Shown piece after piece: positions 1-64,000 of a stretch of DNA of 64,000 bases. Source of the DNA: Candidatus Woesearchaeota archaeon (lineage in GTDB: Archaea > Nanobdellota > Nanobdellia > Pacearchaeales > JAHJTO01); assembly GCA_964540065.1 (NCBI GenBank), contig CAZIKY010000001.1, positions 78,798 through 142,797 on the forward strand, in the 5' to 3' direction. Position numbers and translations under genes: made by a program. Below the pieces are notes generated by a model that did no database searches, was not told where the DNA came from, and worked only from the letters and a program-made list of their open reading frames with translations. The number at the start of each line of letters is the position of its first letter. Positions within the stretch are counted from its first letter, which is position 1.

Positions 1-72
1 TCCGAGATCATCGGCGATTCTCTGAATAAGCTTGTCCATCTTTTCAGAGACAGAAATCTTTATTTCACCCAT
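1..72 (-). CDS. N-terminal fragment of a gene continuing beyond the window edge (hypothetical)
   Basis: Reverse complement begins ATG at 72..70 and reads MGEIKISVSEKMDKLIQRIADDLG with no stop before position 1. Confidence 0.3.
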   Translation of the reverse strand, partial: MGEIKISVSEKMDKLIQRIADDLG

Positions 73-182
73 TATATCCACTAATTCCTCACCAATTAGT
101 GAGTATTTTAGTATATAAAGGTTTCTGAAGTCGAAAGTTTAAATGAAAAGATATTTAAACATATGTTCAATAATATAAACAT

Positions 183-707
183 ATGTTTGAAGAACTAAAC
201 ACATTAAAGCCCTTTTTTGAATCCCCTTCAAGAGAGTTTAGTGTGAGGGAAGTGGCAAGAGAGCTAAAAATAGCACCAGCCACTTCAAGCAAAAAATTAA
301 AAGATTTAATGAAAAAGGGATTCCTTAAGGAGCGAAAAGAAAGAAAGGCAACTCTGTATAAGGTAGATATAGACAGCGAGGCATACAGAGATTCCAAATT
401 ATTCTATAATATTAGAAAGATAAAGGAATCAGGATTGTTAGAAAGCATAAACAGATTCTATCTAAAACCAACAGTAATACTGTTTGGATCAGCTTCAAAC
501 GGATTGGATATTGAAACTAGTGATTTTGACCTTTTGATAATTTCAGAAAAAACAAAAGAATTCCCTGAAAGAGAAAAATTCGAAAGAGCCATAAACCGCA
601 GAATACAAATGTTTGTATACAAAGAATTGAGAGAATTAGAAAATAAGCACTTAATCAATAGCGTACTTAATGGAATAGTTTTACAGGGGGAAATAAGATG
701 GACTTAG
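183..707 (+). CDS. Minimal nucleotidyltransferase (MNT-type, toxin-antitoxin component)
   Basis: 174 aa. Has the GS-x(9-10)-D-x-D nucleotidyltransferase signature (GSASNGLDIETSDFDLLI) and an N-terminal wHTH-like region. Overlaps the downstream HEPN ORF by 10 nt. Confidence 0.6.
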   Translation: MFEELNTLKPFFESPSREFSVREVARELKIAPATSSKKLKDLMKKGFLKERKERKATLYKVDIDSEAYRDSKLFYNIRKIKESGLLESINRFYLKPTVILFGSASNGLDIETSDFDLLIISEKTKEFPEREKFERAINRRIQMFVYKELRELENKHLINSVLNGIVLQGEIRWT

Positions 708-1111
708 ACGATTGCTTCAAAAAAGGTTTCATCAAAAAGACGAGTATTAACACCGAGCTAATAAAGTCACTTATTGAAATGTCTCATATAAAAGAAAAAA
801 CAATAAACAGAGCAGAAATTGATGGCGAGAATATCTCTGTGTATGTTTCAGTAGCCTATGATTCTTTGAGGGAAATATTAGAGGCAATATGCATAAGCAA
901 GGAATATAAGGTCACCTCACATCTTTGCATTGGAGAGTTATTAAAGACAATGATAGAAGATTTTGATTTTAACGAATTTGACAGGATGAGATATGTAAGA
1001 AATGGAATAAATTATTATGGAAATAAAATAGAGATGGAACAGGGCAAAGAGATAATAGGGAAAATTTTTGCTATGAAAAACAAATTGAAAAAGAGGTACT
1101 TAAAATACTAA
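698..1111 (+). CDS. HEPN-domain protein (partner of MNT)
   Basis: 137 aa all-alpha small protein, translationally coupled to the MNT gene. This is the typical MNT/HEPN pair organisation. Confidence 0.5.
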   Translation: MDLDDCFKKGFIKKTSINTELIKSLIEMSHIKEKTINRAEIDGENISVYVSVAYDSLREILEAICISKEYKVTSHLCIGELLKTMIEDFDFNEFDRMRYVRNGINYYGNKIEMEQGKEIIGKIFAMKNKLKKRYLKY

Positions 1112-1112
1112 A

Positions 1113-3545
1113 ATGGAAGAAGAAAAAGAGCTGATTCTGAAGAAGCTTCGCCCGCAATATAAGAAGTATTGGGAAGTAAGCCTCTTCAAAGAAAAGGGCT
1201 TTCAGAGGCAGAAATGCCCTAAATGCAAGAAATTCTTCTGGGCTCTAGAAAAGAAAAAGACATGCGGGGATGCAGACTGCCAAGGAGGATATACTTTTAT
1301 TGGAGATTCTCCTTGTGGGAAGAAATTCACTTATGAAGAGACTTGGAAAGCGATAAAAGATTTCTTTGTTAAAAACGGTCATACCCCGTTCAAAAGCTAT
1401 CCTGTTGTCACAAGGTGGTTCCCGGGACTTTATTTCACAGTAGCAGGAATAGTTGCCTTTCAAAGAAAAACTCGGGGAAAGACTGTCTTTGAATTCCCTG
1501 CAAACCCTTTGATCATCCCGCAATTCTGTTTAAGATTCCCAGACATAGAAAACGTTGGAGTCACAGGAAGGCACATGACTAATTTTGCAATGGTCGGCCA
1601 GCATAGCCTTCATGATCCCAAAAAGAAAACAGGATACTGGAAAGATAAATGCATTGAACTCGATTACAAACTTCTAACCGAAGTATTCAAGATAAAACCT
1701 AAGGAAATAACATTTGTTGAAGATGCTTGGATGGGTGCAGGAGCCTTCGGTTATAGCCTCGAATATTTTGTTCGAGGCCTAGAAGTAGGAAATGCAGTTT
1801 TCACAGATTTTATCGGCACCCCTAAAGACTATGAAGTAAGCGAAGAGAAGGTCATCGACATGGGGGCAGGCCTTGAAAGATTTACCTGGCTCTCTCAGGG
1901 AACTACAACTGCATACGAAGCAGTTTATCCAGAAATTGAAAAATACAAGAAAAAGGCCAAAAATGAAAAGGAACTTGAAGCAATTTATGCAATCTTTGAT
2001 CATGTTAGGGGACTTCTTCTTGCAGTAAATGACAATGCACTGCCAAGCAATGTCGGCGGAGGATATAATCTCAGAGTGATTTTAAGGCGTTCACTCAACT
2101 TCCTAGACCAATATAAGTTAGAACTGGATTTAGTGGAAATTGCCAAGCTTCACGCCAAACAGCTTAACAAAACCGGAATGATTGGGCAAGATTTGGCAAA
2201 CGCAATCCCTCAATTCGAAAAGATACTCTTAATGGAAAAAGCCAAATATGAAGAGACTAAAAAGAAAAGTGCCGCATTAATTGCAAAAATTGTCCAAGAG
2301 AGGAAAGTCCCATCGACTGATGAACTCCTCACACTTTATGAAAGCCAAGGAATCCATCCTGAAATTTTGCAGCAAGAAGCTGCAAAAGCTAATCTAAGGA
2401 TCGACGTTCCGAAAGACTTTTACCAGCAGCTCATGAAAAAGAAAGAGCGCCCAGAACAAAAGAAGGAAAAGATTTTCAAATTAGGGAAAACCAAAGAAAC
2501 AGAAATACTTTATTACAGTCGGCCTTTAATCCTCGAATTTGATGCCAAGGTAATAAAGATTTTTGATGAAGGTAAAGTGGTTGCCCTTGATAAGACTGCT
2601 TTTTATCCAGAATCAGGCGGGCAGGAAAATGATTTTGGCACAATAGACGGAATAAAAGTGCTGAATGTAGAGAGACATGACGGGGTAATTCTCCATTTCC
2701 TTGAACAACCGTTGAAAAAGAAAGGCAAAATTCATGGAATTATTGATTCTAAGAGAAGGCTTCAATTGTCCCAGCATCACACTGGAACGCATGTAGTAAA
2801 TTATGCTGCAAGAAAAGTTCTAGGAGACCAAGTTTTCCAGGCAGGTGCGCATAAAGCCGAGAATTCTTCAAGGCTGGACATTACGCATTGGGCCAATCTG
2901 ACTAAAGAAGAGATTTCGCAAATTGAAGCTGAAGCAAATAAGCTTATCCGGCAAAAAACTCCTGTAAAAAAAGAGGTCCTTCCAAGAATGGAAGCCGAGC
3001 AAAAATATGGTTTCTCAATATATCAGGGAGGAGTTGTTCCAGAAGAGAACCTCAGAATAATCAATATCGGAGGGTTGGACATTGAAGCGTGTGGAGGAAC
3101 ACATCTTGACAACACATCAGAAATTGAGCTCATCAAGATAATAAACTCTGAAAGAATCGCAGATGGAGTTACAAGAATTAATTTTGCCGCAGGGGAAGCG
3201 GCAAAAGCAATAGAGAGGAAAAAGCTGAAAATTTTAGAGGATTCTGCAGCGGCCATAAATGTATCCAAGGAAGAGCTTCCTAGTGCTGCAATGGACCTCT
3301 TCATTAAATGGAAGAAAGCGAAAAAACTCTTATCTAAAGCTAAAGAAGGGAAGCTCATTGCCCCTGAAGAGATGAAAGAGTTAGAGTTAAGTTATGAGCC
3401 GGTAAAGACTAAAGTTTCTGATGAGGATCTCCTCAATCAAACACTAAAAGTTTTGTCCACAAATCCCGAATATCTCGCTCAGACACTTCAAAGATTCTAT
3501 AAAGAGTACAATGAGGCTAAAGATCAGCTGAAGAAAATAAGATAA
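1113..3545 (+). CDS. alaS: Alanyl-tRNA synthetase (archaeal type)
   Basis: 810 aa. Class II core motifs (FTVAGIVAFQ, GAGLERFTW) and the editing-domain Zn motif (HHTGTHVVN ... ACGGTHLD). Confidence 0.9.
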   Translation: MEEEKELILKKLRPQYKKYWEVSLFKEKGFQRQKCPKCKKFFWALEKKKTCGDADCQGGYTFIGDSPCGKKFTYEETWKAIKDFFVKNGHTPFKSYPVVTRWFPGLYFTVAGIVAFQRKTRGKTVFEFPANPLIIPQFCLRFPDIENVGVTGRHMTNFAMVGQHSLHDPKKKTGYWKDKCIELDYKLLTEVFKIKPKEITFVEDAWMGAGAFGYSLEYFVRGLEVGNAVFTDFIGTPKDYEVSEEKVIDMGAGLERFTWLSQGTTTAYEAVYPEIEKYKKKAKNEKELEAIYAIFDHVRGLLLAVNDNALPSNVGGGYNLRVILRRSLNFLDQYKLELDLVEIAKLHAKQLNKTGMIGQDLANAIPQFEKILLMEKAKYEETKKKSAALIAKIVQERKVPSTDELLTLYESQGIHPEILQQEAAKANLRIDVPKDFYQQLMKKKERPEQKKEKIFKLGKTKETEILYYSRPLILEFDAKVIKIFDEGKVVALDKTAFYPESGGQENDFGTIDGIKVLNVERHDGVILHFLEQPLKKKGKIHGIIDSKRRLQLSQHHTGTHVVNYAARKVLGDQVFQAGAHKAENSSRLDITHWANLTKEEISQIEAEANKLIRQKTPVKKEVLPRMEAEQKYGFSIYQGGVVPEENLRIINIGGLDIEACGGTHLDNTSEIELIKIINSERIADGVTRINFAAGEAAKAIERKKLKILEDSAAAINVSKEELPSAAMDLFIKWKKAKKLLSKAKEGKLIAPEEMKELELSYEPVKTKVSDEDLLNQTLKVLSTNPEYLAQTLQRFYKEYNEAKDQLKKIR

Positions 3546-3596
3546 CCGATAAGGTTATAAAGATCTTATAATTAAAGACAGTATAAAAGGGGAAAG

Positions 3597-4304
3597 ATGG
3601 AAATAGAACTTAAAGAAAAGCCAAAAAAGGGGGCAATTCTGATTGAAGGTTTTCCAGGTTTCGGTTTGGTAAGCACTATCGCAACCGAATTTCTCATAGA
3701 ACACTTAAATGCAAAACCTATCGGCAAAATAAAAAGCGAAAAAATGGCTCCAGTGGTTGCTTTGCACAAAGGAGATATAATCGAGCCTTTCGGAATATTT
3801 TACAGCCAAAAAAGTAATATAGTGATAGTCCGGGCAATTTCACCGATAAAAGATATGGAATGGGAAGCTGCAGAGACTTTGAAAAAGCTTGCTAAAGATA
3901 TTCAAGCAAAAGAGATAATTTCTATCGAAGGTGTTGGCAGTGATGGCAAGCTCCCAGAGCCCGAAGCATTTTACTTTTCAAAAGATTCAAAAAAACAGAA
4001 TAAGTTTAAATCAATCAAACTCAAGAAATTAGATGAAGGGGTTATTGTAGGGGTTACCGCGGCATTGTTAGTCGTTCATCCGGAGGTAACTTGTATTTTT
4101 TCCGAAGCATACTCTAATCTTCCAGACAGCAGAGCCGCAGCCAAGATAGTAGAAGTTCTTGATGATTACCTTGACTTAGATGTAGATTACAAACCTTTAG
4201 TAAAAAAGGCTGAATCATTCGAGAGCAAGATAAGAAATTTGATTGTCAAGAGTGCTGAAGCAGCATCAAAGCAAAAAGAAAAGCATGAAAGCTACTTCGG
4301 CTGA
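3597..4304 (+). CDS. PAC2-family proteasome assembly chaperone-like protein
   Basis: 235 aa with N-terminal GFPGFGLVSTIATEFLIEHL, the hallmark GFPGxGxVG motif of the PAC2/COG1938 family. Confidence 0.6.
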   Translation: MEIELKEKPKKGAILIEGFPGFGLVSTIATEFLIEHLNAKPIGKIKSEKMAPVVALHKGDIIEPFGIFYSQKSNIVIVRAISPIKDMEWEAAETLKKLAKDIQAKEIISIEGVGSDGKLPEPEAFYFSKDSKKQNKFKSIKLKKLDEGVIVGVTAALLVVHPEVTCIFSEAYSNLPDSRAAAKIVEVLDDYLDLDVDYKPLVKKAESFESKIRNLIVKSAEAASKQKEKHESYFG

Positions 4305-4315
4305 TCCCATTCTGA

Positions 4316-4915
4316 TTAAAATTTATCCCATAAGAAATTAAAGTAATTCTTGAAATATTCTACTGTTCCCTTTTCGGAGATCATAACGCTGGCTTCATTA
4401 TTCCTCTCAAACGCGGAAAATCCCCAATTGGTGCTCCCGATTACTATCCTTTGACCATCAATTATCACTAACTTGGTATGGGTCGTCTCCTTTAAAGAAT
4501 CTAATTTGACTTCTATCCCATTTTCCCCAAGATAATCCTTAGTTTTCCAGTTTTCTTTTGTAAGGCCGGTTATCTTCTTGTTCCATTCGCTCTGATCTAA
4601 GAGCACTCTAACTTTAACACCCCTCTCTTTAGCAGAAATCAAGGCATCTTCAAGCTGCCGGACAGAATTATTAGTTTCATAAAACTTCATTTCATACATT
4701 AAGATATCTATGTTGGACCGAGCAGAATTTATCTCGTTCATAACGACTTTCGGATACTGCTCATTTATCAGGGGTGTTATCTCTCCATCGTTAAAGCTAC
4801 ATATCGGCCCTGTCCATCCAGTGTCAAGGATATAAGAAGCTCCAACAAAACCTAAAGAAAAGACAAAAAGAACACATAAAAATAAGAAGACATACCTCTT
4901 TATTTCAAAAGCCAT
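4316..4915 (-). CDS. Secreted phospholipase-D-superfamily nuclease (Nuc-like, single HKD motif)
   Basis: 199 aa. Hydrophobic N-terminal signal (FLFLCVLFVFSLGFVGASY) and an HKD motif (HTKLVIIDGQRIVIGSTNW). Confidence 0.6.
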   Translation of the reverse strand: MAFEIKRYVFLFLCVLFVFSLGFVGASYILDTGWTGPICSFNDGEITPLINEQYPKVVMNEINSARSNIDILMYEMKFYETNNSVRQLEDALISAKERGVKVRVLLDQSEWNKKITGLTKENWKTKDYLGENGIEVKLDSLKETTHTKLVIIDGQRIVIGSTNWGFSAFERNNEASVMISEKGTVEYFKNYFNFLWDKF

Positions 4916-4924
4916 GTTAAGAAA

Positions 4925-7492
4925 TTATTCTACATAAACTGCGGGGCGTCCAGGCCTTGCCTTCCCCGCTTTATTCTGAGGATCATACTTTTTTTTGTCA
5001 TTAACTGCGGAAACATAAGTCTCCTTTTGTAGCCTCTGGCCAATTATGCCGGAGTCATAGTATGCAAGCTCGTTTGGAAGGATATAAAGGTAAACTTTAT
5101 TTGGCTCTTTGCCGCTTTTTTCTTTTATTATCTTAAGAATATTCTTAGTGTCTTCAATCGCTTTTTCAACATCCTTGTCTGCTTGTTCCAGCTTCTCATC
5201 TATTTTCTTCTCATCCGCAGAAGGCCACCTCTCAAGGCTTAATAAGTTTTTATTCCCAAGATTATGCCAAAGCTCTTCACTTATATGTGGGCAGAAAGGA
5301 TGCAGCAACTTAAGGTATTTCTCCAAGGTTTCTTTACTTTCTTCTTCAGAAAAATTTTCTATAAGCTGCCTCAACTTTATAAGAGTCATGTTATACCTAA
5401 AACTCTCGATTTCTTCCGTAATATCTTTTACAGCTTTGTTTATTCTACTTTCAGATTTGGCTCCGCTCTTCCCAACTTTGACTTTTCCAAAATAGTCTAC
5501 GACTTTATTTACGAATCTGTGGCTTCCTTCAATTGCAGCGTCGTTCCATGCAAAATCTTTATCTGGTCCGGCGCTGGAAACAAGGTAAAATCTGAGCGTG
5601 TCTGTTCCAAATTTATTTATTATCATTAATGGCTCAACTCCATTTCCGCGAGACTTCGACATTACAAAACCATCAGAGCCATGAACCATCCCCTGATTGA
5701 ACAGCCTTAATGCAGGCTCACTAAAGTCTAGAATCCCAAGAGATCCGAGGAACATCGTATAAAATCTGAAGTAGATTAGATGCATACATGCATGTTCGGC
5801 TCCACCAATGTAAGTGTCAATCGGCATCCAGTATTTAGCTTTGGCTTTTCCAAATATTTCTTTTACATTATGTGGATCGCAGTACCTTAAGAAATACCAA
5901 GAGGAGTTTACAAAAGTGCTCATTGTATCAGTTTCGCGCTTCGCATCTCTCTTGCATTTAGGGCATGTGGTGTTTACAAATTCTTTGCTGGTCGCAAGAG
6001 GATTCCCCTTTCCAAATTGAACTTTAACCGGCAATTCGATAGGCAGATCTTTCTCTGGGACAGGGATCACACCGCACTCCGAACAATAGATTACAGGGAT
6101 AGGGGTCCCCCAATATCTTTGTCTTGAAAGTAGCCAGTCCCTTAGTTTATATTCGACTGCCTCACCCCCTAAACCCTTCTCTTCCAAATCTTTTGTGATG
6201 TGAATCTTTGCCTCCTCGCTGTTTAAATCATTAAAGGTTCCAGAATTAACAAGGTTCCCAAGACCCTCATAAGCTTCTTTCATTTTAAGAACATCTAATT
6301 TTCTGTCATCGGGCTGTATTACAATTTTTATCGGAATTTTATATTTTTTAGCAAATTCAAAGTCTCTCTGATCATGTGCTGGAACAGCCATCACTGCCCC
6401 CGTGCCATAATCGGCAAGAACAAAATTTGAAGCAAATATTGGCACTTGGCCATGAGTTAATGGATGGATAGCATACTTTCCGGTAAAGAAACCTTCTTTT
6501 GCTTTGTCTGCATCCAATTTTTCAGAGGTGGTAGTCTTTTTCAGAAAAGCATGATAATCTTTTTCGTATTTTGTTCCTTTTACAAACTCAGCAACTTTCG
6601 GATGCTGAGCAGCATAAACTAAGAAAGTAACTCCATAAAGAGTATCTGGCCTAGTAGTAAAGATCTCTATTTTTTCTTTCGAACCTTCCAGCCCAAAAAG
6701 AACTTTCGTCCCTTCACTTCTTCCAATCCAATGCCTTTGCATGTCTTTTATTCTTTCAGGCCAATCGAGCTTATCCAGCCCTTTAAGAAGCTCTTCAGAA
6801 TAAGCCGTTGTCTTAAGGAACCATTGCTCGAGGTGCTTAATCTCAACAGTTGTATCTTTGTGCCTCCAGCATTTTCCATCAACGACTTCTTCATTAGCTA
6901 AGACAGTATTGCATTTGGGACAGTAGTTTGCGGGAGCTTTCTTGCGGTAAGCAATTCCCTTTTTGAGCATCTGCAAGAAAATCCATTGGTCCCACTTGTA
7001 ATAAGAGGGGTCGTGGGTTCTAACTTTCCTGCTCCAATCATAGCTGATTCCCAAGGCACGAAACTGTTCTTCGAAATTCTCGATGGCTTTTTCAGTATAT
7101 TCTTTTGGATGAATTCCTTCCTTTATTGCTGCGTTCTCTGCTGGAAGTCCAAGAGAATCGTAGCCCATTGGATGTAGAACGTTAAATCCCTGCATCCTCT
7201 TGAATCTTGCATAAACATCCCCTATAGTGTAGTTGAAGGCATGACCCATGTGGAGCCCAGAACCTGAAGGGTATGGAAACATTTCAAGAACATAGAACTT
7301 TTTTTTATTGGAATCCTCTTTTACTTCGAAAGCCTTAGATTTGGCCCACTCTGCCTGCCACTTTTTCTCGACATCCTTAAAGCTTTTATGGCCGCTCCCA
7401 GAGGCCTCATTTTTTGCTTTTGGAGCTTTCGCCTTTTGATGAACTGATTTCCCCCCTTTCTTCTTAACCATACTATATCTCATGAACAGCAA
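4925..7492 (-). CDS. leuS: Leucyl-tRNA synthetase
   Basis: 855 aa. Class I HIGH-type motif (PYPSGSGLHMGHAFNYTIGDV), HPMGYDSLGLPAE, and KMSKS (VMSKSRGN). Lys-rich N-terminal extension. Confidence 0.9.
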   Translation of the reverse strand: MLFMRYSMVKKKGGKSVHQKAKAPKAKNEASGSGHKSFKDVEKKWQAEWAKSKAFEVKEDSNKKKFYVLEMFPYPSGSGLHMGHAFNYTIGDVYARFKRMQGFNVLHPMGYDSLGLPAENAAIKEGIHPKEYTEKAIENFEEQFRALGISYDWSRKVRTHDPSYYKWDQWIFLQMLKKGIAYRKKAPANYCPKCNTVLANEEVVDGKCWRHKDTTVEIKHLEQWFLKTTAYSEELLKGLDKLDWPERIKDMQRHWIGRSEGTKVLFGLEGSKEKIEIFTTRPDTLYGVTFLVYAAQHPKVAEFVKGTKYEKDYHAFLKKTTTSEKLDADKAKEGFFTGKYAIHPLTHGQVPIFASNFVLADYGTGAVMAVPAHDQRDFEFAKKYKIPIKIVIQPDDRKLDVLKMKEAYEGLGNLVNSGTFNDLNSEEAKIHITKDLEEKGLGGEAVEYKLRDWLLSRQRYWGTPIPVIYCSECGVIPVPEKDLPIELPVKVQFGKGNPLATSKEFVNTTCPKCKRDAKRETDTMSTFVNSSWYFLRYCDPHNVKEIFGKAKAKYWMPIDTYIGGAEHACMHLIYFRFYTMFLGSLGILDFSEPALRLFNQGMVHGSDGFVMSKSRGNGVEPLMIINKFGTDTLRFYLVSSAGPDKDFAWNDAAIEGSHRFVNKVVDYFGKVKVGKSGAKSESRINKAVKDITEEIESFRYNMTLIKLRQLIENFSEEESKETLEKYLKLLHPFCPHISEELWHNLGNKNLLSLERWPSADEKKIDEKLEQADKDVEKAIEDTKNILKIIKEKSGKEPNKVYLYILPNELAYYDSGIIGQRLQKETYVSAVNDKKKYDPQNKAGKARPGRPAVYVE

Positions 7493-7521
7493 TTTAAAAG
7501 ACTATCGCTGGACAGCAACTT

Positions 7522-7529
7522 TTAAAAGA
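7522..7529 (+). promoter_or_regulatory. TATA-like box (TTTAAAAG) about 27 nt upstream of tRNA-Arg
   Basis: AT-rich octamer at the archaeal BRE/TATA distance from the mature tRNA 5' end. Confidence 0.4.
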
Positions 7530-7553
7530 CCCAAAAATCACACTAATCCTATG

Positions 7554-7653
7554 CTCCCGTAGCTCAGCTTGGATAGAGCAATTGCCTTCTATTTCGAAGA
7601 AAATACCGAAGGAGCGAGCAATAGGTCGCAGGTTCAAATCCTGTCGGGAGCGT
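7554..7653 (+). tRNA. tRNA-Arg (anticodon TCT) with a 25-nt intron between positions 37 and 38
   Basis: Manual cloverleaf: acceptor GCTCCCG/CGGGAGC, D-stem GCTC/GAGC, anticodon stem ATTGC/GCAAT, loop CTTCTA|intron|A, T-arm GCAGG-TTCAAAT-CCTGT. Intron is tttcgaagaaaataccgaaggagcg. Mature length is 75 nt. Confidence 0.8.
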
Positions 7654-7663
7654 TTATATTAGA

Positions 7664-8032
7664 ATGGTAAAAATGTACAGAGATATAGGGGAAATGTTGG
7701 GATTAGAAGAGTCCACTAGCGAAGAAGATTCTAAAAGAGAGCTTAGCGCTTTTGAAAGATTTAACATCGGATTATATTGGGGTGCAATTGGGGGTTTGCA
7801 GAGAAATGCGGACAATCTGTCAAGGCTATTCCCTTCAGTTTTTAGACTAAATGATAAAACGCCTCCAAAAGATCGTATGATAGAAGCGGCAAGAAATGTC
7901 CCCGATTATTCTTTAAACGGACATACTGGACTTTCAGCTTCCGGAGCAGGATATTTATTGGGGAATTTTGCTTCTCATCCAGTAACCCTTGTTTCGGCAG
8001 CTGCCACGGCCACATATTGTTTTTCTAGGTAA
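7664..8032 (+). CDS. Hypothetical Gly/Ala-rich small protein
   Basis: 122-aa ORF directly downstream of tRNA-Arg with no recognisable motif. Confidence 0.3.
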   Translation: MVKMYRDIGEMLGLEESTSEEDSKRELSAFERFNIGLYWGAIGGLQRNADNLSRLFPSVFRLNDKTPPKDRMIEAARNVPDYSLNGHTGLSASGAGYLLGNFASHPVTLVSAAATATYCFSR

Positions 8033-8089
8033 TAATCAAAAAAGTTTAAATAGATTCAAACTTAACTGGGTGATATCAAAAGGGGAAAA

Positions 8090-8689
8090 ATGGAGCATAC
8101 ACTTCCAAAACTAAAATATAAGTACGAGGACTTAGAGCCACATATAGATGCTAAAACGGTTCAGATCCACCATGATATCCACCACCAGGGTTATGTAGAT
8201 GGACTAAATAAAGCAGAAAAGGCAATTAAAGAGCTAAGAAACTCAGGGGATTTCTCATTGATTAAGCACTGGGAAAGAGAGCTTGCATTCCACGGCTCAG
8301 GACATATTCTTCATAGCATTTACTGGGAGAACATGTCTCCAAAAGGCGGAGGCCAGCCCACAGACGCAGCGCTTAACGATTATATCAAAAAAGAATTCGG
8401 TACATTCGAATCCCTTAAGAATCAAATTATTGCTGCGGCAAACGCAGTCGAAGGATCCGGATGGTGCATACTCGGCTACCATAAGGAATGGGATAGGCTT
8501 GTAGTCCTTCAATGCGAAAAACATCAGCAGTTAACGCAATGGGGAATTATCCCATTAATCGCACTTGATGTCTGGGAACACGCGTACTATCTTCGATATC
8601 AAAACAAGCGGGCAGAATATACTAAAGCTTGGTTCAACGTTGCAAACTGGAAGGACATTGCTGCAAAGTTAAAATCCGCTTCAAAATAA
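8090..8689 (+). CDS. sod: Fe/Mn superoxide dismutase
   Basis: 199 aa with metal-ligand motifs HHDIHHQGYV and DVWEHAYY. Confidence 0.9.
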   Translation: MEHTLPKLKYKYEDLEPHIDAKTVQIHHDIHHQGYVDGLNKAEKAIKELRNSGDFSLIKHWERELAFHGSGHILHSIYWENMSPKGGGQPTDAALNDYIKKEFGTFESLKNQIIAAANAVEGSGWCILGYHKEWDRLVVLQCEKHQQLTQWGIIPLIALDVWEHAYYLRYQNKRAEYTKAWFNVANWKDIAAKLKSASK

Positions 8690-8692
8690 AAA

Positions 8693-9709
8693 TCATGCAT
8701 TACTCTGCATTATTTCTGAGGAATAATCCAAGGTTTCTGCTATTCCGCCGGAATTTACAATTTCGAAAAATTTTGGAAAGTTGATGTATCTTTTTCCACT
8801 AAGATCCTTTCTGATAAGGCAAGCAACATTTGACGGTTGGTGAGAGCTTATTACTTCATAATTGCCTAGTTCTTTAGCAAGCCGGTCAGAGAAGTCTAGA
8901 ACTTCTTCGTGCCAAGGCATTTCTTGGACAGTATGGACTTTTTGCGCTGCTCCGACCCAGACATAACCTTTCACTTCGATAAAATCTGGATTGCCCCTTT
9001 TAATCAATTCAGCATATTGACTGATATTGCAGTCATTCCAGCCCTTCACCAAGGTAAGCCTTATGCAAGTCCTGAATTTCTTCTTAGCCATTGCGTCTAG
9101 GGATGCAAGCAGTCGCTCATAATAATCTGGGAAAAGAGGCCGGTCTATCTTCTTGAGATCTTCTTTATTAGGGGCATCAAGTGAAATGTAAAGCTGAGTT
9201 ACATTTTCAAGCTTTTCTATCTGCTCTGGGAACTGAGCATTAGTCACGAGAAAAGTAGATATTTTTCTCTCATGAAATTTCTTCAAAAGCTCATTTAGCC
9301 TAGGATAGGTTATTGGCTCACCCGTAAGTGAAAGGGCGACATGCCTTATGCTGTTGCTCTGATTATAAAACTTAGCTTTAGGATTTCCCTTAAATCCCAA
9401 AAGCAGGTCAAATTGCTTTTCAATCGAATTATCAATAATAAAATCAGGTTCATCAACTGGTCCATACCAATTCTTCGAAACTGGAGCTTTTTCTCCCCTC
9501 CAGCAGAAAGTACACCTATTAGCACAAAACATAGAAGTGGTCATCTGAAGGCACTGATGGCTCCTAATTCCATAGAACTTGAATTTATAGCAGCCCCCTT
9601 CTCCCCTAACCATTTTCTTTGTCCACTCACAAACTTTGACGGCACTGTGATTCCCGACAAGACGGTATGACTGTTTTTCAAGCTCTTTTATCTGAGATTC
9701 ATTAAGCAT
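8693..9709 (-). CDS. taw1: Radical-SAM tRNA 4-demethylwyosine synthase (Taw1/TYW1-like)
   Basis: 338 aa. CxxxCxxC motif (CANRCTFCWR) plus upstream Cys residues. Length and layout fit archaeal Taw1. Confidence 0.65.
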   Translation of the reverse strand: MLNESQIKELEKQSYRLVGNHSAVKVCEWTKKMVRGEGGCYKFKFYGIRSHQCLQMTTSMFCANRCTFCWRGEKAPVSKNWYGPVDEPDFIIDNSIEKQFDLLLGFKGNPKAKFYNQSNSIRHVALSLTGEPITYPRLNELLKKFHERKISTFLVTNAQFPEQIEKLENVTQLYISLDAPNKEDLKKIDRPLFPDYYERLLASLDAMAKKKFRTCIRLTLVKGWNDCNISQYAELIKRGNPDFIEVKGYVWVGAAQKVHTVQEMPWHEEVLDFSDRLAKELGNYEVISSHQPSNVACLIRKDLSGKRYINFPKFFEIVNSGGIAETLDYSSEIMQSNA

Positions 9710-10445
9710 TTTGCATCTTTAGCTCGCCTTTGGAAGATTCAAGTCTTAAGGCATCATTAATGTTAATCATCGGCTGCCTTAGATTAACTATATCGTCATA
9801 ACCAATTCTTGGGCAGGCAGTATTCACCCAAGCTTCAACAAACGGGAAGTTTTCAAGTTCGCGCATATCCAAAGTATCCCCCACAAAAATGAAGAAGTTC
9901 TTTCCAGATTTAGAACTTTCTTTTAATTTGAGTGCAGTATTAAGATACTGCTGGCCAGTCTTAGTGCTCACCAAAACCCCGATGTTTTTAGCATACATAT
10001 ATCTCAGAATATTGGCCCGATATTTTTTCACTTGTTTATCTATATCCTTTTGGGTTAAAATCTTAACAGAGTTCGAAATAGGGTCAAACAGGATTACATC
10101 TTTCTTGACTTCGTTATCTTTCTGTGCAAGAAGCAGCGCTTTAGGATGGAATAGACCATCTCCAACATAAAGGAGCACATCGGCCTTATCAAAGATCTCC
10201 CTATCTACAAAAGAATCCAAAAAGCAATCGCACCCCAGAATTTGGTTCTCTGCAGAAGTCCTCTTAGCATGCGAAGTTAAAACATTTACCCCTGCGTCTT
10301 TCAATTGTTTCTTAACCTTATCCAGTTTCACAAATTGGACTGCAGCGAAAACTGCAACATCTTTATATTCAGATAAAAGCTTAAGAGCCTCTTTTGAAAG
10401 CTTGATCTCCTTTTCATAAAAAGCTTCAATAAACAAGAACTTCAT
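9702..10445 (-). CDS. dph2: Diphthamide synthesis Dph2 (2-(3-amino-3-carboxypropyl)histidine synthase), C-terminal fragment covering domains 2-3
   Basis: Matches archaeal Dph2 segments (ENQILGCD, GDGLFHP, IGVLVSTKTGQ, TACPRIGYDD). Its ATG (10445..10443) lies 1 nt after the TAG stop of the N-terminal fragment. The ORF track extends the frame upstream to 10502 via an alternative start. Confidence 0.7.
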   Translation of the reverse strand: MKFLFIEAFYEKEIKLSKEALKLLSEYKDVAVFAAVQFVKLDKVKKQLKDAGVNVLTSHAKRTSAENQILGCDCFLDSFVDREIFDKADVLLYVGDGLFHPKALLLAQKDNEVKKDVILFDPISNSVKILTQKDIDKQVKKYRANILRYMYAKNIGVLVSTKTGQQYLNTALKLKESSKSGKNFFIFVGDTLDMRELENFPFVEAWVNTACPRIGYDDIVNLRQPMININDALRLESSKGELKMQNA

Positions 10446-10446
10446 C

Positions 10447-10710
10447 CTACCACTCCACCGCCTTGACATATTTATTATGGCCAAATCCCACGACAACATC
10501 AACTCCTAAAGCATTGACCCCTAAAGGAAGATCACATGCTCCGAAATTGCTTCCAAACCATACCAAAACTTCGGCTCCCGTAGAAGATTCCAGTTTTCTC
10601 ACTATCTCTGCAGTTTTCACCTTCAAGCCATCAGGTAGCTGAAGCAAAACTCTTTTGCATTTGTTTTCTTTGATAAAGTCAATAACTTTCTGTTCATCAA
10701 GTTTGTACAT
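10447..10710 (-). CDS. dph2: Dph2 N-terminal fragment (domain 1), a separate ORF
   Basis: 87 aa resembling the Dph2 N-terminus (KRVLLQLPDGL ... GACDLP ... GFGHN). Ends in TAG at 10449..10447, then a +1 frame ATG starts the remainder. Confidence 0.7.
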   Translation of the reverse strand: MYKLDEQKVIDFIKENKCKRVLLQLPDGLKVKTAEIVRKLESSTGAEVLVWFGSNFGACDLPLGVNALGVDVVVGFGHNKYVKAVEW

Positions 10711-10789
10711 TTTTATTTAAATTAAGAGCATCCAGAACTTTAGATACACTCATTAAAACAATCTAAAAGAGGGTATTAAAGCTTATCGC

Positions 10790-11938
10790 TTACATCGGCG
10801 ATTCAACGCCACAGGTTTTGCATGCTTTCTGCACCCTCTCTTTGGCGATCTGCATAGCAGCTTCACGCGGAGCTATTCTCTTTTTCTTCGCGAGGTCTAA
10901 GACCAGCAGAGTATTCCTACTAACTTTCTCTTCTACAGTTTTCCACATTTTATCCACTCCCCAACCATTATACTCCACATAGCTGCTTATGACTCCGCCA
11001 GCATTTGCAACAAAATCTGGAACAACTAGAATTCCTCTTTTCATAAGCATCTTTTCAACCTCGAGAGTCGTAGGGATGTTTGATCCTTCAATTATAAGTT
11101 TAGCTTTTATCTTTCCAACATCTTCTTTCTTGATCAGATCGGGAACAGCAGCAGTAACAAGAATATCTGTATTCAAAGAGAGAATCTCCGAAGTGGGCTT
11201 AATTTCTCCAGGCTTATAATTAACAACCGAGCCGGTTTTCTCTTTAATATCTGAAAGCTTCTTAAAATCAAGCCCTTCTTTATTATAGATTATCCCCTTA
11301 GAATCTGAAACTGCAACAAGCTTGGCTCCAGCTTCACTCAAGAATTTAGCTGAAAAAGTTCCAACATTACCGAATCCTTCAACAGCAAAGGTGGATTTCT
11401 TCAAATCTAAGCCCGCATAAGGTGCAGCGACCTTCGCCGCATGATAAACTCCGAATCCTGTGCTCCCTAATTCATGGGGGATCCCGCCAAGCTTCTTAGG
11501 TTTTCCGGTAGCAGCTTTCCTAGAACCATTGGCTTTCACAAGCCATTCCATCTCTCTTTCACTAGTACTTATATCTGGAGCAGCAACATACATACTGGGA
11601 CAGACAGGTTTAATTGCTTCAGCAAATGCTTCTACAATTTCTTTTTTTCTCTTAAGATCGAAAGTTTTTGGATCTGCAACTATTCCGGACTTTGCCCCTC
11701 CAAACGGAAGATCAGCCATGGCACACTTCCAAGTCATAGTTCTAGCAAGCCTGAAGACTTCTTCTTTATCAACAGAGGGGGTCATTCTTATTCCTCCCTT
11801 TCCGGGTCCTAGAGCAATATTATCAATAACAACATATCCCCTCATTCCAACTTTTGGATTATAAACTTCCAAAATCTTCTCAGGCCCATAAGTATCTCCA
11901 AGAGACCCTATTTCTGTTTTATCGCCCATTTTTAACAT
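10790..11938 (-). CDS. gdh: Glu/Leu/Phe/Val dehydrogenase family (glutamate dehydrogenase-like)
   Basis: 382 aa with PFGGAKSGIV (GGxKGG-type motif) and a Rossmann GFGNVG. Confidence 0.8.
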   Translation of the reverse strand: MLKMGDKTEIGSLGDTYGPEKILEVYNPKVGMRGYVVIDNIALGPGKGGIRMTPSVDKEEVFRLARTMTWKCAMADLPFGGAKSGIVADPKTFDLKRKKEIVEAFAEAIKPVCPSMYVAAPDISTSEREMEWLVKANGSRKAATGKPKKLGGIPHELGSTGFGVYHAAKVAAPYAGLDLKKSTFAVEGFGNVGTFSAKFLSEAGAKLVAVSDSKGIIYNKEGLDFKKLSDIKEKTGSVVNYKPGEIKPTSEILSLNTDILVTAAVPDLIKKEDVGKIKAKLIIEGSNIPTTLEVEKMLMKRGILVVPDFVANAGGVISSYVEYNGWGVDKMWKTVEEKVSRNTLLVLDLAKKKRIAPREAAMQIAKERVQKACKTCGVESPM

Positions 11939-12866
11939 CCCCTATGTATTTCTCTGCTTCAAGAGCTGCAGCACATCCTGTGCCTGCAGAGGTTATTGCC
12001 TGTTTAAATCTTGAATCCTGGCAGTCTCCGGCAGCAAAAACTCCCGGAATACTCGTATGTTGTAATTTGTCAGTTTTTATGAAACCTAACTTGTCTACTT
12101 TTATTTCATTGGAAAAAACTTTTGTGGCAGGATCGTGTCCTATCGCAAAGAAAACGCCGTTGCACTTGATCTTTTTCTCTTTTCCAGTTTTACTATCTCT
12201 AATCTTTGCCCCCGTCACGAACTTGCCATCACCAAGAATTTCGACCAATTCAGAGTTCCATTCTATCTTTATCTTATCTTTCAATGCAAAAACTCTTTCC
12301 TGCATTATTTTGCTGGCCCTAAATTTATTCCTTCTGTGGATTATTGTAACCTTTGTGGCAAATTTAGAAAGGGCGAGAGATTCTTCCATGGCAGAATCTC
12401 CTCCGCCGATAACAATTGCTTCTTTATTTCTATAAAGAGCAGCATCACATACGGCGCATGTAGACACACCCTTGCCAAAATATTTTTCTTTTCCGGGAAC
12501 ATTGAGTGTTCTGGCAGCCGCGCCGGTAGAGATTATTACTGTGAGGGATTCGTATTTATCATTGCCGACACCTATTTCAAAATATCCCTTTTTTACCCTA
12601 AAAGAGTCAACCTTTCCAAGAATATACTTTGCCCCAAACTTCTCAGCCTGCGCTTTGCAGTTTTTTATCAACTCCGGACCCATTATTCCATCTGGAAATC
12701 CCGGATAGTTTTCCACAACCGTTGTAAGACTAAGTTGATCCAGTTCTGGAGCAGAGATTACAAGCGGGGAAAGATCTGCCCGAGCGTTATAAAGTGCGGC
12801 AGTGTGGGCTGCTATCCCTCCGCCAATTATGATCACGTTAAATCTTTCATTTTTTTTCTTTGTCAT
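11919..12866 (-). CDS. trxB: Thioredoxin reductase
   Basis: 315 aa. FAD motif IIGGGIAAHTAA, redox CAVCD motif, and a second NAD(P) GGGDSA motif. Confidence 0.85.
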   Translation of the reverse strand: MTKKKNERFNVIIIGGGIAAHTAALYNARADLSPLVISAPELDQLSLTTVVENYPGFPDGIMGPELIKNCKAQAEKFGAKYILGKVDSFRVKKGYFEIGVGNDKYESLTVIISTGAAARTLNVPGKEKYFGKGVSTCAVCDAALYRNKEAIVIGGGDSAMEESLALSKFATKVTIIHRRNKFRASKIMQERVFALKDKIKIEWNSELVEILGDGKFVTGAKIRDSKTGKEKKIKCNGVFFAIGHDPATKVFSNEIKVDKLGFIKTDKLQHTSIPGVFAAGDCQDSRFKQAITSAGTGCAAALEAEKYIGDVKNGR

Positions 12867-12880
12867 TTTAAAACTTTAAA

Positions 12881-14269
12881 CTAAGCAAGCATCCCCCTAA
12901 ACAAAGGATGTCCTTTGATGGCATTTAATGAGTCATCCAAAGCATTAATCATTTTATCTGCTTCCTTCTTGCCATGACTATAGCTAATATAAATTGGCTC
13001 TTCGGGCTCTTCATCAATCATTACGCCTCTTTTAAGCAGCTCTCTTTGAAGAACCAACGATAGATTCAAATTGCAGGCATTTATGCTTTCCCTGCAGTTT
13101 ACAATTTTGTTCTTTCCGGTAAACATAAATTTAAACATTGTTGGAAACCCTTGTAATATCGCATTGACTTTGTGGTCTTCAAAAATTTTTGGAATTTCTT
13201 TAAGCAATCTTCCTCCAACATTATTCATATGGTCAAAAACTTCCTTTTTTGCGAGTTCCTTCAAAGTCGCATTTGAAGCAACCATTGAGATACGATTTGC
13301 AGAATATGTCCCGCCATGGAAAACTTGCCCTGGACCGATCAGCTCCATGAATTCCTTCTTTCCTGCAACGGCTGCAACAGGATAGCCATTACCCATTGCT
13401 TTAGCAAGGGTGGTGATATCAGGGGTAACGTTATAAATCTCTTGCGCTCCACCCGGAGCAAGCCTGAATCCAGTCTTGACTTCATCAAAAATAAGAGCCA
13501 CATTATACTTATCACACAATTCTCTTAAATGATTCAAAAATCCTTTTTCTGGAGGAATCACTGAAGAATTCCCTGTAACGGGTTCACAGATTATTGCCCC
13601 GATTTCTTTATGATGGTTCTTCAATGTATGTTCGACCCCGGCAAAGTCGTTCCATTGATCAACATAAATAAGATCATTTATTGGTTTTGGAACACCATAT
13701 GAAGCAACTTCGGGCACAATATGGTGGTTGTGGCTAAGTTTCTTAGCAAGGGAGAACAAAAGATAGTCGTGATGTCCGTGATAATGTCCTTCAAACTTCA
13801 GAATTTTATTCTTTTTTGTATAAGCTCTTGCAACCCTTATCGCAGTCATGGTAGATTCGGTCCCAGAATTTGTAAATCTAACCATCTCTGCACTTTTGAT
13901 CATCTTAGTAATTTTTTTAGCGACTTCAATCTCAACTTCTGTATTCAATCCAAAAAGAGCCCCATCATTTTCGGCTTTATGGACTGCATCCAAAACAGGT
14001 TTGTATCCATGGCCAAGGATTATCGGCCCAAAGGCCATCCTATAGTCTACATATTTATTTCCGTCTACATCCCAAAGGTAAGCCCCGCGAGCTTTTTTGC
14101 CAAACATGGCGCATTTTTCATATCCTGGAGGGCAGATTGCCCCTCCCCACAACCTAAAATTAGAAGAAGTTCCTGCAGGGACATATTTTAGAATTTCCTT
14201 GAATAGTTTCTCAGATTTATCATAGATATGTTTATGCTTTACCTTTCTTTCACCTTCTTTTTTTGCCAT
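12881..14269 (-). CDS. Class III (PLP) aminotransferase (glutamate-1-semialdehyde aminomutase / GABA or ornithine aminotransferase-like)
   Basis: 462 aa with DEVKTGFRL, the class III DEVxTGFR motif containing the PLP lysine. Confidence 0.8.
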   Translation of the reverse strand: MAKKEGERKVKHKHIYDKSEKLFKEILKYVPAGTSSNFRLWGGAICPPGYEKCAMFGKKARGAYLWDVDGNKYVDYRMAFGPIILGHGYKPVLDAVHKAENDGALFGLNTEVEIEVAKKITKMIKSAEMVRFTNSGTESTMTAIRVARAYTKKNKILKFEGHYHGHHDYLLFSLAKKLSHNHHIVPEVASYGVPKPINDLIYVDQWNDFAGVEHTLKNHHKEIGAIICEPVTGNSSVIPPEKGFLNHLRELCDKYNVALIFDEVKTGFRLAPGGAQEIYNVTPDITTLAKAMGNGYPVAAVAGKKEFMELIGPGQVFHGGTYSANRISMVASNATLKELAKKEVFDHMNNVGGRLLKEIPKIFEDHKVNAILQGFPTMFKFMFTGKNKIVNCRESINACNLNLSLVLQRELLKRGVMIDEEPEEPIYISYSHGKKEADKMINALDDSLNAIKGHPLFRGMLA

Positions 14270-14274
14270 TTCAA

Positions 14275-15423
14275 CTAATTTATTTTTTTACCGTTAAGAT
14301 AGATATAACTTCCCCTCTTTTTAAGCTCTTTGAAAAAGTCTTTTGGGGGGATCGCATTTTCCGGAGCAAAAACTCCTTGTTTAGCGATCTCTTCACGCGC
14401 GATCATTTGTGCAATAATTCTTGCAGGAGTTGCGGTATGCCATGTCCCGCCAGAGAGATTATACTTTTTATTTGTAGGGGTTACACAGTCTACGACAGCT
14501 TTTTTGCCTGAGCCGATCACCTCTACCCTTACAAGCTCTGAATCCGCTATTTTCGTTTCAGGCTTAGGAAGCCATTGATCCATTACTCTCACAGTAAAAT
14601 TTCTCGGTTTTATCTCCTTTCCATCAACCTTAATTCCTTTTTCAGATGCGAACCCTGCCTCAATTAGGAATCTTATCTGTTCTTGGAATTCTTCTGAGAA
14701 TGTGACTCTAAATGTACATTCTTTCAGTTTGAAAGATTCAGGAAATGTCGCTAATTCACTATGCAAAGTGTAAAAACCTTTAAGCTTTCCAAAAGGTTTT
14801 GGGAAATACAAAACTTTTTCTCCGCTGCCAGGTTTCTCAAAGGTTAATTTGCCTTTAGAGAAAACAGCCGGTTCCATCATAAACTCATCAAAAATAGTCG
14901 AAAGACTGTAAGGGAGTACAAAAGGCTGCTGATATTTTGTTTTGTCCCAGTCGGCAAAACTTATGTGCATTTCTAAGGGTTTTTGGATTATTTCCGCCCC
15001 ATAAGCCGCAAGGACATTAGTTATCCCAGGAGTGCTACCACAACCCAAAACGGCAGATCTGCCTATTTTTTTGAAGTCTTTATCTAATTTTAGCTGTTTC
15101 TTTGTCATGTGAAACAACCCTCCAAGGTCAACATAATTGCATTTGGCCCTCAAACAAGCCTTCATTATTTCCAAGTTGAAATAATATTGGACCGCATTTA
15201 TGCAGACTTCACAACCAGAAAGAAGTTTTGCAGTAGCCACGGCATTATTTACATCCGCCTCTGAAGCTGTCACCCTTTCGGATTTGAAAGATTTAGCGTA
15301 TTCAAGGGCCTTTTTGAAATCTCTTCCGGCAATTACTATTTCGCAGTCCTTGCATGAATTAAAAAGATCTCTTACTATGACCGAACCAATTATACCATAT
15401 CCTCCTAAAACAACAAATTTCAT
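14275..15423 (-). CDS. Saccharopine-dehydrogenase-like NAD(P)-binding oxidoreductase
   Basis: 382 aa with N-terminal Rossmann motif MKFVVLGGYGIIGSVIVRDL. Overall layout fits the Sacchrp_dh family (lysine or polyamine metabolism). Confidence 0.65.
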   Translation of the reverse strand: MKFVVLGGYGIIGSVIVRDLFNSCKDCEIVIAGRDFKKALEYAKSFKSERVTASEADVNNAVATAKLLSGCEVCINAVQYYFNLEIMKACLRAKCNYVDLGGLFHMTKKQLKLDKDFKKIGRSAVLGCGSTPGITNVLAAYGAEIIQKPLEMHISFADWDKTKYQQPFVLPYSLSTIFDEFMMEPAVFSKGKLTFEKPGSGEKVLYFPKPFGKLKGFYTLHSELATFPESFKLKECTFRVTFSEEFQEQIRFLIEAGFASEKGIKVDGKEIKPRNFTVRVMDQWLPKPETKIADSELVRVEVIGSGKKAVVDCVTPTNKKYNLSGGTWHTATPARIIAQMIAREEIAKQGVFAPENAIPPKDFFKELKKRGSYIYLNGKKIN

Positions 15424-15924
15424 TTATCTCTTAATAGAAATACTTCTAAACTCCTCCTTACCAAATGTTTTTTCATCAAATAATTTTATTTCCTCTAATT
15501 GAATCTTATAAAGTTTAGATTCAAAAGCTTTTGAGTGAAAATCTCTTGGAGTTTTAACAAATTTTATTACGCGCGGATATCTCTTTATATAGAGCATCCC
15601 CGCTTTAATCAATTCATTCGAACTTACGCTTTTTGCTTTCCCCAAGGCTTGTAAACCCATCAAAAGAGTGCCCCATTTTTGAGTAGAATCAAAAATATTT
15701 ATGGCGACTTTTGAATTCTTGCTAATGTTTTTAGCACTTAAGGTGTCTTTAGATGTCCAAATATAGAGGTTAAACTCACCATCATAAACATAATAAGCAG
15801 TTTTACTGCATGGCCGGTCTCCATCAACTGTAGAAAGCGTTAAAAGATAATTATCTTTCAACAGATTATTTATCCGAGAGATAATTTTTTCCCTATCTCC
15901 AGCATGCTTTGTCAATATTTTCAT
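15424..15924 (-). CDS. Pyridoxamine-5'-phosphate-oxidase-like FMN-binding split-barrel protein
   Basis: 166 aa with composition and motifs resembling the PNPOx / general-stress-26 family. Confidence 0.45.
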   Translation of the reverse strand: MKILTKHAGDREKIISRINNLLKDNYLLTLSTVDGDRPCSKTAYYVYDGEFNLYIWTSKDTLSAKNISKNSKVAINIFDSTQKWGTLLMGLQALGKAKSVSSNELIKAGMLYIKRYPRVIKFVKTPRDFHSKAFESKLYKIQLEEIKLFDEKTFGKEEFRSISIKR

Positions 15925-17282
15925 TTCACAACAACACTCTTTATATTACAAAATTCAAGTATGCCATACCTTGAAAGCTCCCTTCCAACTCCCGATTTTT
16001 TTATTCCCCCAAAGGGAAGCCTTGGATCCGATGCAACAATTTTGTTTATCGAAACTGCCCCTGCTTCAAGCTTATGTGCAAGCCTTTCTGCTTTTTTCAT
16101 GTCCGTAGTCCAAACACTGGCGCCCAAGCCAAAATCTGAATCATTAGCCATCCTAATTGCTTCTTCATCGCTTACTGCAGAAATAAGTGGCATAACCGGT
16201 CCAAAAACTTCTTCTTTCTCTAAAGGCATCCCTTTTTTAACACCGACTAGGACGGTGGGTTGGTAAAAATAGCCTTTCATGTCAAGCCTCTGCCCGCCGT
16301 ATAAAACCCTTGCTCCCGCTTTAACCGATTGCCTTACTTGCCTATCAAGATTCTCAAGCTGATTTTCCCTTACCATCGGACCTATTTGAGTTGATTTTTC
16401 CATAGGATCACCCACTTTCAATTGTGAAACAAGGTCTGCCGTTCTCTTTTTGAATTCCTCAAACTTGTTTTTATGTATAATAAATCTCTTTGCAGCTATG
16501 CAGCTCTGCCCGGTGTTTATAAATCTGCCCTTAAGGGCATTGTCGCAGGTAAAATTCACATCTGCATCACTCAAAACAACAAAAGGATCGCTGCCTCCTA
16601 ATTCAAGAACGACTTTTTTTGAATTTTTAATTGCTATACCGCCGACATGTCTTCCAACATTAACACTTCCAGTGAAAGAGACCCCATTTACGCCGGGAGA
16701 CTGAATCAGCTTTTCAGCAACTTGTGTTGTTCCGATAATATTTTGAAAAACGTTCTTTGGCAAAGCCTCAGAGAAGATTTCGTGCATCGCTTCAGAGCAC
16801 CCCAAAGTAACAGTTGAATGCCTTAAAAGAACGGTATTTCCTGCAAGCATGGCCGGAACCCCAAATCTGAAAACCTGCCAAAAAGGAAAATTCCAAGGCA
16901 TTATGCATGCAATGACTCCTAGCGGATCAAAATGCACATAGGATCTCTTATATTCAGTCTTAATAATTTCATCCTGCAAAAATTTCTCAGCATTATCTGC
17001 AAAATACTCGCAGAGCCAAGCGCACTTCTCAATTTCCCCGATGCTTTCTGAAATGGGTTTTCCCATTTCAGCAGTCATTAGAGCAGCAAACTCTTCTTTT
17101 CTGCTAAGAAGGGTTTTTCGAGCTTTCCTAACATAGCTTGCTCTTTCAGCCACACTTAACTCTTTCCAAGAAGAAAGGGCTTTTTTAGAATTGTCCACAT
17201 ATCTTGAGACTTCAGACAGCTTAATCGACTTATATTTTTTTATTTTCTGCTCCGTTGCAGGATTTAGCGTCCAAAGATCCAT
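15921..17282 (-). CDS. NAD(P)-dependent aldehyde dehydrogenase
   Basis: 453 aa with ELGGSDP (catalytic Glu) and GQSCIAAKR (catalytic Cys) ALDH signatures. Confidence 0.85.
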   Translation of the reverse strand: MDLWTLNPATEQKIKKYKSIKLSEVSRYVDNSKKALSSWKELSVAERASYVRKARKTLLSRKEEFAALMTAEMGKPISESIGEIEKCAWLCEYFADNAEKFLQDEIIKTEYKRSYVHFDPLGVIACIMPWNFPFWQVFRFGVPAMLAGNTVLLRHSTVTLGCSEAMHEIFSEALPKNVFQNIIGTTQVAEKLIQSPGVNGVSFTGSVNVGRHVGGIAIKNSKKVVLELGGSDPFVVLSDADVNFTCDNALKGRFINTGQSCIAAKRFIIHKNKFEEFKKRTADLVSQLKVGDPMEKSTQIGPMVRENQLENLDRQVRQSVKAGARVLYGGQRLDMKGYFYQPTVLVGVKKGMPLEKEEVFGPVMPLISAVSDEEAIRMANDSDFGLGASVWTTDMKKAERLAHKLEAGAVSINKIVASDPRLPFGGIKKSGVGRELSRYGILEFCNIKSVVVK

Positions 17283-17285
17283 TCT

Positions 17286-18728
17286 CTAAAGATTGTTGTC
17301 GAAGAAGATATGCTTGACATTAGTATATTCTTCGAGAGAATAAGTGCTCAAATCGCTTCCATGGCCGGACTGCTTAACTCCTCCGTGAGGCATTTCGCTT
17401 ACTAAAAACAAATGAGTATTTACCCATACTTCTCCAAACTTAAGTTTGTTTGCAACATTGAATGCTTTCTTTACGTCCTTAGTCCAAACACTGCTTGCAA
17501 GGCCATAATCCACATCATTTGATTTCTCAATAACTTCTTCCATTGTCTTAAACTTCAAAACCGGGATAACCGGGCCAAATACCTCAAGTTGACAAAGGTT
17601 AGAAACCTGTGTGACTCCAGTCATAATATGTATGGGGAAGAAATAACCTTTGCCTGAAGGTTTTTTCCCTTCAAAAGCTACCTTTACTCCTTTCTCTTTC
17701 TTAGAATCTTCGACAAATCTGCTGACTCTTTGGAGGTGGACTTTAGAGTTCAAGGGCCCGAGATCTGTTTTGTCACTAGATGGATCTCCAAGTTTAAGTC
17801 CAGAGGCATATTTTTTCATCTTTGCAACAAATGTATCATGTATCTTCTCTTGAACATAAATCCTCGCAGCAGCAGTGCAATCTTGCCCAGAGTTTATAAC
17901 GCTAGCATCAACAGCAGTCTTAGCTGCCAAATCTAAATCTGCATCTTCAAAAACGATAAAGGGCGCTTTCCCCCCAAGTTCGAGATGCACTTTCTTCAAA
18001 TTTGAAGCCGCAAGTTTCTGTATGACTTTCCCGGTTTCAGTATTTCCGGTTAAAGAAATCATGTCGACTTTTTCATGGGAGGCTAAAGCGCTTCCGACAG
18101 CCTCGCCAGGACCAGTTATAACATTAAGCACCCCATTAGGCAAACCAGCTTCAACAGCAAGTTTTCCGAGCTCAAGAGTAGTCAGAGGGGTGGAAGTTGC
18201 AGGTTTAATAACAACCGTATTTCCCATAGCAAGTGCTGGGCCGATTTTCCATATGGCCATCATAAAGGGATAGTTCCATGGAGTGATGCTTGCAACAACT
18301 CCGACAGGTTCCCTCCGCAAAACACTTGTGCAGTTCTTGAAATAATCTTGAGAGCTAACATCTTTTATATTTCTTGCAGCACCCGCAAAGAATCTCAAAT
18401 TATCAATGGAAAAAATAATATCCTCTTTTGCAAGTTTAACTGTCTTCCCTTGATTTTCTGACTCGAGCTTAGCAAGCTTATCCAAATTCTTCTCGATCAA
18501 ATCTGCAAGTTTAAGGAGAACTAAAGAACGCTCTTTTACTGTTAATCCGCTCCAAACTCCTGAATCGAAAGCTTTTCTCGCAGAATTAACTGCTGCATCG
18601 ATATCTTTTTTATCGGAAGATGCAACTTTTGCGATAACTTGTTCGGTATAAGGGTTAAGGACATCAAGATATTTTTTAGAATTATTTACAGATTTTCCAT
18701 CTATTAAGTTATCGTACGATTTCACCAT
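17286..18728 (-). CDS. NAD(P)-dependent aldehyde dehydrogenase (second, tandem)
   Basis: 480 aa with LELGGKAP and GQDCTAAAR ALDH signatures. Confidence 0.85.
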   Translation of the reverse strand: MVKSYDNLIDGKSVNNSKKYLDVLNPYTEQVIAKVASSDKKDIDAAVNSARKAFDSGVWSGLTVKERSLVLLKLADLIEKNLDKLAKLESENQGKTVKLAKEDIIFSIDNLRFFAGAARNIKDVSSQDYFKNCTSVLRREPVGVVASITPWNYPFMMAIWKIGPALAMGNTVVIKPATSTPLTTLELGKLAVEAGLPNGVLNVITGPGEAVGSALASHEKVDMISLTGNTETGKVIQKLAASNLKKVHLELGGKAPFIVFEDADLDLAAKTAVDASVINSGQDCTAAARIYVQEKIHDTFVAKMKKYASGLKLGDPSSDKTDLGPLNSKVHLQRVSRFVEDSKKEKGVKVAFEGKKPSGKGYFFPIHIMTGVTQVSNLCQLEVFGPVIPVLKFKTMEEVIEKSNDVDYGLASSVWTKDVKKAFNVANKLKFGEVWVNTHLFLVSEMPHGGVKQSGHGSDLSTYSLEEYTNVKHIFFDNNL

Positions 18729-18982
18729 CTTTTAATAGATACAATAGAAAAAGCACATATAAAAACTTATCTCCGACATAAAAAGAATTACAAAATTTTA
18801 AAGCAAAGAAAAGAGAGGCACTTTTCAATTCGTAATATCTTGGGGGATATTAACGAAAATGAGATCAAACCTTCCCCAAAGTTGATTGCACCTCTCTTTT
18901 CTCTTTGATATTTATATGCTTCACTTCTTTTTAAAGGTTTAGGAAAATGCTTTGCACTCGAAATGAAGGTTAAGGGAATAAA

Positions 18983-18990
18983 TTTAAAAG
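18983..18990 (+). promoter_or_regulatory. TATA-like box (TTTAAAAG) upstream of tRNA-Cys
   Basis: Positioned about -31 to -24 relative to the tRNA 5' end. Confidence 0.4.
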
Positions 18991-19013
18991 CTGTTTTAAT
19001 AATCAATTAACAT

Positions 19014-19086
19014 GCGGGGGTGGCTCAGTGGCTACGGCAGTCGGCTGCAACCCGACTATTCGCGGGTTCGAGTCCCGCCCCCCGCT
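19014..19086 (+). tRNA. tRNA-Cys (anticodon GCA)
   Basis: Acceptor GCGGGGG/CCCCCGC, anticodon stem GTCGG/CCGAC with loop CTGCAAC, T-arm GCGGG-TTCGAGT-CCCGC. The D-arm pairs imperfectly. Confidence 0.7.
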
Positions 19087-19191
19087 TTCCTTCTCTTTCA
19101 AGTGTTAATTCCTAGGGGCGATCAGGGCTCCTGGAAATGTTTATAAAATAGATATAGAGTATATGCTACTGAGAATCTAAAGGGGGAACCT

Positions 19192-19509
19192 ATGGATGAA
19201 GACAAAAAACAAGTTTTAGAAAAAGGCTTAGTAGAATTAGTAGATAGTCTAAATGAGGGGGTAGGGTTTATTGAAAAAATTTGGGGGAAGGAATACACCC
19301 TGGTGCAATATGGGAATAATTTTTTTATAATGGGGAATTCATTCACCTTGCCCAAAAATTATACTCGAAAAGCGTTTGATTTAATCTCTTCTCAAGGGAG
19401 AATAACGGGGAGATATCATGAAGAGGCAGCAAAAAGAAGGGCCCCAATAATTGATTTACAAATAAATTCTATCGCAAAAGAAATTGGGGTCGAGTATGTT
19501 TGTGCTTAA
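19192..19509 (+). CDS. Hypothetical protein
   Basis: 105-aa ORF with no recognisable motif. Confidence 0.3.
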   Translation: MDEDKKQVLEKGLVELVDSLNEGVGFIEKIWGKEYTLVQYGNNFFIMGNSFTLPKNYTRKAFDLISSQGRITGRYHEEAAKRRAPIIDLQINSIAKEIGVEYVCA

Positions 19510-20660
19510 GATTTTACAAATTCTTCGATTTTATCCATGGCCTTTTCGATAAGCTCAAATTTAGTGGCATAAGAGCATCGGATAAAACCTTCGCCGTATT
19601 TTCCAAATTCAGTTCCTGGAACGACTGCAACTTTCTTCTCTCGAAGCAAGGTTCTTGCAAATTCCAAACTCTTGAGCTTAGAAACTTCAGTTATATTTGA
19701 GAAAGTATAGAAAGCCCCTCTAGGCACCGTAGTCTTTAATCCAATTCCATTCAACCTCTTAACAATAAACTTTCTCCTGCGATCATATTCTCTCACCATC
19801 TTTTGAATATGACTTTGCGGCAATGACAATGCCTTGATCCCAAGCCATTGTGATAAATTTGGTGGGCAGATAGTGACATAATCTGCAACCTTCTCCATAG
19901 ACTTGATCAGCTCTTTAGGACCGCAGGCATACCCTAGCCTAAAGCCAGGCATAGCGTAAGATTTTGAAAAACTTTGAAGAGTTACAACATAATCTTCCAT
20001 CCCATTCAAAGAACCGATAGAGATATGTTTAGCGCCATCATAAATCAATTTCTCATAGGCCTCATCGGAAAAGATGTAAAGATCATTCTCGACAGCAATA
20101 TCTGCGATCTCTTCCATAACTTTCTTTGAAAGAACATTCCCAGTAGGATTGGCAGGAGAATTCAAAATGATTACATTTGTTTTCTTCTTGTCTATAGATT
20201 CTTTTACCCTGTCAGGATTTATCTCGAAATTATCTTTCTCTTCAAGTTTAACAAAAACGGGATTTCCGTTGACAAGTTCTATCGCAGGAAGGTAACCAAG
20301 GTATCCCGGATTTGGAATGATAACTTGTTCTGAAGGATCAATTGTCGCAAGAAGGGAAATAAAGATTGCTTCCTGGCTCCCGCAGGAAACGAGGATGTTG
20401 TCTTTATCTGCCCTGATCTTATTTTCTTTAGCAAGTTTCTTGGCGATTGCCTCTTTAAGCTCGGTCTTACCTGAAGAAGCAGTATAATGCGTAGCCTTCC
20501 CGATTATTTTAGAGGCATAATCCAGGATAGGTTTTGGAGTTGTAAAATCCGGTTCCCCGGGCCCCAAGGAAATTACCTCTTTAGACTCTGCAGAGAGCTT
20601 CATCAGCTCTCCAATCATCGCTTCTGGCAGCTGAACCTCTCTTTCAGAAATTTCCCTCAT
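19506..20660 (-). CDS. Class I/II PLP aminotransferase (aspartate aminotransferase-like)
   Basis: 384 aa with SFSKSYAMPGFRLGY (PLP-lysine motif) and overall AAT fold I organisation. Confidence 0.8.
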   Translation of the reverse strand: MREISEREVQLPEAMIGELMKLSAESKEVISLGPGEPDFTTPKPILDYASKIIGKATHYTASSGKTELKEAIAKKLAKENKIRADKDNILVSCGSQEAIFISLLATIDPSEQVIIPNPGYLGYLPAIELVNGNPVFVKLEEKDNFEINPDRVKESIDKKKTNVIILNSPANPTGNVLSKKVMEEIADIAVENDLYIFSDEAYEKLIYDGAKHISIGSLNGMEDYVVTLQSFSKSYAMPGFRLGYACGPKELIKSMEKVADYVTICPPNLSQWLGIKALSLPQSHIQKMVREYDRRRKFIVKRLNGIGLKTTVPRGAFYTFSNITEVSKLKSLEFARTLLREKKVAVVPGTEFGKYGEGFIRCSYATKFELIEKAMDKIEEFVKS

Positions 20661-20758
20661 TTTATTTAAAACAAAAGCTTAACCGATATTTAAACTTTTA
20701 TTGGCGGATCGCAACAGTTTAGCCAAAGATTAATAAATTTCAAAACCTTCTAAACAGC

Positions 20759-20911
20759 ATGAAACTTCCTAAATCTGTAATGGGTGGAGGAGCAGTTCTT
20801 TTGGCAGTTTTAATCGCTTTAACAGAAGCGATGGGCTGGCCAGGACAGATCCATTATGCATGGGCTGCACTTTCCCTTATTTGGGGTTTGTTGACTTTCG
20901 CGGGAAAGTAA
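20759..20911 (+). CDS. Small hydrophobic protein (about 50 aa)
   Basis: ATG-initiated ORF MKLPKSVMGGGAVLLAVLIALTEAMGWPGQIHYAWAALSLIWGLLTFAGK with two predicted TM segments. It is below the ORF-track size cutoff. Confidence 0.3.
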   Translation: MKLPKSVMGGGAVLLAVLIALTEAMGWPGQIHYAWAALSLIWGLLTFAGK

Positions 20912-20996
20912 ATCCCGTGACCAAGTTATAGTTTGTAATGACCTAGTCTAAACTTTGTAACATAAGGTTTATAAGAAATGTATCTCTCCCTGTCTT

Positions 20997-22502
20997 ATGG
21001 CCGATAAAAAAGAGGAAAGCAGAATAACTATCGAAGATATCTCTTCTTTCTGTAAAAGGAAGGGATTCGTCTTTCCTTCAAGCGAGATTTACGGGGGACT
21101 TGCAGGATTTTGGGATTTAGGCCCCTTGGGCGTAGAATTAATGAATAACTTAAAGAGAGAGTGGTGGAATTACTTTGTTCATCAAAAAGACAATATGGTT
21201 GGCCTTGATGCGAGCATAATCTCAAACCCTAAAATATGGAAAGCTTCCGGCCACGTGGCAAACTTCTCAGATGTTGCAGTTACATGCAAGAAATGTAAGA
21301 AAGCAAACAAAGTGGATAAAGCTGAACTCGCAAAAGCAAAATGTTCTTTCTGCGCAGGAGAGCTCGACAAGACAAGTGCAAAAAACCTCCAGCAGATGCT
21401 TACTACAAAGGTCGGCCCAGTAGAGCAGGATTCTACTACCTCTTACTTAAGGCCGGAAAACGCCCAAGGGATGTTCACAAACTTTAAGCTTGTTACCGAC
21501 ACATCAAGAGTGAAACTTCCATTCGGAATAGCTCAAATCGGAAAGTGTTTTAGGAACGAGATTGCTCCAAGAGATTTTTTATTCAGGTGCAGAGAGTTTA
21601 CAATAGCTGAGTTCGAATTCTTCATACACCCTAATGAAACAAAATGCCCTCTTCTGGATAAATCTCATGTTAATTTAAAAGTCCGGCTTCTTAACGCAGA
21701 AACACAAACAAAAGGGAAATCAGATTTAAAGGAAACCACAATAGGTAAGATGCTTCAGGAAAAGAGATTGGATGAATGGCATGCTTATTGGCTTGCAGAA
21801 CAAATTATGTTTTTTGATTCTATCGGAATAGATACAAATAGGATAAAAATCAGAGAGCACATGAAGGATGAACTTTCGCATTACTCCTCTGCAACATTCG
21901 ATCTCGATTACGAATTTCCTTTCGGAAGCTACGAGTTTGCAGGAAATGCCAACAGAGGACAATATGACCTCACAAACCATGCAAAAGAGAGCAATCAGAA
22001 ATTGGATTATTTTGATGAAGTCGGCAAATCCAGAGTCATTCCAAAGGTAATAGAGCCCACTTTTGGGATGGACAGGGTTTTCCTCGCCTCAATAGTTGAT
22101 GGATATGAATTCGATCATAAGAGAAACAACATTGTTTTAAAGATCCATCCAAGGCTTGCTCCAGTAAAGGCAGCAGTCTTCCCAATAATAAAAGATGAAA
22201 AGTATAATAAGATGGCTGAAGAGGTTGTTAACGATTTGAAAAAAGAGTTCCGAGTAGTTTATGATGAGTCTGGCAGTATCGGCAGAAGATATTCTAGAAA
22301 CGATGAGCAGGGCACGCCTTTCTGTATCACAGTCGATGAAGATTCTCCAAAAAAGAAAGACGTAACAATTCGTGATCGCGATAGCACCAAACAGATCCGA
22401 GTAAAGGTCAGGGATCTCAAAGAAACTATGCGAAAACTCCTAAACAAGGAGATAGATTTCTCAAAAGCAGGCAAGCTTGTTGAAACAAGGGTTAAAGAAT
22501 AA
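20997..22502 (+). CDS. glyS: Glycyl-tRNA synthetase (archaeal/eukaryal alpha2 type)
   Basis: 501 aa with class II motif 2 (FRNEIAPRDFLFRCREFTIAEFEFF) and a C-terminal anticodon-binding domain. Confidence 0.9.
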   Translation: MADKKEESRITIEDISSFCKRKGFVFPSSEIYGGLAGFWDLGPLGVELMNNLKREWWNYFVHQKDNMVGLDASIISNPKIWKASGHVANFSDVAVTCKKCKKANKVDKAELAKAKCSFCAGELDKTSAKNLQQMLTTKVGPVEQDSTTSYLRPENAQGMFTNFKLVTDTSRVKLPFGIAQIGKCFRNEIAPRDFLFRCREFTIAEFEFFIHPNETKCPLLDKSHVNLKVRLLNAETQTKGKSDLKETTIGKMLQEKRLDEWHAYWLAEQIMFFDSIGIDTNRIKIREHMKDELSHYSSATFDLDYEFPFGSYEFAGNANRGQYDLTNHAKESNQKLDYFDEVGKSRVIPKVIEPTFGMDRVFLASIVDGYEFDHKRNNIVLKIHPRLAPVKAAVFPIIKDEKYNKMAEEVVNDLKKEFRVVYDESGSIGRRYSRNDEQGTPFCITVDEDSPKKKDVTIRDRDSTKQIRVKVRDLKETMRKLLNKEIDFSKAGKLVETRVKE

Positions 22503-22504
22503 GC

Positions 22505-22512
22505 TTTAAAAT
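22505..22512 (+). promoter_or_regulatory. TATA-like box (TTTAAAAT) upstream of tRNA-Ala
   Basis: Starts 3 nt after the glyS stop and is centred about -27 relative to the tRNA. Confidence 0.35.
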
Positions 22513-22535
22513 AGGACCAAACTTCAGGAATTTAA

Positions 22536-22607
22536 GGGCCTGTAATTCAACGGTAGAATGTCCGGCTGGCAGTCGGAATGTTGTGGGTTCAAATCCCGCC
22601 GGGTCCA
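22536..22607 (+). tRNA. tRNA-Ala (anticodon GGC)
   Basis: Full cloverleaf: D-stem ATTC/GAAT, anticodon stem TCCGG/TCGGA with loop CTGGCAG, T-arm GTGGG-TTCAAAT-CCCGC. The G3:U70 Ala identity pair is present. Confidence 0.8.
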
Positions 22608-22609
22608 TT

Positions 22610-23224
22610 TTAGTTTTCTAGCGCCTTGAGAAATTTCTTCTTATCCCTTCCCCGCACTTCTTTGCCCCATAAAACGAAAAGACGATTTATCTCAGACCAA
22701 TATTTCTTCGGAGCAATCTTCATCAGTTCTAATTCTGTTTGATGAGGAGTTTTGGTTTTAACCAAACCAAGAACATTGGACAAACGATGCACATGAGTAT
22801 CTACTGGGATCCCATCTTTTTTATGTACCTCTGTTAAAACGATGTTAGCAGTTTTCCTGCCAACTCCTGGAATTGCAACAAGTTTTTCCATATCATCAGG
22901 GACTTTCCCGTCATACTCTTCCACTATAAACTTTGCAGCAGCGATAACATGTTTTGTTTTGGTTTTGTTATAATTAATACTCTTAACAATTTTGAAAACA
23001 TCTTTATATTTTGCATTAGCAAGACTTTCAAGAGTAGGATATCTTTCAAACAGCTTTTCAGCAATAGGAATTGTTGTTTCATCCCTAGATTGCGCCGATA
23101 AAATGGTGGAAATCAATGTCTGCCAATCTGCTTCCCACTCTTCGGCAGCAAGCCTTTTTTCGCTTTCCCCATATTTCTTTTGAGCCTTTCTTAAGATCTT
23201 AAGAAAGTACTTCCTCTTATCCAT
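22610..23224 (-). CDS. HhH-GPD superfamily DNA glycosylase (endonuclease III-like, lacking the Fe-S cysteine cluster)
   Basis: 204 aa with LVAIPGVGRKTANIVL (helix-hairpin-helix with catalytic Lys) and VDTHVHRL (catalytic Asp). No C-terminal Cx6Cx2Cx5C. Confidence 0.7.
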   Translation of the reverse strand: MDKRKYFLKILRKAQKKYGESEKRLAAEEWEADWQTLISTILSAQSRDETTIPIAEKLFERYPTLESLANAKYKDVFKIVKSINYNKTKTKHVIAAAKFIVEEYDGKVPDDMEKLVAIPGVGRKTANIVLTEVHKKDGIPVDTHVHRLSNVLGLVKTKTPHQTELELMKIAPKKYWSEINRLFVLWGKEVRGRDKKKFLKALEN

Positions 23225-23236
23225 AATGTTTTAAAG

Positions 23237-23656
23237 TTGCTAGGATTTAATAATTCTATGAATGATTGTGTTTTTTGCAGGATAACCAAAGGAGATATTC
23301 CCTCATACAAAGTTTATGAAGATAAAGACTTCATGGCTTTTTTGGACATTCATCCGTTAAATCCCGGGCATACCCTGGTGGTTCCAAAAAAGCACGCTAA
23401 GACTGTAAACGATTACGAGCCCTTTGGGAAGTATTGGGAAGCTGCAAGGAAAGTCTCTAAAGCAGTTCAAAAAGCGCTAAACCCCATAGTTGTGATATAC
23501 ATTGTCTACGGATTGGATGTGCCCCATGCCCACATACATTTAATGCCAAGATACAAAGACGACGGCCATGAAGAAGGGCCAAACTTCAGAAAAGTGAAAG
23601 ATATTTCTAAGGAAGAGATGCAAGCAATCGCAGAGAAGATAAAAAAAGCCTTATAA
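23237..23656 (+). CDS. HIT-family (histidine triad) nucleotide hydrolase
   Basis: 139 aa with HAHIHLMP, matching the HxHxHxx HIT motif. Confidence 0.8.
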   Translation: MLGFNNSMNDCVFCRITKGDIPSYKVYEDKDFMAFLDIHPLNPGHTLVVPKKHAKTVNDYEPFGKYWEAARKVSKAVQKALNPIVVIYIVYGLDVPHAHIHLMPRYKDDGHEEGPNFRKVKDISKEEMQAIAEKIKKAL

Positions 23657-23657
23657 A
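23650..23657 (+). promoter_or_regulatory. TATA-like box (TTATAAAC) upstream of tRNA-Met
   Basis: Lies 30 nt upstream of the tRNA 5' end. The same octamer precedes tRNA-Leu and tRNA-Thr. Confidence 0.4.
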
Positions 23658-23679
23658 CCACCCCCTACTCCTAAAAATA

Positions 23680-23751
23680 CGCCTGTGTAGCTTAGTGGTA
23701 GAGCGCGAGTCTCATAAGCTCGAGGTCGTGGGTTCGACTCCCATCACAGGC
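23680..23751 (+). tRNA. tRNA-Met (anticodon CAT), elongator-type (G1:C72); tRNA-Ile2 (CAU) cannot be excluded
   Basis: Acceptor GCCTGTG/CACAGGC, D-stem GCTT/GAGC, anticodon stem CGAGT/GCTCG with loop CTCATAA, T-arm GTGGG-TTCGACT-CCCAT. Confidence 0.8.
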
Positions 23752-23757
23752 ATTAAA

Positions 23758-24204
23758 ATGAAGAAACTGATTCAAGTCCAGGCTATTCTCTACAGATTAA
23801 ATAAAAAAAGTTATGAATTCTTGGTACTTAAAAGAGTCCCAGAAAAAAAAGGTTTTTGGCAACCCATCACTGGAGGCAAAAAAGAAGGTGAAAGGATAAA
23901 GGATGCACTATACCGAGAGATTAATGAAGAAGCAGGAATAAAAGAGGAGGAGATATTAAACTCTAAAGAGGTTCATTCGTTCAACTGGTCAGCAAATGAT
24001 AGAGATAAGCCCGAAACAAAAATAAATTTTAAAGAATATGCTTTCGGGGTAGAAGTCAATTCAAAATCTAGAATTAGTTTGAGCAAGGAGCATGAAGAGT
24101 ATAAATGGATGCCATATGAGGAAGCACTTTCTCTAATTTATCATGAGACAAATAAAGAAAGTTTAAGAAGATTAAATAATTTATTAACAAATGGAAAACA
24201 ATAG
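23758..24204 (+). CDS. NUDIX hydrolase
   Basis: Nudix box GGKKEGERIKDALYREINEEAGI (Gx5Ex7REUxEExGU). The start is taken at the internal ATG at 23758 because the track ORF (from 23695) would overlap the tRNA. Confidence 0.8.
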   Translation: MKKLIQVQAILYRLNKKSYEFLVLKRVPEKKGFWQPITGGKKEGERIKDALYREINEEAGIKEEEILNSKEVHSFNWSANDRDKPETKINFKEYAFGVEVNSKSRISLSKEHEEYKWMPYEEALSLIYHETNKESLRRLNNLLTNGKQ

Positions 24205-24862
24205 GATAAGACTTTCTCCTTCTAAGCTAAACTTGTTCCTTGAGTGCCCACTTTGCTTTTGGATGGAAAATGTAGAGAAGATCCATCGGCCAAGAGGGAT
24301 TTTCCCAAGCCTTCCTTCAGGAATGGATTCTGTGCTGAAAAAATACTTTGATTCATTCAGAGAATCTGGAGAAATACCCCCGGAGATTGAGGGAAAAGTT
24401 GAGGGAGAACTCATGCAGGACCTGGAGCTTCTCAAAAAATGGACAAACAACCGAGTAGGAATCCAATTTGAAGATGAAGAATCTGGTGCTTTGTTGATGG
24501 GGGCGCTTGATGAATGCTTGGTCAATGGGGAAACATACATCCCTTTAGACTTCAAAACAAGAGGATTTGACCTCAAAGAAGACAGCACAGACTATTATCA
24601 AAACCAACTTGACACTTATTGCCTCCTTCTTGAAAAAAATGGCTTTAAACAGCCGGGCTTTGCATATTTGGTTTATTTCATTCCTGAAAAATATGAAGGC
24701 CAAGGAATTACAAAGTTCAAAATAGAAATTAAGAAGGTAAAAACTTCCCCGGAAAGAGCATTAAAGATTTTCAGAGAGGCAGTTAGACTCCTAAAATCTC
24801 AAAAACCTCAAGCCCATTCTAAATGCGAGTTTTGTTCTTGGCATTCTAGTTTTCACAATTGA
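24191..24862 (+). CDS. PD-(D/E)XK nuclease with four Cys (Cas4-like / RecB-family, DUF83-like)
   Basis: 223 aa. N-terminal SPSKLNLFLECPLCFW, motif II GALDEC, motif III IPLDFKTRG (ivDYKTG-like), a QNQLDTY motif (Q..Y) and C-terminal CEFC, giving 2+2 Cys. Confidence 0.6.
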   Translation: MENNRIRLSPSKLNLFLECPLCFWMENVEKIHRPRGIFPSLPSGMDSVLKKYFDSFRESGEIPPEIEGKVEGELMQDLELLKKWTNNRVGIQFEDEESGALLMGALDECLVNGETYIPLDFKTRGFDLKEDSTDYYQNQLDTYCLLLEKNGFKQPGFAYLVYFIPEKYEGQGITKFKIEIKKVKTSPERALKIFREAVRLLKSQKPQAHSKCEFCSWHSSFHN

Positions 24863-24904
24863 GCCATCAAAAAGCTTTTAAGGGAGCTTTTTTGAGGTAT
24901 TTGT

Positions 24905-25975
24905 ATGGTCAATGTTGGATTAGCGATTTGGGATGATCACGGAAAGAGGGATTTGGTCAAAGACCTCAGAAGCCTGATAGCAATAATTAAAAAAGAGCAG
25001 AGAAAAGTTAAAGGAAATAGCTGCAGAATAGATCTCCTATCAGGACTAGAGCTCCAGGTAGAAGGCAAGTATCAGGGTTCTTCAAATGGTGATGGAGCAA
25101 CATGGCCTTCATTAAGTTATGATCAAGATGATTTCTTAGGCCATTTCTTTAACAGGCTTAAGCTGCTCACAGTCCATGCGCCTTGCAGCGGGAAAAACAT
25201 AATCTCCACGAGCGAGTCTGAAAGGAAATGGAGCATAGAGGAAACGAAAAAGGCAATGGACTTCACGTATAAAATCGGGGGGAGTTCTCTTGTTCTTCAT
25301 CCGGGAAGTGTTAACTATTGGAGCGACTTGTCAAAACCAAGAAGGGAGCAAGACGAAGAGAGGTTTTACGATTCTTTTAGGGAGCTTGCAAGGCATTATT
25401 TTGAAAAGGGCTATAATCGCCCACATCTTCGCGGTAAAATGTCTTTGGGGATAGAAAATATGGATCCGCCGCATTTAATAATGACAAGAAAAGAGCACGA
25501 AAGAGTCTTCAAAAGGTGTCTGGAAATTATGGTTGAAGAAAGTAAAGGCCAAAGCAAGGAAGAAATATATGATGGCAGCCTAAAAATGAGGGTAGATTTC
25601 TCTCATTACTGGAATAGCCACATAACGTTAAAGGAAAATCCGGATAAAAACTTTGTTGAGGGATATGATGAAATCACTAAGGGAGATATAATTAATTATT
25701 TTGCTAATCTTATAAGGGATAACTATTCTGCAATAGAAGGTTTCCATATGGGGGGATGTTACAACAATTCCCAAAGAAGGTCAAGAATAACTCATGGGCC
25801 AATAATGCAGATATCCAGAGTATATGATTGGAATGAGTTAAACTTTGAAAAGGTCTTAAACCTCCCAGGAGTTCTTGAAAAAAATTTGATTTTAGAAGTT
25901 TTTGGAGTTGATTTTAAAACGTTGATTTTCTCGCACCAAAATGTTTTGGATTATGTGAGTCAAAGGGAAAGGTAA
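24905..25975 (+). CDS. Divergent xylose-isomerase-like TIM-barrel protein resembling endonuclease IV (AP endonuclease family 2)
   Basis: 356 aa with VHAPCSG (cf. HAPY), LVLHPGS (cf. HPGS), GIENMD (cf. ENtAG) and DFSHYWNSH (cf. DTCH), in the same order as in Nfo. Confidence 0.45.
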   Translation: MVNVGLAIWDDHGKRDLVKDLRSLIAIIKKEQRKVKGNSCRIDLLSGLELQVEGKYQGSSNGDGATWPSLSYDQDDFLGHFFNRLKLLTVHAPCSGKNIISTSESERKWSIEETKKAMDFTYKIGGSSLVLHPGSVNYWSDLSKPRREQDEERFYDSFRELARHYFEKGYNRPHLRGKMSLGIENMDPPHLIMTRKEHERVFKRCLEIMVEESKGQSKEEIYDGSLKMRVDFSHYWNSHITLKENPDKNFVEGYDEITKGDIINYFANLIRDNYSAIEGFHMGGCYNNSQRRSRITHGPIMQISRVYDWNELNFEKVLNLPGVLEKNLILEVFGVDFKTLIFSHQNVLDYVSQRER

Positions 25976-25976
25976 G

Positions 25977-27395
25977 ATGACTATTGCAGAAACAAGAAAT
26001 TATTACCGTGGAGAATCAGTAATCCATAGGATGTTAGAATTCTGCGGAGTAGACCATCAAAAAGCTATAAATTTCAGTGTTAACGGAGAAGCATTATCTC
26101 AATCAAAAGAGTTGCAAAAACTAATTTCCGCAGGAACATCTGAATTTTTAGTGGGATGGGGAGGCCAGCTCTTAAGAGAAAGAGGGAATGCTAAGCAAAG
26201 AGTCCGTAACTTCAGTTTAGGATGGATCTTAGATAAGGGATTAGATGCCCATAGATCTCTGTGGGACAAAGAAAATACTTTGGGAGTAATAGATGTGGAA
26301 TATTTTTCTGAGAGATATCCTGGAGAAGCTTTTGCAAGACAAGAAGATGTTTTCTGGAGAATGGAGCCATTTTATCAGTGTGTCAAAGATTTATTATTCT
26401 CTTACGGAATAAAACCTTTAACGGTGGCAACAGGGCAAGGATATCATTTTGATTTTAGAGTTTCAAAAAACAGTCCTGCACATAAGATGCTTGAAGAAAT
26501 TGCTTCTCCAGAGGGCACAATAATGGATAAATATCGCCATCTAAGCGGAGATGTATTCACTAGAAAGGTAAGTGAACAAGAAGGCAAGGGATTTGAAGGA
26601 ATAGGCAAAGCAATAGAATTTATTATCTATGAAGCCATAAGAAAGTCTCCAGAATACAAGGGCAATATTCCCCTATCAATCGGAGATATTCCTTCAAATA
26701 ATGAAAAAAGGGAGGGGATAAACATAGATCTCTCACTTTTATGCGGTCCATTGAACATGAGATCCGTAAGAATTCCTTTTTCAAGTTACCATAAGCATAA
26801 AGCTAGTCCCTGGAAAGTTGGAGAGCAAGTATCTAGGGAAATCCCTGTACAAATAACTCTCCCGCGGTACACCCCTTGCAACAACAATGAACTTCTTTTA
26901 TATGAGCTTTTCAATAACAGAAGACATTTCCACAATTCAGCAAATTATGCTGGAGCCGTAACAACCCAAATACCTGAAGTGAATGAGGGTATTGCAAATT
27001 TGATAAAGAGCTATAAAAAATCGGAGCTATTCAAATTTCATAAAGTGTTTGATTCAGAACAGCATGACTCTCCGGAGAGATGGCAGCATTCTTATGACAG
27101 ATATCACAGCAGAGATGCAAGGATCGAAAGTTTATTGAGAAATCCTGCTCCTGCATTGCTTGTTCCTGCAAACATCCAATATTTGACGAGAAGGTTAATG
27201 CATGAAGGATGGCATCCAAAACATATAGCCGGATTATTAAGGTCCAAATATGAAAGAGATCATGGATGGGCAGAAGAAAAAGGCGGAAATTGGGATTTTT
27301 ATAAAAGAGACGCAGCCACACATGCAAACAAATGGGTTAGATTTTACAGTGGACTTATCACCACAGGATTAGACTACCTAGTTACAAGAGGGTAA
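25977..27395 (+). CDS. Archaeo-eukaryotic primase (AEP) superfamily primase-polymerase-like protein
   Basis: 472 aa. Motif I VIDVEYF (DxE), then about 50 aa later motif II TGQGYHFDF (sGxGxH), then RIPFSSYHKHK (the RxPGSxNxK-like segment of PriS/PrimPol). Confidence 0.4.
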   Translation: MTIAETRNYYRGESVIHRMLEFCGVDHQKAINFSVNGEALSQSKELQKLISAGTSEFLVGWGGQLLRERGNAKQRVRNFSLGWILDKGLDAHRSLWDKENTLGVIDVEYFSERYPGEAFARQEDVFWRMEPFYQCVKDLLFSYGIKPLTVATGQGYHFDFRVSKNSPAHKMLEEIASPEGTIMDKYRHLSGDVFTRKVSEQEGKGFEGIGKAIEFIIYEAIRKSPEYKGNIPLSIGDIPSNNEKREGINIDLSLLCGPLNMRSVRIPFSSYHKHKASPWKVGEQVSREIPVQITLPRYTPCNNNELLLYELFNNRRHFHNSANYAGAVTTQIPEVNEGIANLIKSYKKSELFKFHKVFDSEQHDSPERWQHSYDRYHSRDARIESLLRNPAPALLVPANIQYLTRRLMHEGWHPKHIAGLLRSKYERDHGWAEEKGGNWDFYKRDAATHANKWVRFYSGLITTGLDYLVTRG

Positions 27396-27411
27396 GTTCA
27401 GAAATTAAAAT

Positions 27412-27702
27412 TCACTTTGTTAGAACAATATCCATCGTGCTGACGTTAACTTTCCTTCCTTCTTTGTTCTCAAATTCTTCACTGTCAATCTTTATCTCTT
27501 TTATCTGAATATTTTGATCCTTGAGAAATCTTTTTCTGCAAACTTCAACTATGTCTACTGCCCTGGCAATAAACTTTCCCCTTGCCTTTACAGTAACTTC
27601 CTTGGCCCCTTTAGTTGTAAACTGCATAACCACCCCGGTCACATAGTTCATAAAAGGCTTTCCTCCGACATATACTACATTGTCTTCTTCGTTCTCTGCC
27701 AT
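27412..27702 (-). CDS. albA: Alba DNA/RNA-binding chromatin protein
   Basis: 96 aa. NVVYVGGKPFMNYV ... VTVKARGKFIARAVDIVE ... VSTMDIVL aligns along its length with Sso10b/Alba. Confidence 0.85.
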   Translation of the reverse strand: MAENEEDNVVYVGGKPFMNYVTGVVMQFTTKGAKEVTVKARGKFIARAVDIVEVCRKRFLKDQNIQIKEIKIDSEEFENKEGRKVNVSTMDIVLTK

Positions 27703-27777
27703 TTTACTACAAGTTCACTTAATAAAAGCTAACTATGAGATCTTTTAAATTTTATTATTCTCAAGAATACCTAAGAA

Positions 27778-27966
27778 TTACTTCTTTTTCTTCATAAGCC
27801 TGGAAATGTAGCCTGCAATGCTATTCCTGAGTTTTTTAGATATCCCTGGAACCTTTTGTTCGACCTTTCTCTTATTTTCTTCAAAATCTGCAGAGAAAGA
27901 TCCTTTATCACTGGCCATTATGTCCTTTGTAGACCTTTTAACAAGAGTACTTTTAATTCTTCCCAT
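27778..27966 (-). CDS. rps17e: Ribosomal protein S17e
   Basis: 62 aa with MGRIKSTLVKR ... DFEENKRKV ... LRNSIAGYISRL, matching the S17e consensus. Confidence 0.8.
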   Translation of the reverse strand: MGRIKSTLVKRSTKDIMASDKGSFSADFEENKRKVEQKVPGISKKLRNSIAGYISRLMKKKK

Positions 27967-27991
27967 GAGGATAAATCGACAAAAGCCCTAT

Positions 27992-28960
27992 TTAAAGCTT
28001 GCGTATAACAAATTTACCTTTGAGGTTCTCCGCGACTTCTTCCCCCTTTTTGCTGAGCTTGCCCTTGGTCAAAAACAAAACCGGGAGCTTCAAATCCGCC
28101 CCTTCCTGATAAATTAGGGCCACATCGCCTTCATTTATGGATTTCTTGTTCTTTCCAAACAAAAAGAAGTCCAGTTTGCCTATCCCTGATTCAACTTCCA
28201 CTATTGCCTTGAAGTCCTTCCCGCCTGCATCAACCTCCCTCTTCAGCGCAACTTTATTCTCTTCCATCCAAGATTTGACTTCATTATTAAAACTAGAAGG
28301 GGCAGGCGATTTTTTTCGAGGCTTTTTAAGAGTTTTTTCCAAATCTGGAACTCTCTCTTCTTCGTCTTCCTTAGAAAGTTCTTCCGAAGGCTTCTCTAAA
28401 ACTTCTTTTTCAGTTTCGGCCTTAAGTTCTTTTTCGGGAATTTTAGGCGATTCGAGGGCCGAAGATTTAACTGCGGGAGTTTGAGAGGGAGCTTCTTCAG
28501 TCAACAAAGATTTTATCTTCTTTCCCGCCTCTTCCGGCTGTAGTAGATGGAACCTCCAGAAAAGTTTCTCTTCTCCGGATTGGACAATTGTCATAGGCAT
28601 GGCAAAATCTTTCATATTCCTAAATGCAACTCTAATCGCTGGCTCGCACTTTTTATCCTCTGCCACCCCTTTCTCCTTCAAGATAGTATGAGCTTCTCTT
28701 TCTTTAAAATCAAGAAACTTAGTATATCCTTCAAGCTTCTCTTCCTGCCCTCTGACAAAATATAGCGGGCTTCCTCCGACTTTGAGATTGCTGGACAAAA
28801 TAACCTTTTCCCTTAAAAGCTCTGAAAGCAGAGCCGAGGCAAGAAAGCTGTTTAAATTCAAAGTTTTTGAGATAGCATGGGCAACAAGCGGCCCGTTATT
28901 TTTGACATAGTCTGCAATCCTGCTTTTCTGCTCGGCAACATTTACCTTAAATCCTTCCAT
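27992..28960 (-). CDS. Hypothetical protein with an N-terminal winged-helix-like domain and an acidic/Lys-rich linker
   Basis: 322 aa with no Cys and no catalytic motif. The central region is low-complexity E/K/S-rich. Confidence 0.3.
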   Translation of the reverse strand: MEGFKVNVAEQKSRIADYVKNNGPLVAHAISKTLNLNSFLASALLSELLREKVILSSNLKVGGSPLYFVRGQEEKLEGYTKFLDFKEREAHTILKEKGVAEDKKCEPAIRVAFRNMKDFAMPMTIVQSGEEKLFWRFHLLQPEEAGKKIKSLLTEEAPSQTPAVKSSALESPKIPEKELKAETEKEVLEKPSEELSKEDEEERVPDLEKTLKKPRKKSPAPSSFNNEVKSWMEENKVALKREVDAGGKDFKAIVEVESGIGKLDFFLFGKNKKSINEGDVALIYQEGADLKLPVLFLTKGKLSKKGEEVAENLKGKFVIRKL

Positions 28961-29018
28961 CAGATTAAGAAAAGAAGTGAAGTTTTAAACTTTGTTAACT
29001 TTTGAAAGATAGTTAAAT

Positions 29019-29588
29019 TTAAGGCCTAAGCCATCTCGCTTCATAATAGGTAACATCTCCTTCGTCATCAACAACTGCAATAAGAAGATTCTTTTTAGTT
29101 GAATGCGCAACCCTGTTTTTGGCGGCAAACTCATGCCAGGTAAGGCTTGAACTTTCATGCACTGGGAAAACAATCCATTTGGCGTGTTCCTCCCCCATCT
29201 TTACACCTTTCTCATAAACCCTGAAATCTGCTCCAAACTTCAAGGCAGTCTTGACAAGATATCCTCTGCCCCTCAGATCTGCAAAAACCAGGTACCTAGT
29301 CATAAAACCTGAATCTGCCTTGCTTACTTCCTTCAAAAAAGATTCTGAGGATAATTTCTTTCCGCCTTTAAAAATTTCCATCTTGCCTTTCTGGATAAGA
29401 TAAAAAGATTCAACAAGTGAGTAGTTCACTTTCCCTTCAATCATCTCCCCAAATCTGCTTTTGCTGTATAGATTTACAGCTTCAGAAGAATTGCTTATCA
29501 CTTTTTCTGCAGAGAAGGCTGCCTTAATCTTCTTCCCCTGAAGCTTTTCTTGAGATTCTAAAGATTTGGTTTTCTTGGTTTTTGCCAT
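29019..29588 (-). CDS. endA: tRNA-splicing endonuclease (homotetramer-type catalytic subunit)
   Basis: 189 aa. FADLRGRGYLVKTALKFGADFRVYE and downstream His match the EndA catalytic domain. The size fits alpha4-type EndA. Confidence 0.85.
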   Translation of the reverse strand: MAKTKKTKSLESQEKLQGKKIKAAFSAEKVISNSSEAVNLYSKSRFGEMIEGKVNYSLVESFYLIQKGKMEIFKGGKKLSSESFLKEVSKADSGFMTRYLVFADLRGRGYLVKTALKFGADFRVYEKGVKMGEEHAKWIVFPVHESSSLTWHEFAAKNRVAHSTKKNLLIAVVDDEGDVTYYEARWLRP

Positions 29589-29638
29589 ATAAAACCTAGC
29601 CCAGATAGATATTTAAAAGTTATTTTCTAGAATACATT

Positions 29639-30535
29639 ATGGAGATAACATTTCTAGGAACCTCATTTGCAATACCTACAAAAAGAAGAAACCACACAGC
29701 TATCCTATTGACAAATGAAGGGGAGAACATCCTCGTAGACTGTGGAGAAGGCACGCAAAGGCAATTTAGAAAGGCGGGTTTGAACCCCTGCAAGATAACC
29801 AAGCTGCTTATCACACATTGGCATGGAGATCACGTTTTCGGAATAATGGGCCTCCTCAGAACTTTGGCATTAAGCGGATACAGCAAAACTTTGCATATTT
29901 ATGGCCCAAAAGGCACATCCTATAAAATGGAAAAGATAATCGACACATTCATAAAAGAAGTTGAGATTGGCCTAGAAGTCCATGAAATCAGCAGCGATGG
30001 ACAGATTTACGATGGAGAAGTTGTTATAAACGCTTACAAAATGGATCATGGAATCCCATGTGTTGCCTATACAATAGAGCAAAAAACAAAGGTTAAAATG
30101 GATGTAGCCAAACTAAAGAAGCTCGGAGTCCAGGGCCCGCTTGTTGGAGAGCTCCAAAGAGGAAAAGATATAACTTACGAAGGCAAGAAAATAAAGTCAA
30201 AAGATGTAACTTTCCTCCAAAAGGGCAAGAAAGTGGCTTTCGTCTTAGATACTAAGCTTAACGATAACTGCGTAAAAGCTGCAAAGGATGCGGATGTTTT
30301 GATATGTGAAGCAACATACTTGGAAGAAGACAAAGAAAAGGCTGAAGAGAACAAACACCTTACTTCAGCCCAAGGCGGAGAAATTGCGAAGAAAGCCAAA
30401 GCAAAAGCGCTTTACCTAACGCACATAAGTCAAAGATATGAAACAAGAGAAGACCAAATTGTTAAAGAAGCGAGAAACAAATTCAAGAATTCTTTTATCG
30501 CTCAGGATTTGATGAGGGTAGAGGTTAAAGAATAA
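29639..30535 (+). CDS. rnz: Ribonuclease Z (tRNA 3' endonuclease), short form
   Basis: 298 aa metallo-beta-lactamase fold with HWHGDH (HxHxDH) and downstream His/Asp ligands. Confidence 0.85.
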   Translation: MEITFLGTSFAIPTKRRNHTAILLTNEGENILVDCGEGTQRQFRKAGLNPCKITKLLITHWHGDHVFGIMGLLRTLALSGYSKTLHIYGPKGTSYKMEKIIDTFIKEVEIGLEVHEISSDGQIYDGEVVINAYKMDHGIPCVAYTIEQKTKVKMDVAKLKKLGVQGPLVGELQRGKDITYEGKKIKSKDVTFLQKGKKVAFVLDTKLNDNCVKAAKDADVLICEATYLEEDKEKAEENKHLTSAQGGEIAKKAKAKALYLTHISQRYETREDQIVKEARNKFKNSFIAQDLMRVEVKE

Positions 30536-30555
30536 TATTAACAATTAGGCCAAAC

Positions 30556-31503
30556 TTAAGCTGTAGCTTTCATGCCTGCCTTCTTTTCAGCTTCCTTGAT
30601 CTTCATCTTTTCTTCAAGGCCAAGCTTATCAAGAAGTTCTTTGTATCTGTTTCTGATTGTAACTTCAGTTATTCCTGCAACATCTGCGACTTCTCTTTGA
30701 GTTCTTTTCTCAAGGTTCAAAAGAGCTGCAACGTAAAGTGCCGCAGCGGCGATTCCTGCTGGACCTCTTCCGCTAGTCAATTCAGAAATCTCTGCTTTCT
30801 TAAGAATTTTAAGCGCGTCATTTTGAGTTTTTGGGGATAAATGAAGCACTGAAGCGAATCTTGAGATGTAATCTTTGGGATTGCTTGCAGAAACAGTCAA
30901 ATTAAGTTTCCGCGTTATAAACCTATAAGTTCTTCCGATCTCTTTTCTTTCAACTTCAGATGTCGCTGCGATCTCATCAAGAGTTCTTGGAATGTTATAA
31001 GTTCTGCAGGCAGCATAGATGCACGCAGAGATTACAGATTCCATGCTTCTCCCGCGGACTAGTCCCCTCTGAAGAACGACATTGTACATTCTGCTTGCCT
31101 CTTCTTTAACAACATTAGGTAAATTGAGATAGCTTGCAACTTTTCTAAGCTCAGTCATAGCAAGCCTTAAGTTCCTTTCAATGCTTGTGGAAACCCTTTC
31201 CTGCCACTTCTTAAGTCTGCTGTATTTCTTTATTCTCTTCTCTCCAAGACGGTAAATATCAGAAATCTCTCCTATGTTTGTGGTAAGGCCTTTATCGAAT
31301 TTCTGCATAGAAAGCGGCGCTCCGCCTCTTCCTTTCTTAGGCCCCTCGTCAAACTGCCTCCATTCTTGCCCAAGATCGACCATTTCCTTCTCGATAACCA
31401 GGCCGCACTGCCCGCACATGGTTTCCCCACGCTGCTCATCAAAGATCATCTTGCTAGAATTACATTCCGGGCACTTTTTAACAGAAGCCGTCGACATACT
31501 CAA
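30556..31503 (-). CDS. tfb: Transcription initiation factor TFIIB (TFB)
   Basis: 315 aa. N-terminal Zn ribbon (CPECNSS ... CGQCGL), B-finger/linker and two cyclin repeats. Confidence 0.9.
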   Translation of the reverse strand: MSMSTASVKKCPECNSSKMIFDEQRGETMCGQCGLVIEKEMVDLGQEWRQFDEGPKKGRGGAPLSMQKFDKGLTTNIGEISDIYRLGEKRIKKYSRLKKWQERVSTSIERNLRLAMTELRKVASYLNLPNVVKEEASRMYNVVLQRGLVRGRSMESVISACIYAACRTYNIPRTLDEIAATSEVERKEIGRTYRFITRKLNLTVSASNPKDYISRFASVLHLSPKTQNDALKILKKAEISELTSGRGPAGIAAAALYVAALLNLEKRTQREVADVAGITEVTIRNRYKELLDKLGLEEKMKIKEAEKKAGMKATA

Positions 31504-31596
31504 ACATAACCTCGAATTGATTTATAAACCTTTCGGTTTTGCTTTTTAAAGCTTTCGCAACCGTTTTAAAACTAAAATAAGACCATAATTAGAAAT

Positions 31597-31953
31597 TTAT
31601 TCGCTGACCAAGACTGCAGCCACATTACCTTCTTGGCCTGGGCGGTTTGTGATAACTGCTTTTCCTGCTTCAGTCTCAATTATAGTGCCTTTCACAAGAA
31701 CGGTTTTAAAATAACGATTCGAGGGGGATCGGATTACATTCTTGATCTTAACTTTCTTCATTTTTTTGGTTTTAGGATCAGTAACGACGGCAGTATCGCT
31801 GAATAAGGATACTGTTTTCATTTTTCCACCCATCATCCTTACTTCCTTTCTTCTTTCTGCACCAAGATTGGTCAATCTAGGTTTGCCGGGAATTTCAGAT
31901 AATTTCTTTTTCCTAAGAGGGATATACTTTCCCCCGCTTATCTTTCTTACCAT
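31597..31953 (-). CDS. rps8e: Ribosomal protein S8e
   Basis: 118 aa. GGK ... RKKK N-terminus and C-terminal GKAVITNRPGQEGNVAAVLV fit S8e. Confidence 0.8.
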   Translation of the reverse strand: MVRKISGGKYIPLRKKKLSEIPGKPRLTNLGAERRKEVRMMGGKMKTVSLFSDTAVVTDPKTKKMKKVKIKNVIRSPSNRYFKTVLVKGTIIETEAGKAVITNRPGQEGNVAAVLVSE

Positions 31954-32238
31954 TGAACTGAGAACTGAAATTCGTTTAAAAACCTTTCTAAATAAAAAGC
32001 CTTTGTCAGTTTAGGCGTCCTTCCCCGAATGGATGCATTCGGGATACAAAATTGCACTCTTTGCAATTTTTGCATCTTTCTCCAACACTAAATTTGCCCT
32101 CAGAATTTACCTCACACCCGCATTTAAGTTTCATAGCAAGAGGAATAAAATGGAACTTAAAAAGTTTTGCAGATTCATTGGAAAAAGAGGGTTACAACTC
32201 AAGAAAAGGTTTAAAAACTTACAACTGGAGTCTTTATC

Positions 32239-32484
32239 ATGGTTAACGGTATTGAAAGACCGCTTGATTTATTGAACGAATCGAAAGGAAAAGAGATCAT
32301 GATCGAGCTGAAGGATGGAAAACAGCTCGTCGGAACTTTGCTTGCGTTTGATATACATATCAACCTTGTTGTTGACAACACTAAAGAAATTGTCAATAAT
32401 GAGTTAAAACGCAGCCTAGGCCTCTCTTTTGTAAGAGGAAACACAATCCTTTGGGTTTCCCCGGCTCAAGCAGGCAAAAAGTAA
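32239..32484 (+). CDS. Sm-like archaeal protein (SmAP/LSm)
   Basis: 81 aa. Sm1 (IELKDGKQLVGTLLAFDIHINLVV) and Sm2 (VRGNTIL) motifs. Confidence 0.85.
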   Translation: MVNGIERPLDLLNESKGKEIMIELKDGKQLVGTLLAFDIHINLVVDNTKEIVNNELKRSLGLSFVRGNTILWVSPAQAGKK

Positions 32485-32549
32485 AGAGGCTTAAATCTAA
32501 GAAAATTTAAACAGCTAAACTTTTAGCGTGAGCTTTGAAGTAATAAGAG

Positions 32550-32557
32550 TTATAAAC
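32550..32557 (+). promoter_or_regulatory. TATA-like box (TTATAAAC) upstream of tRNA-Leu
   Basis: Lies 31 nt upstream of the tRNA 5' end. Same octamer as upstream of tRNA-Met. Confidence 0.4.
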
Positions 32558-32580
32558 CCACAATTCTCAGATAAAAGTAT

Positions 32581-32662
32581 GCGGAGATGCCGGAGCGGTC
32601 AAACGGGTCACGTTTAGGCCGTGATGCTTAGTGCTACAGAGGTTCGAATCCTCTTCTCCGCA
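32581..32662 (+). tRNA. tRNA-Leu (anticodon TAG), class II with long variable arm
   Basis: Acceptor GCGGAGA/TCTCCGC, anticodon stem TCACG/CGTGA with loop TTTAGGC, 13-nt variable arm, T-arm AGAGG-TTCGAAT-CCTCT. Confidence 0.8.
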
Positions 32663-32683
32663 CTTTTAATCAAAAGAGGTTGT

Positions 32684-34477
32684 ATGGGGATAAAAGACAA
32701 TCCAATTTTTCTCTTATCTAGAAAAACTTGGGAGTACTCTAAGGGCAATAGGCACAAGGTAGCCTTATATCTTTTCATGTTTATCTGTGCTAATTTAATT
32801 TTTCTTACAGAACCCCTCATCGTTGCAAAAGTATTAAACACAATCCAAGAAGAGGGGGTGAGCTATGAAAATCTCTCACTAATACTTCTCCTTCTTTCAA
32901 CACTCGTAGCCGTAACATTGGGCTTTTGGGCATTCCATGGACCTGCCAGGGTAATTGAAAATCAAAATGCTTTCTTAGTAAGGGCAAACTATCAGAAGCG
33001 CATGCTTGAAGGAACAATGGCCTTGCCAGCATCGTGGCATGCAGATCATCATTCTGGAGACACTATTGACAAAATCCAAAAGGGTTCAAACGCTTTATTC
33101 GAATTTTCTGCCAGAAGTTTTATGATTGTAGAAGCCATAGTTGGGACCTTCGGAGCATACATCGCTCTAGCTTATTTTAATATTCATTCAACATATATAG
33201 TCTTGCCAGTAATGATTCTCACAATCTTATTTATGATAAAGTTTGACCAAAGGCTGTCCAAACAATATGAAGAGTATTACAAGCTTGAAAACAAAGTCTC
33301 TGCCAAAGTTTATGACACAATAGGAAACATAACCACTGTCACGGCCTTGAGAATGGAAAAAATCATTTCAAAGTCGCTTTTTCAAAAGATTATGCAGCCC
33401 TTGGGTCTGTATAAAAAGAATATAAGGCTGAATGAGAAAAAGTGGTTCATGGTTTCAGTATCTGGATCGATCCTTTTCTTTTTAGTTGTATCCAGCTACA
33501 TCATATCTAGCCTTAACAACGGTGTTCCAATATTGATCGGCACAGTCTACGCATTATATGGATATATCTACAGGATAAATGGGGTGTTTTTCCAATTAGC
33601 GTGGATTTACAATGACATGATAAGGGAAAAAAGTGCTGTGCTTAACTCGGAAGAGATCTCAAAAGAATTCAAAGAGATCAAAAAGAGCGACAAAAATATG
33701 TTGAAAGATTTAAAGTGGGAAGAGCTTAGCATGAAAAATTTGAATTTCTCTTATCACACAAAAGAGGGGGCAGATTTACATTTAGATAATATCTCTGTTT
33801 CGATAAAAAGAAATGAGAAGGTAGCATTTATTGGAGCAAGCGGCAGCGGAAAAACAACGCTTCTAAGATTAATGAGAGAGATTTATATCCCTAAAAGTGG
33901 AGAGATTTATCTAGATAAAATCCCGCTGAAAGAAGGTTTTAAAGATATAAGTCAAGGAATCTCTTTCATCCCCCAAGAGCCAGAACTGTTTGCAACGACC
34001 ATCAAAGAAAATATCACTATGGGTGCTACAACTGACGGCAAAAAAATAAGAAAATTTACAGATATGGCAAATTTCACCCCAGTTATTGAAAGGCTTCCAA
34101 AAAGACTGGATTCATATATCTTCGAAAAAGGGGTTAATCTAAGTGGCGGGGAGAAACAGCGCTTAGCCCTTGCAAGGGGCCTGATGGCATCAGAAGATAA
34201 GCAGATTGTCCTACTTGATGAGCCAACCAGCAGTGTAGATCTTAAAAATGAGTTTGCAATATATAGCAATATTTTTGAAAAGTTTAAAGATAAAACAATA
34301 ATCTCTACAATGCATAGGTTGCATTTGCTGCCTTTGTTCGACAGGATTTACTTCTTTAGAAACGGAAAAGTGATAGTGTCCGGAACATTCGAAGAGATTA
34401 TCCAAAACTCTCCAGAATTCAGGAAGATATGGAAAAGGCATGAAGCTTTGATTAAAGCTAAAGAAAGGGCAAAATAA
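32684..34477 (+). CDS. ABC exporter, fused permease-ATPase (MsbA/MdlB-like)
   Basis: Six predicted TM helices, then Walker A GASGSGKTTLLRLM, signature LSGGEKQRLALARGL and Walker B VLLDEPTS. The start is taken at the internal ATG (MGIKDNP...) because the track ORF from 32621 overlaps tRNA-Leu. Confidence 0.8.
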   Translation: MGIKDNPIFLLSRKTWEYSKGNRHKVALYLFMFICANLIFLTEPLIVAKVLNTIQEEGVSYENLSLILLLLSTLVAVTLGFWAFHGPARVIENQNAFLVRANYQKRMLEGTMALPASWHADHHSGDTIDKIQKGSNALFEFSARSFMIVEAIVGTFGAYIALAYFNIHSTYIVLPVMILTILFMIKFDQRLSKQYEEYYKLENKVSAKVYDTIGNITTVTALRMEKIISKSLFQKIMQPLGLYKKNIRLNEKKWFMVSVSGSILFFLVVSSYIISSLNNGVPILIGTVYALYGYIYRINGVFFQLAWIYNDMIREKSAVLNSEEISKEFKEIKKSDKNMLKDLKWEELSMKNLNFSYHTKEGADLHLDNISVSIKRNEKVAFIGASGSGKTTLLRLMREIYIPKSGEIYLDKIPLKEGFKDISQGISFIPQEPELFATTIKENITMGATTDGKKIRKFTDMANFTPVIERLPKRLDSYIFEKGVNLSGGEKQRLALARGLMASEDKQIVLLDEPTSSVDLKNEFAIYSNIFEKFKDKTIISTMHRLHLLPLFDRIYFFRNGKVIVSGTFEEIIQNSPEFRKIWKRHEALIKAKERAK

Positions 34478-34529
34478 TAGACCGATAAGGCACCACAATA
34501 ATCTATTTATAGATGATTTTCTACAAATA

Positions 34530-35156
34530 ATGATGAGATCCCTCGGAAGGTTATCTCTTGCAATTCTAACTGCTAGCTACGTTACTCTCTCTAATCCTTT
34601 AGAGATTTCAGCAGAAACTAAAGGTGCCGATAAGGGTAAAAAAGAGATCAAATACTTCAGGGGAAAATCAGATTATGATCCTGCAAAGGTAAAAGCTGAA
34701 AGGAAGAAACGGGCACAGGAAGATAAACAATATAGAGAAGTTGTCTTTGAAACATTCAAAGATTATGTCTCAACACTAATCGCCAAAGAATTCGGAGTAA
34801 TCCCTTATTTCTTTGCACCAAAATATTTTTCGAGATGGAAAGGGAAAATGGTTGACCTCAACCCAGAGGAGATAAAGGGCAACTTGAATAAAGCCCTAAG
34901 TGTCAAAGATTTCAGCAGAGTAAAACTCGAAGAATTGATTATTGGAGATGACCCGAATAATCAAGAGAGATTTAAGATAAGGAAACTGTCTGAATTCAGG
35001 AAAGAGTTTAGAGAAAGAGGGTACAAAGAGAAAATACTTTCAAATGACTATCTTGTAATCACAGACTTAAACAAGGAATTGCCTATTCAATCAAAAACTT
35101 TCTTCAGATGCGAAAAGGGTGATACCCGTTGTAAGATTATCGGTGTTTCTTATTAA
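34530..35156 (+). CDS. Secreted hypothetical protein
   Basis: 208 aa. N-terminal signal-like segment (LSLAILTASYVTLSNPLEISAE), then a highly charged K/E-rich body. Confidence 0.35.
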   Translation: MMRSLGRLSLAILTASYVTLSNPLEISAETKGADKGKKEIKYFRGKSDYDPAKVKAERKKRAQEDKQYREVVFETFKDYVSTLIAKEFGVIPYFFAPKYFSRWKGKMVDLNPEEIKGNLNKALSVKDFSRVKLEELIIGDDPNNQERFKIRKLSEFRKEFRERGYKEKILSNDYLVITDLNKELPIQSKTFFRCEKGDTRCKIIGVSY

Positions 35157-38100
35157 GCTACTTCTAGGCATAACCGGCTTCCAGAGTTATATTCACAATT
35201 TAGCTTTGCTACACTCGTGCATGCTTCATTCGTGCAAGCAGAAGGATTACCGTCAAATTCACTACATGAAGGGGCGGAGGCACATGAGCTGCAGCTCCCA
35301 AAAGAGTCTTCAAAAGGCCATATTTCTGGCTTGTAATAACATGAAGTGTAAGAAAGTTCATTCCCTTTTATCTCAAGGGCGATGTTGCCGCAGTTATTTC
35401 TTGTGCAAAGAGAAGTTACTCCCTTCCCACATTCTCCACAGCTTGAAGGATTATTTTTCTTAAAATTTTCAAACTCTTGAGCTTCAACTGCACTTAAGGT
35501 GATATTTATTCTTTTTCCGGGAGCAAGGCTTGCACTTTCCAAATTATTTTCCCTTATTATCTGCTGTACTTTAGATCTCGCCCGGTCATCAAGTTGAGAT
35601 TCATAACCATAAATCTTTCCTAGAGTATTCAAGACAAAATCTGCTAAAAGCTCTGTTCTAGAAACAGTATAATAAATTGTCTGCGGGGATCCCCAAGAAG
35701 TTATCTGGCCCCTCGTAGTTTGCTCTCCAGAAAAGACTATTCCATCTTGGGAATCTGCTACAGCAGATTCTTGACAAAGTCGGTAATTCTCCAGAATATC
35801 ATTAGTGTAAGAAACTACATTAGTTCCAAGATCATCTGCAAGTCTTCTTCCCCTAACCATGAATTGAGAAGAGCTTGTAGTCCTAATCACATTTTCAAGA
35901 TCACTCCAGGTATTAACTTTATAAAATTTTATGGCCCCTTCTAAATTTGGCCCCCCAACAAGATATTCTGCAAGTGCAAAACTTACTGGTTGATCTTTTC
36001 TCCGATGTTTATTATGGACACTTATTAGATGAGATAATCCTGCACGGATATTTGTTCTTGGGTCTTTAAGATCATCCGGATCAGTTATCTGTGGAGCAGG
36101 ACCATTTCTGCCAAATAAGATTTGCATAAGGCCTATAGCATTAGAAACAGAAACAGCATTAGGATTGCCACCAGACTCTCTCAAGATCAAGGCTTTTACA
36201 AGAGTATGTGTCTCGTATTCGCTATACCTTTCACTTGCGCCAATTTCAGCCATAACTTCCCTAATCAACTCACCATATTGGCTTTCAACATTGCTACATT
36301 TTAGTTTTTTGTTCCCTGCAGATTGCCCAGTGCCAGTCACTGTTTCAGTTGGTGCAGGCAAAGTTCTCAGCTCAGTAACAATCAATTTGTAGATCTCAAC
36401 GATTTTTATTCTAGACAATGCCTTATATCGGTTAGAGATGCTCGATTCTGCCACCCTATTAAACTCTGAGAATGCTCTGCTAGCCCTCAACGCCTCTGAG
36501 ATATCCTGGTCAATTACTGCTGATTCTTTTCTAGAGGTCTTTCCTTCACTTATTATCTTTTTCAGCTGCCTCAAAAGATTGTCAAGCTCTTCTTTTCTGT
36601 CGCCAGTAGTTAGTTTGCTGTAAATATCCCTGCTTTCCTGCTCAGTTACGATCTTCCCTTCCTGAGTCAAAAGATTAATGCTTTGATTCCTCGACTCTTC
36701 CAAAGTTAGATTTCTAAGTCCAAGATCCCTTATTGCATTGCTGACAGTATTTCTGTCCAGCCAGCAGCCAATCCTGCCGTCAGGATCACAGAATCCAACT
36801 TTATCCCATCTGTTAGGATCACTTCTCAAACCGGGATTATCTCCAGAGCAGATCCTTACAATTCCTCTCCTGTAAATTTCTGGCTGGACTGCCTCTCCAA
36901 TGCCTCCGACCCCTGGCTGAGCCAAAACTGGAAGGAGTGCTTCCGGCAAAGACTCTGCAGCAAGAAGAGTAGATTTTCCAGCAGTGCATTCATCTTCAGT
37001 CTTTATCTGATAATCTGGAACAGTCTGAGACGCAACATAATAATCTGTAATCTCTTGCACTCCAAATCCGGTTGTCGCTTTCTTAAATCCGCAATAATCT
37101 TTTAAGTTTACCCTTACACAAAGCTGCTTATATCCGCTAGGCAAAATTACATCCCGAGTTATATCTGCTGATTCTCCGATGGGGGTGTATCCTGTCTGTA
37201 TGATTGCCCTTTCAGGAATATTTATTGTGGGAACAAATGCTGGCTCCGCAAGATAAACGGTCCAGTAAGCCGGCTCATCTCTTCCGGCAAAGATATGCCA
37301 GAATACTTTGTATTGAGAGCTTTGAGGGACAGTAACTGATGAAAAGGGAATTTCATCAAACCAGGCATTTATTTGAACGGGAGACTCCGGTCTTGCAAGC
37401 TCATCGAACAGATTTGCAGAATCAGGATACCTTAAACCAATAAATGCCTTGCATAAGAAGCTTCCTGCTTCAGCAGTCGATCTGACTTGGAATGCCCTTA
37501 ACGCGTTTGCACCATAATAATTTGTAAAGAATTGTACTTGCTGGACGCTGTTTTCATAAGCGCTTGCAAATGTCATATATTCTCCGCCTCCGCCGCGGCC
37601 ATAGACTGTTCTTTCAACTAAATTGGGGATTCCAACTTTGAGTAAAGGTGTTAATTCTTTCCAGAAAAACTCGCAAAGATATACGCTTTTAAGCTGGTCG
37701 CATATTCCGACATTTCTTCCAGTCTCCAAATTTTCCTGAAGGCACCTTCTAACGTCTTTCAAAACACTCACTAAATTATCCAAACCTGCATGGACTCCAG
37801 TTAAACAAACTGGGACAGCAACTCCTCCTTTCTCTCCTCCGAGTATTCCTGGAACCCCTGCATTGGGCAGACACAATGCCAAACTCCCAACAATTCCTGT
37901 CTGCACAACATTATCTGTAGGGAATCTTCCTCCGAAGTCGCATCTGCTTGGAGGGCATAAAACTGGATCGCATAAGTTGTAAAGGAGATTACATCTTTCT
38001 GGAGACATGACATCTTCACATTCAATTCCGGGAGAAGTAGCCTTAGCTTGGCCAACCGGAACAGTTATTCCACATGAAGGAAGTGAAATTGGCTGTCCAA

Positions 38101-41100
38101 CTTTTGCATTCCTAGATTGTGAGGCGGCTTCCTTCAAGCATCTTGAAGCTTGGATGACAAAAAGCCTTGTCTGTTCTTCAGTAAGAGGCCCCAAACCACC
38201 TTGGCCTGGCTGATAATTCTCCGTAAGAGGGAAATATCTTGAGCAAGGAGAGTCGTCTCCTGAAGGATTGTCGACATAATCAATATTGCCATCTGGCCCA
38301 ACATTTGCTATCCAGAAGTGTGTGGGTTCTCCGGCTTCTGTATAAGACTCAACATTAGTTATGCCTGCCCTCAAGCTGTCTCCATACGGCCTTGTCGCCG
38401 CATACCATCCCTGGCTTCCATCTGGAGCTTGCCCTAAAGGAATAATTGCAGGCAATCCAGAATAAGGCCCGCTTCCCCAGTATCTTATCTCAGGATTCTG
38501 AAGTACATTGCTGCAGGATCTTCTTCCAGCAACCCTAAGCACTTTATTTCTCAAAACAACAGATTCAGGATCACTAACTTTAGTGACCTGCCCATTATCT
38601 AACTTGAAGTAATTTCCTGTAGGAAGATAAAAGTCTCCTTCACCTTTCGTGACAACCAAGCCGAATACTCCTGTGGCTACAAAAGGTTCAGCGAAGTCCG
38701 TCCTCGTTACCCTTGCATTTACTAAATTAATCAAGGCGATTGTGTCTCCTTCCTTAACCCCCAATCCTTCCAGATTTTGTGAAACTCCTGTAGTTTTTTC
38801 AAGGTCTTTTAAAGGTATTACGACTGCATCTGTGGCCTTGCCTTCAACGATTGTAGGTATGGTCGCTCTAAGATTGGGGAATATCTGGCTGACAGAATTT
38901 TTTGCTAAACTGGAATCCACAATGTTTTTGTGAAGAGTTTCATATTTAGTAAGCCTCTCAAAAAGTTTCTGTTCATATCCTTTACAGAATGCGCTACCAG
39001 GAGATAGTTCCTTTCCTTCACGGCACTTAGCAATAATCTGCGCTTCAGTATTCAGATCTCTGGTTTCTTCAAAGCTTAGGGTCTCATTTCCATAAAGACT
39101 TGAGAACCTGCTTAAGGCAGCACTGACTCTTGAAGGATCTAAAGTCTGATTCTGCCCATTTAAGTCAATACCACTTATCCCGCCGAGGTTATATCTGTTG
39201 AAAACTTCTGTCTGGAAAGCATCGACTAAAACTTTCCTGCCTTCAGGAGTTATAGTCTCTTTGCAGATTATTCCAATAAATGTGCAGTCTTTTTTTATTA
39301 CTCCCGGGGTTTTCTTAAGGGTCTCACTTAGCTTATTGGAATCTTCAATAACATTTTGCAGAGAATCTATCTGCTTTCCGATATCTTCACGAGATTTAAA
39401 AATGCATTCGTTGAAATCATTAGTCCCTATGCTCTGTTGATTAGATTTTTCATTGCACCATTCAGTCCATCCTTTGTAAGTTCCTCCTCTTGCACCAGTA
39501 AGGGTAGCTTCCCTCATGACAATCTGTCTGGCAAGAGCCTCCCCCTTTGAAACAAAATTTTCTATGAAATTTGTGGCCCAGATAGCTGCACTTCCTGCAA
39601 GGCAAACTTTTCTCCAAGTCATCACAAGATCTCCTAATCTTTGAGTGATTTCCTCAAATTGAGTGATAGTATTATCAAGCTGGGAGATCAAAGATTTTGT
39701 CTGTTCAGTACTAAGTTTTATTGCCCTCTTTTCTATCCCAATATGCACTGAGAAATTTGCAAAGGTCTCGCCTTCTTTGCTAAACGGATGAATTGAAACT
39801 GTAGCTTGCCTCTGAAGATTTATTCTCTCAAGCCGTACGTCGATTGTATCACTTAATTTCTCTGACTGCCCTCTTCTTAATGTGACTTCACTTCTCTTTA
39901 ACTGCTCATTTGGCCTGAAGTCGCTTATCCTTCTTAGGAATACTGAAGTTTCATCAATCCGTTCAACCTGCCAATCCGATCCGATCACTTCCTTAAAACC
40001 AACAGTCCTAATTTCATTATTGACAAAGATCTCTGCTCCAAGTTCTGCAGTTGTTGGCCTGGATAAAGTCTCCAAAGCAACATAATAAGTTCTTCCGCCT
40101 GAAGAGATAATCTTGGTAGCTTCATTTGTGTCTCCAGAAGAATAAATATCCTTAAGTCTCTGCCTTGCTTTTGGAGTCTTTGTTGACTGAGGATATCTGT
40201 TGATTATTTCTTCAAGAATTTTTACTTGATCTTGGTTTTTTCCCAATATCCTTGCAGTTTCAGCTGCCTGCCATAAGGCATTCTCACCAAGGAATTCTCC
40301 CTGAGGCGTATCTACTTCTTTTTCGTTAGGGAAATCTTTAACGACAGTTTCATAATTTGCCTTGTACAAAGCATAATATTTCTCCACGACAGGCTGATAG
40401 CTCTGCTGAAGTATCGCATCCACGCTTACAACCTCAATAACTACCCCATCAACAAGGCTATCGCTCCTATCAACTACAACAATTGAATCCGATCCGGCAA
40501 CTTCCCTTAAGGCCGAAGCAAAACTGCTTTGACTAGAAGCTTTAGCTCTGACATCAGATCCAGCAAGGAACCGCTCTATCCTCTTGTTCGTCTCAGTTAT
40601 CTGTTTTGGATCTCTTGTTTTTTGAAGTACCACTATTTTCCATTCTTCATTAAAGTTTTCTCTCGGAATAAGGTACTTCCCAACAAAAGAAACAGTGAAG
40701 TTGGAAGTTGGCTTTCCAGCCACATTCACTGAAAGCAAATCTCCTCCTCTGTACTCTTTGATCCCCTCTTCTCCTACCTTTATCCTTGCTATCGCTCCAG
40801 GCTTATTCAAAACATAAAGACCCTCGGGACATTGCAGCGAAACTCTTCCGCCGACCCCATACGATGAAGGGGAAACCTCTGTAACCCTGCACCGATTATC
40901 TAAAACCATCATCCCTTCACCGATATCAATGGAATTTCCGTTAACATTTAAGGTAGCTTTATCTTTAGGTGCATCTATTTGATTTAGCCGGATATTCAAT
41001 CCGGCACCGCAGTACATTCCCGGAAGGTAGACCAAAGAGGACCTTTTTCCAGGTTCAAGAGTGAAAGTCTGTAAAGGTCTTTCAGGTCCGGCATAAATTG

Positions 41101-41839
41101 CGACTTGAGCAGTATTTCCACTTATTCCAAGAACACGCACATAACCCTTGCCGTTCCAGAATCCATATCTCTGATAATCTCTTTGCCATTGCTCCTCTGT
41201 TAGAACTGGGAGAATAAAGTTGTCATTCGTTATTCCAAAGCTTGTGGTGACGTCATAGGTTATCCTAGCAGTTAAATTTGCATTTATCGAATCTGGCATG
41301 TCTCTCTCTGCAGGAATCTGATTTAAAACAACGACTACATATCCTAATTCTCCGCTTATAGGAGAACCGACAAGCTCATCAAAAGGAGTTGTCTGCTTTA
41401 AGGCAGCCCTATATGGGTGGAAAAGAATCGCCTTTATTCCTTCAGGAGCCCTGGCCCCAGAAGCAAAGTTTACACTCCTTATATGGGGCACTTCTATAAG
41501 AGGATTCGTTTTCAAAGTAGTTAGTTTGCAAAATACTGGAATGGACTGTTCTTCAAGAAGGTCAGATCTTACAACAGCAGGGCTGCAGGATCCTGGAAGA
41601 ATATTAAGCACAAAATCCTGCCCTTGTCCGTCCTGGCAGAATTGCTGGTCAATTGTCGGGAAATAATATTTTGAAGCTTCTCCATAATAACTGAACGGCG
41701 AATATTGGTAAGAGGGTATGGCTGAAACTTGCGCAGAAACAAATGCTGGATCAGAAACTAAGAATACTGCAAAAGCTACTGCTAAAATTATCGAAAACTT
41801 CTTCATTAAAAGTTTTTTATTTATTTCTCCTTTTGCCAT
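35153..41839 (-). CDS. Giant (2228 aa) secreted, Cys-rich surface protein with a C-proximal GH23/SLT lytic-transglycosylase-like domain
   Basis: Uninterrupted 6.7-kb ORF. Sec-type signal peptide (KKFSIILAVAFAVFLVSDPAFVSAQV). SLT motifs LILRESGG (catalytic Glu at about residue 1888, nt 36176..36178), AIGLMQI and ALAEYLVGGPN. A mid-protein and a C-terminal Cys-rich segment (last about 95 aa). Confidence 0.7.
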   Translation of the reverse strand: MAKGEINKKLLMKKFSIILAVAFAVFLVSDPAFVSAQVSAIPSYQYSPFSYYGEASKYYFPTIDQQFCQDGQGQDFVLNILPGSCSPAVVRSDLLEEQSIPVFCKLTTLKTNPLIEVPHIRSVNFASGARAPEGIKAILFHPYRAALKQTTPFDELVGSPISGELGYVVVVLNQIPAERDMPDSINANLTARITYDVTTSFGITNDNFILPVLTEEQWQRDYQRYGFWNGKGYVRVLGISGNTAQVAIYAGPERPLQTFTLEPGKRSSLVYLPGMYCGAGLNIRLNQIDAPKDKATLNVNGNSIDIGEGMMVLDNRCRVTEVSPSSYGVGGRVSLQCPEGLYVLNKPGAIARIKVGEEGIKEYRGGDLLSVNVAGKPTSNFTVSFVGKYLIPRENFNEEWKIVVLQKTRDPKQITETNKRIERFLAGSDVRAKASSQSSFASALREVAGSDSIVVVDRSDSLVDGVVIEVVSVDAILQQSYQPVVEKYYALYKANYETVVKDFPNEKEVDTPQGEFLGENALWQAAETARILGKNQDQVKILEEIINRYPQSTKTPKARQRLKDIYSSGDTNEATKIISSGGRTYYVALETLSRPTTAELGAEIFVNNEIRTVGFKEVIGSDWQVERIDETSVFLRRISDFRPNEQLKRSEVTLRRGQSEKLSDTIDVRLERINLQRQATVSIHPFSKEGETFANFSVHIGIEKRAIKLSTEQTKSLISQLDNTITQFEEITQRLGDLVMTWRKVCLAGSAAIWATNFIENFVSKGEALARQIVMREATLTGARGGTYKGWTEWCNEKSNQQSIGTNDFNECIFKSREDIGKQIDSLQNVIEDSNKLSETLKKTPGVIKKDCTFIGIICKETITPEGRKVLVDAFQTEVFNRYNLGGISGIDLNGQNQTLDPSRVSAALSRFSSLYGNETLSFEETRDLNTEAQIIAKCREGKELSPGSAFCKGYEQKLFERLTKYETLHKNIVDSSLAKNSVSQIFPNLRATIPTIVEGKATDAVVIPLKDLEKTTGVSQNLEGLGVKEGDTIALINLVNARVTRTDFAEPFVATGVFGLVVTKGEGDFYLPTGNYFKLDNGQVTKVSDPESVVLRNKVLRVAGRRSCSNVLQNPEIRYWGSGPYSGLPAIIPLGQAPDGSQGWYAATRPYGDSLRAGITNVESYTEAGEPTHFWIANVGPDGNIDYVDNPSGDDSPCSRYFPLTENYQPGQGGLGPLTEEQTRLFVIQASRCLKEAASQSRNAKVGQPISLPSCGITVPVGQAKATSPGIECEDVMSPERCNLLYNLCDPVLCPPSRCDFGGRFPTDNVVQTGIVGSLALCLPNAGVPGILGGEKGGVAVPVCLTGVHAGLDNLVSVLKDVRRCLQENLETGRNVGICDQLKSVYLCEFFWKELTPLLKVGIPNLVERTVYGRGGGGEYMTFASAYENSVQQVQFFTNYYGANALRAFQVRSTAEAGSFLCKAFIGLRYPDSANLFDELARPESPVQINAWFDEIPFSSVTVPQSSQYKVFWHIFAGRDEPAYWTVYLAEPAFVPTINIPERAIIQTGYTPIGESADITRDVILPSGYKQLCVRVNLKDYCGFKKATTGFGVQEITDYYVASQTVPDYQIKTEDECTAGKSTLLAAESLPEALLPVLAQPGVGGIGEAVQPEIYRRGIVRICSGDNPGLRSDPNRWDKVGFCDPDGRIGCWLDRNTVSNAIRDLGLRNLTLEESRNQSINLLTQEGKIVTEQESRDIYSKLTTGDRKEELDNLLRQLKKIISEGKTSRKESAVIDQDISEALRASRAFSEFNRVAESSISNRYKALSRIKIVEIYKLIVTELRTLPAPTETVTGTGQSAGNKKLKCSNVESQYGELIREVMAEIGASERYSEYETHTLVKALILRESGGNPNAVSVSNAIGLMQILFGRNGPAPQITDPDDLKDPRTNIRAGLSHLISVHNKHRRKDQPVSFALAEYLVGGPNLEGAIKFYKVNTWSDLENVIRTTSSSQFMVRGRRLADDLGTNVVSYTNDILENYRLCQESAVADSQDGIVFSGEQTTRGQITSWGSPQTIYYTVSRTELLADFVLNTLGKIYGYESQLDDRARSKVQQIIRENNLESASLAPGKRINITLSAVEAQEFENFKKNNPSSCGECGKGVTSLCTRNNCGNIALEIKGNELSYTSCYYKPEIWPFEDSFGSCSSCASAPSCSEFDGNPSACTNEACTSVAKLNCEYNSGSRLCLEVA

Positions 41840-41857
41840 CCTATTTTTTATTTTTGA

Positions 41858-43720
41858 TTATCTAAGTGTAATTCCAACAGTTGAAACTGCAATATTATTG
41901 TAAACGTCCTGCAGTTCCAAAACAGTTCTAGGGGTTGGCTGCGCACCAATCTCCACACCAACGAAACTTGCTGCTTCCAAATCTTCATCTGTAAACATTA
42001 CATCAGCAGTGCCACCGCCGATAGTAAGCTGATTGAGCTCTTGGGCAGGCTGACTGATAGTATAACATTCTTCTCTGTCAAAGCCTAAAACTCCGAACAG
42101 TCCGCTTCTAGGAACACTCACACATTTCTCAACGCTTTGTGCTTCAAGGACGATCCTTCCTTCTTTGAAAAGGTAAGAAGTTACCTTATAGTTCCCCTCA
42201 ACAAGATTTATTCTATTCTGTTCTGGATATAAAATGCTTTCAGTAGCGTCTTCAGAACTGAATGTTACTAAAGCAGTCTCGCCCTCTTCCAGCCTTACGA
42301 GATCCTTAAGTACAACAACTTCAAGATTATGCTTTGGCTTCATTATAACAACTGCGCTTTCCACTTCATTCGTTGAAACTTGGACCCTTGCATCAGCATA
42401 GCCTTCTTTTTTAGCGATGATAAATCCGTTAACGCATTGAGGGAATTGTCCTTCAAGATTTCCTTCCTCTGCAAAGCCTACTCGACAGACGGTCCCTGCG
42501 CATTTAAAGCTTACATCTGCTTCAACAGAAAATCCTTGGAGATCAATCACATCTACATTAACCTCTTGGGTCTTGAATTGGCAAAGCTCCTGCACTTCTC
42601 CTTCCGGACTTTCGATTGGAACTTCTCCTCTTGGAAGATTATTTTCAACTGAGACAATCACGGGAAATTGGAAAAGACCGAAGTCTTCATCGAAAATTTG
42701 CACCATTACTGGATAAGTAACGGTATAGACGAAGTGATAAGGGACATAACAGAATCCCAGTATTCCGAGCCCCTCTTGGTTTCCTATTGGGTCTGCCCTT
42801 AAAAGATCATCAGTAGAAGGGACTATCTCTATTTTTGTGGGGAAATTTTGATCATAAATGAAATTCACTTGTTCTCCTTCTAAGCCAAGATCCAGGTCTC
42901 TTTCAAAATATTTTCTTTCATCACTTGAAAGATCATAGTAATTTCCGGCGACCCTTATTGTAGGGATGTTGTCTGCAAGTGCAGTCTTAAGATCGCTAAC
43001 AATTTGTTGCTTCTGCCATATCTTGGGGCTGCAGGTCAATTCAACTCCTGTCCCCGGGACATATAATGCGAGGATATCTGTGGTGTACTCTTCAAAAAAC
43101 TTAAGATTTTTATGCCGGTCATAAAGTGCTGTAGACAGATCATAAAGCCTTCCAAAATTGCTTCTTACAGAAGTAGAGTAAGAAGTGATCCTTCTCGAGG
43201 TCTGTTGGTAATCGATTGTAACAGGCCATTCAAGATCCACATAAACTCTGTCAGACCTCAGATCAACATTTATATTAGAAGGCTCTTCCAAAGTAAAGAC
43301 ATAGCCTTCTTGTTCAAGAGCGGAAAAGTCACAGTTAAGAAGATTTTGAGAGATATAATCCTCTAGTTGATTTTCCATCGAGCTTATAGAAGGGACTTGC
43401 TCTTTGTATATTCCATTTGCAGAGAGGTAAAACCAGAAAGGAATTGTTGATCCAAAAAATTCTAACTGGGAAGTTGAAGGAGCATATTCGCTTCCAGGTT
43501 CAAACTCTGGAAGTTCAATGTATCCGCCTTGTTCCCCCATAGTTTCAAGACCCTCGAGAGCCAAGTCAGAAACGCACCCTAAAATTTGATCATTAACTGG
43601 CGCAACATCTGCAGGCAGACCAAACGGCCTCAAACCTAAAGAGTATGCAAGAACAATTCCTGCGACAAGCAAAATCGCAATGATTACATATAGGGCAATC
43701 TGGCCTTTCTTATTCGACAT
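41858..43720 (-). CDS. Acidic secreted protein with an N-terminal class III (type IV pilin-like) signal/anchor
   Basis: The probable start is the internal ATG giving MSNKKGQIALYVIIAILLVAGIVLAYSLG (K-K-G then a hydrophobic helix). About 620 aa. The track ORF from 43837 overlaps tRNA-Val, so its N-terminal extension is discounted. Confidence 0.5.
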   Translation of the reverse strand: MSNKKGQIALYVIIAILLVAGIVLAYSLGLRPFGLPADVAPVNDQILGCVSDLALEGLETMGEQGGYIELPEFEPGSEYAPSTSQLEFFGSTIPFWFYLSANGIYKEQVPSISSMENQLEDYISQNLLNCDFSALEQEGYVFTLEEPSNINVDLRSDRVYVDLEWPVTIDYQQTSRRITSYSTSVRSNFGRLYDLSTALYDRHKNLKFFEEYTTDILALYVPGTGVELTCSPKIWQKQQIVSDLKTALADNIPTIRVAGNYYDLSSDERKYFERDLDLGLEGEQVNFIYDQNFPTKIEIVPSTDDLLRADPIGNQEGLGILGFCYVPYHFVYTVTYPVMVQIFDEDFGLFQFPVIVSVENNLPRGEVPIESPEGEVQELCQFKTQEVNVDVIDLQGFSVEADVSFKCAGTVCRVGFAEEGNLEGQFPQCVNGFIIAKKEGYADARVQVSTNEVESAVVIMKPKHNLEVVVLKDLVRLEEGETALVTFSSEDATESILYPEQNRINLVEGNYKVTSYLFKEGRIVLEAQSVEKCVSVPRSGLFGVLGFDREECYTISQPAQELNQLTIGGGTADVMFTDEDLEAASFVGVEIGAQPTPRTVLELQDVYNNIAVSTVGITLR

Positions 43721-43796
43721 TTTCCCTCTTTTAAGCTCATTTAAAGAGGAAAAAGTGATATATAAAGGTTGTTCAATAATCTCGAAGAAAAATAAA

Positions 43797-43868
43797 TGAC
43801 CCCAGGAGGAGTCGAACCTCCATTTGGTCCACGTCAAGGACCCGTCATAGCCGCTAGACCATGGGGTC
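43797..43868 (-). tRNA. tRNA-Val (anticodon GAC)
   Basis: Minus-strand cloverleaf: acceptor GACCCCA/TGGGGTC, anticodon stem GGTCC/GGACC with loop TTGACGT, T-arm GGAGG-TTCGACT-CCTCC. A TTTAAAAC box lies about 30 nt upstream at 43897..43904. Confidence 0.8.
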
Positions 43869-43905
43869 AGTCATAACGTTGATAGAAAAGCGCGTGTTTT
43901 AAAGA

Positions 43906-45039
43906 TTATGGTTGCCTTTTCTGCCTGCCTTTCTTTGATCCCTTAGAATTTGACTTCTCTTTTTCAGGAGTTGCAGGAATTGATTTGACAACATTGTAAG
44001 AGATTTCTATCCCCTCCTTATCATATCTCTTCTTGAGCGCCTTTATGAATTCGTGAGTCACAAGGTACTTGTCGACATATCCTTCGACCATTAAACGCAC
44101 AGAGAATTCGATATTAGAACCGGCGAATTTGGAGAACCTCATAAAAGGTTGAAAAGTCTCTACAGCCCCTGGAACTTCTTTTTGGATTTGTCTGGCCACA
44201 TCTAATGTAACTCTCTCTACCTTTTCCAAGTTAGAGTCGTAAGAAACTCCGCAATCCACAAGGATAATAGTTTCCTCTTTTGGCAAAGAATTGTTAATCA
44301 ACAAACTGTCAGCGATTTTAGAATTTGGAACTACAATGGTATTGCTAAGGACAGTCCTTATCCTTGTAGTATTCCAGCCTATATCCTCGACGTATCCCGC
44401 ATTATTTGCATCAATTTCTATGAAGTCTCCTACATTAAGGGATTTGTCGGATAAAAGCCTTAAACCTGCAAAAAAGTTTGCCAGTGTAGGCTGCAAAGCT
44501 AGGCCGATCGCAAGAGCTCCTACTCCAAGGGTTGCCAGAAGTGGAGTGATTGCAACGTTAAAAAAATCTAGGATAATAAGTCCACCGATTATGTAAATTA
44601 TCCCGCTGACAATTTTATTTATCAGTTTAGGAGTTTTCCTAACCCCATGATGGGCCCTGAGCCAGTGTGTAAATGCAGTATTGATTGTGGTGGAAAGTGA
44701 GATTGCCACTAAAAGAACTGCTAGAACAAAGAAGGTTGTGTTAAGAAATCCAGAATAGGATTTTATAAAGGTAAGAGATTGAAGGGCAAGATAGATCCCT
44801 GCAAAGAGTATAAGATAATAGATGGGAAGGTTAACCATCCTTAAGAAATTATCATCAAAGTGCGTCTCCGTCTTTCTTGCAAATTTCACGTAAAGAGTAT
44901 TAAGGAACTTATACACAAGACTTGCAAAGATCCATGCTGCAAGTAGAAAAAGACTAGCCTGCAAATATTCATTCTGCATAACAAGCGGAAATTTAATACT
45001 GGATAAATCTGACAAAACTGCAAAGACCGAAAGCCCCAT
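43906..45039 (-). CDS. Small-conductance mechanosensitive channel (MscS family)
   Basis: 377 aa. N-terminal TM helices, the MscS pore helix region (GVGALAIGLALQPTLANFFAGL) and a C-terminal beta domain. Confidence 0.8.
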   Translation of the reverse strand: MGLSVFAVLSDLSSIKFPLVMQNEYLQASLFLLAAWIFASLVYKFLNTLYVKFARKTETHFDDNFLRMVNLPIYYLILFAGIYLALQSLTFIKSYSGFLNTTFFVLAVLLVAISLSTTINTAFTHWLRAHHGVRKTPKLINKIVSGIIYIIGGLIILDFFNVAITPLLATLGVGALAIGLALQPTLANFFAGLRLLSDKSLNVGDFIEIDANNAGYVEDIGWNTTRIRTVLSNTIVVPNSKIADSLLINNSLPKEETIILVDCGVSYDSNLEKVERVTLDVARQIQKEVPGAVETFQPFMRFSKFAGSNIEFSVRLMVEGYVDKYLVTHEFIKALKKRYDKEGIEISYNVVKSIPATPEKEKSNSKGSKKGRQKRQP

Positions 45040-45131
45040 TTCACCCCTCTTTATCCATGATATTTGATCGACTATTTAAAGCTATTTGACTGCAAAATAA
45101 GGTTTAAAAATCGTCGCTGTTCACTAAAGAC

Positions 45132-46400
45132 ATGGCAAGAATCTATATAGAGACAAATGGGTGCACCCATAATCAGTCAGACAGCGAGCATATGGCCGGC
45201 TTACTTTCGCAAAACGGGCACCAGATTGTCAATAATGAAGAGTCAGCAGACTTGGTTTTATTTAACACTTGCACCGTAAAAACCCCTACCGAGCATGCTT
45301 TTTTTAATCGCCTAAAAGAAGTCGAAGGAAAAAATAAAAAGATTGTTGTGGGGGGATGCATCCCGCAGTCAGATCCAGGAAAATTCAAAAACCATTCAAT
45401 AATCGGAACCCATCAGCTTGAAAAAATAAATGAAATCGTTATTGGAACATTAAATGGGGAAACTTTGTCTGCAGTCAAGAGAAACAGCCAAAATCCCCTT
45501 CTTCTCCCAAAAATACGCTCTAATCCCTTGATAGAAATAATCACGATAAATACTGGCTGTTTGGGATCCTGCACTTTTTGCAAAACAAAATCTGCTAGGG
45601 GAAACTTAGCTTCATACCCTCCGGAAGAAATAATCAAAAGAGCAAGGGAGGCCACAAATGAAGGCGTTAAGGAGATATGGCTCACTTCTCAAGACACTGC
45701 TTGTTATGGCTTTGACAAAAAGACTAATGTTGCAAATCTTCTAAAAGAACTCTGCAAGATAAATAAAGACTTTAAGATCCGTTTGGGTATGGGAAATCCA
45801 GACCATTTCATAAAGATAACAGACGAATTAATTGAAGCCATGAAAGACAATAAGATTTACAAATTTTTGCATATCCCTCTCCAATCAGGAAACAATGAGG
45901 TTTTGAAAGATATGAAAAGAGAGTACACATTGGAGCAATATAAGATTATAATCGAAAAATTCAAAAAAGCAATTCCGGATATAACTGTCGCTACAGATAT
46001 AATCTGCGGTTTTCCGGGTGAAACAAAAGATCAATTTGAAGATACAGCCAGGATAATTCAGGAAACTAAACCGGATATAGTCAACGTTTCTAGATACTGG
46101 GCAAGAAGCAAGACTCTCGCCTCAAGAAGAAAAGACCAAGTTCCAACTAAAGAGATAATGCAAAGAAGTGAAAGACTATCTAAAATTGCTCAAAAAATCT
46201 CGTTAGAAAACAAAAGAAAAAATATTGGAAAGGAGTTCAGAATTTTAATCACTGAAAGTGGTAAGGAAAACCTCCAGTGGAAAGGCCGGACAGCAAATTA
46301 CTTAGAAACTCTAGTCAAAGGGCACTTGAAAATAGGTCAAGAGATCCAGGTAAAAATAACTGGAGCGACAGCACATAACCTAATAGGGAAAAAGATTTGA
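45132..46400 (+). CDS. Radical-SAM tRNA methylthiotransferase (archaeal/eukaryal MtaB/CDKAL1-like, ms2t6A)
   Basis: 422 aa. N-terminal MTTase domain with Cys (IETNGCTHNQ), radical SAM GCLGSCTFC and a C-terminal TRAM-like domain. Confidence 0.8.
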   Translation: MARIYIETNGCTHNQSDSEHMAGLLSQNGHQIVNNEESADLVLFNTCTVKTPTEHAFFNRLKEVEGKNKKIVVGGCIPQSDPGKFKNHSIIGTHQLEKINEIVIGTLNGETLSAVKRNSQNPLLLPKIRSNPLIEIITINTGCLGSCTFCKTKSARGNLASYPPEEIIKRAREATNEGVKEIWLTSQDTACYGFDKKTNVANLLKELCKINKDFKIRLGMGNPDHFIKITDELIEAMKDNKIYKFLHIPLQSGNNEVLKDMKREYTLEQYKIIIEKFKKAIPDITVATDIICGFPGETKDQFEDTARIIQETKPDIVNVSRYWARSKTLASRRKDQVPTKEIMQRSERLSKIAQKISLENKRKNIGKEFRILITESGKENLQWKGRTANYLETLVKGHLKIGQEIQVKITGATAHNLIGKKI

Positions 46401-46403
46401 TAA

Positions 46404-47090
46404 CTACACGACCCTAATAATCATCCATATTCCTAAAAGTATTAACACTAAGCCTAAGGATAGTCTCATCAATCCCCTGTGTTTAAGCCTCCAGCTTTCT
46501 AGTTTTTTAATTGAAGCGCCCTTGAATACTGCAAAAAGAATAACTATTAGGGGCAAGATGAAAATAAGATTATAAAGGACAAGCAGGGTAAAATTGCTTA
46601 TTGTTAATCCCGAAAGAGACATGAGGCTTAAAACGGCCAAGTAAACTGCTCCAGTACATGGAAGCTCGACTAAGGCTACAAATGCTCCCAAAAAGAAGGC
46701 AGTACTAAGCTTTCCCGAAACCCTTTTAACATAAACTTTTATCCTTTCTGCTTCCTTGGGAAAGATCATAAGGCTTGGCCCCAAACCATACCAAAAATAA
46801 TCCTTTATCTCAAGAAGCCCTGCAACTATAATAATCGCTGCAAGAACAATATAAGATATAACTGAGAACCTTCCAAGCTGCTGGATTATCGGGAGAATTA
46901 AAAGCCCTGCAAGAAGATAAGTTATGAAAACCGCAGAAATATAAACTAATCCATTGACTAAAATTTTTCCCCTCTCCTTGAAAGTTTTAGTAAGATATGC
47001 CAACAAGAATATCAGGACCCCAAAAGCACAAGGGTTGATTGCATCTACAGCAGCCGCTCCGATAATTAAAGGGATATTTACTTCAGCCAT
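46404..47090 (-). CDS. ccdA: CcdA/DsbD-family thiol-disulfide transporter membrane protein
   Basis: 228 aa polytopic protein with the two conserved intramembrane Cys (INPCAFG and ELPCTGA). Confidence 0.7.
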   Translation of the reverse strand: MAEVNIPLIIGAAAVDAINPCAFGVLIFLLAYLTKTFKERGKILVNGLVYISAVFITYLLAGLLILPIIQQLGRFSVISYIVLAAIIIVAGLLEIKDYFWYGLGPSLMIFPKEAERIKVYVKRVSGKLSTAFFLGAFVALVELPCTGAVYLAVLSLMSLSGLTISNFTLLVLYNLIFILPLIVILFAVFKGASIKKLESWRLKHRGLMRLSLGLVLILLGIWMIIRVV

Positions 47091-47097
47091 CGTCTAA

Positions 47098-47223
47098 TTA
47101 ACAAAATTCGCAAACTTTCTTCTTCTTTGCAGCTTCGAATGCTTTACGGCATTTTTCACTGCAAAATTTTTGGGCTTTTCCCTTCAGCACCTTTTTGCAT
47201 ACTTTGCATAAACCGTCAGTCAT
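47098..47223 (-). CDS. 41-aa zinc-ribbon mini-protein
   Basis: MTDGLCKVCKKVLKGKAQKFCSEKCRKAFEAAKKKKVCEFC (CxxC ... CxxxC ... CxxC). Its ATG abuts the stop of the upstream His-rich membrane gene and it ends 8 nt before ccdA. Confidence 0.35.
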   Translation of the reverse strand: MTDGLCKVCKKVLKGKAQKFCSEKCRKAFEAAKKKKVCEFC

Positions 47224-48006
47224 TTATTCTAACCTCAAAATGATTTCATCTTTATCCTTCCATGGATAATCTAAACCTTCTACCTTTTCCACCCCGTTTA
47301 CTTTTAAAGTAAGATTGGCAGGCTTTGTGCCGCAATTTTGTGGAAGCTCGTATTTCATTTGCCTTAAAAATTCTTTCACAGAAAATATTTCCGGATCAAA
47401 TAATTCCCGAGTTTGCGGATTAATTCCAGTAATATTGTGCCAATGCGCGAGATTTCTTTCTTTGTGTGTATGTTGCCCCCCAAGATTGCCCTTTTCTAAG
47501 GGAAAGTAAATATCTTCTCCACAAACCTCTGCATCAATATGTGCATGTATATGCATTGCAATATTGCAGTTTCCAGCATTATCACATACTACTATTCCAG
47601 ATTCTGCTCCAGCAGAATAATAAAAAAGCAAGCTGTAAAGGATTATTAGAGTAAGAGCTAGCGACAAAACTGAATAAAGAACTTTCATCCAGGATTTTTT
47701 CTTCCAGGATGTTCTATAAAGGTAAAAAGTACTTGCCACAAAGACTATGAGGGTTATTATTGAGAGTAACAAAAAAAGATTGGGAAAAACAAAGTGGTCA
47801 GCAAAATACGCGGCCTTTAGGGCAAAGGTTGGTTGTTGTAAAAGTGTTTCAAATTCTCTCCCTGCAATAAGCCCCTCTGCGTCTGGGCAGGACTCTGGAG
47901 GGCAGACTTTTCGAGTTTGATTAAAGTCTTCATGAGCAAGAGAAAGAGGGGAAAGAAGGCTTGCAAAAATTACAGTAAGAATTAAGATTATTCCTCCCCT
48001 TTTCAT
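47224..48006 (-). CDS. Membrane protein with signal peptide, Cys pairs and His-rich putative metal-binding motifs
   Basis: 260 aa. VCPPESCPD, TM segments, then HIHAHID ... HTHKE ... HWH. Confidence 0.4.
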   Translation of the reverse strand: MKRGGIILILTVIFASLLSPLSLAHEDFNQTRKVCPPESCPDAEGLIAGREFETLLQQPTFALKAAYFADHFVFPNLFLLLSIITLIVFVASTFYLYRTSWKKKSWMKVLYSVLSLALTLIILYSLLFYYSAGAESGIVVCDNAGNCNIAMHIHAHIDAEVCGEDIYFPLEKGNLGGQHTHKERNLAHWHNITGINPQTRELFDPEIFSVKEFLRQMKYELPQNCGTKPANLTLKVNGVEKVEGLDYPWKDKDEIILRLE

Positions 48007-48044
48007 AGATCTCAGAGAGGTCTATCTTTTTTAAAACTTTTCAA

Positions 48045-48116
48045 AGCCTCCAGAGGGATTTGAACCCTCGACCCTCGGTTTACAAAACCGATGCTCTACC
48101 GCTGAGCTATGGAGGC
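48045..48116 (-). tRNA. tRNA-Thr (anticodon TGT)
   Basis: Minus-strand cloverleaf: acceptor GCCTCCA/TGGAGGC, D-stem GCTC/GAGC, anticodon stem TCGGT/ACCGA with loop TTTGTAA, T-arm GAGGG-TTCAAAT-CCCTC. A TTATAAAC box (minus strand) lies at 48139..48146. Confidence 0.8.
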
Positions 48117-48147
48117 ATAAATCTGCGAAGAAAAAAGTGTTTATAAG

Positions 48148-49035
48148 CTAATCGGTGGAGTTTTCTAAGGGTTTGGAGGTTTTTTCAGGGATTTTTTCGC
48201 CGCCGAGGAAATTCAATAGCATTCTCTCAAGTTTATGCCTCTTTCTTGATTTTGCAGCTTTTTTAGCCGCCCTCTCGCGCCGTCCAAGAAATGCCTTTCT
48301 TAAAAGATAATGTCTTGCTTGGGCAGAAGGAGGGGTCATTATTTTTATCGTTTGGAAAAGCATCAAAACAAAAATATAAACCAGTATGGAAGCTATCAGC
48401 GTATAAAGGTCGAGAGGAATATCTGAATAAACAATAGAGATCATAATAAATGCAAAAGAGTAAACTGCTAACGGAGAGCTTATCACGAAAGAAATCCTTT
48501 TGGGTATGGCATGGGTGAATAAGACTATCATAAAAAGCAAGGAAAAGAATAATAGGATAAATATCAAAAGGAATTTAGCAAGAACTTCTAATGGAAGATA
48601 GGTTTGTGCGATCGGAACTGCCGGGAGAATATAGATCATTGCGGGAACTTCAGAGATAACAGCATATTTCACAAGCATTTCTCTGAGCAGATTGACCCCT
48701 ACAAATAAAAGGGCTATCCAGTCTGCAAAAGCGCTGGCCCACCCTAGCTTTTCATTTTTCCAGCGGCCAAAATAAAGCTGCATGAAAAGAAGGACAATAA
48801 GCAAAGGTAAGGCTATCCAAAGCATCTGAGGATCTGTGAATGGAGAAGTTATTATTTGAGTGAATCTCGGAAGGATAAACTCATTAACATAGTAAGGCAA
48901 ACCAGGAGTAACCTGAACACTCTCATTTCCGGCAACTTGGTATCCGGTAAATGTTGGGAAAGCCGAAGAGATTACGACCAGGACGGCTACTAAAATAAGG
49001 GCAAAGAATACTCTATTTTTTGATAGCCTCTCCAT
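48148..49035 (-). CDS. Polytopic membrane protein, hypothetical
   Basis: 295 aa with about 7 hydrophobic segments and a basic C-terminus. Confidence 0.4.
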   Translation of the reverse strand: MERLSKNRVFFALILVAVLVVISSAFPTFTGYQVAGNESVQVTPGLPYYVNEFILPRFTQIITSPFTDPQMLWIALPLLIVLLFMQLYFGRWKNEKLGWASAFADWIALLFVGVNLLREMLVKYAVISEVPAMIYILPAVPIAQTYLPLEVLAKFLLIFILLFFSLLFMIVLFTHAIPKRISFVISSPLAVYSFAFIMISIVYSDIPLDLYTLIASILVYIFVLMLFQTIKIMTPPSAQARHYLLRKAFLGRRERAAKKAAKSRKRHKLERMLLNFLGGEKIPEKTSKPLENSTD

Positions 49036-49093
49036 TACAAAACAAAAGATCGAGAATATTTAAACCTATTTCAAAAAATTTATCATCAAGAAG

Positions 49094-49321
49094 TCAGTCT
49101 ATCTTAAGTTTTTTCTTAATTTTATTTAAATCACGGTGTATTGCCTTTATTTCTTTATACTCTTTACGAACTGTCCACCATTTTGCGGCAGAAAAAGCAA
49201 GCCAGGCCAGAACAACAAGACCGGTAGCTTGGAATAGCCTTATGATTAGATTAAGATTGCCTATGAGCTTTTCAACAAGTTCCGGTGCAGCTAATATTGC
49301 TGCTTCCTCTCCAACAACCAT
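49094..49321 (-). CDS. Small membrane protein, hypothetical
   Basis: 75 aa with one hydrophobic helix and a K-rich C-terminus. Confidence 0.3.
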   Translation of the reverse strand: MVVGEEAAILAAPELVEKLIGNLNLIIRLFQATGLVVLAWLAFSAAKWWTVRKEYKEIKAIHRDLNKIKKKLKID

Positions 49322-49372
49322 GTTAAATTATAACTTTGTCCCTTTATTATCTTTTCTGCCCGACAAAGATCA

Positions 49373-49705
49373 TCAAAAAATAGTATCTTCAAGAGGGCAG
49401 TCTTTAATCCCCTTAAACTTCTTCCCAGAGGCTAAATCTGAAACAATAGGCTTAAGCTTAGCCAGGGTATCAGAACTTACTCCGGAGATTATAACCTTCT
49501 GGATATCCTTTCCCTTCACGTGCAAGCCATAAATGTCTTTATCGGCCAAAGCTATCTTTCTTGCAACAACATCATTAGAATCATAAAAACCTGATCCCCT
49601 TTGTATCCTGCGCCGATATTCTTCTGCAATTTGAAGGTTGCGGGGATACCTTACTTGTCCAATTAGACTTTGGCTAAATGTGCTAAGACGTGCTTCATAT
49701 CCCAT
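49373..49705 (-). CDS. Hypothetical basic protein (possibly an RNA-binding or ribosome-associated factor)
   Basis: 110 aa, R/K-rich, located within a ribosomal-protein neighbourhood. No confident family assignment. Confidence 0.3.
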   Translation of the reverse strand: MGYEARLSTFSQSLIGQVRYPRNLQIAEEYRRRIQRGSGFYDSNDVVARKIALADKDIYGLHVKGKDIQKVIISGVSSDTLAKLKPIVSDLASGKKFKGIKDCPLEDTIF

Positions 49706-49745
49706 CTTCTTTTCTGATTAAAGTAATGATTGCAGATTATTACTT

Positions 49746-50270
49746 CTACTTCTCTAATTTAAGAACGCGGATTTCGCAGAAAGCAAGAGGGTAGATCTTT
49801 TTCAGCTGAGAAGCCATTTCCTTCTGAAGACTGCCCCTCAAAACGGCCTCAAAAACTTCTGAGGCATTCTTTTCAGCCGCAAATTTTGTTATAAATTCTT
49901 TGGCAGACTCTCTTAGCTTTTGCCTTACTGATCTATAAACTCTTTTTTTGGTTATCATAAAAGGTTTAACTGTAAGTTTTGCATCTTTAGCTGGGCACGA
50001 AAAGCTGTCTTCGATCCAGCTTATATTTTTCCGGATCATCCTTCTTATGTATGAAGGCATAACTCTCAGGGAAACAAAATTTCCGCTTAGCTTCCCATCT
50101 TTTAAAGAAGTTGAAACAACTGCCTCGACCCCTCTTCCTCGAAGCATTCGAGTCATGTCAAGTTTAAGGAATTTGCCGTCAAGATTTTCTTGAGCAGTGC
50201 TCAATGCAGGAAACTGCTGCCCCAAAAGAGGAACTTCAATTTGGAATATCTTTTTCTTTTCTACTGCCAT
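49746..50270 (-). CDS. rps3ae: Ribosomal protein S3Ae (S1e)
   Basis: 174 aa. FQIEVPLLGQ ... KIYPLAFCEIRVLK matches the S3Ae termini and length. Confidence 0.8.
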   Translation of the reverse strand: MAVEKKKIFQIEVPLLGQQFPALSTAQENLDGKFLKLDMTRMLRGRGVEAVVSTSLKDGKLSGNFVSLRVMPSYIRRMIRKNISWIEDSFSCPAKDAKLTVKPFMITKKRVYRSVRQKLRESAKEFITKFAAEKNASEVFEAVLRGSLQKEMASQLKKIYPLAFCEIRVLKLEK

Positions 50271-50271
50271 T

Positions 50272-50580
50272 TTATTCTATCTTTAATTTGCCCACTCTCC
50301 TTCCTTTTTTCTGGATGGTGCTTTTTTTACATACTGCGCAGGTGTACTTAAGGTTTGTCTTTTTAGTGGATTTGGTCTTTCTCTTCCAGCTTGAAACTGC
50401 AGGCTTGCTCCATCTTCCCAAGTTTCCATAGCCCCTGGCTCTCCCACGAAGTTTAGCTCTTTGCTTGGACCCTTTCTTCAAAGATCCTCTTTTACCGCCT
50501 GAGCTTACGACTGCGATTTTCTGCTCAGTATGCTTATTACAATAAGGGCAATACCTTGATGTTACTTTCGGCAATTTCAT
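50272..50580 (-). CDS. rpl44e: Ribosomal protein L44e
   Basis: 102 aa. CPYCNKHTEQ ... CAVCKK Zn-binding pattern and basic composition typical of L44e. Confidence 0.8.
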   Translation of the reverse strand: MKLPKVTSRYCPYCNKHTEQKIAVVSSGGKRGSLKKGSKQRAKLRGRARGYGNLGRWSKPAVSSWKRKTKSTKKTNLKYTCAVCKKSTIQKKGRRVGKLKIE

Positions 50581-50617
50581 TTTTATCTAGTTTTAAGCCA
50601 ACCAACGACAGAACGAA

Positions 50618-51193
50618 TCATTCCCCCTCATTAACGTAAACTGCTTTTCCGCCGTTTACGAGAATTTCGGAAACTTTTTGTGGAAGATTTGCTATATCGC
50701 CAAGCTTGAACGGACCCATTTTTTTCTCTTCAGGACCCATAAATTCGGCTGTATCCTGGGTAAAGCGGACTAGTTGGTTTTTTAAATCTTTCCCTTCAGC
50801 AAGGCCGCTTAAGACTGTATCAAGCAGTTTTTCGTCTGTTTCCAGTTCTTTAAGTATAGAGTCAAAAAGCCTTTTTTCCGCATCAGTCATATTTTCAGAA
50901 TCCCGTTTGCTGATGCCGGTTTTAGATGCAAGAAAAGCGATATTAATCACCTTTTTCTGCCTTCTTGTTATTATCTCCCGGAGGATAGTGATTGCATTTT
51001 CAAGCTGTTTCTTGGTCTTTATTATGGCCTCGTTAAAAAGCTCGTCATTCTTCTCGGCAATCTTCTTTTTGTCACGGAAATAAGAAGAAACTTCCGCAAA
51101 GAACCCTTTAGGGAGAGTTTGAAGCTGCTCACTGTATTTCTCCTTCCTCAGAATTTCATAAAGCTCTGCATAAGTAATCATAAAAACGGACAA
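50618..51193 (-). CDS. GINS complex subunit (Gins51/Gins15-like)
   Basis: 191 aa. N-terminal A-domain YAELYEILRKEKYSEQLQTLPKGFFAEV and C-terminal B-domain FMGPEEKKMGPFKLGDIANLPQKVSEILVNGGKA. Confidence 0.6.
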   Translation of the reverse strand: MSVFMITYAELYEILRKEKYSEQLQTLPKGFFAEVSSYFRDKKKIAEKNDELFNEAIIKTKKQLENAITILREIITRRQKKVINIAFLASKTGISKRDSENMTDAEKRLFDSILKELETDEKLLDTVLSGLAEGKDLKNQLVRFTQDTAEFMGPEEKKMGPFKLGDIANLPQKVSEILVNGGKAVYVNEGE

Positions 51194-51262
51194 TTTTGAA
51201 CGTATTTAACTTTTATTGTTGTCACAAAAGATATTTGTTAAGAACAGTAAAAACCTCAAAGA

Positions 51263-52591
51263 CTATTGTGCAAGATTCATAAGCTCTTTAGCGTATTTTT
51301 TTCCAAAACCGCCCTTAGCACAGCTCTTCTCATCAAACCTTTTAACTTTGTCTTTTCCGCTACCGTAGATTAAAAAGGGCACCAGGTCTGCAGAATGCCT
51401 CTTCAAATCAGATGGAGTAGCATGATCCGAAGTGACAAGAAGCTTGGGGTTTTTCTTCTTAAGGAAGCTGAATAAAATCTCGTCGATCATTTCAAGCATT
51501 TTCTTTTTGTGAACAGGCATTCCATCATGGCCTGGAATGTCCGTTTCCTTTATGTGGATATAGAACGAGTCAAATTCGTCCCATTTCTCATCCAACTTTT
51601 TCTTGACGAAATCAAGGTAAACCCGAAGATTATGATAAAGATTCTTGTAAACATTAGCCGTGGACATTTCTGGGTGAGGATATTTTATGGCCTGCATCCC
51701 GGAAAGCTTAGCGAGGGCGATCTCAAGCGGCATTATTGAAAAAGCCAGCCATTTCCCGCTTTTCTTTGGAAGATCGGGAAGTTCTACTCCGGCATCCCTC
51801 AAAAGGAGGATATTCGCGGGAGGAAGCCCGTTGGCTTCTCTGGAAATGTTAAGAGGGTGTTTTTTCAAAACCCTGTAGCTCTGGTCGGTAAAGTTATTCA
51901 ATAAATTTGCAGTTATCTGGGTAATTTCTTCATCATCAAGGGCCTTGGACTGAGTCACGACATTTTTCCCTTTTACGGCCACGGCAATTCTTCCCATCTT
52001 AGTATATCCTGGATCCGTATTTGTGACATTATCAGAAAAACTGCCCTTGACAACCAAAACCCCTCTGTGCTCGATTGTATGTTTGAAGATAAAAGGAAAT
52101 CTCAGTCTGACATTTTTATTTATAGACTTCGTAAGCATCGCAGCCTCGGTATTTGTCAAAGTTCTCCCGACTCTCCTGTCAACAAGCTTACCATCTTTTA
52201 CTGTTGCAAAATTTGCCCTGACCGCAAGGTCTCCGATCTTAAGAGGAATTCCTGCCCCATAAGCTTCAAGAGGACCGCGGCCGGTAAAATATTTTTCGGG
52301 ATCATAACCAAGTATTGCCATCAAAGCAGAATCAGATTCGGGTGCAACCCCTTTCTTTATGGGAATATGCGCTCCGGTCTTGCCGTTTTCTGCAAACCAA
52401 TCCAGATTGGGTTTAAATGCAACTTCAAAAGGAGTCCTATCCTGAAGCTCTTTAGAAGGCCTGTCGGCAGCGCCGTCAAGGACTACAAGTACAAACTTCT
52501 TGCTTCCTTTAGCCATCTCTTTCTGAACAATGCGACTTTTATTAACTTTTCGCGCTTGCAGGATAACTTTTAAATAAGCCTTCCCGCTCAT
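51263..52591 (-). CDS. apgM: Archaeal-type cofactor-independent phosphoglycerate mutase (ApgM)
   Basis: 442 aa. Metalloenzyme superfamily N-terminal VLVVLDGAADRP and C-terminal TSDHATPSD are typical of ApgM. Confidence 0.75.
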   Translation of the reverse strand: MSGKAYLKVILQARKVNKSRIVQKEMAKGSKKFVLVVLDGAADRPSKELQDRTPFEVAFKPNLDWFAENGKTGAHIPIKKGVAPESDSALMAILGYDPEKYFTGRGPLEAYGAGIPLKIGDLAVRANFATVKDGKLVDRRVGRTLTNTEAAMLTKSINKNVRLRFPFIFKHTIEHRGVLVVKGSFSDNVTNTDPGYTKMGRIAVAVKGKNVVTQSKALDDEEITQITANLLNNFTDQSYRVLKKHPLNISREANGLPPANILLLRDAGVELPDLPKKSGKWLAFSIMPLEIALAKLSGMQAIKYPHPEMSTANVYKNLYHNLRVYLDFVKKKLDEKWDEFDSFYIHIKETDIPGHDGMPVHKKKMLEMIDEILFSFLKKKNPKLLVTSDHATPSDLKRHSADLVPFLIYGSGKDKVKRFDEKSCAKGGFGKKYAKELMNLAQ

Positions 52592-52597
52592 TAAAAT

Positions 52598-53752
52598 ATG
52601 TTCAATTTCTTCAAAGAAAAAATAAAGAAGGCTTTTGAGAAAATAAAGGGTACTGAAGAAGACTTAGAAGAAGAATCCAAGGAGGCTAAGAAAGAGATTA
52701 AGGAAGAAAAAAAGAAGGTTGAAAAGCTCAAGAAGGAAGAAAAAGGACTCAAAAAAGAGGAAAAGAAGAAGGAAAAAGAGGCTAAAGAAGCTGAAAAGAG
52801 CAAGAAAGAAGAGATAAAAGAGGACATTAAGGAGATCAAAGAAGAAGTAAAAAAGGTAGAGGAAAAAAAGGAGGAAAGGATTGGCATTCTCGGAAGGATC
52901 AAGGAAAGGCTTATTACATCGACCCTCACGCAGGAAGGATTTGAAGAGCTTTTCGAGCCATTAGAGCTAGCATTAATCGAAAACAACTTCTCGATAAAGA
53001 TCATAAGAAAGCTAAAAGAAAGGCTTGAGAAAGAGCTTGTTGAAAAGCCTTTCAAAAAAAGCGAAGTTGAATCAAAAATTAAAGAAGAGTTGAAAAATGT
53101 TATAAGGAATTCAATAATCGAGCCTTTCGACCTTATAGAAAAGATAAGGGAAAAGAAGGATAAGCCATTCACAATAGTTTTCTTCGGAATAAATGGTGCG
53201 GGAAAGACGACAACCATTGCTAAGATAGCTCATAGGCTTCATCAAAATAAAATGAAATGCGTTTTAGCGGCAGCAGACACATTTAGAGCAGCAAGCATTG
53301 AGCAGCTGGAAAAGCATGCCCAAAAACTCGATGTCAAGGTGGTCAAACATGATTATGGTGCAGACCCTGCAGCAGTTGCTTTTGATGCGATCGCCCATGC
53401 AAGATCAAAGAATATTGATGTTGTCTTGATAGACACTGCAGGAAGAATGCACACAAAAACTGATTTGATGAAAGAGATGGAAAAAATATGCAGAGTTGCA
53501 AAGCCGGATTTGAAAATCTTCGTTGGAGAAGCCATAACTGGCAGCGACTTATTGGAGCAGCTTAGCAAATTTAATGATTCTATAGGGATAGATGCCGCAA
53601 TCCTTACAAAGGCAGATGTAGATGAAAAAGGTGGAGCTTTAATCAGTGTAGGAGAAGTAACCGGAAAACCAATAATCTTCCTGGGGATGGGCCAGGAATA
53701 CGGAGATCTAAAAATCCTGGATAAAGAAAAAATCTTAGAAAGCTTATTCTGA
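52598..53752 (+). CDS. ftsY: Signal recognition particle receptor FtsY
   Basis: 384 aa. K/E-rich N-terminal A-region, then an NG domain with GINGAGKTTTIAKIA, DTAGR and TKAD. Confidence 0.9.
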   Translation: MFNFFKEKIKKAFEKIKGTEEDLEEESKEAKKEIKEEKKKVEKLKKEEKGLKKEEKKKEKEAKEAEKSKKEEIKEDIKEIKEEVKKVEEKKEERIGILGRIKERLITSTLTQEGFEELFEPLELALIENNFSIKIIRKLKERLEKELVEKPFKKSEVESKIKEELKNVIRNSIIEPFDLIEKIREKKDKPFTIVFFGINGAGKTTTIAKIAHRLHQNKMKCVLAAADTFRAASIEQLEKHAQKLDVKVVKHDYGADPAAVAFDAIAHARSKNIDVVLIDTAGRMHTKTDLMKEMEKICRVAKPDLKIFVGEAITGSDLLEQLSKFNDSIGIDAAILTKADVDEKGGALISVGEVTGKPIIFLGMGQEYGDLKILDKEKILESLF

Positions 53753-53823
53753 TAATGATTGTAACTTGATCACAATATAATCACCATATAAAACCTTAAA
53801 AATGGATTTTTACTGATAAAAAT

Positions 53824-53982
53824 ATGTCTGATACAAGATATAAATGCGAAAAATGCAATTTTGGGTGGGCTTCAAAATCTGGAGAGGTTCCAAAAAGATG
53901 CCCCTATTGTGGGAAAGCAGATAACTTCGGTCCGGCAAATGCGGATGCTTCATTCATAGATGTCGAAGATATGTTAAAGTAA
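53824..53982 (+). CDS. 52-aa zinc-ribbon protein, paralog A
   Basis: MSDTRYKCEKCNFGWASKSGEVPKRCPYCGKADNFGPANADASFIDVEDMLK. CxxC-x14-CxxC with an acidic C-terminal F[IL]DV[ED]D[ML]LK tail. Below the ORF-track size cutoff. Confidence 0.45.
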   Translation: MSDTRYKCEKCNFGWASKSGEVPKRCPYCGKADNFGPANADASFIDVEDMLK

Positions 53983-54056
53983 ACGGGAAAGCAGTTTACT
54001 TTTACAACTCGGAAAAGGTTCTAAAAGTTTAAATACAATAGGATTTCTAGAAGATT

Positions 54057-54215
54057 ATGGCTGAAAAACTCACATGCAGTATGTGCAATTTTAAATGGAC
54101 TTCTTCAACGGGAAAGGTTCCGGTAAGATGCCCTTACTGCGGAAGGGATGGAACAGTCATGGACTTGGAAGGGACACAGGCCAAATTCTTAGATGTAGAT
54201 GATCTTTTGAAGTAA
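54057..54215 (+). CDS. 52-aa zinc-ribbon protein, paralog B
   Basis: MAEKLTCSMCNFKWTSSTGKVPVRCPYCGRDGTVMDLEGTQAKFLDVDDLLK. Same 159-nt length as paralog A, with identical Cys spacing and tail. Confidence 0.45.
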   Translation: MAEKLTCSMCNFKWTSSTGKVPVRCPYCGRDGTVMDLEGTQAKFLDVDDLLK

Positions 54216-54287
54216 AGATAAATTCCTTCTTTGCAAAAGACTTATTAAACCTTAATTTAAACACCTTATTATAGAACCTTAGATCAG

Positions 54288-55676
54288 ATGGTACTTGAAA
54301 AACTCGGGAATGTATTGAAGAGCACGATGAAAAAGATAGCAGATGCTATCTTCGTAGACAAGGCCCTAGTCGAGGGGATCATCAAGGACCTAAAGTACTC
54401 CCTTCTTGAAGCAGATGTAAATCCTGCTTTGATCAGCGATCTTGCAGAAAAAATAAGAAAAACTGCCCTTGACGAAAAAACCAAGCTCGACAGGAAAGAA
54501 CAGCTTATCAAATTAATCCATGATGAAATGGTTAACCTTCTTGGAAAAGAGAAATACGACCTTCCAACAGGCGCCCAAAAGCCACTCAAAGTAATGTTCC
54601 TCGGGCTTTACGGTTCAGGAAAAACAACTACTATCGGAAAACTGGGAATGTATTACTCTAAGAGGGGCTTCAAAACCTGCCTTATAGGCCTTGATGTCCA
54701 TAGGCCAGCCGCTCCAGAGCAACTCGAACAGATTGCCCAAAAGGCAAAACTTCCCGTGTTCATAAACAAAACAGAAAAATCTGCAATTAAGATTTGGAAG
54801 GAGTTTGAAGATAAGATAAAGAAATATGATCTTGTCTTAATAGACACTGCTGGAAGAGATGTTCTAGACAAGGAACTTATAAAAGAGCTTGAGGATCTCA
54901 ACAAAACTATCAACCCTGCCCAAAAAATCCTCGTTATCCCTGCAGACATCGGCCAGACCGCAAAAAAGCAAGCCTCTGAATTCCAAAAATCTGTTGGAAT
55001 TAACGGAGTCATAATCACAAGAATGGACGGCACTGCAAAAGCAGGCGGTGCCTTAACGGCCTGTGCAGAAACTAATGCTCCAGTATTATTTGTGGGAACC
55101 GGTGAAAAGCCCCAGGACATAGAAACTTTCAATCCTACAGCTTTTGTCTCAAGGCTTTTAGGAATGGGAGATTTAGAAGCGCTTTTAGAGAAAGCGAATC
55201 AAGCAATCGAAAAAGAAAAAGCAGAGAAGCTGGAAAAAAGCTTGGCAGAGGGAAAATTCTCTCTCCTAGAATTCTATGATCAGATAAAGGGAATGCAAAG
55301 CATGGGGCCTCTTGGAAAGATAATGGAGCTTATTCCAGGACTAGGTGGGGCAAAGATGCCTGAAGGCCTTTTAGATGTTCAGGAGAAGAAGCTGAAAAAA
55401 TGGAAGGCTGCAATGGACAGTATGACTCAAACAGAAATAGAAGATCCAGATTCCATAGAAAGCAAAAGGATAACAAGAATCGCTAAGGGTTCGGGCACTT
55501 CTCCAGGAGAGATCAAAGAAATGTTAAGCCAATACAAAGTAGTCAAACAATTTGCAGCAAAAGGAAAGGGGATGGACCTTTCACAGATGCAAAATCCCCA
55601 AGATTTGATGAGAAATATGGGTGCAAAGCAGCTTAGAAAGCTGGCAAAGAAGTATAAAGGCCAGCTACCGATTTAA
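54288..55676 (+). CDS. srp54: Signal recognition particle protein SRP54
   Basis: 462 aa. N domain, G domain (GLYGSGKTTTIGKLG, DTAGR, TRMD) and a Met-rich M domain (GMQSMGPLGKIMELIPGLGG). Confidence 0.9.
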   Translation: MVLEKLGNVLKSTMKKIADAIFVDKALVEGIIKDLKYSLLEADVNPALISDLAEKIRKTALDEKTKLDRKEQLIKLIHDEMVNLLGKEKYDLPTGAQKPLKVMFLGLYGSGKTTTIGKLGMYYSKRGFKTCLIGLDVHRPAAPEQLEQIAQKAKLPVFINKTEKSAIKIWKEFEDKIKKYDLVLIDTAGRDVLDKELIKELEDLNKTINPAQKILVIPADIGQTAKKQASEFQKSVGINGVIITRMDGTAKAGGALTACAETNAPVLFVGTGEKPQDIETFNPTAFVSRLLGMGDLEALLEKANQAIEKEKAEKLEKSLAEGKFSLLEFYDQIKGMQSMGPLGKIMELIPGLGGAKMPEGLLDVQEKKLKKWKAAMDSMTQTEIEDPDSIESKRITRIAKGSGTSPGEIKEMLSQYKVVKQFAAKGKGMDLSQMQNPQDLMRNMGAKQLRKLAKKYKGQLPI

Positions 55677-56812
55677 TTGGGAATAACACTCATTAATTCT
55701 CCAACATTCTTTATGTCATAATCTGACTTAACCTTATGGTCTTCCTCTTTGCGGTTTCCAGTTCTTACCCTAATTGTTTTTAACCCTATATTTTGGCCTG
55801 CGATAATATCTGATTCAAGGTCTCCAACCATATAGCTGCCTGTAGTGTCAATATTATGTTCTTGAATCATTTTTTCTATGAGCCTAGTTGCAGGTTTTTT
55901 ATCTGGGCAAAGATTATTCTTATCTCTTTCATGCTCACAATAACCATAGCCTGCAAATTCGACCCCTTTTTCAGAATATTTCCTTAAAACAGATTTGAAA
56001 ACATCTTCTACCTCTTGTATTGACATCCTGCCCTTAGCAACCCATGGTTGAGATGAAACTATAAAAAGCTTATAGCCCATATTCTGGGCTTGAGCTAAAG
56101 CATTATAACTGAATGAGTAAATATCCCCTTTAGGAATAACTTCTGGAGCACCCTCATCGCTCACAAGAGTGGCATCCTTATCAAAAAAGATTGCTTTGTT
56201 CATAGGCATCCCAAGAAGATTTTTGACATGAGACTGCATCACTAGATTTATTGCTTCTGGCCTGCCGTTAGTATTCACATACTTTACATTGGAGAATCTT
56301 TCTCCAAGCTCGAGGTAAAGATCTCTCTGCCTTGTAAGCATTTCAAGATTTTCTCCAGGGCTAATCGGTTCGCCAGTTTCCTCATGGCGTTTCCTTATCC
56401 TTTCCATTGCAATTTCTGGATCACAGATTAAAACTAAAGATAATTCTGGTTTCCGATAATGAGTGTGTCTCGAAACAAGATATTCTAAATCAAATCCTTC
56501 TATCTGCTGTATAACTAAAGAAGACAAATATCCCCGATTATTGAGTATCAAATTTCCTTCTTCCTTAAGCAAAGGCCTCATGTCTTGCTCAGAAAGCTTC
56601 CAACGCCCCTTCATAAAAAGCTCGAAGCATCGACGTTTATCAAAATCCGGCTGTCTCCGCAAGGCCTTTATTTCTTCCCTAAAATAATGCGGCTCCCGAA
56701 ATTGATGGACCTTATAACTGGTATTTGAAGTTAGAAAATTAGAGAGATCTTCAACACGTTTATCTTTTCCGCTCCCACTGATCCCTTCGACTAGAATGAA
56801 TTGGGATTTCAT
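55673..56812 (-). CDS. Bifunctional thymidylate kinase (N-terminal) / HAD-IIIA phosphatase (C-terminal, GmhB/HisB-N-like) fusion
   Basis: Tmk-like motifs: P-loop EGISGSGKD, FREP (TREP-like), NNRGYLSS ... QQ (DRY ... YQ-like), LID RIRKRHEE. HAD motifs: FFDKDATLV (DxDxT), GYCEHERDKNNLCPDKKP (GmhB CxH ... CxxKP Zn site), GDLESD. The start is taken at the ATG encoding MKSQFILVEG. The track ORF extends to 56851. Confidence 0.6.
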   Translation of the reverse strand: MKSQFILVEGISGSGKDKRVEDLSNFLTSNTSYKVHQFREPHYFREEIKALRRQPDFDKRRCFELFMKGRWKLSEQDMRPLLKEEGNLILNNRGYLSSLVIQQIEGFDLEYLVSRHTHYRKPELSLVLICDPEIAMERIRKRHEETGEPISPGENLEMLTRQRDLYLELGERFSNVKYVNTNGRPEAINLVMQSHVKNLLGMPMNKAIFFDKDATLVSDEGAPEVIPKGDIYSFSYNALAQAQNMGYKLFIVSSQPWVAKGRMSIQEVEDVFKSVLRKYSEKGVEFAGYGYCEHERDKNNLCPDKKPATRLIEKMIQEHNIDTTGSYMVGDLESDIIAGQNIGLKTIRVRTGNRKEEDHKVKSDYDIKNVGELMSVIPN

Positions 56813-56814
56813 CT

Positions 56815-57468
56815 TTACTTGCCTGTTCCCGTTCCTCTTGGAGCACCGCATCCAAGAATCCCGAAATCCCGGTATAAATCATAAGAATCTTTTCTTCGAT
56901 AATCCTTTTTTTCTTCATTAGTTTTTGGAATTTCCTGGACGATCTTTACGTCTTTCCACTCATTTGCTAGGGCATAAAAAGGGCATTCTGGCGGGATGCC
57001 CTGCACATGCAACACATTTACTGAATTTTCTAAGTATCGTGCAAGGGAAATTCTATGCAACCCATCAACAACAATATTCATCTTAACTTCTATGGGGTGA
57101 TCATATTTTATGTCTCCACGAGTATCATGATAGATCATTTTCTCCTCGCTAACTTCAACAATAGGGGGAATTAGCATATGCACTTCTCCATTTATGTCTA
57201 ACTCATATCCTCCCGTGAGTTTAAGGGGATCTATGCCATGTTCTCCTAGAAGATGAAGCCTCATGTCTCTCAAAGATTCTAATCTATCTTGCAAAAGGTA
57301 TTTGCTTCCGGGATTCAATTCTGTCCAAAACATCTCTCTTAAAACAATTCGAGCTTTTTGATAAGGAAATACTTTTGGGGAGTTGGGATCTTTAGATTTA
57401 AGAGGGACTGACCTGACTTCACTTATGAGTTTTTCGAGAGGAATGTGTTTTCGGACTAAGACTTTCAT
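56815..57468 (-). CDS. Hypothetical protein in the thymidylate cluster
   Basis: 217-aa ORF with no recognised motif. Translationally coupled on both sides (stop 2 nt before the downstream Tmk-HAD gene start at 56812; its own start overlaps the upstream ThyX-like gene by 4 nt). Confidence 0.35.
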   Translation of the reverse strand: MKVLVRKHIPLEKLISEVRSVPLKSKDPNSPKVFPYQKARIVLREMFWTELNPGSKYLLQDRLESLRDMRLHLLGEHGIDPLKLTGGYELDINGEVHMLIPPIVEVSEEKMIYHDTRGDIKYDHPIEVKMNIVVDGLHRISLARYLENSVNVLHVQGIPPECPFYALANEWKDVKIVQEIPKTNEEKKDYRRKDSYDLYRDFGILGCGAPRGTGTGK

Positions 57469-59315
57469 TTTAAAATTGTGCTACTTCGTTTTGAATTGTA
57501 CCAGGCCTTGGCATCTTTAAGATTGATTAAATGTGCGGGATAGTCTTCATGATGTGTTCTGAACAATCTTCCAAACTCGGGCATCCTTTGAGTATCTTCC
57601 CTTGCAATATCTAAGGCGACTCTTTTGTATGAGCTTATTGCTCCATCTCTGGATCTCAGCTCGGATACAAAAAGATCCTGGCCGAACTGCCAGCTGTAAA
57701 GTCTTCTAAATCTGAATGCAAATGGAACCATTAGCTGAGCCACATTTGGATCACAGCCATCATCGACAATTCTTCTATAAGTTTTATCGACTTTTTGCAT
57801 CAAAAATTGGAATTCGTCTTGAAGCCCCATTTCAAAGAATAAATCAGGAGTCTCAGCACCATGATATGTAGATAACAATTGTTTTGATTTTGTTCCCCTT
57901 CTGTGCCTCTGAAGATCTCTGTCGCCGCCATAGTCTATCAAAGTTTCCCTCATCAGACCGCCATGAAGCAGCTCTAAAGGATCTGCATCGAATCTGCCCC
58001 TAAGCCTTAAAACCGTATCGACAACATGGGTTATATCAGTCGGGTTCTTTGCAAAGTGGTTGTAAAGCTGTTTTATAGAGCAATGAGAATAGGGGAAAAC
58101 TAAAGAAGCGGCCAATTGTGCGTCATTGTATGAAGGAATAACATGGTCAACAAAATTTGTTCTCGAAGTTATTTCATAGGATTTGGTTCTTTCATCTTCA
58201 ACCCTAGACATCACAAAGTCAGTTAGTTCTTGCCTCAAACCAATAAGAAAATCGTTTCTGCCCGCATGAGTATTCTTTCCAAGAAGTGTTGGGAGAACTT
58301 TTCTTCCTTCAACCAACAAATTTTCTCCAAGATTTCTTGCAGTTATCAATGGTGAAGACAAAAGAGTCGTTAGATCCTCCTCCAGGGTCCTGGCATCACT
58401 CGCTACAGCCATCGAAGTCGTTATTGCCGGGAAAAGAAGATACCTCGTGAAATCAAATACTGTTTTTCTCGCATATTTAGGATAACCCTCTTCTCTTTCT
58501 TTGTAAATCTTGGCTTTTTTTTCCTCAAGATCTTTATCGCTGAAAACTCTTTCAGGATCCTTTCTTAATTCTTTCTTTTTCCATTCTACAACCCCTTCTT
58601 CAATACTTTCAGGAGTAAGCCAAAATTCTCTGAACGCCTGATTAGTAGGGTGCTTCTCAATATAATCTGTGCAGCGATCAGTGAAGTTTACATAAGCATC
58701 GCTCAAGAGCCTTATGGTTTCAAGAATTTGATCTGCATGCTTAGATCCTTTTATATCCGGATTGTCTTCAGCCCTCTTAAGAACCTTCGTACGATCGATA
58801 TACCTAGTAGACACAACTTGGGGCCTATCTTTTGGATTTTGAGTCACATTTTTGCCATCCAAGTCTGTAATGTTTTCTGCATGATAAAGCACATTCGCAC
58901 CGTCTTTTATAGAGCCATCACCATAACTCCTTATGGCCTCATCCCTTTCTTCCGAAGTATAGGATATTCCAAGAGACCAATCAGTATGGAATCTTGCACT
59001 TTCACTCTTTAAGGCTGCCCCGATAGATGGCCCTTCTTTTACTCTTCCATTTTCTTTTATCCTTTGCACGAGATCTCGAGCCATAGCAGGGTTTTTATCT
59101 AATGATTCCAAAAATTTTGCTTGATAAGGTTTGTCGCTTCTGCTAAATTTTGCGGCAAGAGTTGCTTGCTCCTCGGGACCGAATTCTTCTGAAGGGATAA
59201 CAAAAGAGATATCTGCGAAAGGTGATGTAAACGATCTAGAAAGTATGATTCTTTCCTCTTCTTCACTAAGGTTTTTTGTAAATCTCCCCATTTTAGCCCT
59301 CTTTTTATTCCACAA
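57465..59315 (-). CDS. Long ThyX-like protein (putative flavin-dependent thymidylate synthase, extended/duplicated form)
   Basis: 616 aa. Contains QRHRRGTKSKQLLSTY resembling the ThyX RHR-x7-S ... RY signature with a 2-aa insertion. Context next to Tmk and RNR supports the call. Otherwise unassigned. Confidence 0.35.
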   Translation of the reverse strand: MWNKKRAKMGRFTKNLSEEEERIILSRSFTSPFADISFVIPSEEFGPEEQATLAAKFSRSDKPYQAKFLESLDKNPAMARDLVQRIKENGRVKEGPSIGAALKSESARFHTDWSLGISYTSEERDEAIRSYGDGSIKDGANVLYHAENITDLDGKNVTQNPKDRPQVVSTRYIDRTKVLKRAEDNPDIKGSKHADQILETIRLLSDAYVNFTDRCTDYIEKHPTNQAFREFWLTPESIEEGVVEWKKKELRKDPERVFSDKDLEEKKAKIYKEREEGYPKYARKTVFDFTRYLLFPAITTSMAVASDARTLEEDLTTLLSSPLITARNLGENLLVEGRKVLPTLLGKNTHAGRNDFLIGLRQELTDFVMSRVEDERTKSYEITSRTNFVDHVIPSYNDAQLAASLVFPYSHCSIKQLYNHFAKNPTDITHVVDTVLRLRGRFDADPLELLHGGLMRETLIDYGGDRDLQRHRRGTKSKQLLSTYHGAETPDLFFEMGLQDEFQFLMQKVDKTYRRIVDDGCDPNVAQLMVPFAFRFRRLYSWQFGQDLFVSELRSRDGAISSYKRVALDIAREDTQRMPEFGRLFRTHHEDYPAHLINLKDAKAWYNSKRSSTILK

Positions 59316-59388
59316 TTTATCAAATTTACTATTTAAATAATTATAATCGCCAGAATGATTTTTTTATAATATCTTTTCCAGAACATCC

Positions 59389-62300
59389 TTGAGTAATCTT
59401 TATAAGAAGCGGCCCATTACCAATATAAAGATGGTGATTAGAAGGGTCCGTAAGAGGACCGGAGAAACTGTAGCATTTAATTCTTGGAAGATTACGGCCG
59501 CAATAGAGAAAGCTATGAAGGCTGTCGGTGAGCACGACAGAAAAGAAGCAAGAGTTTTAACAGATGGAGTTGTCAAATCGCTTGGAGAAAGGGAAAAATC
59601 CTTCTTCAAAGGCATTCCGGGAATAGAGGACATCCAGAATATTGTTGAGCAGGCATTAATGCGATCAAAATTCCAAAGAACGGCCAAAGCTTACCTGCTT
59701 TACAGAAAATCCAGGGCGCATGCCCGAGAGTTAAGAGAGTATTTCAAAATTAAAGATGATCTCAAACTGGATGTCAATGCAATCAAAGTCCTTCAGGAGA
59801 GGTATCTCCTAAAAAATGAGAAAGGTGAGATAATCGAAACTCCAACAGAACTCTTCAAAAGGGTTGCAAGAGCAGTCGCCCATGTTGATAAGTATTATGG
59901 AGAGAACATAGATCATGTAAAAGAGATTGAAAAAGAATTTTTTAATGCAATGAAAAACCTCGAATTCATGCCCAATACCCCCACACTTTTCAACGCAGAA
60001 ACAGAATTGGGCCAGTTGTCTGCCTGCTTCACCGAAGAGCAACCAATCATGACTTCACAAGGGATAAAACCCATCAAAGAGATAAAAGTTGGAGATTTAG
60101 TATTAACTGCTTCAGGCAAATTTTCGATAGTTAATAAAACAATGCAAAGAATGGCCAAAAGCAGATATAAGATTAATGTGTTAAAACTACCAAGTTCAAC
60201 TTTATCCGTTACTGGAGATCACCCCATTCTGGCCCTAAAAGGGAATAAACCCTCATGGGTGATGGTTAAGGATCTAAAAGAGGGAGATTTTGTAGCAATA
60301 TCCTATCCGAGAGAAACACAGGATTTAGAAGAAATAGAGCTAATAGACTTCCTATCAGATAAAAGATTCTTTGTAAAAGAGAATCTTATCTACAGAAAAA
60401 ATACTGATTCTAGATTAAGATCTGGAGAAGTAAGCAAACAAGTCAAACCAGTTAAGAACAGAATAGTTGTGGACGAAGAGCTATTGAGACTTTTAGGCTA
60501 TTTTGCAAGTGAAGGAGATATTGACGGTAAAGATTGTATCCGGTTTACTTTCTCAAACAAGGAAACAGTATATGCCCAGGATGTTATCGAGATCTTAAAA
60601 GAAAAGTTCAATATATCTTCCAAAATAGAAAGCTCAAATTTTGGAAACTGGATAAATGTTAGAGCTAATTCTTTAATTCTCTGTGAATTATTTGAAAAAA
60701 TAATCGGGAAAGGATTTAACAAAAAAGTCGTACCATCATGGATTTTAAAATTGCCAAAAGAAAAGCAAAAAGGATTTATTATCGGCGCGTTCAGAGGAGA
60801 TTCAACTTTATTTTTGAACAAACATGTGCACAATGCAAGGTTAGTTATGTCTAATGTTAATTTAGTATATGCTGTTTGGGTAATGTTGATGAGGAGAGGC
60901 GTGGTACCTAGCTTTAGAAAGGAAAAGGTACCCGCTCTTGGGAGAACAAACCCTTATTCTTGTTTAATAAAGTCTGCTGAAAGTAAAAGGTTGATGGAAG
61001 AGATTTATTTAAAAAGAGTGGATAGCCCGACACAAGCCAGCATGCAAAGAATATCAGAGAAACTGATCGGCGATACAGTATTTTTGCCTATAAAAAGCAT
61101 AGAATATGTAGAAGAAGAGGCATTAGTTTATAACTTTGAGGTGGAGGGAGAACACACTTACGTAGCGAATTGTGTTGCAGTACATAACTGCTTTGTCCTC
61201 CCCATAGATGATAGTCTTGAAAGCATTTTTACGACACTTAAGCATACTGCCACTATACAGCAAAGCGGCGGCGGTACGGGTTTTTCATTTTCCCAGCTGA
61301 GGCCAAAAGGAGACATGGTAAAAAGCACTAAAGGTACCGCATCCGGGCCAGTTTCATTCATAAAGATTTATGATCAAACAACAGAGGTAATCAAACAGGG
61401 GGGAAAGAGACGCGGGGCGAACATGGCAATACTCCATGTAAGCCATCCAGACATCCTTGAATTTGTAACTGCAAAAAAAGGTTCAAAACATCTTAGCAAC
61501 TTCAATATTTCAGTTGCGGCCGATGACAAATTTATGAAAGCTGTGATCAAAGGAAAAAAATATCCTCTGATAAATCCAAGAATGGGAGAGATCGTTAATA
61601 AGATTGATGCTAAAGAGCTGTTTAATTTTATTGCACAAAATGCCTGGGAAACAGGAGACCCGGGCATGATATTCATAGATGAGATAAATAAATATAATCC
61701 TGTTCTAAAAACTGTTGGGAAAATAGAAGCCACAAATCCTTGCGGAGAGGTCCCGCTTCTCCCATATGAATCTTGCAATCTCGGTTCGATTAACCTTTCA
61801 AAAGTTTATGATGAAAAAAGTAAAGATATAGATTGGGGTAAGTTATGCCATCTGGTTAGATTGGGGATTCATTTCTTAGACAATGTAATTGATGCTAATA
61901 GGTATCCTATTCCGGAGCTTGAAAAAGCCGCAAAAGAGAACAGAAGAATTGGCCTGGGAGTGATGGGGTTTGCAGATCTTCTGATAAAAATAGGGATTCC
62001 TTACAATTCTCCTGAAACAATCAAACTTGCAGAGAAAATAGCGAAATTTATTTCTGATGAAGCAGATAAGAGAAGTATAGAGCTTGCAAATGAAAGGGGA
62101 TCTTTCCCAAACTTTAAGGGCTCAGCTCTTGAAAAAAAATTTAAGGCAATCAGAAACGTTGCAAGAACAACAATTGCTCCTACAGGAACTATCTCAATAA
62201 TCTCGGGTTGCTCGTCTGGAATTGAGCCCCTATTTGCAGTAGCCTTTATGAGGGAAGTTCTTGGAGGCAAACACTTGTTTGAAGTAAATAAAGAGTTCCA

Positions 62301-62700
62301 AAGCATATTGCTAAAAGAAGGGCTTTATGATGACAAGTTATTAGATAAAATCGCAAAACAGGGAAACCTTAAGGGAATAAAGCTTCCTAAAGAGATTAAA
62401 GATCTTTTTGTGACTGCCTTAGAGATTTCTCCAGAGCACCATATAAAAATCCAGGCAGCATTTCAAAAATACACAGATAATGCAGTGAGCAAGACGATTA
62501 ACCTTCCAAACTCTGCAAAGCCTAAAGACATTGCGGCAGCTTACCTTTTGGCCTACAAGCTAAAATGCAAGGGAATAACTGTCTACAGATATGGGAGCAA
62601 GCCTTCCCAAGTCCTTTATCTTGGAGAAGGAAAGAAGTATACCAAAGCGAATATAGACTTTAGCGGTGGGACTTGCATCGGAAAAGTCTGCACTTTCTAA
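59389..62700 (+). CDS. nrdJ: Class II (adenosylcobalamin) ribonucleotide reductase with N-terminal ATP-cone, interrupted by an intein
   Basis: ATP-cone (VIRRVRKRTGETVAFNSWKI). Catalytic-site motif split as ...TELGQLSA | intein | CFVLPIDDSLESIF. Downstream NPCGEVPL and C-terminal Cys cluster. The extein is about 715 aa. Confidence 0.85.
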   Translation: MSNLYKKRPITNIKMVIRRVRKRTGETVAFNSWKITAAIEKAMKAVGEHDRKEARVLTDGVVKSLGEREKSFFKGIPGIEDIQNIVEQALMRSKFQRTAKAYLLYRKSRAHARELREYFKIKDDLKLDVNAIKVLQERYLLKNEKGEIIETPTELFKRVARAVAHVDKYYGENIDHVKEIEKEFFNAMKNLEFMPNTPTLFNAETELGQLSACFTEEQPIMTSQGIKPIKEIKVGDLVLTASGKFSIVNKTMQRMAKSRYKINVLKLPSSTLSVTGDHPILALKGNKPSWVMVKDLKEGDFVAISYPRETQDLEEIELIDFLSDKRFFVKENLIYRKNTDSRLRSGEVSKQVKPVKNRIVVDEELLRLLGYFASEGDIDGKDCIRFTFSNKETVYAQDVIEILKEKFNISSKIESSNFGNWINVRANSLILCELFEKIIGKGFNKKVVPSWILKLPKEKQKGFIIGAFRGDSTLFLNKHVHNARLVMSNVNLVYAVWVMLMRRGVVPSFRKEKVPALGRTNPYSCLIKSAESKRLMEEIYLKRVDSPTQASMQRISEKLIGDTVFLPIKSIEYVEEEALVYNFEVEGEHTYVANCVAVHNCFVLPIDDSLESIFTTLKHTATIQQSGGGTGFSFSQLRPKGDMVKSTKGTASGPVSFIKIYDQTTEVIKQGGKRRGANMAILHVSHPDILEFVTAKKGSKHLSNFNISVAADDKFMKAVIKGKKYPLINPRMGEIVNKIDAKELFNFIAQNAWETGDPGMIFIDEINKYNPVLKTVGKIEATNPCGEVPLLPYESCNLGSINLSKVYDEKSKDIDWGKLCHLVRLGIHFLDNVIDANRYPIPELEKAAKENRRIGLGVMGFADLLIKIGIPYNSPETIKLAEKIAKFISDEADKRSIELANERGSFPNFKGSALEKKFKAIRNVARTTIAPTGTISIISGCSSGIEPLFAVAFMREVLGGKHLFEVNKEFQSILLKEGLYDDKLLDKIAKQGNLKGIKLPKEIKDLFVTALEISPEHHIKIQAAFQKYTDNAVSKTINLPNSAKPKDIAAAYLLAYKLKCKGITVYRYGSKPSQVLYLGEGKKYTKANIDFSGGTCIGKVCTF
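60025..61188 (+). mobile_element. Intein (388 aa) with LAGLIDADG homing-endonuclease domain inside the RNR gene
   Basis: Starts with Cys (CFTEEQPIMT), ends VAVHN followed by extein +1 Cys. Two LAGLIDADG-like blocks (LLGYFASEGDIDG, GFIIGAFRGDSTLF). Inserted exactly at the conserved active-site Cys. Confidence 0.75.
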
Positions 62701-62759
62701 AAGTTAGAAATTTCCTTAACTACCGATAGGTTAATAAAGGCAAAATTTTTGCCTTCGGG

Positions 62760-63011
62760 ATGTCAATAGACCAAAGAGTAGAAAGAGATAAAAGTTTGGT
62801 TCTAAAGCCAGGATATGCTATCCAAGTAAAAAGCGATGGTTTATCTGTAGTGCCTACACAAGACACTCGACAGAGAGAGTATAACCACGATGTTAGGAAA
62901 GTTATTGGCGATAAATTAGCCATAACTGCCCGAAGGTACATCGGTGGAAAATCTGTAGAGGTAAAAGGCACCATAGGTTTAGAATATGTGGCAAATTACT
63001 GCTTCAATTAA
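62760..63011 (+). CDS. Hypothetical small protein
   Basis: 83-aa ORF between RNR and bud32 with no recognised motif. Confidence 0.3.
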   Translation: MSIDQRVERDKSLVLKPGYAIQVKSDGLSVVPTQDTRQREYNHDVRKVIGDKLAITARRYIGGKSVEVKGTIGLEYVANYCFN

Positions 63012-63057
63012 ATTACTTTCTAACAAAATTTATAACTGAAGATTTGCTTAGTTAGGC

Positions 63058-63690
63058 ATGGAAAAAGAAAAGATTATAGCAAAAGGAGCCGAAGCAGTCC
63101 TAATACATAAGGGAGATTCATTGATCAAACGCAGGGTGAGTAAAGGTTACCGCCATCCCGAACTGGATAAATGGATAAGAACTAGGAGAACAAGAAGGGA
63201 ATCAAAGATTCTTGATAAGGTTAGCAAAACCATAAACTCCCCAAAACTCCTTAATTCGGATGAAGCAAAAACTGAGATCGAAATGCAGTTTGTTGGAGGA
63301 AAAGTCTTGAGCGACAATCTTGATAAGCTTTCAAAAAAAGATTCTTTGAAAATCTGCTTTGATATCGGCAGCGAAATCGGCCTTCTCCACAGCATGGACA
63401 TAATCCATGGAGACTTAACTACGAGCAATATGATTCTTAACGGTGAAAAAATTTCTTTGATTGATTTTGGCCTCGGTTTCCACTCTGCAAGAGCTGAAGA
63501 TAAAGCCGTTGATCTTAAGCTTCTAAAGGAGGCAATGAAAAGTAAACACTACAAAAACTGGGAAGATTATTTCAACCAAGTCCTCAAAGGATATAAGGTC
63601 ACAAGCAAAGAAGAAAGCAAAGTTTTCGAGCAGTTAAAAAAGGTTGAAGGCAGAGGCAGATATAAGGGAAAGAAGAAAGAAAATTATTGA
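63058..63690 (+). CDS. bud32: Bud32/PRPK atypical protein kinase (KEOPS complex)
   Basis: 210 aa. GAEAVLIHK ... KRRVSKGYRHPELD ... IIHGDLTTSNMIL ... IDFGL matches Bud32. RIO-type kinase is the alternative. Confidence 0.8.
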   Translation: MEKEKIIAKGAEAVLIHKGDSLIKRRVSKGYRHPELDKWIRTRRTRRESKILDKVSKTINSPKLLNSDEAKTEIEMQFVGGKVLSDNLDKLSKKDSLKICFDIGSEIGLLHSMDIIHGDLTTSNMILNGEKISLIDFGLGFHSARAEDKAVDLKLLKEAMKSKHYKNWEDYFNQVLKGYKVTSKEESKVFEQLKKVEGRGRYKGKKKENY

Positions 63691-63709
63691 ATTCTGAGTC
63701 CAAGAAAGC

Positions 63710-63717
63710 TTTAAAAG
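63710..63717 (+). promoter_or_regulatory. TATA-like box (TTTAAAAG) upstream of tRNA-Gln
   Basis: Lies 31 nt upstream of the tRNA 5' end, the same spacing as at the other tRNAs. Confidence 0.4.
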
Positions 63718-63740
63718 TCGAACAACTTTTTCTCAATTAT

Positions 63741-63812
63741 AGCCCCATAGTACAGCGGTCCAGTATGCGGGTCTTTGGAACCTGTGACCCCGGTTCGAAT
63801 CCGGGTGGGGCT
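63741..63812 (+). tRNA. tRNA-Gln (anticodon TTG) with A1:U72
   Basis: Acceptor AGCCCCA/TGGGGCT, D-stem GTAC/GTAT, anticodon stem CGGGT/ACCTG with loop CTTTGGA, T-arm CCCGG-TTCGAAT-CCGGG. Confidence 0.8.
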
Positions 63813-63834
63813 ATTATTTTCATATTTTCAAAAA

Positions 63835-64000
63835 ATGAACCGAATGTTAAAAGAGATGGCTGAAGATGCTAAAGCTTTAGGAGGAATACCTTTTTTTATT
63901 ATCTCGATTCTTTTCACGCTGGCAACAGGGTACATAGATCTTGCCATAAAATTATCTCTAGGATTCATTCTCTGCTATATAATCGCAGCCCCCTTCAGGC
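63835..64000 (+). CDS. N-terminal fragment of a membrane protein running off the window
   Basis: ATG at 63835, then a hydrophobic segment (FFIISILFTLATGYIDLAIKLSLGFILCYIIAAPF). No stop before the window end. Confidence 0.3.
   Translation, partial: MNRMLKEMAEDAKALGGIPFFIISILFTLATGYIDLAIKLSLGFILCYIIAAPFR

Follow-up and report, generated by a model that had tools for sequence, protein, structure and literature searches.

Large extracellular proteins with a murein-transglycosylase domain, reaching up to 3,000 aa, are described for Pacearchaeota and Woesearchaeota as family fam00969 in passages of Castelle 2021 (PMC8204110), which trace such proteins in three earlier genomes to Rinke 2013 and Castelle 2015. 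A 'large lytic murein transglycosylase' of the GH23 type was likewise reported for Woesearchaeota in passages of Vigneron et al. 2022 (PMC9723730). The same passages propose that the family binds or degrades bacterial walls, and a giant murein-cleaving protein is already used there as a hint of bacterial hosts. The protein analysed here, encoded within a 64,000-nt stretch of DNA (the window), resembles fam00969 as described there in lineage, size class, extracellular placement, SLT/GH23 domain and proposed wall role, and it is almost certainly a member, as judged by lineage, size and SLT/GH23 domain. The protein family is already described and not new. The original prediction, which held a murein-cleaving domain to be unexpected in archaea, is at odds with these passages, in which such DPANN proteins date back to 2013–2015 and the family to 2021. 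The descriptions define fam00969 by its SLT domain, whereas here SLT occurs as a cassette in only a minority of a wider scaffold family, and no statement of a minority-cassette scaffold with an obligatory partner was found in the main-text passages and two supplementary text files of PMC8204110.

Bacterial family-1 lytic transglycosylases (Slt70, MltC, MltE/EmtA and MltF) have the E-S and GLMQ motifs and the lysozyme-like helical fold in common with the window protein; unlike in these enzymes, the SLT domain lies at the end of a 2,228-aa archaeal protein without lipobox or periplasmic context, its third motif is degenerate (AEYLVGG), and the archaeon that makes it contains no murein itself. 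Polymorphic toxin and effector proteins of the Rhs/YD, CdiA and MafB type reportedly combine a long conserved N-terminal part with a variable C-terminal enzymatic cassette, an architecture said to have been set out by Zhang and colleagues in 2012. The present family shares with them the conserved N-terminal part, a C-terminal cassette swapped between close relatives and, in one relative, a PT-HINT domain. It differs in that a conserved downstream immunity gene is absent (homologues of the downstream ORF in 0/80 loci), the window protein has no pretoxin or releasing module (PT-HINT in 1/71 tails), Rhs, filamentous-haemagglutinin or other known delivery repeats are lacking, and wall hydrolases take the place of nucleases or deaminases as cassettes, with ~70% of members having no recognisable cassette. 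SPEARE of Nanohaloarchaeota (Hamm et al. 2019, PMC6642349) is another giant DPANN-symbiont protein that lies mostly outside the cytoplasm and has a proposed role in host attachment and breaching, but its serine protease, laminin-G and type III restriction-enzyme domains and its C-terminal TM anchor are missing here; its target is a haloarchaeal host, whereas that of the window protein is presumably bacterial murein, and the two have no sequence or domain relationship. Archaeal peptidoglycan hydrolases shown to kill bacteria (PLoS Biol 2025, PMC12352652) likewise have bacterial-type peptidoglycan-cleaving domains in shuffled architectures, and Nanoarchaeota are rich in homologues. The tested enzymes in passages of that paper were small, modular, secreted M23 + PG_binding_1 proteins of Halobacteria, whereas the window hydrolase is attached to a lineage-specific scaffold of ~1,800 aa; no mention of SLT domains was found in these passages.

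Gene integrity, partner gene and synteny

The giant gene was read as one open frame from ATG to stop with zero internal stops, which bears out the uninterrupted 6.7-kb ORF of the original prediction, and a second gene lies directly upstream:

35153..41839, (−) strand: giant gene, 2,228 aa, stop codon included (ORF reading; identical to P0001)
41858..43720, (−) strand: partner gene, 620 aa, on the same strand as and 18 bp upstream of the giant gene, N-terminus MSNKKGQIALYVIIAILLVAG

An identical 2,228-aa protein (P0001) is present on a 210,746-bp NCBI contig, and two homologues (P0005 and P0006) are colinear with it over 98–99% of its length, SLT domain and Cys-rich tail included. A chimera or frameshift in the ORF is therefore very unlikely. 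The host is an archaeon, of the Nanoarchaeota type within DPANN, with TYW1, archaeal apgM, MiaB-like-B, TFB, S8e, S3Ae, GINS51, tRNA-splicing endonuclease, diphthamide synthase and an intron-containing tRNA as markers.

A partner homologue was found directly upstream of the giant gene in 73 of the 80 loci, with spacing from a few-base overlap to a ~150-bp gap, and the adjacent pair is putatively co-transcribed. The partner is on record in its 620-aa version, whose N-terminus has a class III (type IV prepilin-like) form. The FlaFind rule, which reportedly goes back to Szabo and colleagues in 2007, is said to require, close to the N-terminus, [KRDE][GA][ALIFQMVED][ILMVTAS]x3 and then a hydrophobic helix. 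Such an arrangement is provided by KKGQIALYVIIAILLVAG of the window partner, and a motif of this type occurred in 49/69 partner homologues, compared with 8/705 control ORFs. Neither Pfam nor the PDB yielded a relative of the partner protein, and no prepilin peptidase or PilB/PilC-type genes were seen among the window ORFs scanned.

Downstream of the giant gene, the neighbours in other loci are TFB, S8e and RNase Z, and the gene is vertically inherited within this conserved housekeeping synteny. Horizontal acquisition, as originally suggested, would fit the C-terminal cassette only. Two candidates for further components were rejected: the ABC exporter at 32621-34477, with a homologue near the giant gene in 3/80 loci, and a 208-aa ORF at 34530-35156, convergent to the giant gene, with homologues in 0/80. 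The conserved entity comprises the ~1,700-aa scaffold and the upstream partner gene.

Export signal and scaffold architecture

The giant protein is predicted to be exported through a Sec-type signal and has no C-terminal anchor, as had been proposed:

41732..41839, (−) strand: signal peptide, aa 1-36, predicted cleavage VSA/Q (from sequence, hydropathy and family consensus)

Its N-terminus, MAKGEINKKLLMKK-FSIILAVAFAVFLV-SDPAFVSA|Q, reads by eye as a classical n/h/c signal, and the 'VxAQ' cleavage site is kept in the family consensus. In a Kyte-Doolittle scan of the full length, the mean exceeded 1.5 in only two 19-residue windows, namely the signal peptide, whose hydrophobic 19-mers span aa 9-41, and aa 1315-1334; a C-terminal TM segment was absent. 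The 48 cysteines include the two dense segments that had been noticed, at aa 1256-1389 and aa 2134-2224, the latter with 12.

The scaffold was divided by alignment A1 of the homologues and by AF2 models A and B, for which fragments of the listed homologues served as inputs:

40625..41614, (−) strand: conserved N-terminal beta-rich domains, aa ~76-405 (alignment A1; AF2 model B)
40142..40393, (−) strand: TPR-like helical domain, aa ~483-566
39731..40117, (−) strand: second beta domain, aa ~575-703 (AF2 model B, pLDDT 61-91)
39314..39730, (−) strand: conserved helical/hydrophobic segment, aa ~704-842, IGIEKRAIKLS ... WRKVCLAGSAAIWATNF ... ARQIVMRE (alignment A1)
38540..39292, (−) strand: variable region, aa ~850-1100, aligned in only ~82/120 homologues
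38045..38488, (−) strand: beta-rich domain, aa ~1118-1265, conserved in 120/120 homologues (AF2 model A)
37385..38038, (−) strand: most conserved Cys-rich core, aa 1268-1485, with an invariant Cys pattern
36728..37375, (−) strand: beta-sandwich and end of the conserved scaffold, aa ~1489-1704 (AF2 model A, pLDDT ~60-80)

The N-terminal beta-rich part has invariant C68, C85, C104, C317 and C337 and the motif CSPAVVRSDLLEEQ in alignment A1; its domains were modelled with pLDDT mostly 75-93 in model B, and fold search found no specific PDB or viral structural relative of them. In the segment at aa ~704-842, K704, R705, C746, R771, M775, C795 and C812 are invariant, and aa 706-765 have a pLDDT of 34-59 although they are highly conserved. 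The Cys-rich core, with motifs NLCDPVLCPPSRC, GIVGSLALCLPN, VPVCLTGVHAGLD, GICDQLKSVYLCEFFW and GGGGEY, has a mean conservation of 0.64 vs 0.45 elsewhere and a mean pLDDT of 38 vs 71; it yielded zero Pfam, NCBIfam or PDB matches and has no recognisable fold. Foldseek matches of the beta-sandwich were generic (ApaG/FnIII-like sandwiches), and the homology common to all family members stops near aa 1750. Profile and sequence searches of the scaffold against the PDB gave a weak TPR match and spurious short ones only, and a Pfam scan of the giant protein returned SLT and zero other library domains, in line with the claim that the remainder has no assignable domains. The scaffold does not consist of repeats, unlike the suggestion of adhesin or beta-rich repeats; it combines several different beta-rich domains with a single TPR-like domain, helical segments and the Cys-rich core.

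SLT/GH23 domain and the rest of the C-terminal cassette

Beyond the scaffold, the protein continues with a linker and three modules:

36365..36718, (−) strand: helical linker, aa ~1708-1825, poorly conserved (AF2 helices, pLDDT ~70-86)
35873..36298, (−) strand: GH23/SLT lytic-transglycosylase domain, aa ~1848-1989 (Pfam, NCBIfam, PDB, Foldseek)
35453..35683, (−) strand: small beta-alpha-alpha-beta module, aa ~2053-2129, of LysM-like but unproven topology (AF2)
35156..35440, (−) strand: C-terminal Cys-rich module, aa 2134-2228, 12 Cys (sequence)

The tail carries a genuine, intact-looking family-1 lytic-transglycosylase module, a predicted enzyme according to profile matches and modelling. Pfam SLT (PF01464) matched aa 1878-1947 with 48.5 bits against a gathering cut-off of 21.3 (E = 7.8e-13), in agreement with the domain originally proposed; the isolated tail reached 51.7 bits. 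NCBIfam matches were to EmtA/MltC/MltF, and the PDB sequence match was to MltE 2y8p (E = 1.7e-5). Structure prediction gave a lysozyme-like all-alpha fold with pLDDT 70-87 over aa 1848-1989, for which the best Foldseek matches were MltF (E = 2.1e-4) and MltE 4hjy (TM-score 0.61, normalised to target length). Of the three motifs that had been read in order, two were confirmed: E1888-S1889 within LILRESGGNPNAVS aligns with AIIAIESGGNPNAVS of E. coli MltE/EmtA, and AIGLMQI (aa 1900-1906; GLMQ at aa 1902-1905) aligns with the catalytic region of the same enzyme. The third, A-E-Y-L-V-G-G, is only AYNxG-like and degenerate; across the family (15/28 sequences aligned there), A is kept in 15/15, Y in 13/15 and G in 15/15, and N is not kept. 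The SLT modules of the family keep E-S in 26/26 aligned sequences and the GLMQ positions in 25-28/28 (G 28/28, M 28/28, Q 27/28), a retention across SLT-bearing members that implies selection for activity. The substrate must be foreign because archaea make no murein; the GH23 family also includes enzymes whose substrates are other GlcNAc polymers.

In the SLT segment and the one that follows, GC3 is 0.24-0.27, against ~0.34 in the scaffold. The beta-alpha-alpha-beta module matched Pfam LysM with E = 0.15 only and had no PDB sequence match but spurious short ones. The C-terminal Cys-rich module, with neither Pfam nor PDB relative and at most spurious short PDB matches, also trails SLT or glucosaminidase modules in P0005, P0006, P0009/L001, P0066 and L063.

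Family distribution and exchangeable tails

At least 250 homologues were retrieved, the best 120 of which were listed (1,735-2,983 aa); their source names, where given, read Pace-/Nanoarchaeota or 'archaeon', and a few entries have generic functional labels. The scaffold was found in at least 590 GTDB species-representative loci, and the 80 that were kept are labelled Pacearchaeota, Woesearchaeota, Nanoarchaeota/Nanoarchaeia or 'archaeon', bar one Aenigmarchaeum and one Diapherotrites. Among 1.84 billion proteins, it had 1,109 cluster representatives at 50% identity, and it occurs in genomes of 0.65-0.71 Mb (CP070794.1, CP061211.1).

Conservation of the scaffold extends to 120/120 listed homologues, whereas aa 1850-2228 are common to only 3-9 of them. 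SLT is present in 14/120 closest listed homologues and missing from the window protein's three nearest scaffold relatives. A survey of 71 tails found SLT in 9, M23 in 4, Amidase_3 in 3, glucosaminidase in 2, DUF1615 in 2 and others singly, with no recognisable module in about 50/71 (~70% of members). Modules seen instead of SLT in relatives were M23, amidase, glucosaminidase, NlpC/P60, OmpA, DUF1615 and PT-HINT, the last occurring only in L050 among the 71 tails, as a self-cleaving pretoxin domain ahead of the last ~300 aa. Combined tails were also observed (SLT + Amidase_3 in L002; M23 + NlpC/P60 in P0037). On the scaffold tree, carriers of peptidoglycan modules were clustered (9 parsimony changes vs 27.7 when shuffled), and SLT itself was patchy (10 changes for 14 carriers). 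The scaffold, at aa ~50-1750, is lineage-wide, and SLT is a minority, optional C-terminal cassette that does not define the family. Since the cassette is exchangeable among relatives, wall cutting would be a clade-specific elaboration of a more general scaffold function, and since most members have no recognisable wall-degrading module, the core function of the scaffold would be something else.

Discussion

The best explanation, which we consider probable, is that a fam00969-type giant scaffold on the surface opens bacterial peptidoglycan at cell contacts by means of its cassette. The scaffold would be displayed on the cell surface, possibly held by a membrane- or pilus-embedded partner, a mode of retention that we infer purely. 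The ~120-residue helical linker may present the cassette to a contacted bacterium, where E1888 would cleave MurNAc-GlcNAc bonds and open the sacculus locally, so that the archaeon could reach the bacterial membrane or nutrients derived from the wall. Attack on or attachment to bacterial walls, which the original prediction put forward and for which passages of PMC8204110 and PMC9723730 contain the same proposal, is the most reasonable reading of the giant protein's role; a pseudomurein target, also raised there, found no support.

Release instead of display would make the protein, or a cassette cut off from it, a bacteriolysin that kills bacteria at a distance, with the scaffold as carrier or pro-domain. 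The Sec signal without a membrane anchor, the PT-HINT of L050 and the existence of killing archaeal peptidoglycan hydrolases, prominent in Nanoarchaeota according to passages of PMC12352652, speak for such a lysin, which nevertheless appears unlikely: Pfam found neither PT-HINT nor a protease site in the window protein, the linked pilin-like partner suggests a cell-bound assembly, and a carrier role fails to explain a 1,700-aa, mostly lysin-less scaffold in 0.65-0.71 Mb genomes. The conserved giant scaffold is equally left unexplained if the cassette served an auxotrophic archaeon, without a living host, by digesting free or dead-cell peptidoglycan into a supply of amino sugars and amino acids. 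Pacearchaeota do have other murein-recycling enzymes, such as muramoyltetrapeptide carboxypeptidase (PMC11537232), and glycosidase, amidase and endopeptidase modules are combined in relatives as for complete digestion (L002, P0037), but the anhydro-muropeptides released by lytic transglycosylases need dedicated uptake or recycling genes, none of which was seen near the giant gene, and scavenging is in our view quite unlikely.

A structural envelope component, S-layer-like or envelope-organising, with SLT as an incidental and possibly inactive accretion, would suit a lineage-wide, vertically inherited gene beside TFB, S8e and RNase Z whose hydrolase is missing from most members. We judge this improbable given that the catalytic E-S is conserved in all aligned SLT copies (26/26) and that invariant Cys and hydrophobic Gly-rich segments are numerous in the scaffold, features untypical of S-layer proteins; moreover, Woesearchaeota express separately annotated S-layer genes (PMC11606122). 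As to an assembly chimera or a captured gene of a virus or mobile element (tape-measure, tail lysin), the SLT region matches PHROGs endolysin, lytic tail protein and tape-measure families, and immediately downstream of the giant gene lie insertions comprising an ABC exporter, a tRNA-Leu gene and an orphan ORF. However, the PHROGs matches are confined to the SLT domain, zero relatives were found in 2.9 million viral contigs, the N-terminal half had no viral structural match in a BFVD fold search, and colinear full-length homologues exist within conserved housekeeping synteny, so that this origin is essentially refuted and hardly credible.

A further reading, somewhat unlikely and put forward tentatively, regards scaffold and pilin-like partner as a so far undescribed cell-contact apparatus of Pacearchaeales/Woesearchaeales with a membrane-active core and the C-terminus as a polymorphic effector slot. 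Here, the extremely conserved core at aa 1268-1485, rich in Cys, Gly and hydrophobic residues, together with aa ~706-765 would form a pore- or fusion-type membrane-active element, and the slot would be filled according to the host envelope, with murein hydrolases for bacteria and other modules or none otherwise. If true, polymorphic-toxin or contact-dependent delivery systems would have in it an archaeal counterpart, and whether a given DPANN lineage lives on bacteria could be read directly from its genome.

The published picture is refined here in that the hydrolase forms an interchangeable tail on a lineage-wide scaffold and partner pair, so that tail type could indicate which kind of host is used. 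To our knowledge, no Pacearchaeota or Woesearchaeota have been cultivated, and a murein-cleaving surface protein is one of few genomic hints of life on bacteria rather than on archaea. Scaffold and partner occupy ~1.3% of a 0.7-Mb genome and constitute a well-defined target for cell-contact studies of these archaea.

The exported giant protein

The giant gene and the partner directly upstream of it lie on the same strand, 18 bases apart:
35153-41839, minus strand: giant gene with an ATG start, 2,228 codons and no internal stops
41858-43720, minus strand: partner ORF of 620 aa

The giant protein is exported. All three regions of a Sec signal were recognisable at its N-terminus when read from the sequence (MAKGEINKKLLMKK, FSIILAVAFAVFLV and SDPAFVSA/Q), and a hydropathy scan of the full length yielded only two peaks, the N-terminal signal segment and a mildly hydrophobic stretch at aa 1315-1334, with no C-terminal anchor. 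Its 48 cysteines are dense in aa 1256-1389 and in the final 95 residues. The original prediction, which had described a single unbroken ORF, a classical Sec signal without an obvious C-terminal anchor and two Cys-dense blocks, was an accurate description of the protein. A gene for a DsbD/CcdA-type thiol-disulfide transporter membrane protein (46404-47090, minus strand; PF02683, PF11139) is located approximately 4.5 kb from the two Cys-rich exported proteins and may have a part in forming their disulfides.

A lineage-wide scaffold

The scaffold (aa ~50-1750) is lineage-wide. A word-index search with the giant protein returned at least 250 homologues, the best 120 of which were all 1,735-2,983 aa long. 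BLAST alignments matched query aa ~50-1750 in essentially all of these 120, and aa 1850-2228 in just 3-9. Scanning one genome per GTDB species gave at least 600 pattern matches, at least 590 of them confirmed as relatives, and an exhaustive profile search with the core (aa ~1120-1765) against 1.84 billion cluster representatives retrieved 1,109 proteins, of which 963 had E ≤ 1e-30. By these searches, the family is large yet sharply bounded. The homologues listed all came from Pacearchaeota, Woesearchaeota or Nanoarchaeota MAGs, some of which are complete (648 and 711 kb). Together with the archaeal gene set of the window (39% GC), which includes TYW1, archaeal-type phosphoglycerate mutase, MiaB-like-B, TFB, S8e, S3Ae, GINS51, tRNA-splicing endonuclease, diphthamide synthase and an intron-bearing tRNA, this upheld the assignment to a small-genome DPANN archaeon.

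Neither Pfam nor NCBIfam matched anywhere in the scaffold, in agreement with the earlier statement that the remainder of the protein had no assignable domains. AF2 models were computed for aa 36-860 (23 sequences; mean pLDDT 74, pTM 0.53), which had no BFVD match, and for aa 1100-2228 (26 sequences; mean pLDDT 61.5).

Domains in the AF2 models of aa 36-860 and aa 1100-2228
aa ~76-405: beta-rich domains
aa ~483-566: TPR-like helical domain
aa ~575-703: further beta domain
beyond aa ~703 (first model): long helices
aa 1118-1265: beta-rich domain
aa 1489-1585: beta-sandwich, with generic, ApaG/FnIII-like Foldseek matches
aa 1708-1825: helical linker
aa 1848-1989: SLT domain
aa 2053-2129: small beta-alpha-alpha-beta unit
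aa 2134-2228: Cys-rich tail

The best-conserved part of the family, aa 1268-1485 (37385-38038), contains serial invariant cysteines and Gly-rich hydrophobic motifs and reached a conservation of 0.64, compared with 0.45 elsewhere, but it was modelled with the least confidence (mean pLDDT 38, compared with 71 elsewhere). The segment at aa ~706-765 (~39545-39724) is likewise conserved, rich in Cys, Gly and hydrophobic residues, and modelled with low confidence (pLDDT 34-40 for both segments). Such a conserved core may fold only in a complex, only with its disulfides formed, or only in a membrane.

The lytic transglycosylase domain

The sole Pfam domain of the giant protein is SLT (PF01464) at aa 1878-1947, with 48.5 bits against a cut-off of 21.3 and E = 7.8e-13, and the NCBIfam models for EmtA, MltC, MltF and a flagellar lytic transglycosylase matched the same site. 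The predicted structure of the region (aa 1848-1989; pLDDT 70-87) matched MltF in Foldseek at E = 2e-4 and MltE with a TM-score of 0.61 normalised by target length. By sequence, the closest relative with a solved structure was E. coli MltE/EmtA. The HMM search and the structure prediction that had been proposed as checks both supported the domain. Of the three lytic transglycosylase motifs claimed originally, E1888-S1889 and GLMQ (aa 1902-1905) fell on the catalytic motifs of MltE/EmtA in the alignment, and the third, AEYLVGG, is only approximate. Across the SLT modules of the family, the catalytic Glu and the following Ser/Thr were each kept in 26 of 26, and GLMQ retained its G, M and Q in 27-28 of 28, so the domain looks functional wherever it is carried.

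GC3 was 0.24 in the SLT segment (35873-36298), which is short at 160 codons, and 0.27 in the next segment, compared with 0.33-0.35 in the scaffold; it was also ~0.34 in the genes neighbouring the giant gene. This drop is a weak hint, consistent with a separate origin of the C-terminal cassette.

An exchangeable C-terminal slot

The C-terminal slot is exchangeable; in this protein a helical linker leads into a GH23 lytic transglycosylase that looks intact. The sequence beyond the scaffold end was scanned with Pfam in 70 species-representative loci plus the window (n = 71), which yielded SLT in nine, M23 in four, Amidase_3 in three, glucosaminidase in two and DUF1615 in two. DUF2272, M10, ankyrin repeats, PT-HINT and Peptidase_S6 (weak, E = 2e-4) were found once each, and approximately 50 of the 71 tails had no recognisable Pfam domain.

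Examples of Pfam-annotated tails in species-representative loci
L002: SLT + Amidase_3
L014: Amidase_3
L004 and L061: M23
L051 and L064: DUF1615
L050 (14999-17755): PT-HINT pretoxin domain, then ~300 unassigned residues
L080 (15230-17911): ends in ankyrin repeats

The L050 tail resembles polymorphic toxins in its architecture. Given this tail and the ankyrin repeats of L080, the slot is not restricted to wall hydrolases.

Among the best 120 of the at least 250 homologues, 14 carried SLT and 31 carried any peptidoglycan-related module, OmpA and NlpC/P60 included. When the cores were placed on a neighbour-joining tree, proteins with any such module were strongly clustered (nine parsimony changes, compared with 27.7 for shuffled labels), and SLT was patchy on the same tree (its 14 carriers needed 10 changes, compared with a mean of 13.6 after shuffling). 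The three closest scaffold relatives of the query (P0002-P0004; 47-48% identity) had no Pfam modules. SLT is an accessory cassette on the scaffold. The terminal Cys-rich module, which comes after glucosaminidase in P0009/L001 and after SLT in both P0005 and P0006, is mobile in its own right.

The partner gene and the neighbourhood

The pilin-like partner is obligatory: a homologue is the immediate upstream neighbour of the giant gene in 73 of the 80 loci, essentially all of those with sufficient upstream DNA, at spacings from a few-base overlap (four bases in many) to a ~150-bp gap. In the window, the mechanical ORF start at 43837 overlaps tRNA-Val (43796-43869), and the recorded 620-aa form starts at 43720. 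The partner N-terminus is strongly conserved ([KR][GA]Q[VI][TS][IL]F[IV]I[IL]A[IL]V...), and that of the window, KKGQIALYVIIAILLVAG, is archaeal class III (type IV prepilin-like) in form. A FlaFind-type class III rule was satisfied by 49 of 69 partner homologues, compared with 8 of 705 control ORFs. The body of ~590 aa has 9-10 invariant cysteines and no known domain, and the partner had no relative in Pfam or the PDB.

Downstream, TFB was found in 47 loci; 47 loci, not necessarily the same ones, also extended downstream by over 3 kb. Further neighbours were S8e (40 loci), a metallo-beta-lactamase resembling RNase Z (37) and tRNA-splicing endonuclease (9). With partner adjacency and downstream synteny conserved across loci, the giant gene and its partner form a vertically inherited core operon rather than an island. 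Between the giant gene and the S8e/TFB block, the window contains an insertion (32581-35156) with a tRNA-Leu and two ORFs:
32621-34477: MsbA/HlyB-type ABC exporter
34530-35156: orphan 208-aa ORF, coiled-coil-like, convergent with and overlapping the giant-gene stop

None of the three was a conserved neighbour in the 80 family loci surveyed, and the insertion may represent a small integration beside a tRNA gene.

Elsewhere in the window, a 100-nt tRNA gene (7553-7652, plus strand) with a ~29-nt intron was detected by Rfam and missed by ARAGORN in bacterial mode; the gene for the tRNA-splicing endonuclease occupies 29019-29588. A class II-type ribonucleotide reductase large subunit (59389-62700, plus strand) is split by an intein that carries a LAGLIDADG homing-endonuclease domain (Intein_splicing, LAGLIDADG_3, Hint_2). 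A catabolic run unusual for a reduced DPANN genome (10790-18728, minus strand) comprises Glu/Leu/Phe/Val dehydrogenase, pyridine-nucleotide disulfide oxidoreductase, class III aminotransferase, saccharopine dehydrogenase, a PNPOx-like protein and two aldehyde dehydrogenases, and may serve the breakdown of lysine or polyamines. The leucyl-tRNA synthetase (4925-7492, minus strand) matched the PF13603 editing-domain model (E = 2.4e-66), a model typical of bacterial-type LeuRS, so this archaeon possibly has a bacterial-type synthetase.

Proposed function and alternatives

Family-1 lytic transglycosylases use the motif-I Glu to cut murein between MurNAc and GlcNAc, and archaea of this group are not known to make murein themselves. 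We consider it reasonably probable that the giant protein would be displayed at the cell surface, with the partner perhaps serving as its tether, and that its tail would open the sacculus of a bacterium with which the cell makes contact, to gain either access or nutrients. Release of the protein as a bacteriolysin seems unlikely, and its use in scavenging free murein is less likely still. A structural envelope protein in which the SLT domain is incidental ranks below both.

A chimera or a viral gene is highly improbable. P0001, a recorded protein on a 210,746-bp contig, is identical to the giant protein, P0005 and P0006 align colinearly over 98-99% of the query, SLT and the Cys-rich tail included, and synteny is conserved, which argues against a chimera; no relatives were found in 2.9 million viral contigs. 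The cell-displayed, sacculus-opening protein is the reading that we prefer.

Relation to earlier work

A giant secreted SLT protein in a DPANN archaeon is already known, and its finding here is a rediscovery, since Castelle et al. (PMC8204110), Vigneron et al. and later papers report such proteins. For three earlier genomes, Castelle et al. refer to Rinke 2013 and Castelle 2015, and Vigneron et al. 2022 (PMC9723730) describe Woesearchaeota GH23 genes of the "large lytic murein transglycosylase" type and suggest predation, a point on these enzymes that recurs in PMC10936187 and PMC11537232. Archaeal peptidoglycan hydrolases were found experimentally to kill bacteria, with Nanoarchaeota rich in homologues (PMC12352652). 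The main-text passages and two supplementary files consulted contained no mention of SLT as a minority, swappable module, of the pilin-like partner or of the core synteny, for which we claim no priority. The scaffold and its partner bear on the question of which organisms host these archaea.

What the first reader, a model, noticed from the sequence alone, without database searches (positions are those of the whole stretch)
41858..43837. Acidic 620-aa protein with a type-IV-pilin-like (class III) signal immediately upstream of the giant protein
The track ORF overlaps tRNA-Val. The plausible product starts MSNKKGQIALYVIIAILLVAGIVLAYSLG: a short basic n-region ending in K-K-G, then a hydrophobic helix. 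That is the layout recognised by archaeal prepilin peptidases (PibD/FlaK-type). The rest is a large acidic extracellular domain. The gene is co-oriented with and only 19 nt upstream of the giant SLT-domain protein. A pilin-like anchored partner next to a giant secreted protein suggests a dedicated surface or attachment apparatus.
Basis: inference. Interest (0 to 1): 0.55.

Follow-up and report, generated by a model that had tools for sequence, protein, structure and literature searches.

The report
Pilin-signal surface partner of giant lysin
A previously unnamed surface protein of tiny DPANN archaea carries a pilin-type export signal and is always encoded directly in front of a giant secreted protein that often ends in a bacterial-cell-wall-cutting enzyme, so the two probably form the cell's tool for attaching to or attacking bacteria.

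Summary
The real gene is 41858..43720 (-), 620 aa, pI 4.3. The longer TTG ORF runs into tRNA-Val. The gene ends 18 nt before a 2228-aa Sec-exported protein with an SLT domain.

The protein belongs to a large orphan family: about 2,400 clusters at 50% identity, 394 species genomes, all Pace-/Woese-/Nanoarchaeota. It has no Pfam, NCBIfam or PHROG match.

- **Signal:** 245 of 253 full-length members carry K-[KR]-[GAS]-Q-[VIL]-[TSA]-[ILV]-[FY]-I-I after a leader of about 4-12 residues. Q7 is 97% conserved. This fits the archaeal class III (prepilin) rule and the +1 Gln of EppA-type pilins.
- **Fold:** no class III signal or pilin profile matches. A variable linker separates the N-terminal helix from the body. 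The body is a 330-residue domain with no PDB match, followed by three beta-sandwiches.
- **Machinery:** I found no pilus machinery or peptidase in the window, and none in the annotated or motif-scanned flanks of 85 related loci.
- **Coupling:** the giant gene followed in 50 of 50 informative loci, often with a 4-nt overlap. Its roughly 1800-aa core is conserved. Fourteen of 48 C-termini carry a Pfam-detectable domain, nearly all peptidoglycan hydrolases.

Best reading: a class-III-signal, N-terminally tethered anchor or adaptor for the giant lysin. Cleavage is inferred, not shown.

The parts
41858..43720 (-). CDS of the 620-aa acidic protein (true start ATG 43720; stop codon 41858-41860)
   Evidence: The start agrees with more than 100 homologues. 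pI 4.27.
43703..43720 (-). Predicted class III leader, residues 1-6 (MSNKKG). Proposed cleavage between G6 and Q7.
   Evidence: Motif K(-3) K/R(-2) G/A/S(-1) Q(+1) in 245/253 members. Leader length mode 5-6 residues. Cleavage itself is inferred.
43637..43702 (-). Residues 7-28 (QIALYVIIAILLVAGIVLAYSL): hydrophobic N-terminal helix of the putative mature protein. Its N-proximal half is strongly conserved.
   Evidence: AF2 helix 5-27. Column conservation at the 65th-95th percentile for residues 4-19, falling afterwards. It is the only hydrophobic segment in the protein.
43604..43636 (-). Residues 29-39: variable, Pro-containing linker between the helix and the ectodomain
   Evidence: pLDDT below 50 at residues 29-33. 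Conservation at the 1st-10th percentile.
42626..43603 (-). Residues 40-365: alpha/beta ectodomain with no detectable structural or sequence relatives. Carries invariant C49, C130, C230 and C324.
   Evidence: AF2 pLDDT 87.6 and pTM 0.81. Foldseek PDB best E=9e-3, prob 0.06. Profile against PDB sequences found nothing. Invariant columns.
41861..42583 (-). Residues 380-620: three beta-sandwich domains (carboxypeptidase-regulatory/transthyretin-like, CnaB/Ig-like), with six invariant Cys
   Evidence: 3e8v, 2nsm, 5aq0, SdrD B domains, SpaC, SlaB. Invariant C380, C407, C412, C429, C533, C552.
43758..43766 (-). TATA-like box TTTATATAT about 42 nt upstream of the ATG (candidate archaeal promoter)
   Evidence: Read directly from the sequence. 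Promoter function is inferred.
43724..43749 (-). Inverted repeat CCTCTTT...AAAGAGG that includes the Shine-Dalgarno-like GAGGG just before the ATG
   Evidence: Read directly from the sequence. Not analysed further.
43796..43869 (-). tRNA-Val(gac), overlapped by the spurious 5' extension of the track ORF
41840..41857 (-). 18-nt spacer between the two genes
   Evidence: In 18 of 47 related loci the genes overlap by 4 nt.
35153..41839 (-). CDS of the 2228-aa giant secreted partner. Conserved Cys-rich core of roughly residues 10-1820, then a variable C-terminal part.
   Evidence: No hydrophobic segment other than the signal peptide.
41732..41839 (-). Sec-type signal peptide of the giant protein (residues 1-36, ...AFVSA|Q)
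   Evidence: Sequence. The giants of 30 other loci also have Sec-type signals and none has the KGQ motif.
35999..36208 (-). SLT (GH23 lytic transglycosylase) domain of the giant protein, residues 1878-1947. Contains RESGG and GLMQ.
   Evidence: Pfam PF01464 E=7.8e-13, 48.5 bits against a cut-off of 21.3. NCBIfam and PHROG lysin hits fall on the same stretch. The ES and GLMQ motifs are read from the sequence.

Best explanation
The gene encodes a cell-surface protein specific to Pace-/Woese-/Nanoarchaeota (DPANN). It is made with a short basic class III (prepilin-type) leader, MSNKKG. I propose the following sequence of events.

1. The preprotein inserts N-in/C-out into the membrane.
2. The cell's general class III signal peptidase (a FlaK/PibD/EppA-type enzyme encoded elsewhere) cuts between G6 and Q7.
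3. The mature protein stays tethered by its conserved N-terminal hydrophobic helix. The helix sits either in the membrane or in a short structure assembled by type-IV-filament machinery.
4. A flexible linker then carries an acidic ectodomain, probably disulfide-stabilised. It consists of a roughly 330-residue domain of unknown fold plus three beta-sandwich domains.
5. This protein acts as the cell-side anchor or adaptor for the product of the next, translationally coupled gene. That product is a roughly 240-kDa Sec-exported protein with no anchor of its own. Its conserved core carries interchangeable peptidoglycan-hydrolase domains at the C-terminus (a lytic transglycosylase here).
6. Together they would hold a wall-cutting enzyme at the archaeal surface, for attachment to or attack on bacterial partners.

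Shown: the motif and its conservation, the architecture, the obligate gene pairing, the Sec signal and lack of anchor in the giant, and the variable hydrolase C-termini. Inferred: cleavage, tethering, physical interaction of the two proteins, and the bacterial target.
For: Motif:
- K-[KR]-[GAS]-Q-[VIL]-[TSA]-[ILV]-[FY]-[IV]-I is present in 245/253 full-length members.
- Q7 is 97% conserved, at the 95th percentile of columns. The N-proximal half of the hydrophobic stretch is far better conserved than its C-proximal half and the linker.
- Leaders are mostly 4-12 residues. M. maripaludis EppA substrates have 5-13-residue leaders ending in Gly with +1 Gln (PMC3875500).

Contrast:
- The co-encoded giants carry ordinary Sec signals: the window's own and 30 of 30 others examined.
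- The window's other exported proteins also lack the motif.

Lineage has the enzyme:
- flaK, flaI and flaJ are reported in most Woesearchaeota MAGs (PMC11606122; PMC5994134).
- The Epd-like type-IV-filament 'system 1' occurs in DPANN (bioRxiv 10.64898/2026.04.22.720090).
- PibD also processes non-pilin surface proteins (PMC4858521).

Extracellular nature:
- Ten invariant Cys, beta-sandwich adhesin-like C-terminal half, pI 4.27.

Pairing:
- A giant homologue lies downstream on the same strand in 50/50 loci with enough DNA.
- The genes overlap by 4 nt in 18/47 loci.
- The giant has no TM segment beyond its signal peptide.

Giant C-termini:
- SLT 7, Amidase_3 2, Glucosaminidase 2, Peptidase_M15_4 2 and DUF2272 1, of 48 examined.
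- These sit on a core that BLASTP aligns over about residues 10-1820 among five giants. That core keeps many invariant Cys across 31 giants.
Against: - No profile for class III signals or archaeal pilin N-termini matches. PF04021 gives E=6.7 on one fragment only, and there is nothing in NCBIfam.
- Position +5 is Phe/Tyr, not the Glu seen in EppA-type pilins.
- No peptidase A24, FlaI/PilB-like ATPase or FlaJ/TadC-like platform gene was found in the 64 kb window.
- None appears in the Pfam-annotated flanks of four relatives. A crude motif scan of 85 loci (1.3 Mb) also found none.
- The AF2 model shows no continuous pilin-type alpha1 helix, and Foldseek gives no pilin hit.
- Physical interaction with the giant protein rests only on gene adjacency and on the giant's lack of an anchor.
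- Some long 'leaders' in the family are probably mis-called starts, so the variation in leader length is partly artefact.
Confidence: 0.5

Rival explanations
1. Ordinary uncleaved type II signal anchor. The N-terminus is simply a bitopic membrane anchor (N-in, C-out). The KK-G-Q residues reflect the positive-inside rule plus helix-capping or packing constraints. The protein still serves as the membrane anchor for the giant partner.
For: There is a single hydrophobic segment preceded by Lys/Arg. No pilin or class III profile hits. No peptidase or type-IV-filament genes nearby. The helix is detached from the globular part by a linker.
Against: A plain anchor does not explain a 97%-conserved Gln preceded by a small residue (G/A/S in all 245 motif-bearing members of 253) and two basic residues. 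It also does not explain why the N-proximal half of the helix is much better conserved than the C-proximal half. Nor does it explain why the leader length clusters at 4-12 residues, as in known class III signals.
Confidence: 0.25
2. True type IV filament subunit. After cleavage the protein is extracted from the membrane by a FlaI/FlaJ-type machine and sits in or at the tip of a pilus as a large modular minor pilin. It would present the giant lysin at a distance from the cell.
For: Class III-type motif with +1 Gln, as in Epd pilins. The N-terminal about 13 residues of the mature helix are strongly conserved, as in pilins. Large modular pilins exist, e.g. S. sanguinis PilB (PMC8179133, listed). 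Type-IV-filament systems occur in DPANN.
Against: No pilin fold, and the helix is not continuous with the head. There are no co-located pilins, ATPase or platform genes, and the neighbourhood is housekeeping. Only one other ORF with the same N-terminus was found in 1.3 Mb of related DNA, and it is a rare truncated paralogue.
Confidence: 0.15
3. Envelope (S-layer-like) pair. The 620-aa protein is a membrane-anchored stalk and the giant protein is a canopy, analogous to SlaB/SlaA. On this reading the pair is a structural cell-wall component, not an attack device.
For: The pair is found throughout the lineage (394 species genomes) and sits in a housekeeping neighbourhood. The small-anchored plus large-secreted arrangement fits. 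The protein is acidic. Foldseek hits SlaB 8qox_B at E=2.5e-4.
Against: The SlaB hit is only through generic beta-sandwich domains (TM 0.12-0.16). The anchor is N-terminal here, whereas SlaB is C-terminally anchored by my recollection, which I did not check. Interchangeable peptidoglycan-hydrolase C-termini are not an S-layer trait. The 620-aa protein has no N-glycosylation sequons. A Woesearchaeota metatranscriptome study lists expressed S-layer protein genes without linking them to these proteins.
Confidence: 0.12
4. Sec signal peptide removed by signal peptidase I, giving a soluble secreted protein.
For: The N-terminal hydrophobic stretch could act as an h-region.
Against: No conserved A-x-A-type site follows the hydrophobic stretch. 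That region is the least conserved part of the protein. All the conservation lies on the N-terminal side. The giant partner shows what this organism's Sec signals look like.
Confidence: 0.03

Closest known systems
EppA-processed Epd pilins of Methanococcus maripaludis (Pfam Class_IIIsignal/DUF361; type-IV-filament 'system 1')
   Same: Short basic leader ending in Gly (here G/A/S), invariant +1 Gln, Ser/Thr at +3, then about 20 hydrophobic residues. System 1 is reported in DPANN.
   Different: +5 is Phe/Tyr instead of Glu. No PF04021 match. The protein is 620 aa with a non-pilin ectodomain, where the four smallest Epd-type pilins are 67-76 aa. It is not encoded with EppA, an ATPase or a platform.
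Non-pilin class III signal proteins processed by PibD (Sulfolobus sugar-binding proteins of the 'bindosome')
   Same: Large globular extracellular proteins that use a prepilin-type signal and remain cell-associated through the N-terminal hydrophobic helix. PibD's broad substrate range is stated in PMC4858521. The rest is from my own knowledge.
   Different: Unrelated ectodomain. No ABC transporter partner. The partner here is a giant secreted hydrolase carrier. Processing is untested.
Modular (bimodular) type IV pilins such as Streptococcus sanguinis PilB
   Same: A class III signal plus a large functional module grafted behind it (PMC8179133, abstract listed).
   Different: Those keep a complete pilin module and are encoded in pil loci. 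No pilin fold is detectable here and there is no pil locus.
[quoted passage not shown] 2021)
   Same: The downstream 2228-aa protein fits that description: up to about 3,000 aa, an SLT domain, and the same lineages. Identity with fam00969 is by description, not by sequence test.
   Different: The literature I read describes the giant protein only. It does not mention the obligate upstream 620-aa partner or its class III-type signal. It also does not mention that SLT is only one of several alternative C-terminal hydrolase domains.
SlaA/SlaB two-component S-layer of Sulfolobales
   Same: A smaller membrane-anchored beta-sandwich protein encoded next to a very large secreted one. Foldseek hit to 8qox_B.
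   Different: The similarity is limited to generic beta-sandwiches. The anchor is at the opposite end (my recollection for SlaB, unchecked). The large partner carries enzymatic domains.
Polymorphic toxin / giant cell-wall-degrading proteins of predatory or episymbiotic bacteria (e.g. Omnitrophota giant genes)
   Same: A huge conserved delivery body with swappable C-terminal enzymatic domains aimed at another cell's wall (bioRxiv 10.1101/2023.11.21.568195, listed).
   Different: Archaeal. A different, orphan core. No immunity gene is expected. It is coupled to a class-III-signal partner.

Membership tests
Archaeal class III (prepilin-type) signal peptide proteins | Short positively charged leader ending in [KR]-[GA(S)] directly before the hydrophobic stretch (FlaFind-type rule) | tested here: met
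   MSNKK-G|Q here. K/R at -2 in 226/245 and G/A/S at -1 in 245/245 motif-bearing members. Leader mode 5-6 residues.
Archaeal class III (prepilin-type) signal peptide proteins | About 20 hydrophobic residues immediately after the cleavage site, retained in the mature protein, with the N-proximal part conserved | tested here: met
   Residues 7-28. AF2 helix 5-27. Conservation gradient.
Archaeal class III (prepilin-type) signal peptide proteins | +1 Gln (EppA-type substrates, DUF361 QxSxExxxL) | tested here: met
   Q7 in 97% of 126 aligned sequences. Thr/Ser at +3 in 219/245.
Archaeal class III (prepilin-type) signal peptide proteins | +5 Glu (EppA-type and bacterial pilins; absent in Sulfolobus and Haloferax pilins) | tested here: not met
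   +5 is Phe 214 and Tyr 20 of 245. Reference PMC3875500.
Archaeal class III (prepilin-type) signal peptide proteins | Match to curated profiles (Pfam PF04021 Class_IIIsignal, archaeal pilin or archaellin N-terminal models, NCBIfam equivalents) | tested here: not met
   No hit at E<=0.01 on the full protein. On six N-terminal fragments the only hit is PF04021 at E=6.7. NCBIfam gives none.
Archaeal class III (prepilin-type) signal peptide proteins | Actual cleavage by a peptidase A24 family enzyme (FlaK/PibD/EppA) | not testable with these tools
   Needs biochemistry or N-terminal proteomics.
Archaeal class III (prepilin-type) signal peptide proteins | A class III signal peptidase encoded in the same genome | tested here: inconclusive
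   None in the 64 kb window or in related flanks. The rest of the genome is not available. Literature reports flaK in most Woesearchaeota MAGs.
Type IV pilins / archaeal pilins (structural family) | Continuous N-terminal alpha1 helix whose C-terminal half packs on a beta-sheet head; structural similarity to solved pilins or archaellins | tested here: not met
   Helix 5-27 is followed by a low-confidence linker. Foldseek of residues 1-372 against PDB gives best E=9e-3, prob 0.06, with no pilin.
Type IV pilins / archaeal pilins (structural family) | Genomic association with an assembly ATPase, platform protein and other pilins | tested here: not met
   Housekeeping neighbours only (SRP54, FtsY, GINS, S3Ae, LSM, S8e, TFIIB). 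No PilB/FlaI-type Walker A, and no other pilin-like N-terminus except one rare paralogue, in 1.3 Mb.
SlaA/SlaB-type S-layer pair | Fold similarity beyond generic beta-sandwiches | tested here: not met
   8qox_B hit at E=2.5e-4 but TM 0.12-0.16, through beta-sandwich domains only.
SlaA/SlaB-type S-layer pair | Small subunit anchored by a C-terminal TM helix | tested here: not met
   The only hydrophobic segment is N-terminal. SlaB's C-terminal anchor is my recollection and was not checked here.
GH23 / SLT lytic transglycosylases (for the giant partner's C-terminal domain) | Pfam SLT match above the gathering score, with the catalytic E-S motif and the GLMQ motif | tested here: met
   PF01464 48.5 bits against a cut-off of 21.3. 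...LILRESGGNPNAVSVSNAIGLMQI... read. The meaning of the motifs is from my own knowledge.

The most novel reading that the evidence does not exclude
The pair is a previously unrecognised archaeal cell-surface attack organelle. A pilin-signal protein is lifted out of the membrane by type-IV-filament machinery encoded elsewhere. It presents a 240-kDa polymorphic peptidoglycan-hydrolase carrier to bacterial cells. That would make it the core device by which Pace- and Woesearchaeota, which have no cultured member, parasitise or prey on bacteria across domains.
Probability: 0.15. Interest if true: 0.85.

Novelty: new variant of a known kind. Interest (0 to 1): 0.6.

Why it matters
To my knowledge Pace- and Woesearchaeota have no cultured member, and how they contact hosts is unknown. 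Published work has pointed to the giant transglycosylase-bearing proteins as possible host-attachment factors. In the papers I could search, nobody mentions that these proteins always come with a conserved 620-aa partner carrying a prepilin-type signal.

If the partner is the cell-side anchor, it offers several things:
- It gives a defined two-protein target for structure prediction, antibodies, cryo-ET and metaproteomics.
- It links the lineage's class III peptidase and type-IV-filament system to host interaction.
- The swappable amidase, glucosaminidase, peptidase and transglycosylase ends argue that the targets are bacterial walls.
- The roughly 330-residue ectodomain has no match among solved structures.

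Tried and rejected
- **Profile libraries:** Pfam, NCBIfam and PHROGs on the 620-aa protein gave nothing. Pfam at E<=10 on six N-terminal fragments gave only noise.
- **PDB sequences:** the family profile (A1) and the giant-core profile (A5) gave no significant hit. The giant shows only weak TPR-like hints at residues 460-550.
- **Foldseek, full model:** against PDB and BFVD only generic tandem beta-sandwich matches appear, so I inferred no function from them.
- **Foldseek, residues 1-372:** no significant match.
- **Catalytic residues in the N-domain:** apart from Cys, the only near-invariant acidic residues are E210 and D215 (Q351 and N251 are also near-invariant). H329 is not conserved in distant members. 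I dropped an enzyme reading.
- **Search with the bare 40-residue N-terminus** to find other families sharing it: the word index returned no candidates, which is uninformative, and it cost one search.
- **Short paralogue in L042:** a search with it found only 4 clusters, so it is not a general 'major pilin'.
- **Viral origin:** no relative in IMG/VR.
- **Machinery near the pair:** I looked for secretion-ATPase Walker A motifs and polytopic GxGD proteins in 85 loci plus the window. Only SRP54/FtsY and ABC proteins turned up. This is a crude motif test, not a profile search.
- **Unanswered:** I could not reach the rest of this genome or walk along the long related contigs, so whether a prepilin peptidase is present in the same genome remains open.
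Full report
**What is there**

The track ORF 41858..43837 (-) starts at a TTG. Its first 39 codons run through tRNA-Val(gac) at 43796..43869. The credible start is the ATG at 43720. It is preceded by a TTTATATAT box (43766-43758) and a GAGGG five nucleotides upstream. It gives a 620-aa protein beginning MSNKKGQIALYVIIAILLVAGIVLAYSLG, and homologues begin at the same place.

The protein has pI 4.27, with 93 acidic against 42 basic residues. Eight neighbouring proteins have pI 9.0-9.6. It has ten Cys and one hydrophobic segment, at the N-terminus.

Its stop codon is 18 nt from the ATG of a 2228-aa ORF on the same strand. That protein has a Sec-type signal (…AFVSA|Q) and no other hydrophobic segment. 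It has a Pfam SLT domain at residues 1878-1947, E=7.8e-13. The domain contains RESGG and GLMQ, which I read as the catalytic motifs of family-1 lytic transglycosylases (my own knowledge).

The window is archaeal. It encodes TFIIB, tRNA-splicing endonuclease, SRP54/FtsY and ribosomal proteins S3Ae and L44e.

**A large orphan family**

The protein has no match in Pfam, NCBIfam or PHROGs. Against public proteins it has more than 1,459 relatives among the candidates scored. It matches 2,384 clusters at 50% identity with E<=1e-3. Nearly all are 600-670 aa. All are 'hypothetical', from Nanoarchaeota, Pacearchaeota or unclassified archaeal MAGs.

A pattern scan of one genome per species found relatives in 394 genomes. 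Among the 80 best loci kept, all but two are titled Pace-, Woese- or Nanoarchaeota or 'archaeon'. The two exceptions carry bacterial labels, probably from mis-binning. No relative exists in the viral collection.

**The N-terminal signal**

I anchored 253 full-length members on their first hydrophobic stretch. Of these, 245 carry [GAS]-Q just before it. Residue counts in those 245 are:

| Position | Residues (count of 245) |
|---|---|
| -3 | K 188 |
| -2 | K/R 226 |
| -1 | G 146, A 77, S 22 |
| +1 | Q 245 |
| +2 | V/I/L 225 |
| +3 | T/S 219 |
| +5 | F/Y 234 |
| +7 | I 213 |

In an independent 126-sequence alignment, Q7 is present in 97% of sequences and sits at the 95th percentile of column conservation. 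Residues 4-19 lie between the 62nd and 95th percentile. Residues 21-32 fall to the 1st-64th percentile.

So the conserved feature lies at and just after the N-terminal edge of the hydrophobic stretch. A class III cleavage site sits there. An SPase I site would lie on the opposite side.

The leader is typically short. It has a median of 8 residues as called. If the nearest upstream Met is used, the median is 6 and the mode 5-6. The long leaders are probably mis-called starts.

This matches the FlaFind-type rule. It also matches the published description of M. maripaludis EppA substrates: leaders of 5-13 residues ending in Gly, with a conserved +1 Gln (PMC3875500). It lacks their +5 Glu, which Sulfolobus and Haloferax pilins also lack.

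Within the window this is the only real gene with such an N-terminus. The giant partners of 30 other loci all have ordinary Sec signals. The motif is therefore not just how this lineage writes signal peptides.

Against membership, no curated class III or pilin N-terminal profile matches.

**Structure**

With 126 sequences AlphaFold2 gives pLDDT 92. The model has these parts:
- Helix 5-27.
- A low-confidence, poorly conserved linker at residues 28-39.
- An alpha/beta domain at residues 40-365.
- Three beta-sandwich domains from about residue 385 to 620.

Foldseek of the whole model against PDB and BFVD returns only multi-beta-sandwich surface proteins. These include SdrD B domains, B. anthracis TIE, SpaC, SlaB, and carboxypeptidase-regulatory or transthyretin-like modules. 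TM-scores for the multi-domain alignments are about 0.1-0.2. The roughly 80-residue transthyretin-like modules align well to a single domain (TMt 0.6-0.7).

A separate model of residues 1-372 has pLDDT 87.6 and pTM 0.81. It has no significant PDB match: best E=9e-3, prob 0.06, and no pilin. A family profile against PDB sequences also finds nothing.

Ten Cys are invariant. No convincing catalytic set of residues is conserved. The body therefore looks like a disulfide-stabilised binding or scaffold ectodomain, not an enzyme and not a pilin head.

**Obligate coupling to the giant protein**

In four relatives with called genes, a 1,929-2,283-aa gene follows immediately. In two of these the genes overlap by 4 nt.

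Across the 80 species loci, 47 of the 50 with enough downstream DNA have a single ORF of 1,657-2,706 aa (median 2,047) right after the gene. The start overlaps the partner's stop by 4 nt in 18 of these 47. The other three still have the giant downstream. In them it is split by a frameshift or displaced by small inserted genes.

BLASTP aligns the window giant with four relatives over about residues 10-1820. A 31-sequence alignment shows many invariant Cys in that core. The core has no PDB relative.

The last 650 residues differ between giants. Of 48 examined, Pfam finds the following:

| Domain | Giants |
|---|---|
| SLT | 7 |
| Amidase_3 | 2 |
| Glucosaminidase | 2 |
| Peptidase_M15_4 | 2 |
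| DUF2272 | 1 |
| none detected | 34 |

One further giant (L067) has a C-terminus that looks lysozyme-like to my eye. I did not test that.

So the conserved body carries interchangeable enzymes that cut different bonds of bacterial peptidoglycan.

The neighbourhood is housekeeping and conserved: SRP54, FtsY, GINS and S3Ae upstream, and LSM, S8e and TFIIB downstream. It contains no pilin, secretion ATPase, platform or A24 peptidase.

**What is known**

Castelle et al. [quoted passage not shown] They found them specific to Pace- and Woesearchaeota and proposed attachment to bacterial walls (PMC8204110). Similar notes appear. The giant gene here fits that description.

My searches of the open literature found no mention of the upstream partner, its signal, or the C-terminal polymorphism.

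On the enzyme side, flaK, flaI and flaJ are reported in most Woesearchaeota MAGs. Epd-like type-IV-filament 'system 1' loci occur in DPANN. PibD is known to process non-pilin surface proteins.

**Interpretation**

The most economical reading has three parts:
- The 620-aa protein uses a class III signal.
- It is trimmed at G6|Q7 by the cell's general class III peptidase and stays tethered by its conserved hydrophobic N-terminus.
- It serves as the anchor or adaptor for the anchorless giant hydrolase carrier made from the coupled gene.

I give this composite 0.5. The pairing and the surface location are well supported. Cleavage is plausible but unproven. The interaction is inferred from context only.

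The main rivals, with my probabilities, are:
- An uncleaved signal anchor with the same partner role (0.25).
- An S-layer-like structural pair (0.12, not exclusive of the others).

**Verdict**

This is a real and strongly conserved feature. The 'pilin fold' and 'dedicated pilus apparatus' are not supported. The thing is best filed as a new variant of the class-III-signal surface proteins. It is coupled to the already noted giant lysins of DPANN archaea.

Noticed in passing
window 35153-37105 (-) and the C-terminal 650 aa of giants in L006-L084: The giant partners share a conserved core of roughly 1800 aa but end in different peptidoglycan-hydrolase domains: SLT 7, Amidase_3 2, Glucosaminidase 2, Peptidase_M15_4 2, DUF2272 1, and none detected in 34 of 48. 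This is a polymorphic-toxin-like layout.
   Followed up: partly
window about 37640-38020 (-), giant residues about 1274-1400: An exceptionally conserved, Cys-dense and partly hydrophobic block (…C.DFMSP.DC.LLFNVCDPV.CP.SRCD.GG…GI.GS..LCLPN…VP.CL.G.HAG…) is invariant across 31 giants. Its function is unknown.
   Followed up: no
L042 18693-19511 (+): A 272-aa ORF directly after the giant gene has the same N-terminus (RKRGQVTIFIIIAVLILAG). It is homologous to residues 4-196 of the 620-aa protein (BLASTP E=9e-10). This truncated paralogue is rare, with only 4 clusters in the protein database.
   Followed up: yes
L034 2964-4090 and L067 2235-3080: In two genomes unrelated small genes are inserted between the partner and the giant gene. 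L034 has a 235-aa and a 158-aa ORF that look to my eye like a methyltransferase and an acetyltransferase. L067 has a 281-aa ORF. I ran no domain search on any of them.
   Followed up: no
window 59389-62700 (+): The ribonucleotide reductase large subunit is interrupted by an intein with a LAGLIDADG endonuclease domain (Intein_splicing, LAGLIDADG_3, Hint_2 hits).
   Followed up: no
window 46404-47090 (-) and 47224-48006 (-): A DsbD/CcdA-like membrane protein (PF02683 E=1.8e-5, below its cut-off) and a secreted 260-aa protein with a CPPESCPD motif lie 2.5-4 kb upstream of the Cys-rich secreted pair. This may relate to disulfide handling. The arrangement is not conserved in L003 or L004.
   Followed up: no
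window 43724-43749 (-): A 7-bp inverted repeat CCTCTTT/AAAGAGG sequesters the Shine-Dalgarno-like GAGGG just upstream of the start codon. I did not fold or compare it.
   Followed up: no
L050 (JAFCCB010000019.1) and L068 (DATKUW010000047.1): Two contigs carrying this archaeal gene pair sit in MAGs titled 'Candidatus Dojkabacteria bacterium' and 'Bacillota bacterium'. Mis-binning is the likely reason, though physical association with bacterial hosts is conceivable.
   Followed up: no
window 41858-43720 (-): The 620-aa ectodomain contains no N-x-S/T sequon at all, and the giant has 8 in 2228 aa. That is unusual for archaeal surface proteins, which are often N-glycosylated.
   Followed up: no
window 55673-56851 (-) and 57465-59315 (-): A thymidylate kinase is fused to a HAD-like hydrolase domain. 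A nearby 616-aa protein has only a partial ThyX (Thy1) match at its C-terminus.
   Followed up: no
window 23695-24204 (+): The listed GTG ORF begins inside tRNA-Met (23681-23752). Its real start is probably the internal Met, at MKKLIQVQ…. This is the same kind of ORF-over-tRNA artefact as in the finding.
   Followed up: no

What the first reader, a model, noticed from the sequence alone, without database searches (positions are those of the whole stretch)
55673..56851. Thymidylate kinase fused to a GmhB/HisB-N-type HAD phosphatase
The N-terminal half carries the Tmk P-loop, the TREP-like FREP and DRY-like motifs, and a basic LID. The C-terminal half carries DxDxT (FFDKDATLV), the GmhB-type Cys/His zinc knuckle (CEH ... 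CPDKKP) and the GDxxxD motif. A kinase that makes dTDP fused to a phosphatase is reminiscent of polynucleotide kinase-phosphatase architecture (in the reverse domain order). It could act as a dTMP/dTDP futile-cycle regulator, a nucleotidase, or a nucleic-acid end-healing enzyme.
Basis: seen in the sequence. Interest (0 to 1): 0.55.

Follow-up and report, generated by a model that had tools for sequence, protein, structure and literature searches.

The report
Thymidylate kinase-phosphatase fusion in dTMP operon
A tiny symbiotic archaeon encodes one protein that joins a thymidylate-kinase-type enzyme to a phosphatase; it is the last gene of a conserved four-function operon for making the DNA letter T, whose second gene, a ParB-like enzyme, has no known role and recurs next to thymidylate-synthase-like genes in bacteria and giant phages too.

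Summary
Window 55673-56851(-) is one uninterrupted ORF (likely start ATG 56812, 379 aa). It has an N-terminal thymidylate-kinase-family domain and a C-terminal HAD-IIIA (GmhB/HisB-N-like) phosphatase whose four catalytic motifs are invariant.

The fusion is conserved at 38-58% identity, but only in DPANN archaea. It is always the last gene of a cassette: tandem-ThyX, ParB-CE, Tmk, HAD. In five lineages Tmk and HAD are separate adjacent genes, and that HAD is a different class (HAD-IA). In one protein the HAD is fused to ParB-CE instead. In the window the cassette sits head-to-head with ribonucleotide reductase.

ParB-CE in bacteria and in some huge-phage contigs sits beside dCMP deaminase, another HAD and a methanogen-type thymidylate-synthase-like protein.

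The context is therefore deoxypyrimidine nucleotide metabolism, not nucleic-acid end healing, and the PNKP models fall below threshold.

The kinase half keeps the thymine-binding and LID residues. It has lost the Walker-A Ser/Thr and the P-loop acidic residue, and it scores below the dTMP-kinase equivalog cut-off.

The phosphatase's substrate is inferred, not shown. The most likely candidates are a pyrimidine deoxynucleotide processed together with ParB-CE to supply dCMP/dUMP, or a YjjG-like nucleotidase activity.

Verdict: new variant of known enzymes, set in an apparently undescribed module. Moderate interest.

The parts
55673..56812 (-). Tmk-HAD fusion gene with its most likely start (ATG 56812-56810; 379 aa plus stop). 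The longest ORF reaches 56851 (392 aa).
   Evidence: All 13 homologues start at the MKSQFIL position. That ATG lies 2 nt after the ParB-CE stop codon. Residues 2-10 of the long form have pLDDT below 50.
56213..56803 (-). Thymidylate-kinase-family domain (residues 17-213 in long-ORF numbering).
   Evidence: Pfam PF02223 E 7.8e-17. TIGR00041 scores 69 bits, below the 83.25 cut-off. PDB sequence hits are A. aeolicus Tmk 5xbh/2pbr at about 1e-11. Foldseek TM to Tmk structures is 0.81-0.87.
56762..56788 (-). P-loop GISGSGKDK (residues 22-30). It is atypical: Ser replaces the Asp/Glu of Tmk, and Asp replaces the Walker-A Ser/Thr.
55688..56200 (-). HAD-IIIA (GmhB/HisB-N-like) phosphatase domain (residues 218-388).
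   Evidence: TIGR01662 78.2 bits and TIGR01656 84.5 bits. PDB sequence hits are HisB-N 2fpr at 1.3e-12 and GmhB 3l8e at 2.8e-12. Foldseek gives GmhB 2gmw with TM 0.82.
56168..56182 (-). HAD motif I, D224-K-D226-A-T228 (nucleophile and general acid/base).
   Evidence: Invariant in 14 of 14 family members.
55901..55939 (-). GmhB-type metal-binding loop C305-x-H307...C315-x-D317, followed by the motif III lysines K318-K319.
   Evidence: C305, H307, C315, K318 and K319 are invariant. D317 is 90% or more conserved and is Cys in P0013. The loop has low pLDDT at residues 309-318.
55808..55825 (-). HAD motif IV, G343-D344-x-x-x-D348.
   Evidence: Invariant.
56815..57468 (-). ParB-CE ('ParB-like catalytic effector', PF24392) gene, 217 aa, of the ParB/Srx fold with invariant PPIVE and DGxHR motifs. 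It is the cassette's function-unknown member.
   Evidence: Pfam E 5.1e-18. Family alignments. Name. AF2 model with weak ParB/Srx Foldseek hits.
57465..59291 (-). Tandem (pseudo-dimeric) ThyX-like flavin-dependent thymidylate synthase, 608 aa counted from ATG 59291. The longest ORF starts at TTG 59315.
   Evidence: Pfam Thy1 matches the C-half only, E 1.7e-6. A profile search against Mtb ThyX 3gwc shows the N-half keeps S-x-R-Y (S161, R163, Y164; profile-alignment numbering, offset +8 in the longest ORF) and the C-half keeps R462-H463-R464. The 608-aa form matches P0024.
59389..62700 (+). Ribonucleotide reductase large subunit with an ATP-cone and an intein/LAGLIDADG insertion. It is transcribed divergently from the cassette across an AT-rich gap of about 100 bp.
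   Evidence: Pfam Ribonuc_red_lgC E 4.4e-140, ATP-cone, Intein_splicing and LAGLIDADG_3. Intergenic sequence.

Best explanation
The gene encodes a bifunctional enzyme of deoxypyrimidine (thymidylate) metabolism. It is the translationally coupled last gene of a conserved DPANN cassette: tandem-ThyX, then ParB-CE, then Tmk, then HAD. In this genome the cassette is divergent from ribonucleotide reductase.

Shown:
- The two domains are real.
- The fusion and the gene order are conserved.
- The kinase and the phosphatase are functionally linked. They occur as neighbouring genes with a different HAD class in five lineages, and the HAD is fused to ParB-CE in another protein.
- The ParB-CE partner is linked across bacteria, archaea and huge-phage contigs to dCMP deaminase, to HAD phosphatases and to two unrelated thymidylate-synthase-like folds.

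Inferred:
1. The kinase half phosphorylates the dTMP made by the adjacent ThyX to dTDP. It keeps the thymine-stacking Phe, the O4-binding Arg, REP, R106, Q115 and the LID arginines. Its P-loop resembles the adenylate-kinase type, with no Ser/Thr after Lys.
2. The HAD half hydrolyses a small pyrimidine deoxynucleotide, not a nucleic-acid end.
3. My preferred specific reading (about 0.3): ParB-CE, an NTP-hydrolysing/phosphotransfer fold, and the HAD together convert RNR-derived dC/dU tri- or diphosphates to dCMP/dUMP. This feeds dCMP deaminase and ThyX, the role T4 gp56 dCTPase-dUTPase plays in the T4 dNTP-synthesis complex. The cassette would then run from RNR product to dTDP.
For: - Single ORF and both domains.
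- The fusion is conserved in 14 full-length DPANN proteins, with all HAD catalytic motifs invariant.
- Cassette order ThyX-like > ParB-CE > Tmk(+HAD), with overlapping or abutting stop/start codons, in the window and across 16 distinct DPANN loci. ThyX-like lies upstream in 14 of them, Tmk downstream in 15, HAD-IIIA is fused in 10 and a separate HAD-IA follows in 5. Flanking genes differ.
- The split-cassette HADs give full-length, sub-threshold matches to pyrimidine 5'-nucleotidase TIGR01993 and to YjjG.
- A ParB-CE-HAD fusion exists (P0062).
- The ThyX-like protein retains complementary dUMP (SxRY) and flavin (RHR) motifs.
- RNR is head-to-head with the cassette in the window. dCMP deaminase lies beside the cassette in L025 and L014.
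- In bacterial ParB-CE loci, dCMP deaminase is present in 41 of 50, HAD in 21 of 50 and a methanogen-type TS-like protein with a pterin-binding domain in 15 of 51. The same four-gene module is on a 287-kb IMG/VR contig.
- ParB-CE's only structural relatives are NTP-binding ParB/Srx proteins.
- Bacterial-module HADs have motif I D-I-G-x-T, lacking the Asp+2 general acid. By established HAD enzymology this fits a good leaving group such as a phosphoanhydride.
Against: - No activity has been measured for any component.
- The kinase half scores below the dTMP-kinase equivalog cut-off (69 against 83.25). It lacks the Walker-A Ser/Thr, the P-loop Asp/Glu and, in the window protein, the Asp of DR[YFH].
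- One split-cassette genome also has a canonical Tmk 4.7 kb away that passes the cut-off (85.3). The cassette kinase may therefore not be the housekeeping dTMP kinase.
- HAD enzymes normally cleave phosphomonoesters, and the DPANN HADs keep the full DxDxT. An NDP-to-NMP role is therefore atypical.
- The three HAD types may not be isofunctional.
- ParB-CE's chemistry is unknown. It could equally be a kinase, like SerK/SbnI.
- HAD and the TS-like gene are absent from many bacterial ParB-CE loci.
Confidence: 0.6

Rival explanations
1. Pool-control or house-cleaning nucleotidase. The HAD half is a YjjG/cdN-like pyrimidine 5'-(deoxy)nucleotidase that dephosphorylates dTMP/dUMP or non-canonical analogues. 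Together with the kinase half it sets up a substrate cycle that tunes or sanitises the dTMP/dUMP pool.
For: The stand-alone HADs occupying the same cassette position give full-length best matches to pyrimidine 5'-nucleotidase TIGR01993 and to YjjG. The bacterial-module HAD best matches YjjG and a pyrimidine 5'-nucleotidase model. The DPANN HADs keep the canonical DxDxT of phosphomonoesterases. From established knowledge, kinase/5'-nucleotidase substrate cycles regulate dNTP pools in mammalian cells.
Against: All nucleotidase matches are far below the family cut-offs (36-50 bits against 143-160). The fused HAD is GmhB/HisB-N-like, and its nucleotidase matches cover only the generic C-terminal motifs. 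This reading does not explain why the HAD is tied or fused to ParB-CE, nor why the bacterial HADs lack the Asp+2 general acid.
Confidence: 0.25
2. Non-canonical pyrimidine pathway. The divergent TS-like enzymes (tandem ThyX; methanogen-type TS with a pterin-binding domain) make a modified dNMP such as 5-hydroxymethyl-dUMP. The cassette-specific Tmk paralogue phosphorylates it. The HAD and/or ParB-CE remove the competing canonical nucleotide. This is the logic of hmU/hmC phages: hydroxymethylase, dedicated dNMP kinase, and dTMPase/dCTPase.
For: The cassette kinases form a clade distinct from a co-resident canonical Tmk and score below the equivalog cut-off. The P-loop residue that contacts the sugar 3'-OH has changed. 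In L007-9 the TS-like/ParB-CE pair sits beside a canonical ThyA-DHFR pair, so there it is a second TS homologue. The module occurs on putative huge-phage contigs. The Pfam name 'catalytic effector' hints at conflict systems.
Against: The ThyX-like protein keeps the SxRY, RHR and LR(S) motifs expected of a real FDTS, and from my own knowledge no ThyX-family hydroxymethylase is known. The cassette sits among housekeeping genes and next to RNR. It is absent from the curated phage and plasmid collections. PADLOC has no hits. No glycosyl-, amino-acyl- or other transferases typical of hypermodification clusters are conserved nearby.
Confidence: 0.12
3. Degenerate kinase. The Tmk half no longer transfers phosphate. 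It serves as a dTMP/dUMP-binding specificity or allosteric module (a surrogate 'cap') for the capless HAD-IIIA phosphatase.
For: In the window's subclade the Walker-A position after Lys is Asp/Gly/Glu, the +2 Thr is lost, and the DR[YFH] Asp is Asn/Glu/Val. Split-cassette Tmks keep GKS[T/S/Q]. There is no flexible linker between the domains, and the high pTM of 0.87 suggests a rigid two-domain unit. From established knowledge, C0-type HAD enzymes often borrow specificity elements from other domains.
Against: K29, R106, the LID arginines R151 and R155, and the whole nucleotide-binding architecture are invariant. From established knowledge, adenylate and UMP/CMP kinases work with GKG(T) P-loops. 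Deeper-branching fused members retain GK[DG]TQ or GKST.
Confidence: 0.12
4. Nucleic-acid end-healing enzyme of the PNKP type, with a 5'-kinase and a 3'-phosphatase.
For: The architecture is a P-loop kinase plus a DxDxT HAD-IIIA phosphatase. There is a weak Pfam PNK3P match (E 4e-4) and a weak DNA-3'-Pase match (E 1.5e-3).
Against: Both PNKP-type matches are below their cut-offs and much weaker than the GmhB/HisB matches. The kinase half is unambiguously Tmk-family by sequence and structure, with thymine-binding residues. No ligase or repair genes are conserved nearby, and every conserved neighbour is a nucleotide-metabolism gene.
Confidence: 0.03

Closest known systems
Thymidylate kinase (Tmk; PF02223; e.g. 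A. aeolicus 2pbr, E. coli 4tmk, T. thermophilus 5xt8)
   Same: Same fold (Foldseek TM 0.81-0.87). It shares the REP motif, the Phe/Arg thymine-binding pair, the Arg of DR[YFH], the YQ motif and an arginine-rich LID.
   Different: Ser replaces the P-loop Asp/Glu. There is no Ser/Thr after the P-loop Lys. The DR[YFH] Asp is Asn. The LID carries an 8-residue insertion. It scores below the TIGR00041 equivalog cut-off. It is fused to a phosphatase.
GmhB (D,D-heptose 1,7-bisphosphate phosphatase) and HisB-N (histidinol-phosphate phosphatase), both HAD-IIIA
   Same: All four HAD motifs, a capless core with a Cys/His metal loop, and the best sequence and structure matches (2fpr, 3l8e, 2gmw).
   Different: It is far below the GmhB and HisB-N equivalog cut-offs (82 against 178; 64.5 against 140). 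Motif II is SSQPW instead of TNQSG. The fourth Zn ligand is Asp. No heptose or histidine pathway genes are nearby.
T4 polynucleotide kinase-phosphatase (Pnkp) / mammalian PNKP
   Same: A P-loop kinase joined to a DxDxT HAD-type phosphatase in one chain. From my own knowledge, T4 Pnkp has the same N-kinase/C-phosphatase order.
   Different: The kinase here is Tmk-type with a thymine pocket. The PNKP phosphatase models are below threshold. The context is nucleotide metabolism, not repair.
Phage T4 dNTP-synthesis enzymes (gp56 dCTPase-dUTPase, Cd dCMP deaminase, Td thymidylate synthase, gp1 dNMP kinase, NrdAB)
   Same: The same pathway logic as the gene set found here: RNR, a putative (d)NTP/NDP-to-NMP step, dCMP deaminase, TS, NMP kinase. 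This comparison rests on established knowledge of T4.
   Different: The proteins are non-homologous for the NTP/NDP-hydrolysis step (ParB/Srx fold plus HAD here). The assignment of that step is my inference only.
YjjG / TIGR01993 pyrimidine 5'-nucleotidases and mammalian cdN/mdN
   Same: They are HAD phosphatases acting on pyrimidine (deoxy)nucleoside monophosphates. The stand-alone HADs of the split and bacterial modules resemble them most.
   Different: All matches are sub-threshold. The fused HAD belongs to a different HAD class (IIIA, capless).

Membership tests
Thymidylate kinase (Tmk) | Matches the family HMM and fold | tested here: met
   PF02223 scores 62 bits against a cut-off of 27. 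Foldseek TM to Tmk structures is 0.81-0.87.
Thymidylate kinase (Tmk) | Passes the dTMP-kinase equivalog model TIGR00041 | tested here: not met
   69.0 bits against a cut-off of 83.25. The split-cassette Tmk scores 67.9, while a co-resident canonical Tmk in L010 scores 85.3.
Thymidylate kinase (Tmk) | Walker-A GxxGxGK[S/T] with an acidic residue (Asp/Glu) in the loop | tested here: not met
   The sequence is GISGSGKD. Ser25 replaces Asp/Glu and Asp30 replaces Ser/Thr. The position after Lys is D/G/E/S across the family.
Thymidylate kinase (Tmk) | Thymine-binding Phe (stacking) and Arg (O4), REP motif, YQ motif, LID arginines | tested here: met
   F79 is mostly conserved. R83, E53, P54, Q115, R151 and R155 are invariant.
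Thymidylate kinase (Tmk) | DR[Y/F/H] motif | tested here: inconclusive
   R106 is invariant, but the Asp position is N/E/D/V/G and the aromatic is shifted by one residue.
Thymidylate kinase (Tmk) | ATP:dTMP phosphotransferase activity | not testable with these tools
   Needs an enzyme assay.
HAD-IIIA phosphatase | HAD motifs I-IV (DxDxT, S/T, K, GDxxxD) and the subfamily HMM | tested here: met
   D224, D226, T228, S266/S267, K318/K319, G343, D344 and D348 are invariant. TIGR01662 scores 78.2 against 44.6 and TIGR01656 scores 84.5 against 84.15.
GmhB (heptose-1,7-bisphosphate phosphatase) | Passes the equivalog/subfamily models | tested here: not met
   NF006506 scores 82 against 178. TIGR00213 scores 80.8 against 149.6.
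GmhB / HisB-N | CxH...CxC zinc-binding loop | tested here: inconclusive
   C305, H307 and C315 are invariant. The fourth ligand is Asp317, which is Cys only in P0013. Metal binding was not tested.
HisB-N (histidinol-phosphatase) | Passes the equivalog domain model TIGR01261 | tested here: not met
   64.5 bits against 140.
Polynucleotide kinase-phosphatase (PNKP) | PNK3P / DNA 3'-phosphatase domain model | tested here: not met
   PF08645 scores 20.6 against 22. TIGR01664 scores 18.5 against 107.65.
Polynucleotide kinase-phosphatase (PNKP) | PNK-type polynucleotide kinase domain and a repair/ligase gene context | tested here: not met
   The kinase half is Tmk-type. The conserved neighbours are ThyX-like, ParB-CE and RNR.
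Pyrimidine 5'-nucleotidase (TIGR01993 / YjjG TIGR02254) | Passes the family model | tested here: not met
   The fused HAD gives only C-terminal partial matches of 20.7-24.4 bits. The split-cassette HADs give full-length matches of 36-46 bits against 142.9.
Anti-phage defence systems (PADLOC) | A match to a known defence protein model | tested here: not met
   The only hit for the fusion is PDC-M51B at E 0.0017. ParB-CE and the ThyX-like protein give nothing.

The most novel reading that the evidence does not exclude
The trio of a TS-like enzyme, ParB-CE and a HAD is an undescribed, cross-domain module that performs a step of deoxypyrimidine metabolism not assigned to any known enzyme. Tmk is added in DPANN and dCMP deaminase in bacteria and huge phages. 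One version: a ParB/Srx-fold enzyme acts on free dCTP/dUTP, or on deoxynucleosides, to feed dCMP deaminase and thymidylate synthase, with the HAD as its obligate partner. The more radical version: the module makes a non-canonical pyrimidine nucleotide for DNA. The Tmk-HAD fusion would be the Rosetta-stone link that exposes the module.
Probability: 0.35. Interest if true: 0.75.

Novelty: new variant of a known kind. Interest (0 to 1): 0.55.

Why it matters
DPANN archaea have minimal genomes and depend on hosts for many precursors, so how they make dTTP is a real gap in knowledge.

This fusion ties a phosphatase covalently to the thymidylate kinase step. Through its conserved operon it also points to a roughly 200-aa ParB/Srx-fold protein family. 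That family has about 680 clusters at 50% identity and no assigned function. It co-occurs with two unrelated thymidylate-synthase folds, with dCMP deaminase and with HAD phosphatases, in archaea, bacteria and huge-phage contigs.

If ParB-CE and the HAD supply dCMP/dUMP, or make an unusual nucleotide, that would add a new enzyme class to a pathway considered textbook-complete. It would also give testable targets: four small soluble proteins.

If the phosphatase turns out to be only a generic nucleotidase, the finding is a lineage-specific domain fusion of modest interest.

Tried and rejected
1. PNKP/end-healing reading. Rejected on sub-threshold models, a Tmk-type kinase and the gene context.
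2. Heptose (GmhB) or histidine (HisB) pathway role. Rejected: the equivalog scores are far below the cut-offs and no pathway genes are conserved nearby.
3. Anti-phage defence system. PADLOC gave nothing for the fusion, ParB-CE or the ThyX-like protein.
4. Mobile or viral origin of the fusion. No phage or plasmid record covers 80% or more of the fusion. ParB-CE is absent from the phage and plasmid collections. The viral-contig scans with the fusion profile and the DPANN ParB-CE profile found no cassette. The bacterial-type module does occur on three IMG/VR contigs.
5. Literature searches for 'ParB-CE', 'DUF4346', ParB-like + dCMP deaminase + thymidylate synthase, DPANN + ThyX + thymidylate kinase, and long or fused ThyX in Chlamydia found no description of the module or the fusion.
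6. PDB sequence searches for ParB-CE and the ThyX-like protein as single sequences found nothing useful. Only a profile recovered ThyX.
7. The first attempt at the exhaustive search failed because locus-derived sequences are not accepted. Two attempts at a metagenome scan failed because the alignments were too divergent.
8. I could not test for a second Tmk, Dut, Dcd or ThyA in the source genome.

Full report
OBSERVATION

Window 55673-56851 on the minus strand is one uninterrupted 392-aa ORF.

Pfam places Thymidylate_kin at residues 21-199 (E 7.8e-17). The HAD models (Hydrolase_like, HAD_2, Hydrolase) cover 250-385. NCBIfam places an HAD-IIIA / histidinol-phosphatase-type domain at 219-364: TIGR01662 scores 78.2 bits against a cut-off of 44.6, and TIGR01656 scores 84.5 against 84.15. 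GmhB and HisB-N are the next best hits but fall far below their equivalog cut-offs. dTMP kinase TIGR00041 scores 69 bits, below its cut-off of 83.25.

By sequence, the closest solved structures are HisB-N (2fpr, 1.3e-12), GmhB (3l8e, 2.8e-12) and Aquifex Tmk (5xbh/2pbr, about 1e-11).

An AlphaFold2 model built on the family alignment is confident (pLDDT 88.8, pTM 0.87). Foldseek matches its N-half to Tmk structures (TM 0.81-0.87) and its C-half to GmhB (TM about 0.82). None of the best 50 hits listed spans both halves.

All homologues begin at the residue equivalent to M14. That ATG (56812-56810) lies two bases after the stop codon of the upstream gene. The real product is therefore probably 379 aa.

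MOTIFS

In an alignment of 14 fusion proteins every HAD catalytic residue is invariant:
- D224, D226 and T228 (motif I)
- S266-S267 (motif II)
- K318-K319 (motif III)
- G343, D344 and D348 (motif IV)
- the metal-loop residues C305, H307 and C315. The fourth position is Asp317, which is Cys in one member.

The kinase half keeps these residues: the P-loop glycines and K29, E53-P54 (the REP motif), the thymine-stacking Phe79 and the O4-binding Arg83, R106, Q115, and the LID arginines R151 and R155.

Three canonical Tmk features are not conserved:
- The P-loop acidic residue is Ser.
- The Walker-A Ser/Thr is Asp, and is D/G/E/S across the family.
- The Asp of DR[Y/F/H] is Asn, and is N/E/D/V/G across the family.

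The cassette kinases, fused or not, share the Ser-containing P-loop and a long LID insertion. They form a group distinct from a canonical Tmk found in one of the same genomes.

DISTRIBUTION AND CONTEXT

The word-indexed search of 5.8 billion proteins found only 15 relatives. Fourteen carry both domains and one lacks the kinase half. The named ones are from Woesearchaeota/Nanoarchaeia.

In every locus examined the fusion is the last gene of the cassette long ThyX-like, ParB-CE (PF24392), Tmk-HAD. Start and stop codons overlap or abut, and the flanking genes are unrelated.

A genome-collection scan with the ParB-CE profile gave 13 more DPANN loci. I annotated all loci with HMMs built from my own alignments. 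There are 16 distinct DPANN loci:
- ThyX-like lies upstream in 14.
- Tmk lies downstream in 15.
- The HAD-IIIA is fused in 10.
- In the other 5, a stand-alone Tmk with a canonical GKS[T/S/Q] P-loop is followed, with overlap, by a stand-alone HAD of about 217 aa from a different class (HAD-IA, 'GFDLDKTLY').

Those stand-alone HADs give their best full-length matches to TIGR02253 and to pyrimidine 5'-nucleotidase TIGR01993, and in two of the four also to YjjG. All are sub-threshold.

One representative of the ParB-CE family (P0062, 439 aa) is a ParB-CE-HAD-IA fusion.

The phosphatase is thus an obligatory fourth function of the cassette. It has been recruited from at least two HAD classes and fused to either neighbour. 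This is strong comparative evidence for a functional link. It argues against an accidental fusion or an assembly artefact.

THE PARTNERS

ThyX-like protein. It is 608 aa counted from ATG 59291. It matches Pfam Thy1 only in its C-half. A family profile aligns both halves to M. tuberculosis ThyX. The N-half has lost RHR but keeps the dUMP-phosphate motif S-x-R-Y (S161, R163 and Y164, invariant). The C-half keeps RHR (R462-H463-R464) and the downstream LR(S) motif. This complementary retention is what a tandem, pseudo-dimeric and still functional flavin-dependent thymidylate synthase would show.

ParB-CE. The name means 'ParB-like catalytic effector domain'. An exhaustive profile search found 678 clusters at 50% identity. 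Almost all are single-domain proteins of 190-230 aa. The motifs PPIVE, DGxHR and a conserved Trp are invariant. Its AF2 model (pLDDT 79) gives only weak hits. All of them are to NTP-binding ParB/Srx proteins: pNOB8 ParB-N, sulfiredoxin, ParB-CDP, Noc, PadC and the serine kinase SbnI. I found no paper that describes it.

BEYOND DPANN

A more distant ParB-CE sits after a 562-aa protein that is a methanogen-type thymidylate-synthase relative (TIGR03283) fused to an MtrA/DHPS-like pterin-binding domain. Canonical ThyA, DHFR and a dCMP deaminase lie alongside.

I retrieved 80 metagenomic loci with a bacterial ParB-CE profile. The recurrent same-strand neighbours are:
- a ComEB-like dCMP deaminase, in 41 of the 50 loci with enough upstream sequence
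- a HAD that best matches YjjG, in 21 of those 50
- the TS-like/pterin-binding protein, in 15 of the 51 loci with enough downstream sequence

No Tmk occurs in these loci.

The complete module HAD > ParB-CE > deaminase > TS-like is also present on a 287-kb IMG/VR contig.

The 20 bacterial-module HADs with an intact N-terminus all have motif I D-I-G-x-T, so they lack the Asp+2 general acid.

In the window itself the cassette is transcribed divergently from an intein-containing, ATP-cone ribonucleotide reductase. In two other DPANN loci a dCMP deaminase homologue lies beside the cassette.

INTERPRETATION

Every conserved associate is an enzyme of deoxypyrimidine nucleotide metabolism. The PNKP-like end-healing idea is therefore not supported:
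- The PNKP phosphatase models are below threshold.
- The kinase is Tmk-type with a thymine pocket.
- No repair genes are linked.

The best-supported explanation is a bifunctional enzyme of the thymidylate branch. The kinase half most likely takes ThyX-made dTMP to dTDP. This is an inference from the retained thymine, phosphate and LID residues. From established knowledge, adenylate- and UMP/CMP-kinase-type P-loops also lack the Ser/Thr after Lys, so its loss does not by itself imply inactivity.

The phosphatase half acts on a small pyrimidine deoxynucleotide. My preferred specific model (about 0.3) is as follows. ParB-CE has a fold whose known chemistry is NTP gamma-phosphate hydrolysis or transfer. 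It and the HAD together convert RNR-derived dC/dU tri- or diphosphates to dCMP/dUMP for the deaminase and ThyX. This is the role of gp56 dCTPase-dUTPase in the T4 dNTP-synthesis complex, which I cite from established knowledge. The model gives every component of both the archaeal and the bacterial modules a place in one linear route. It also fits the missing general acid in the bacterial HADs.

Several points weaken it. HADs rarely cleave phosphoanhydrides. The DPANN HADs keep DxDxT. ParB-CE might instead be a kinase.

Rivals:
- A YjjG/cdN-like nucleotidase forming a pool-regulating substrate cycle (0.25).
- A non-canonical-pyrimidine pathway, analogous to those of hmU/hmC phages (0.12). Points in its favour are the distinct kinase clade, a co-resident canonical Tmk in L010 that passes the equivalog cut-off (85.3), and a co-resident canonical ThyA in L007-9.
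- A degenerate kinase half that acts as a specificity module (0.12).
- PNKP-type end healing (0.03).

NOVELTY AND VERDICT

Both domains are known enzyme types. The fusion is a lineage-restricted new variant. It was not found in the phage or plasmid collections or described in the literature searched.

Its main value is as a Rosetta stone for a wider module that appears to be undescribed: a TS-like enzyme, ParB-CE and a HAD, with Tmk or dCMP deaminase added. The central enzyme of that module has no known function.

Interest is moderate (0.55). It would be higher if ParB-CE and the HAD prove to carry out a new step in dUMP/dTMP supply or to make an unusual nucleotide.

Noticed in passing
window 59389-62700 (+): The ribonucleotide reductase large subunit (ATP-cone, lgN and lgC domains) is interrupted by an intein with a LAGLIDADG homing-endonuclease domain (about residues 210-600). 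It is divergent from the ThyX-like gene across an AT-rich gap of about 100 bp containing TATA-like runs.
   Followed up: partly
window 56815-57468 (-), plus L007-L009, L026-L105 and L107-L109: The ParB-CE (PF24392) family has about 680 clusters at 50% identity and no assigned function. It is genomically tied to dCMP deaminase, to HAD phosphatases and to two unrelated thymidylate-synthase-like folds, in archaea, bacteria and putative huge phages.
   Followed up: yes
L026-L105 (e.g. L084 220-909, L109 5312-5995): The bacterial-module HADs all carry motif I D-I-G-x-T, lacking the Asp+2 general acid/base of phosphomonoesterase HADs. This suggests an unusual substrate, possibly a phosphoanhydride, or a different chemistry.
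   Followed up: partly
L056 6615-8066; L007 4326-6014; L108 4964-6448; L109 7218-8720: Proteins of about 480-560 aa that combine an unknown N-terminal region of about 200 aa, a methanogen-type thymidylate-synthase-like core (TIGR03283, sub-threshold) and a C-terminal PterinBD-DUF4346/MtrA-like domain. In L007-9 the protein co-resides with canonical ThyA-DHFR.
   Followed up: partly
L026-L050 and others (e.g. L080 603-1676): A sub-architecture, patatin-like protein (357 aa) > dCMP deaminase > ParB-CE, occurs in 20 loci without an adjacent HAD or TS-like gene. Its meaning is unknown, and the loci may all come from one lineage.
   Followed up: no
L010 11967-12614 (= L019 13961-14611): A second, canonical Tmk that passes the TIGR00041 cut-off lies 4.7 kb downstream of the split cassette, next to a NUDIX gene. 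A CTP synthase lies two genes upstream of the ThyX-like gene in the same locus.
   Followed up: partly
L013 7992-8663: The only DPANN locus where ParB-CE stands alone, with no ThyX-like gene or Tmk adjacent. A 617-aa ORF on the opposite strand abuts it.
   Followed up: no
window 55673-55676: The convergent SRP54 (54288-55676, +) and Tmk-HAD (55673-56851, -) genes overlap by 4 bp at their stop codons. FtsY (52598-53752, +) and a 52-aa zinc-ribbon-like ORF (54057-54215, +) lie just upstream of SRP54.
   Followed up: no
window 7553-7652 (+): Rfam finds a 100-nt tRNA that ARAGORN did not report. It probably contains an intron, which is consistent with an archaeal genome.
   Followed up: no
window 35153-41839 (-): A giant 2228-aa ORF followed by a 659-aa ORF (41858-43837, -). 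Neither was examined.
   Followed up: no
L107 6001-7014: On a 545-kb IMG/VR contig, ParB-CE carries a C-terminal extension of about 120 aa (337 aa in total) and has none of the usual partners within 6 kb.
   Followed up: no
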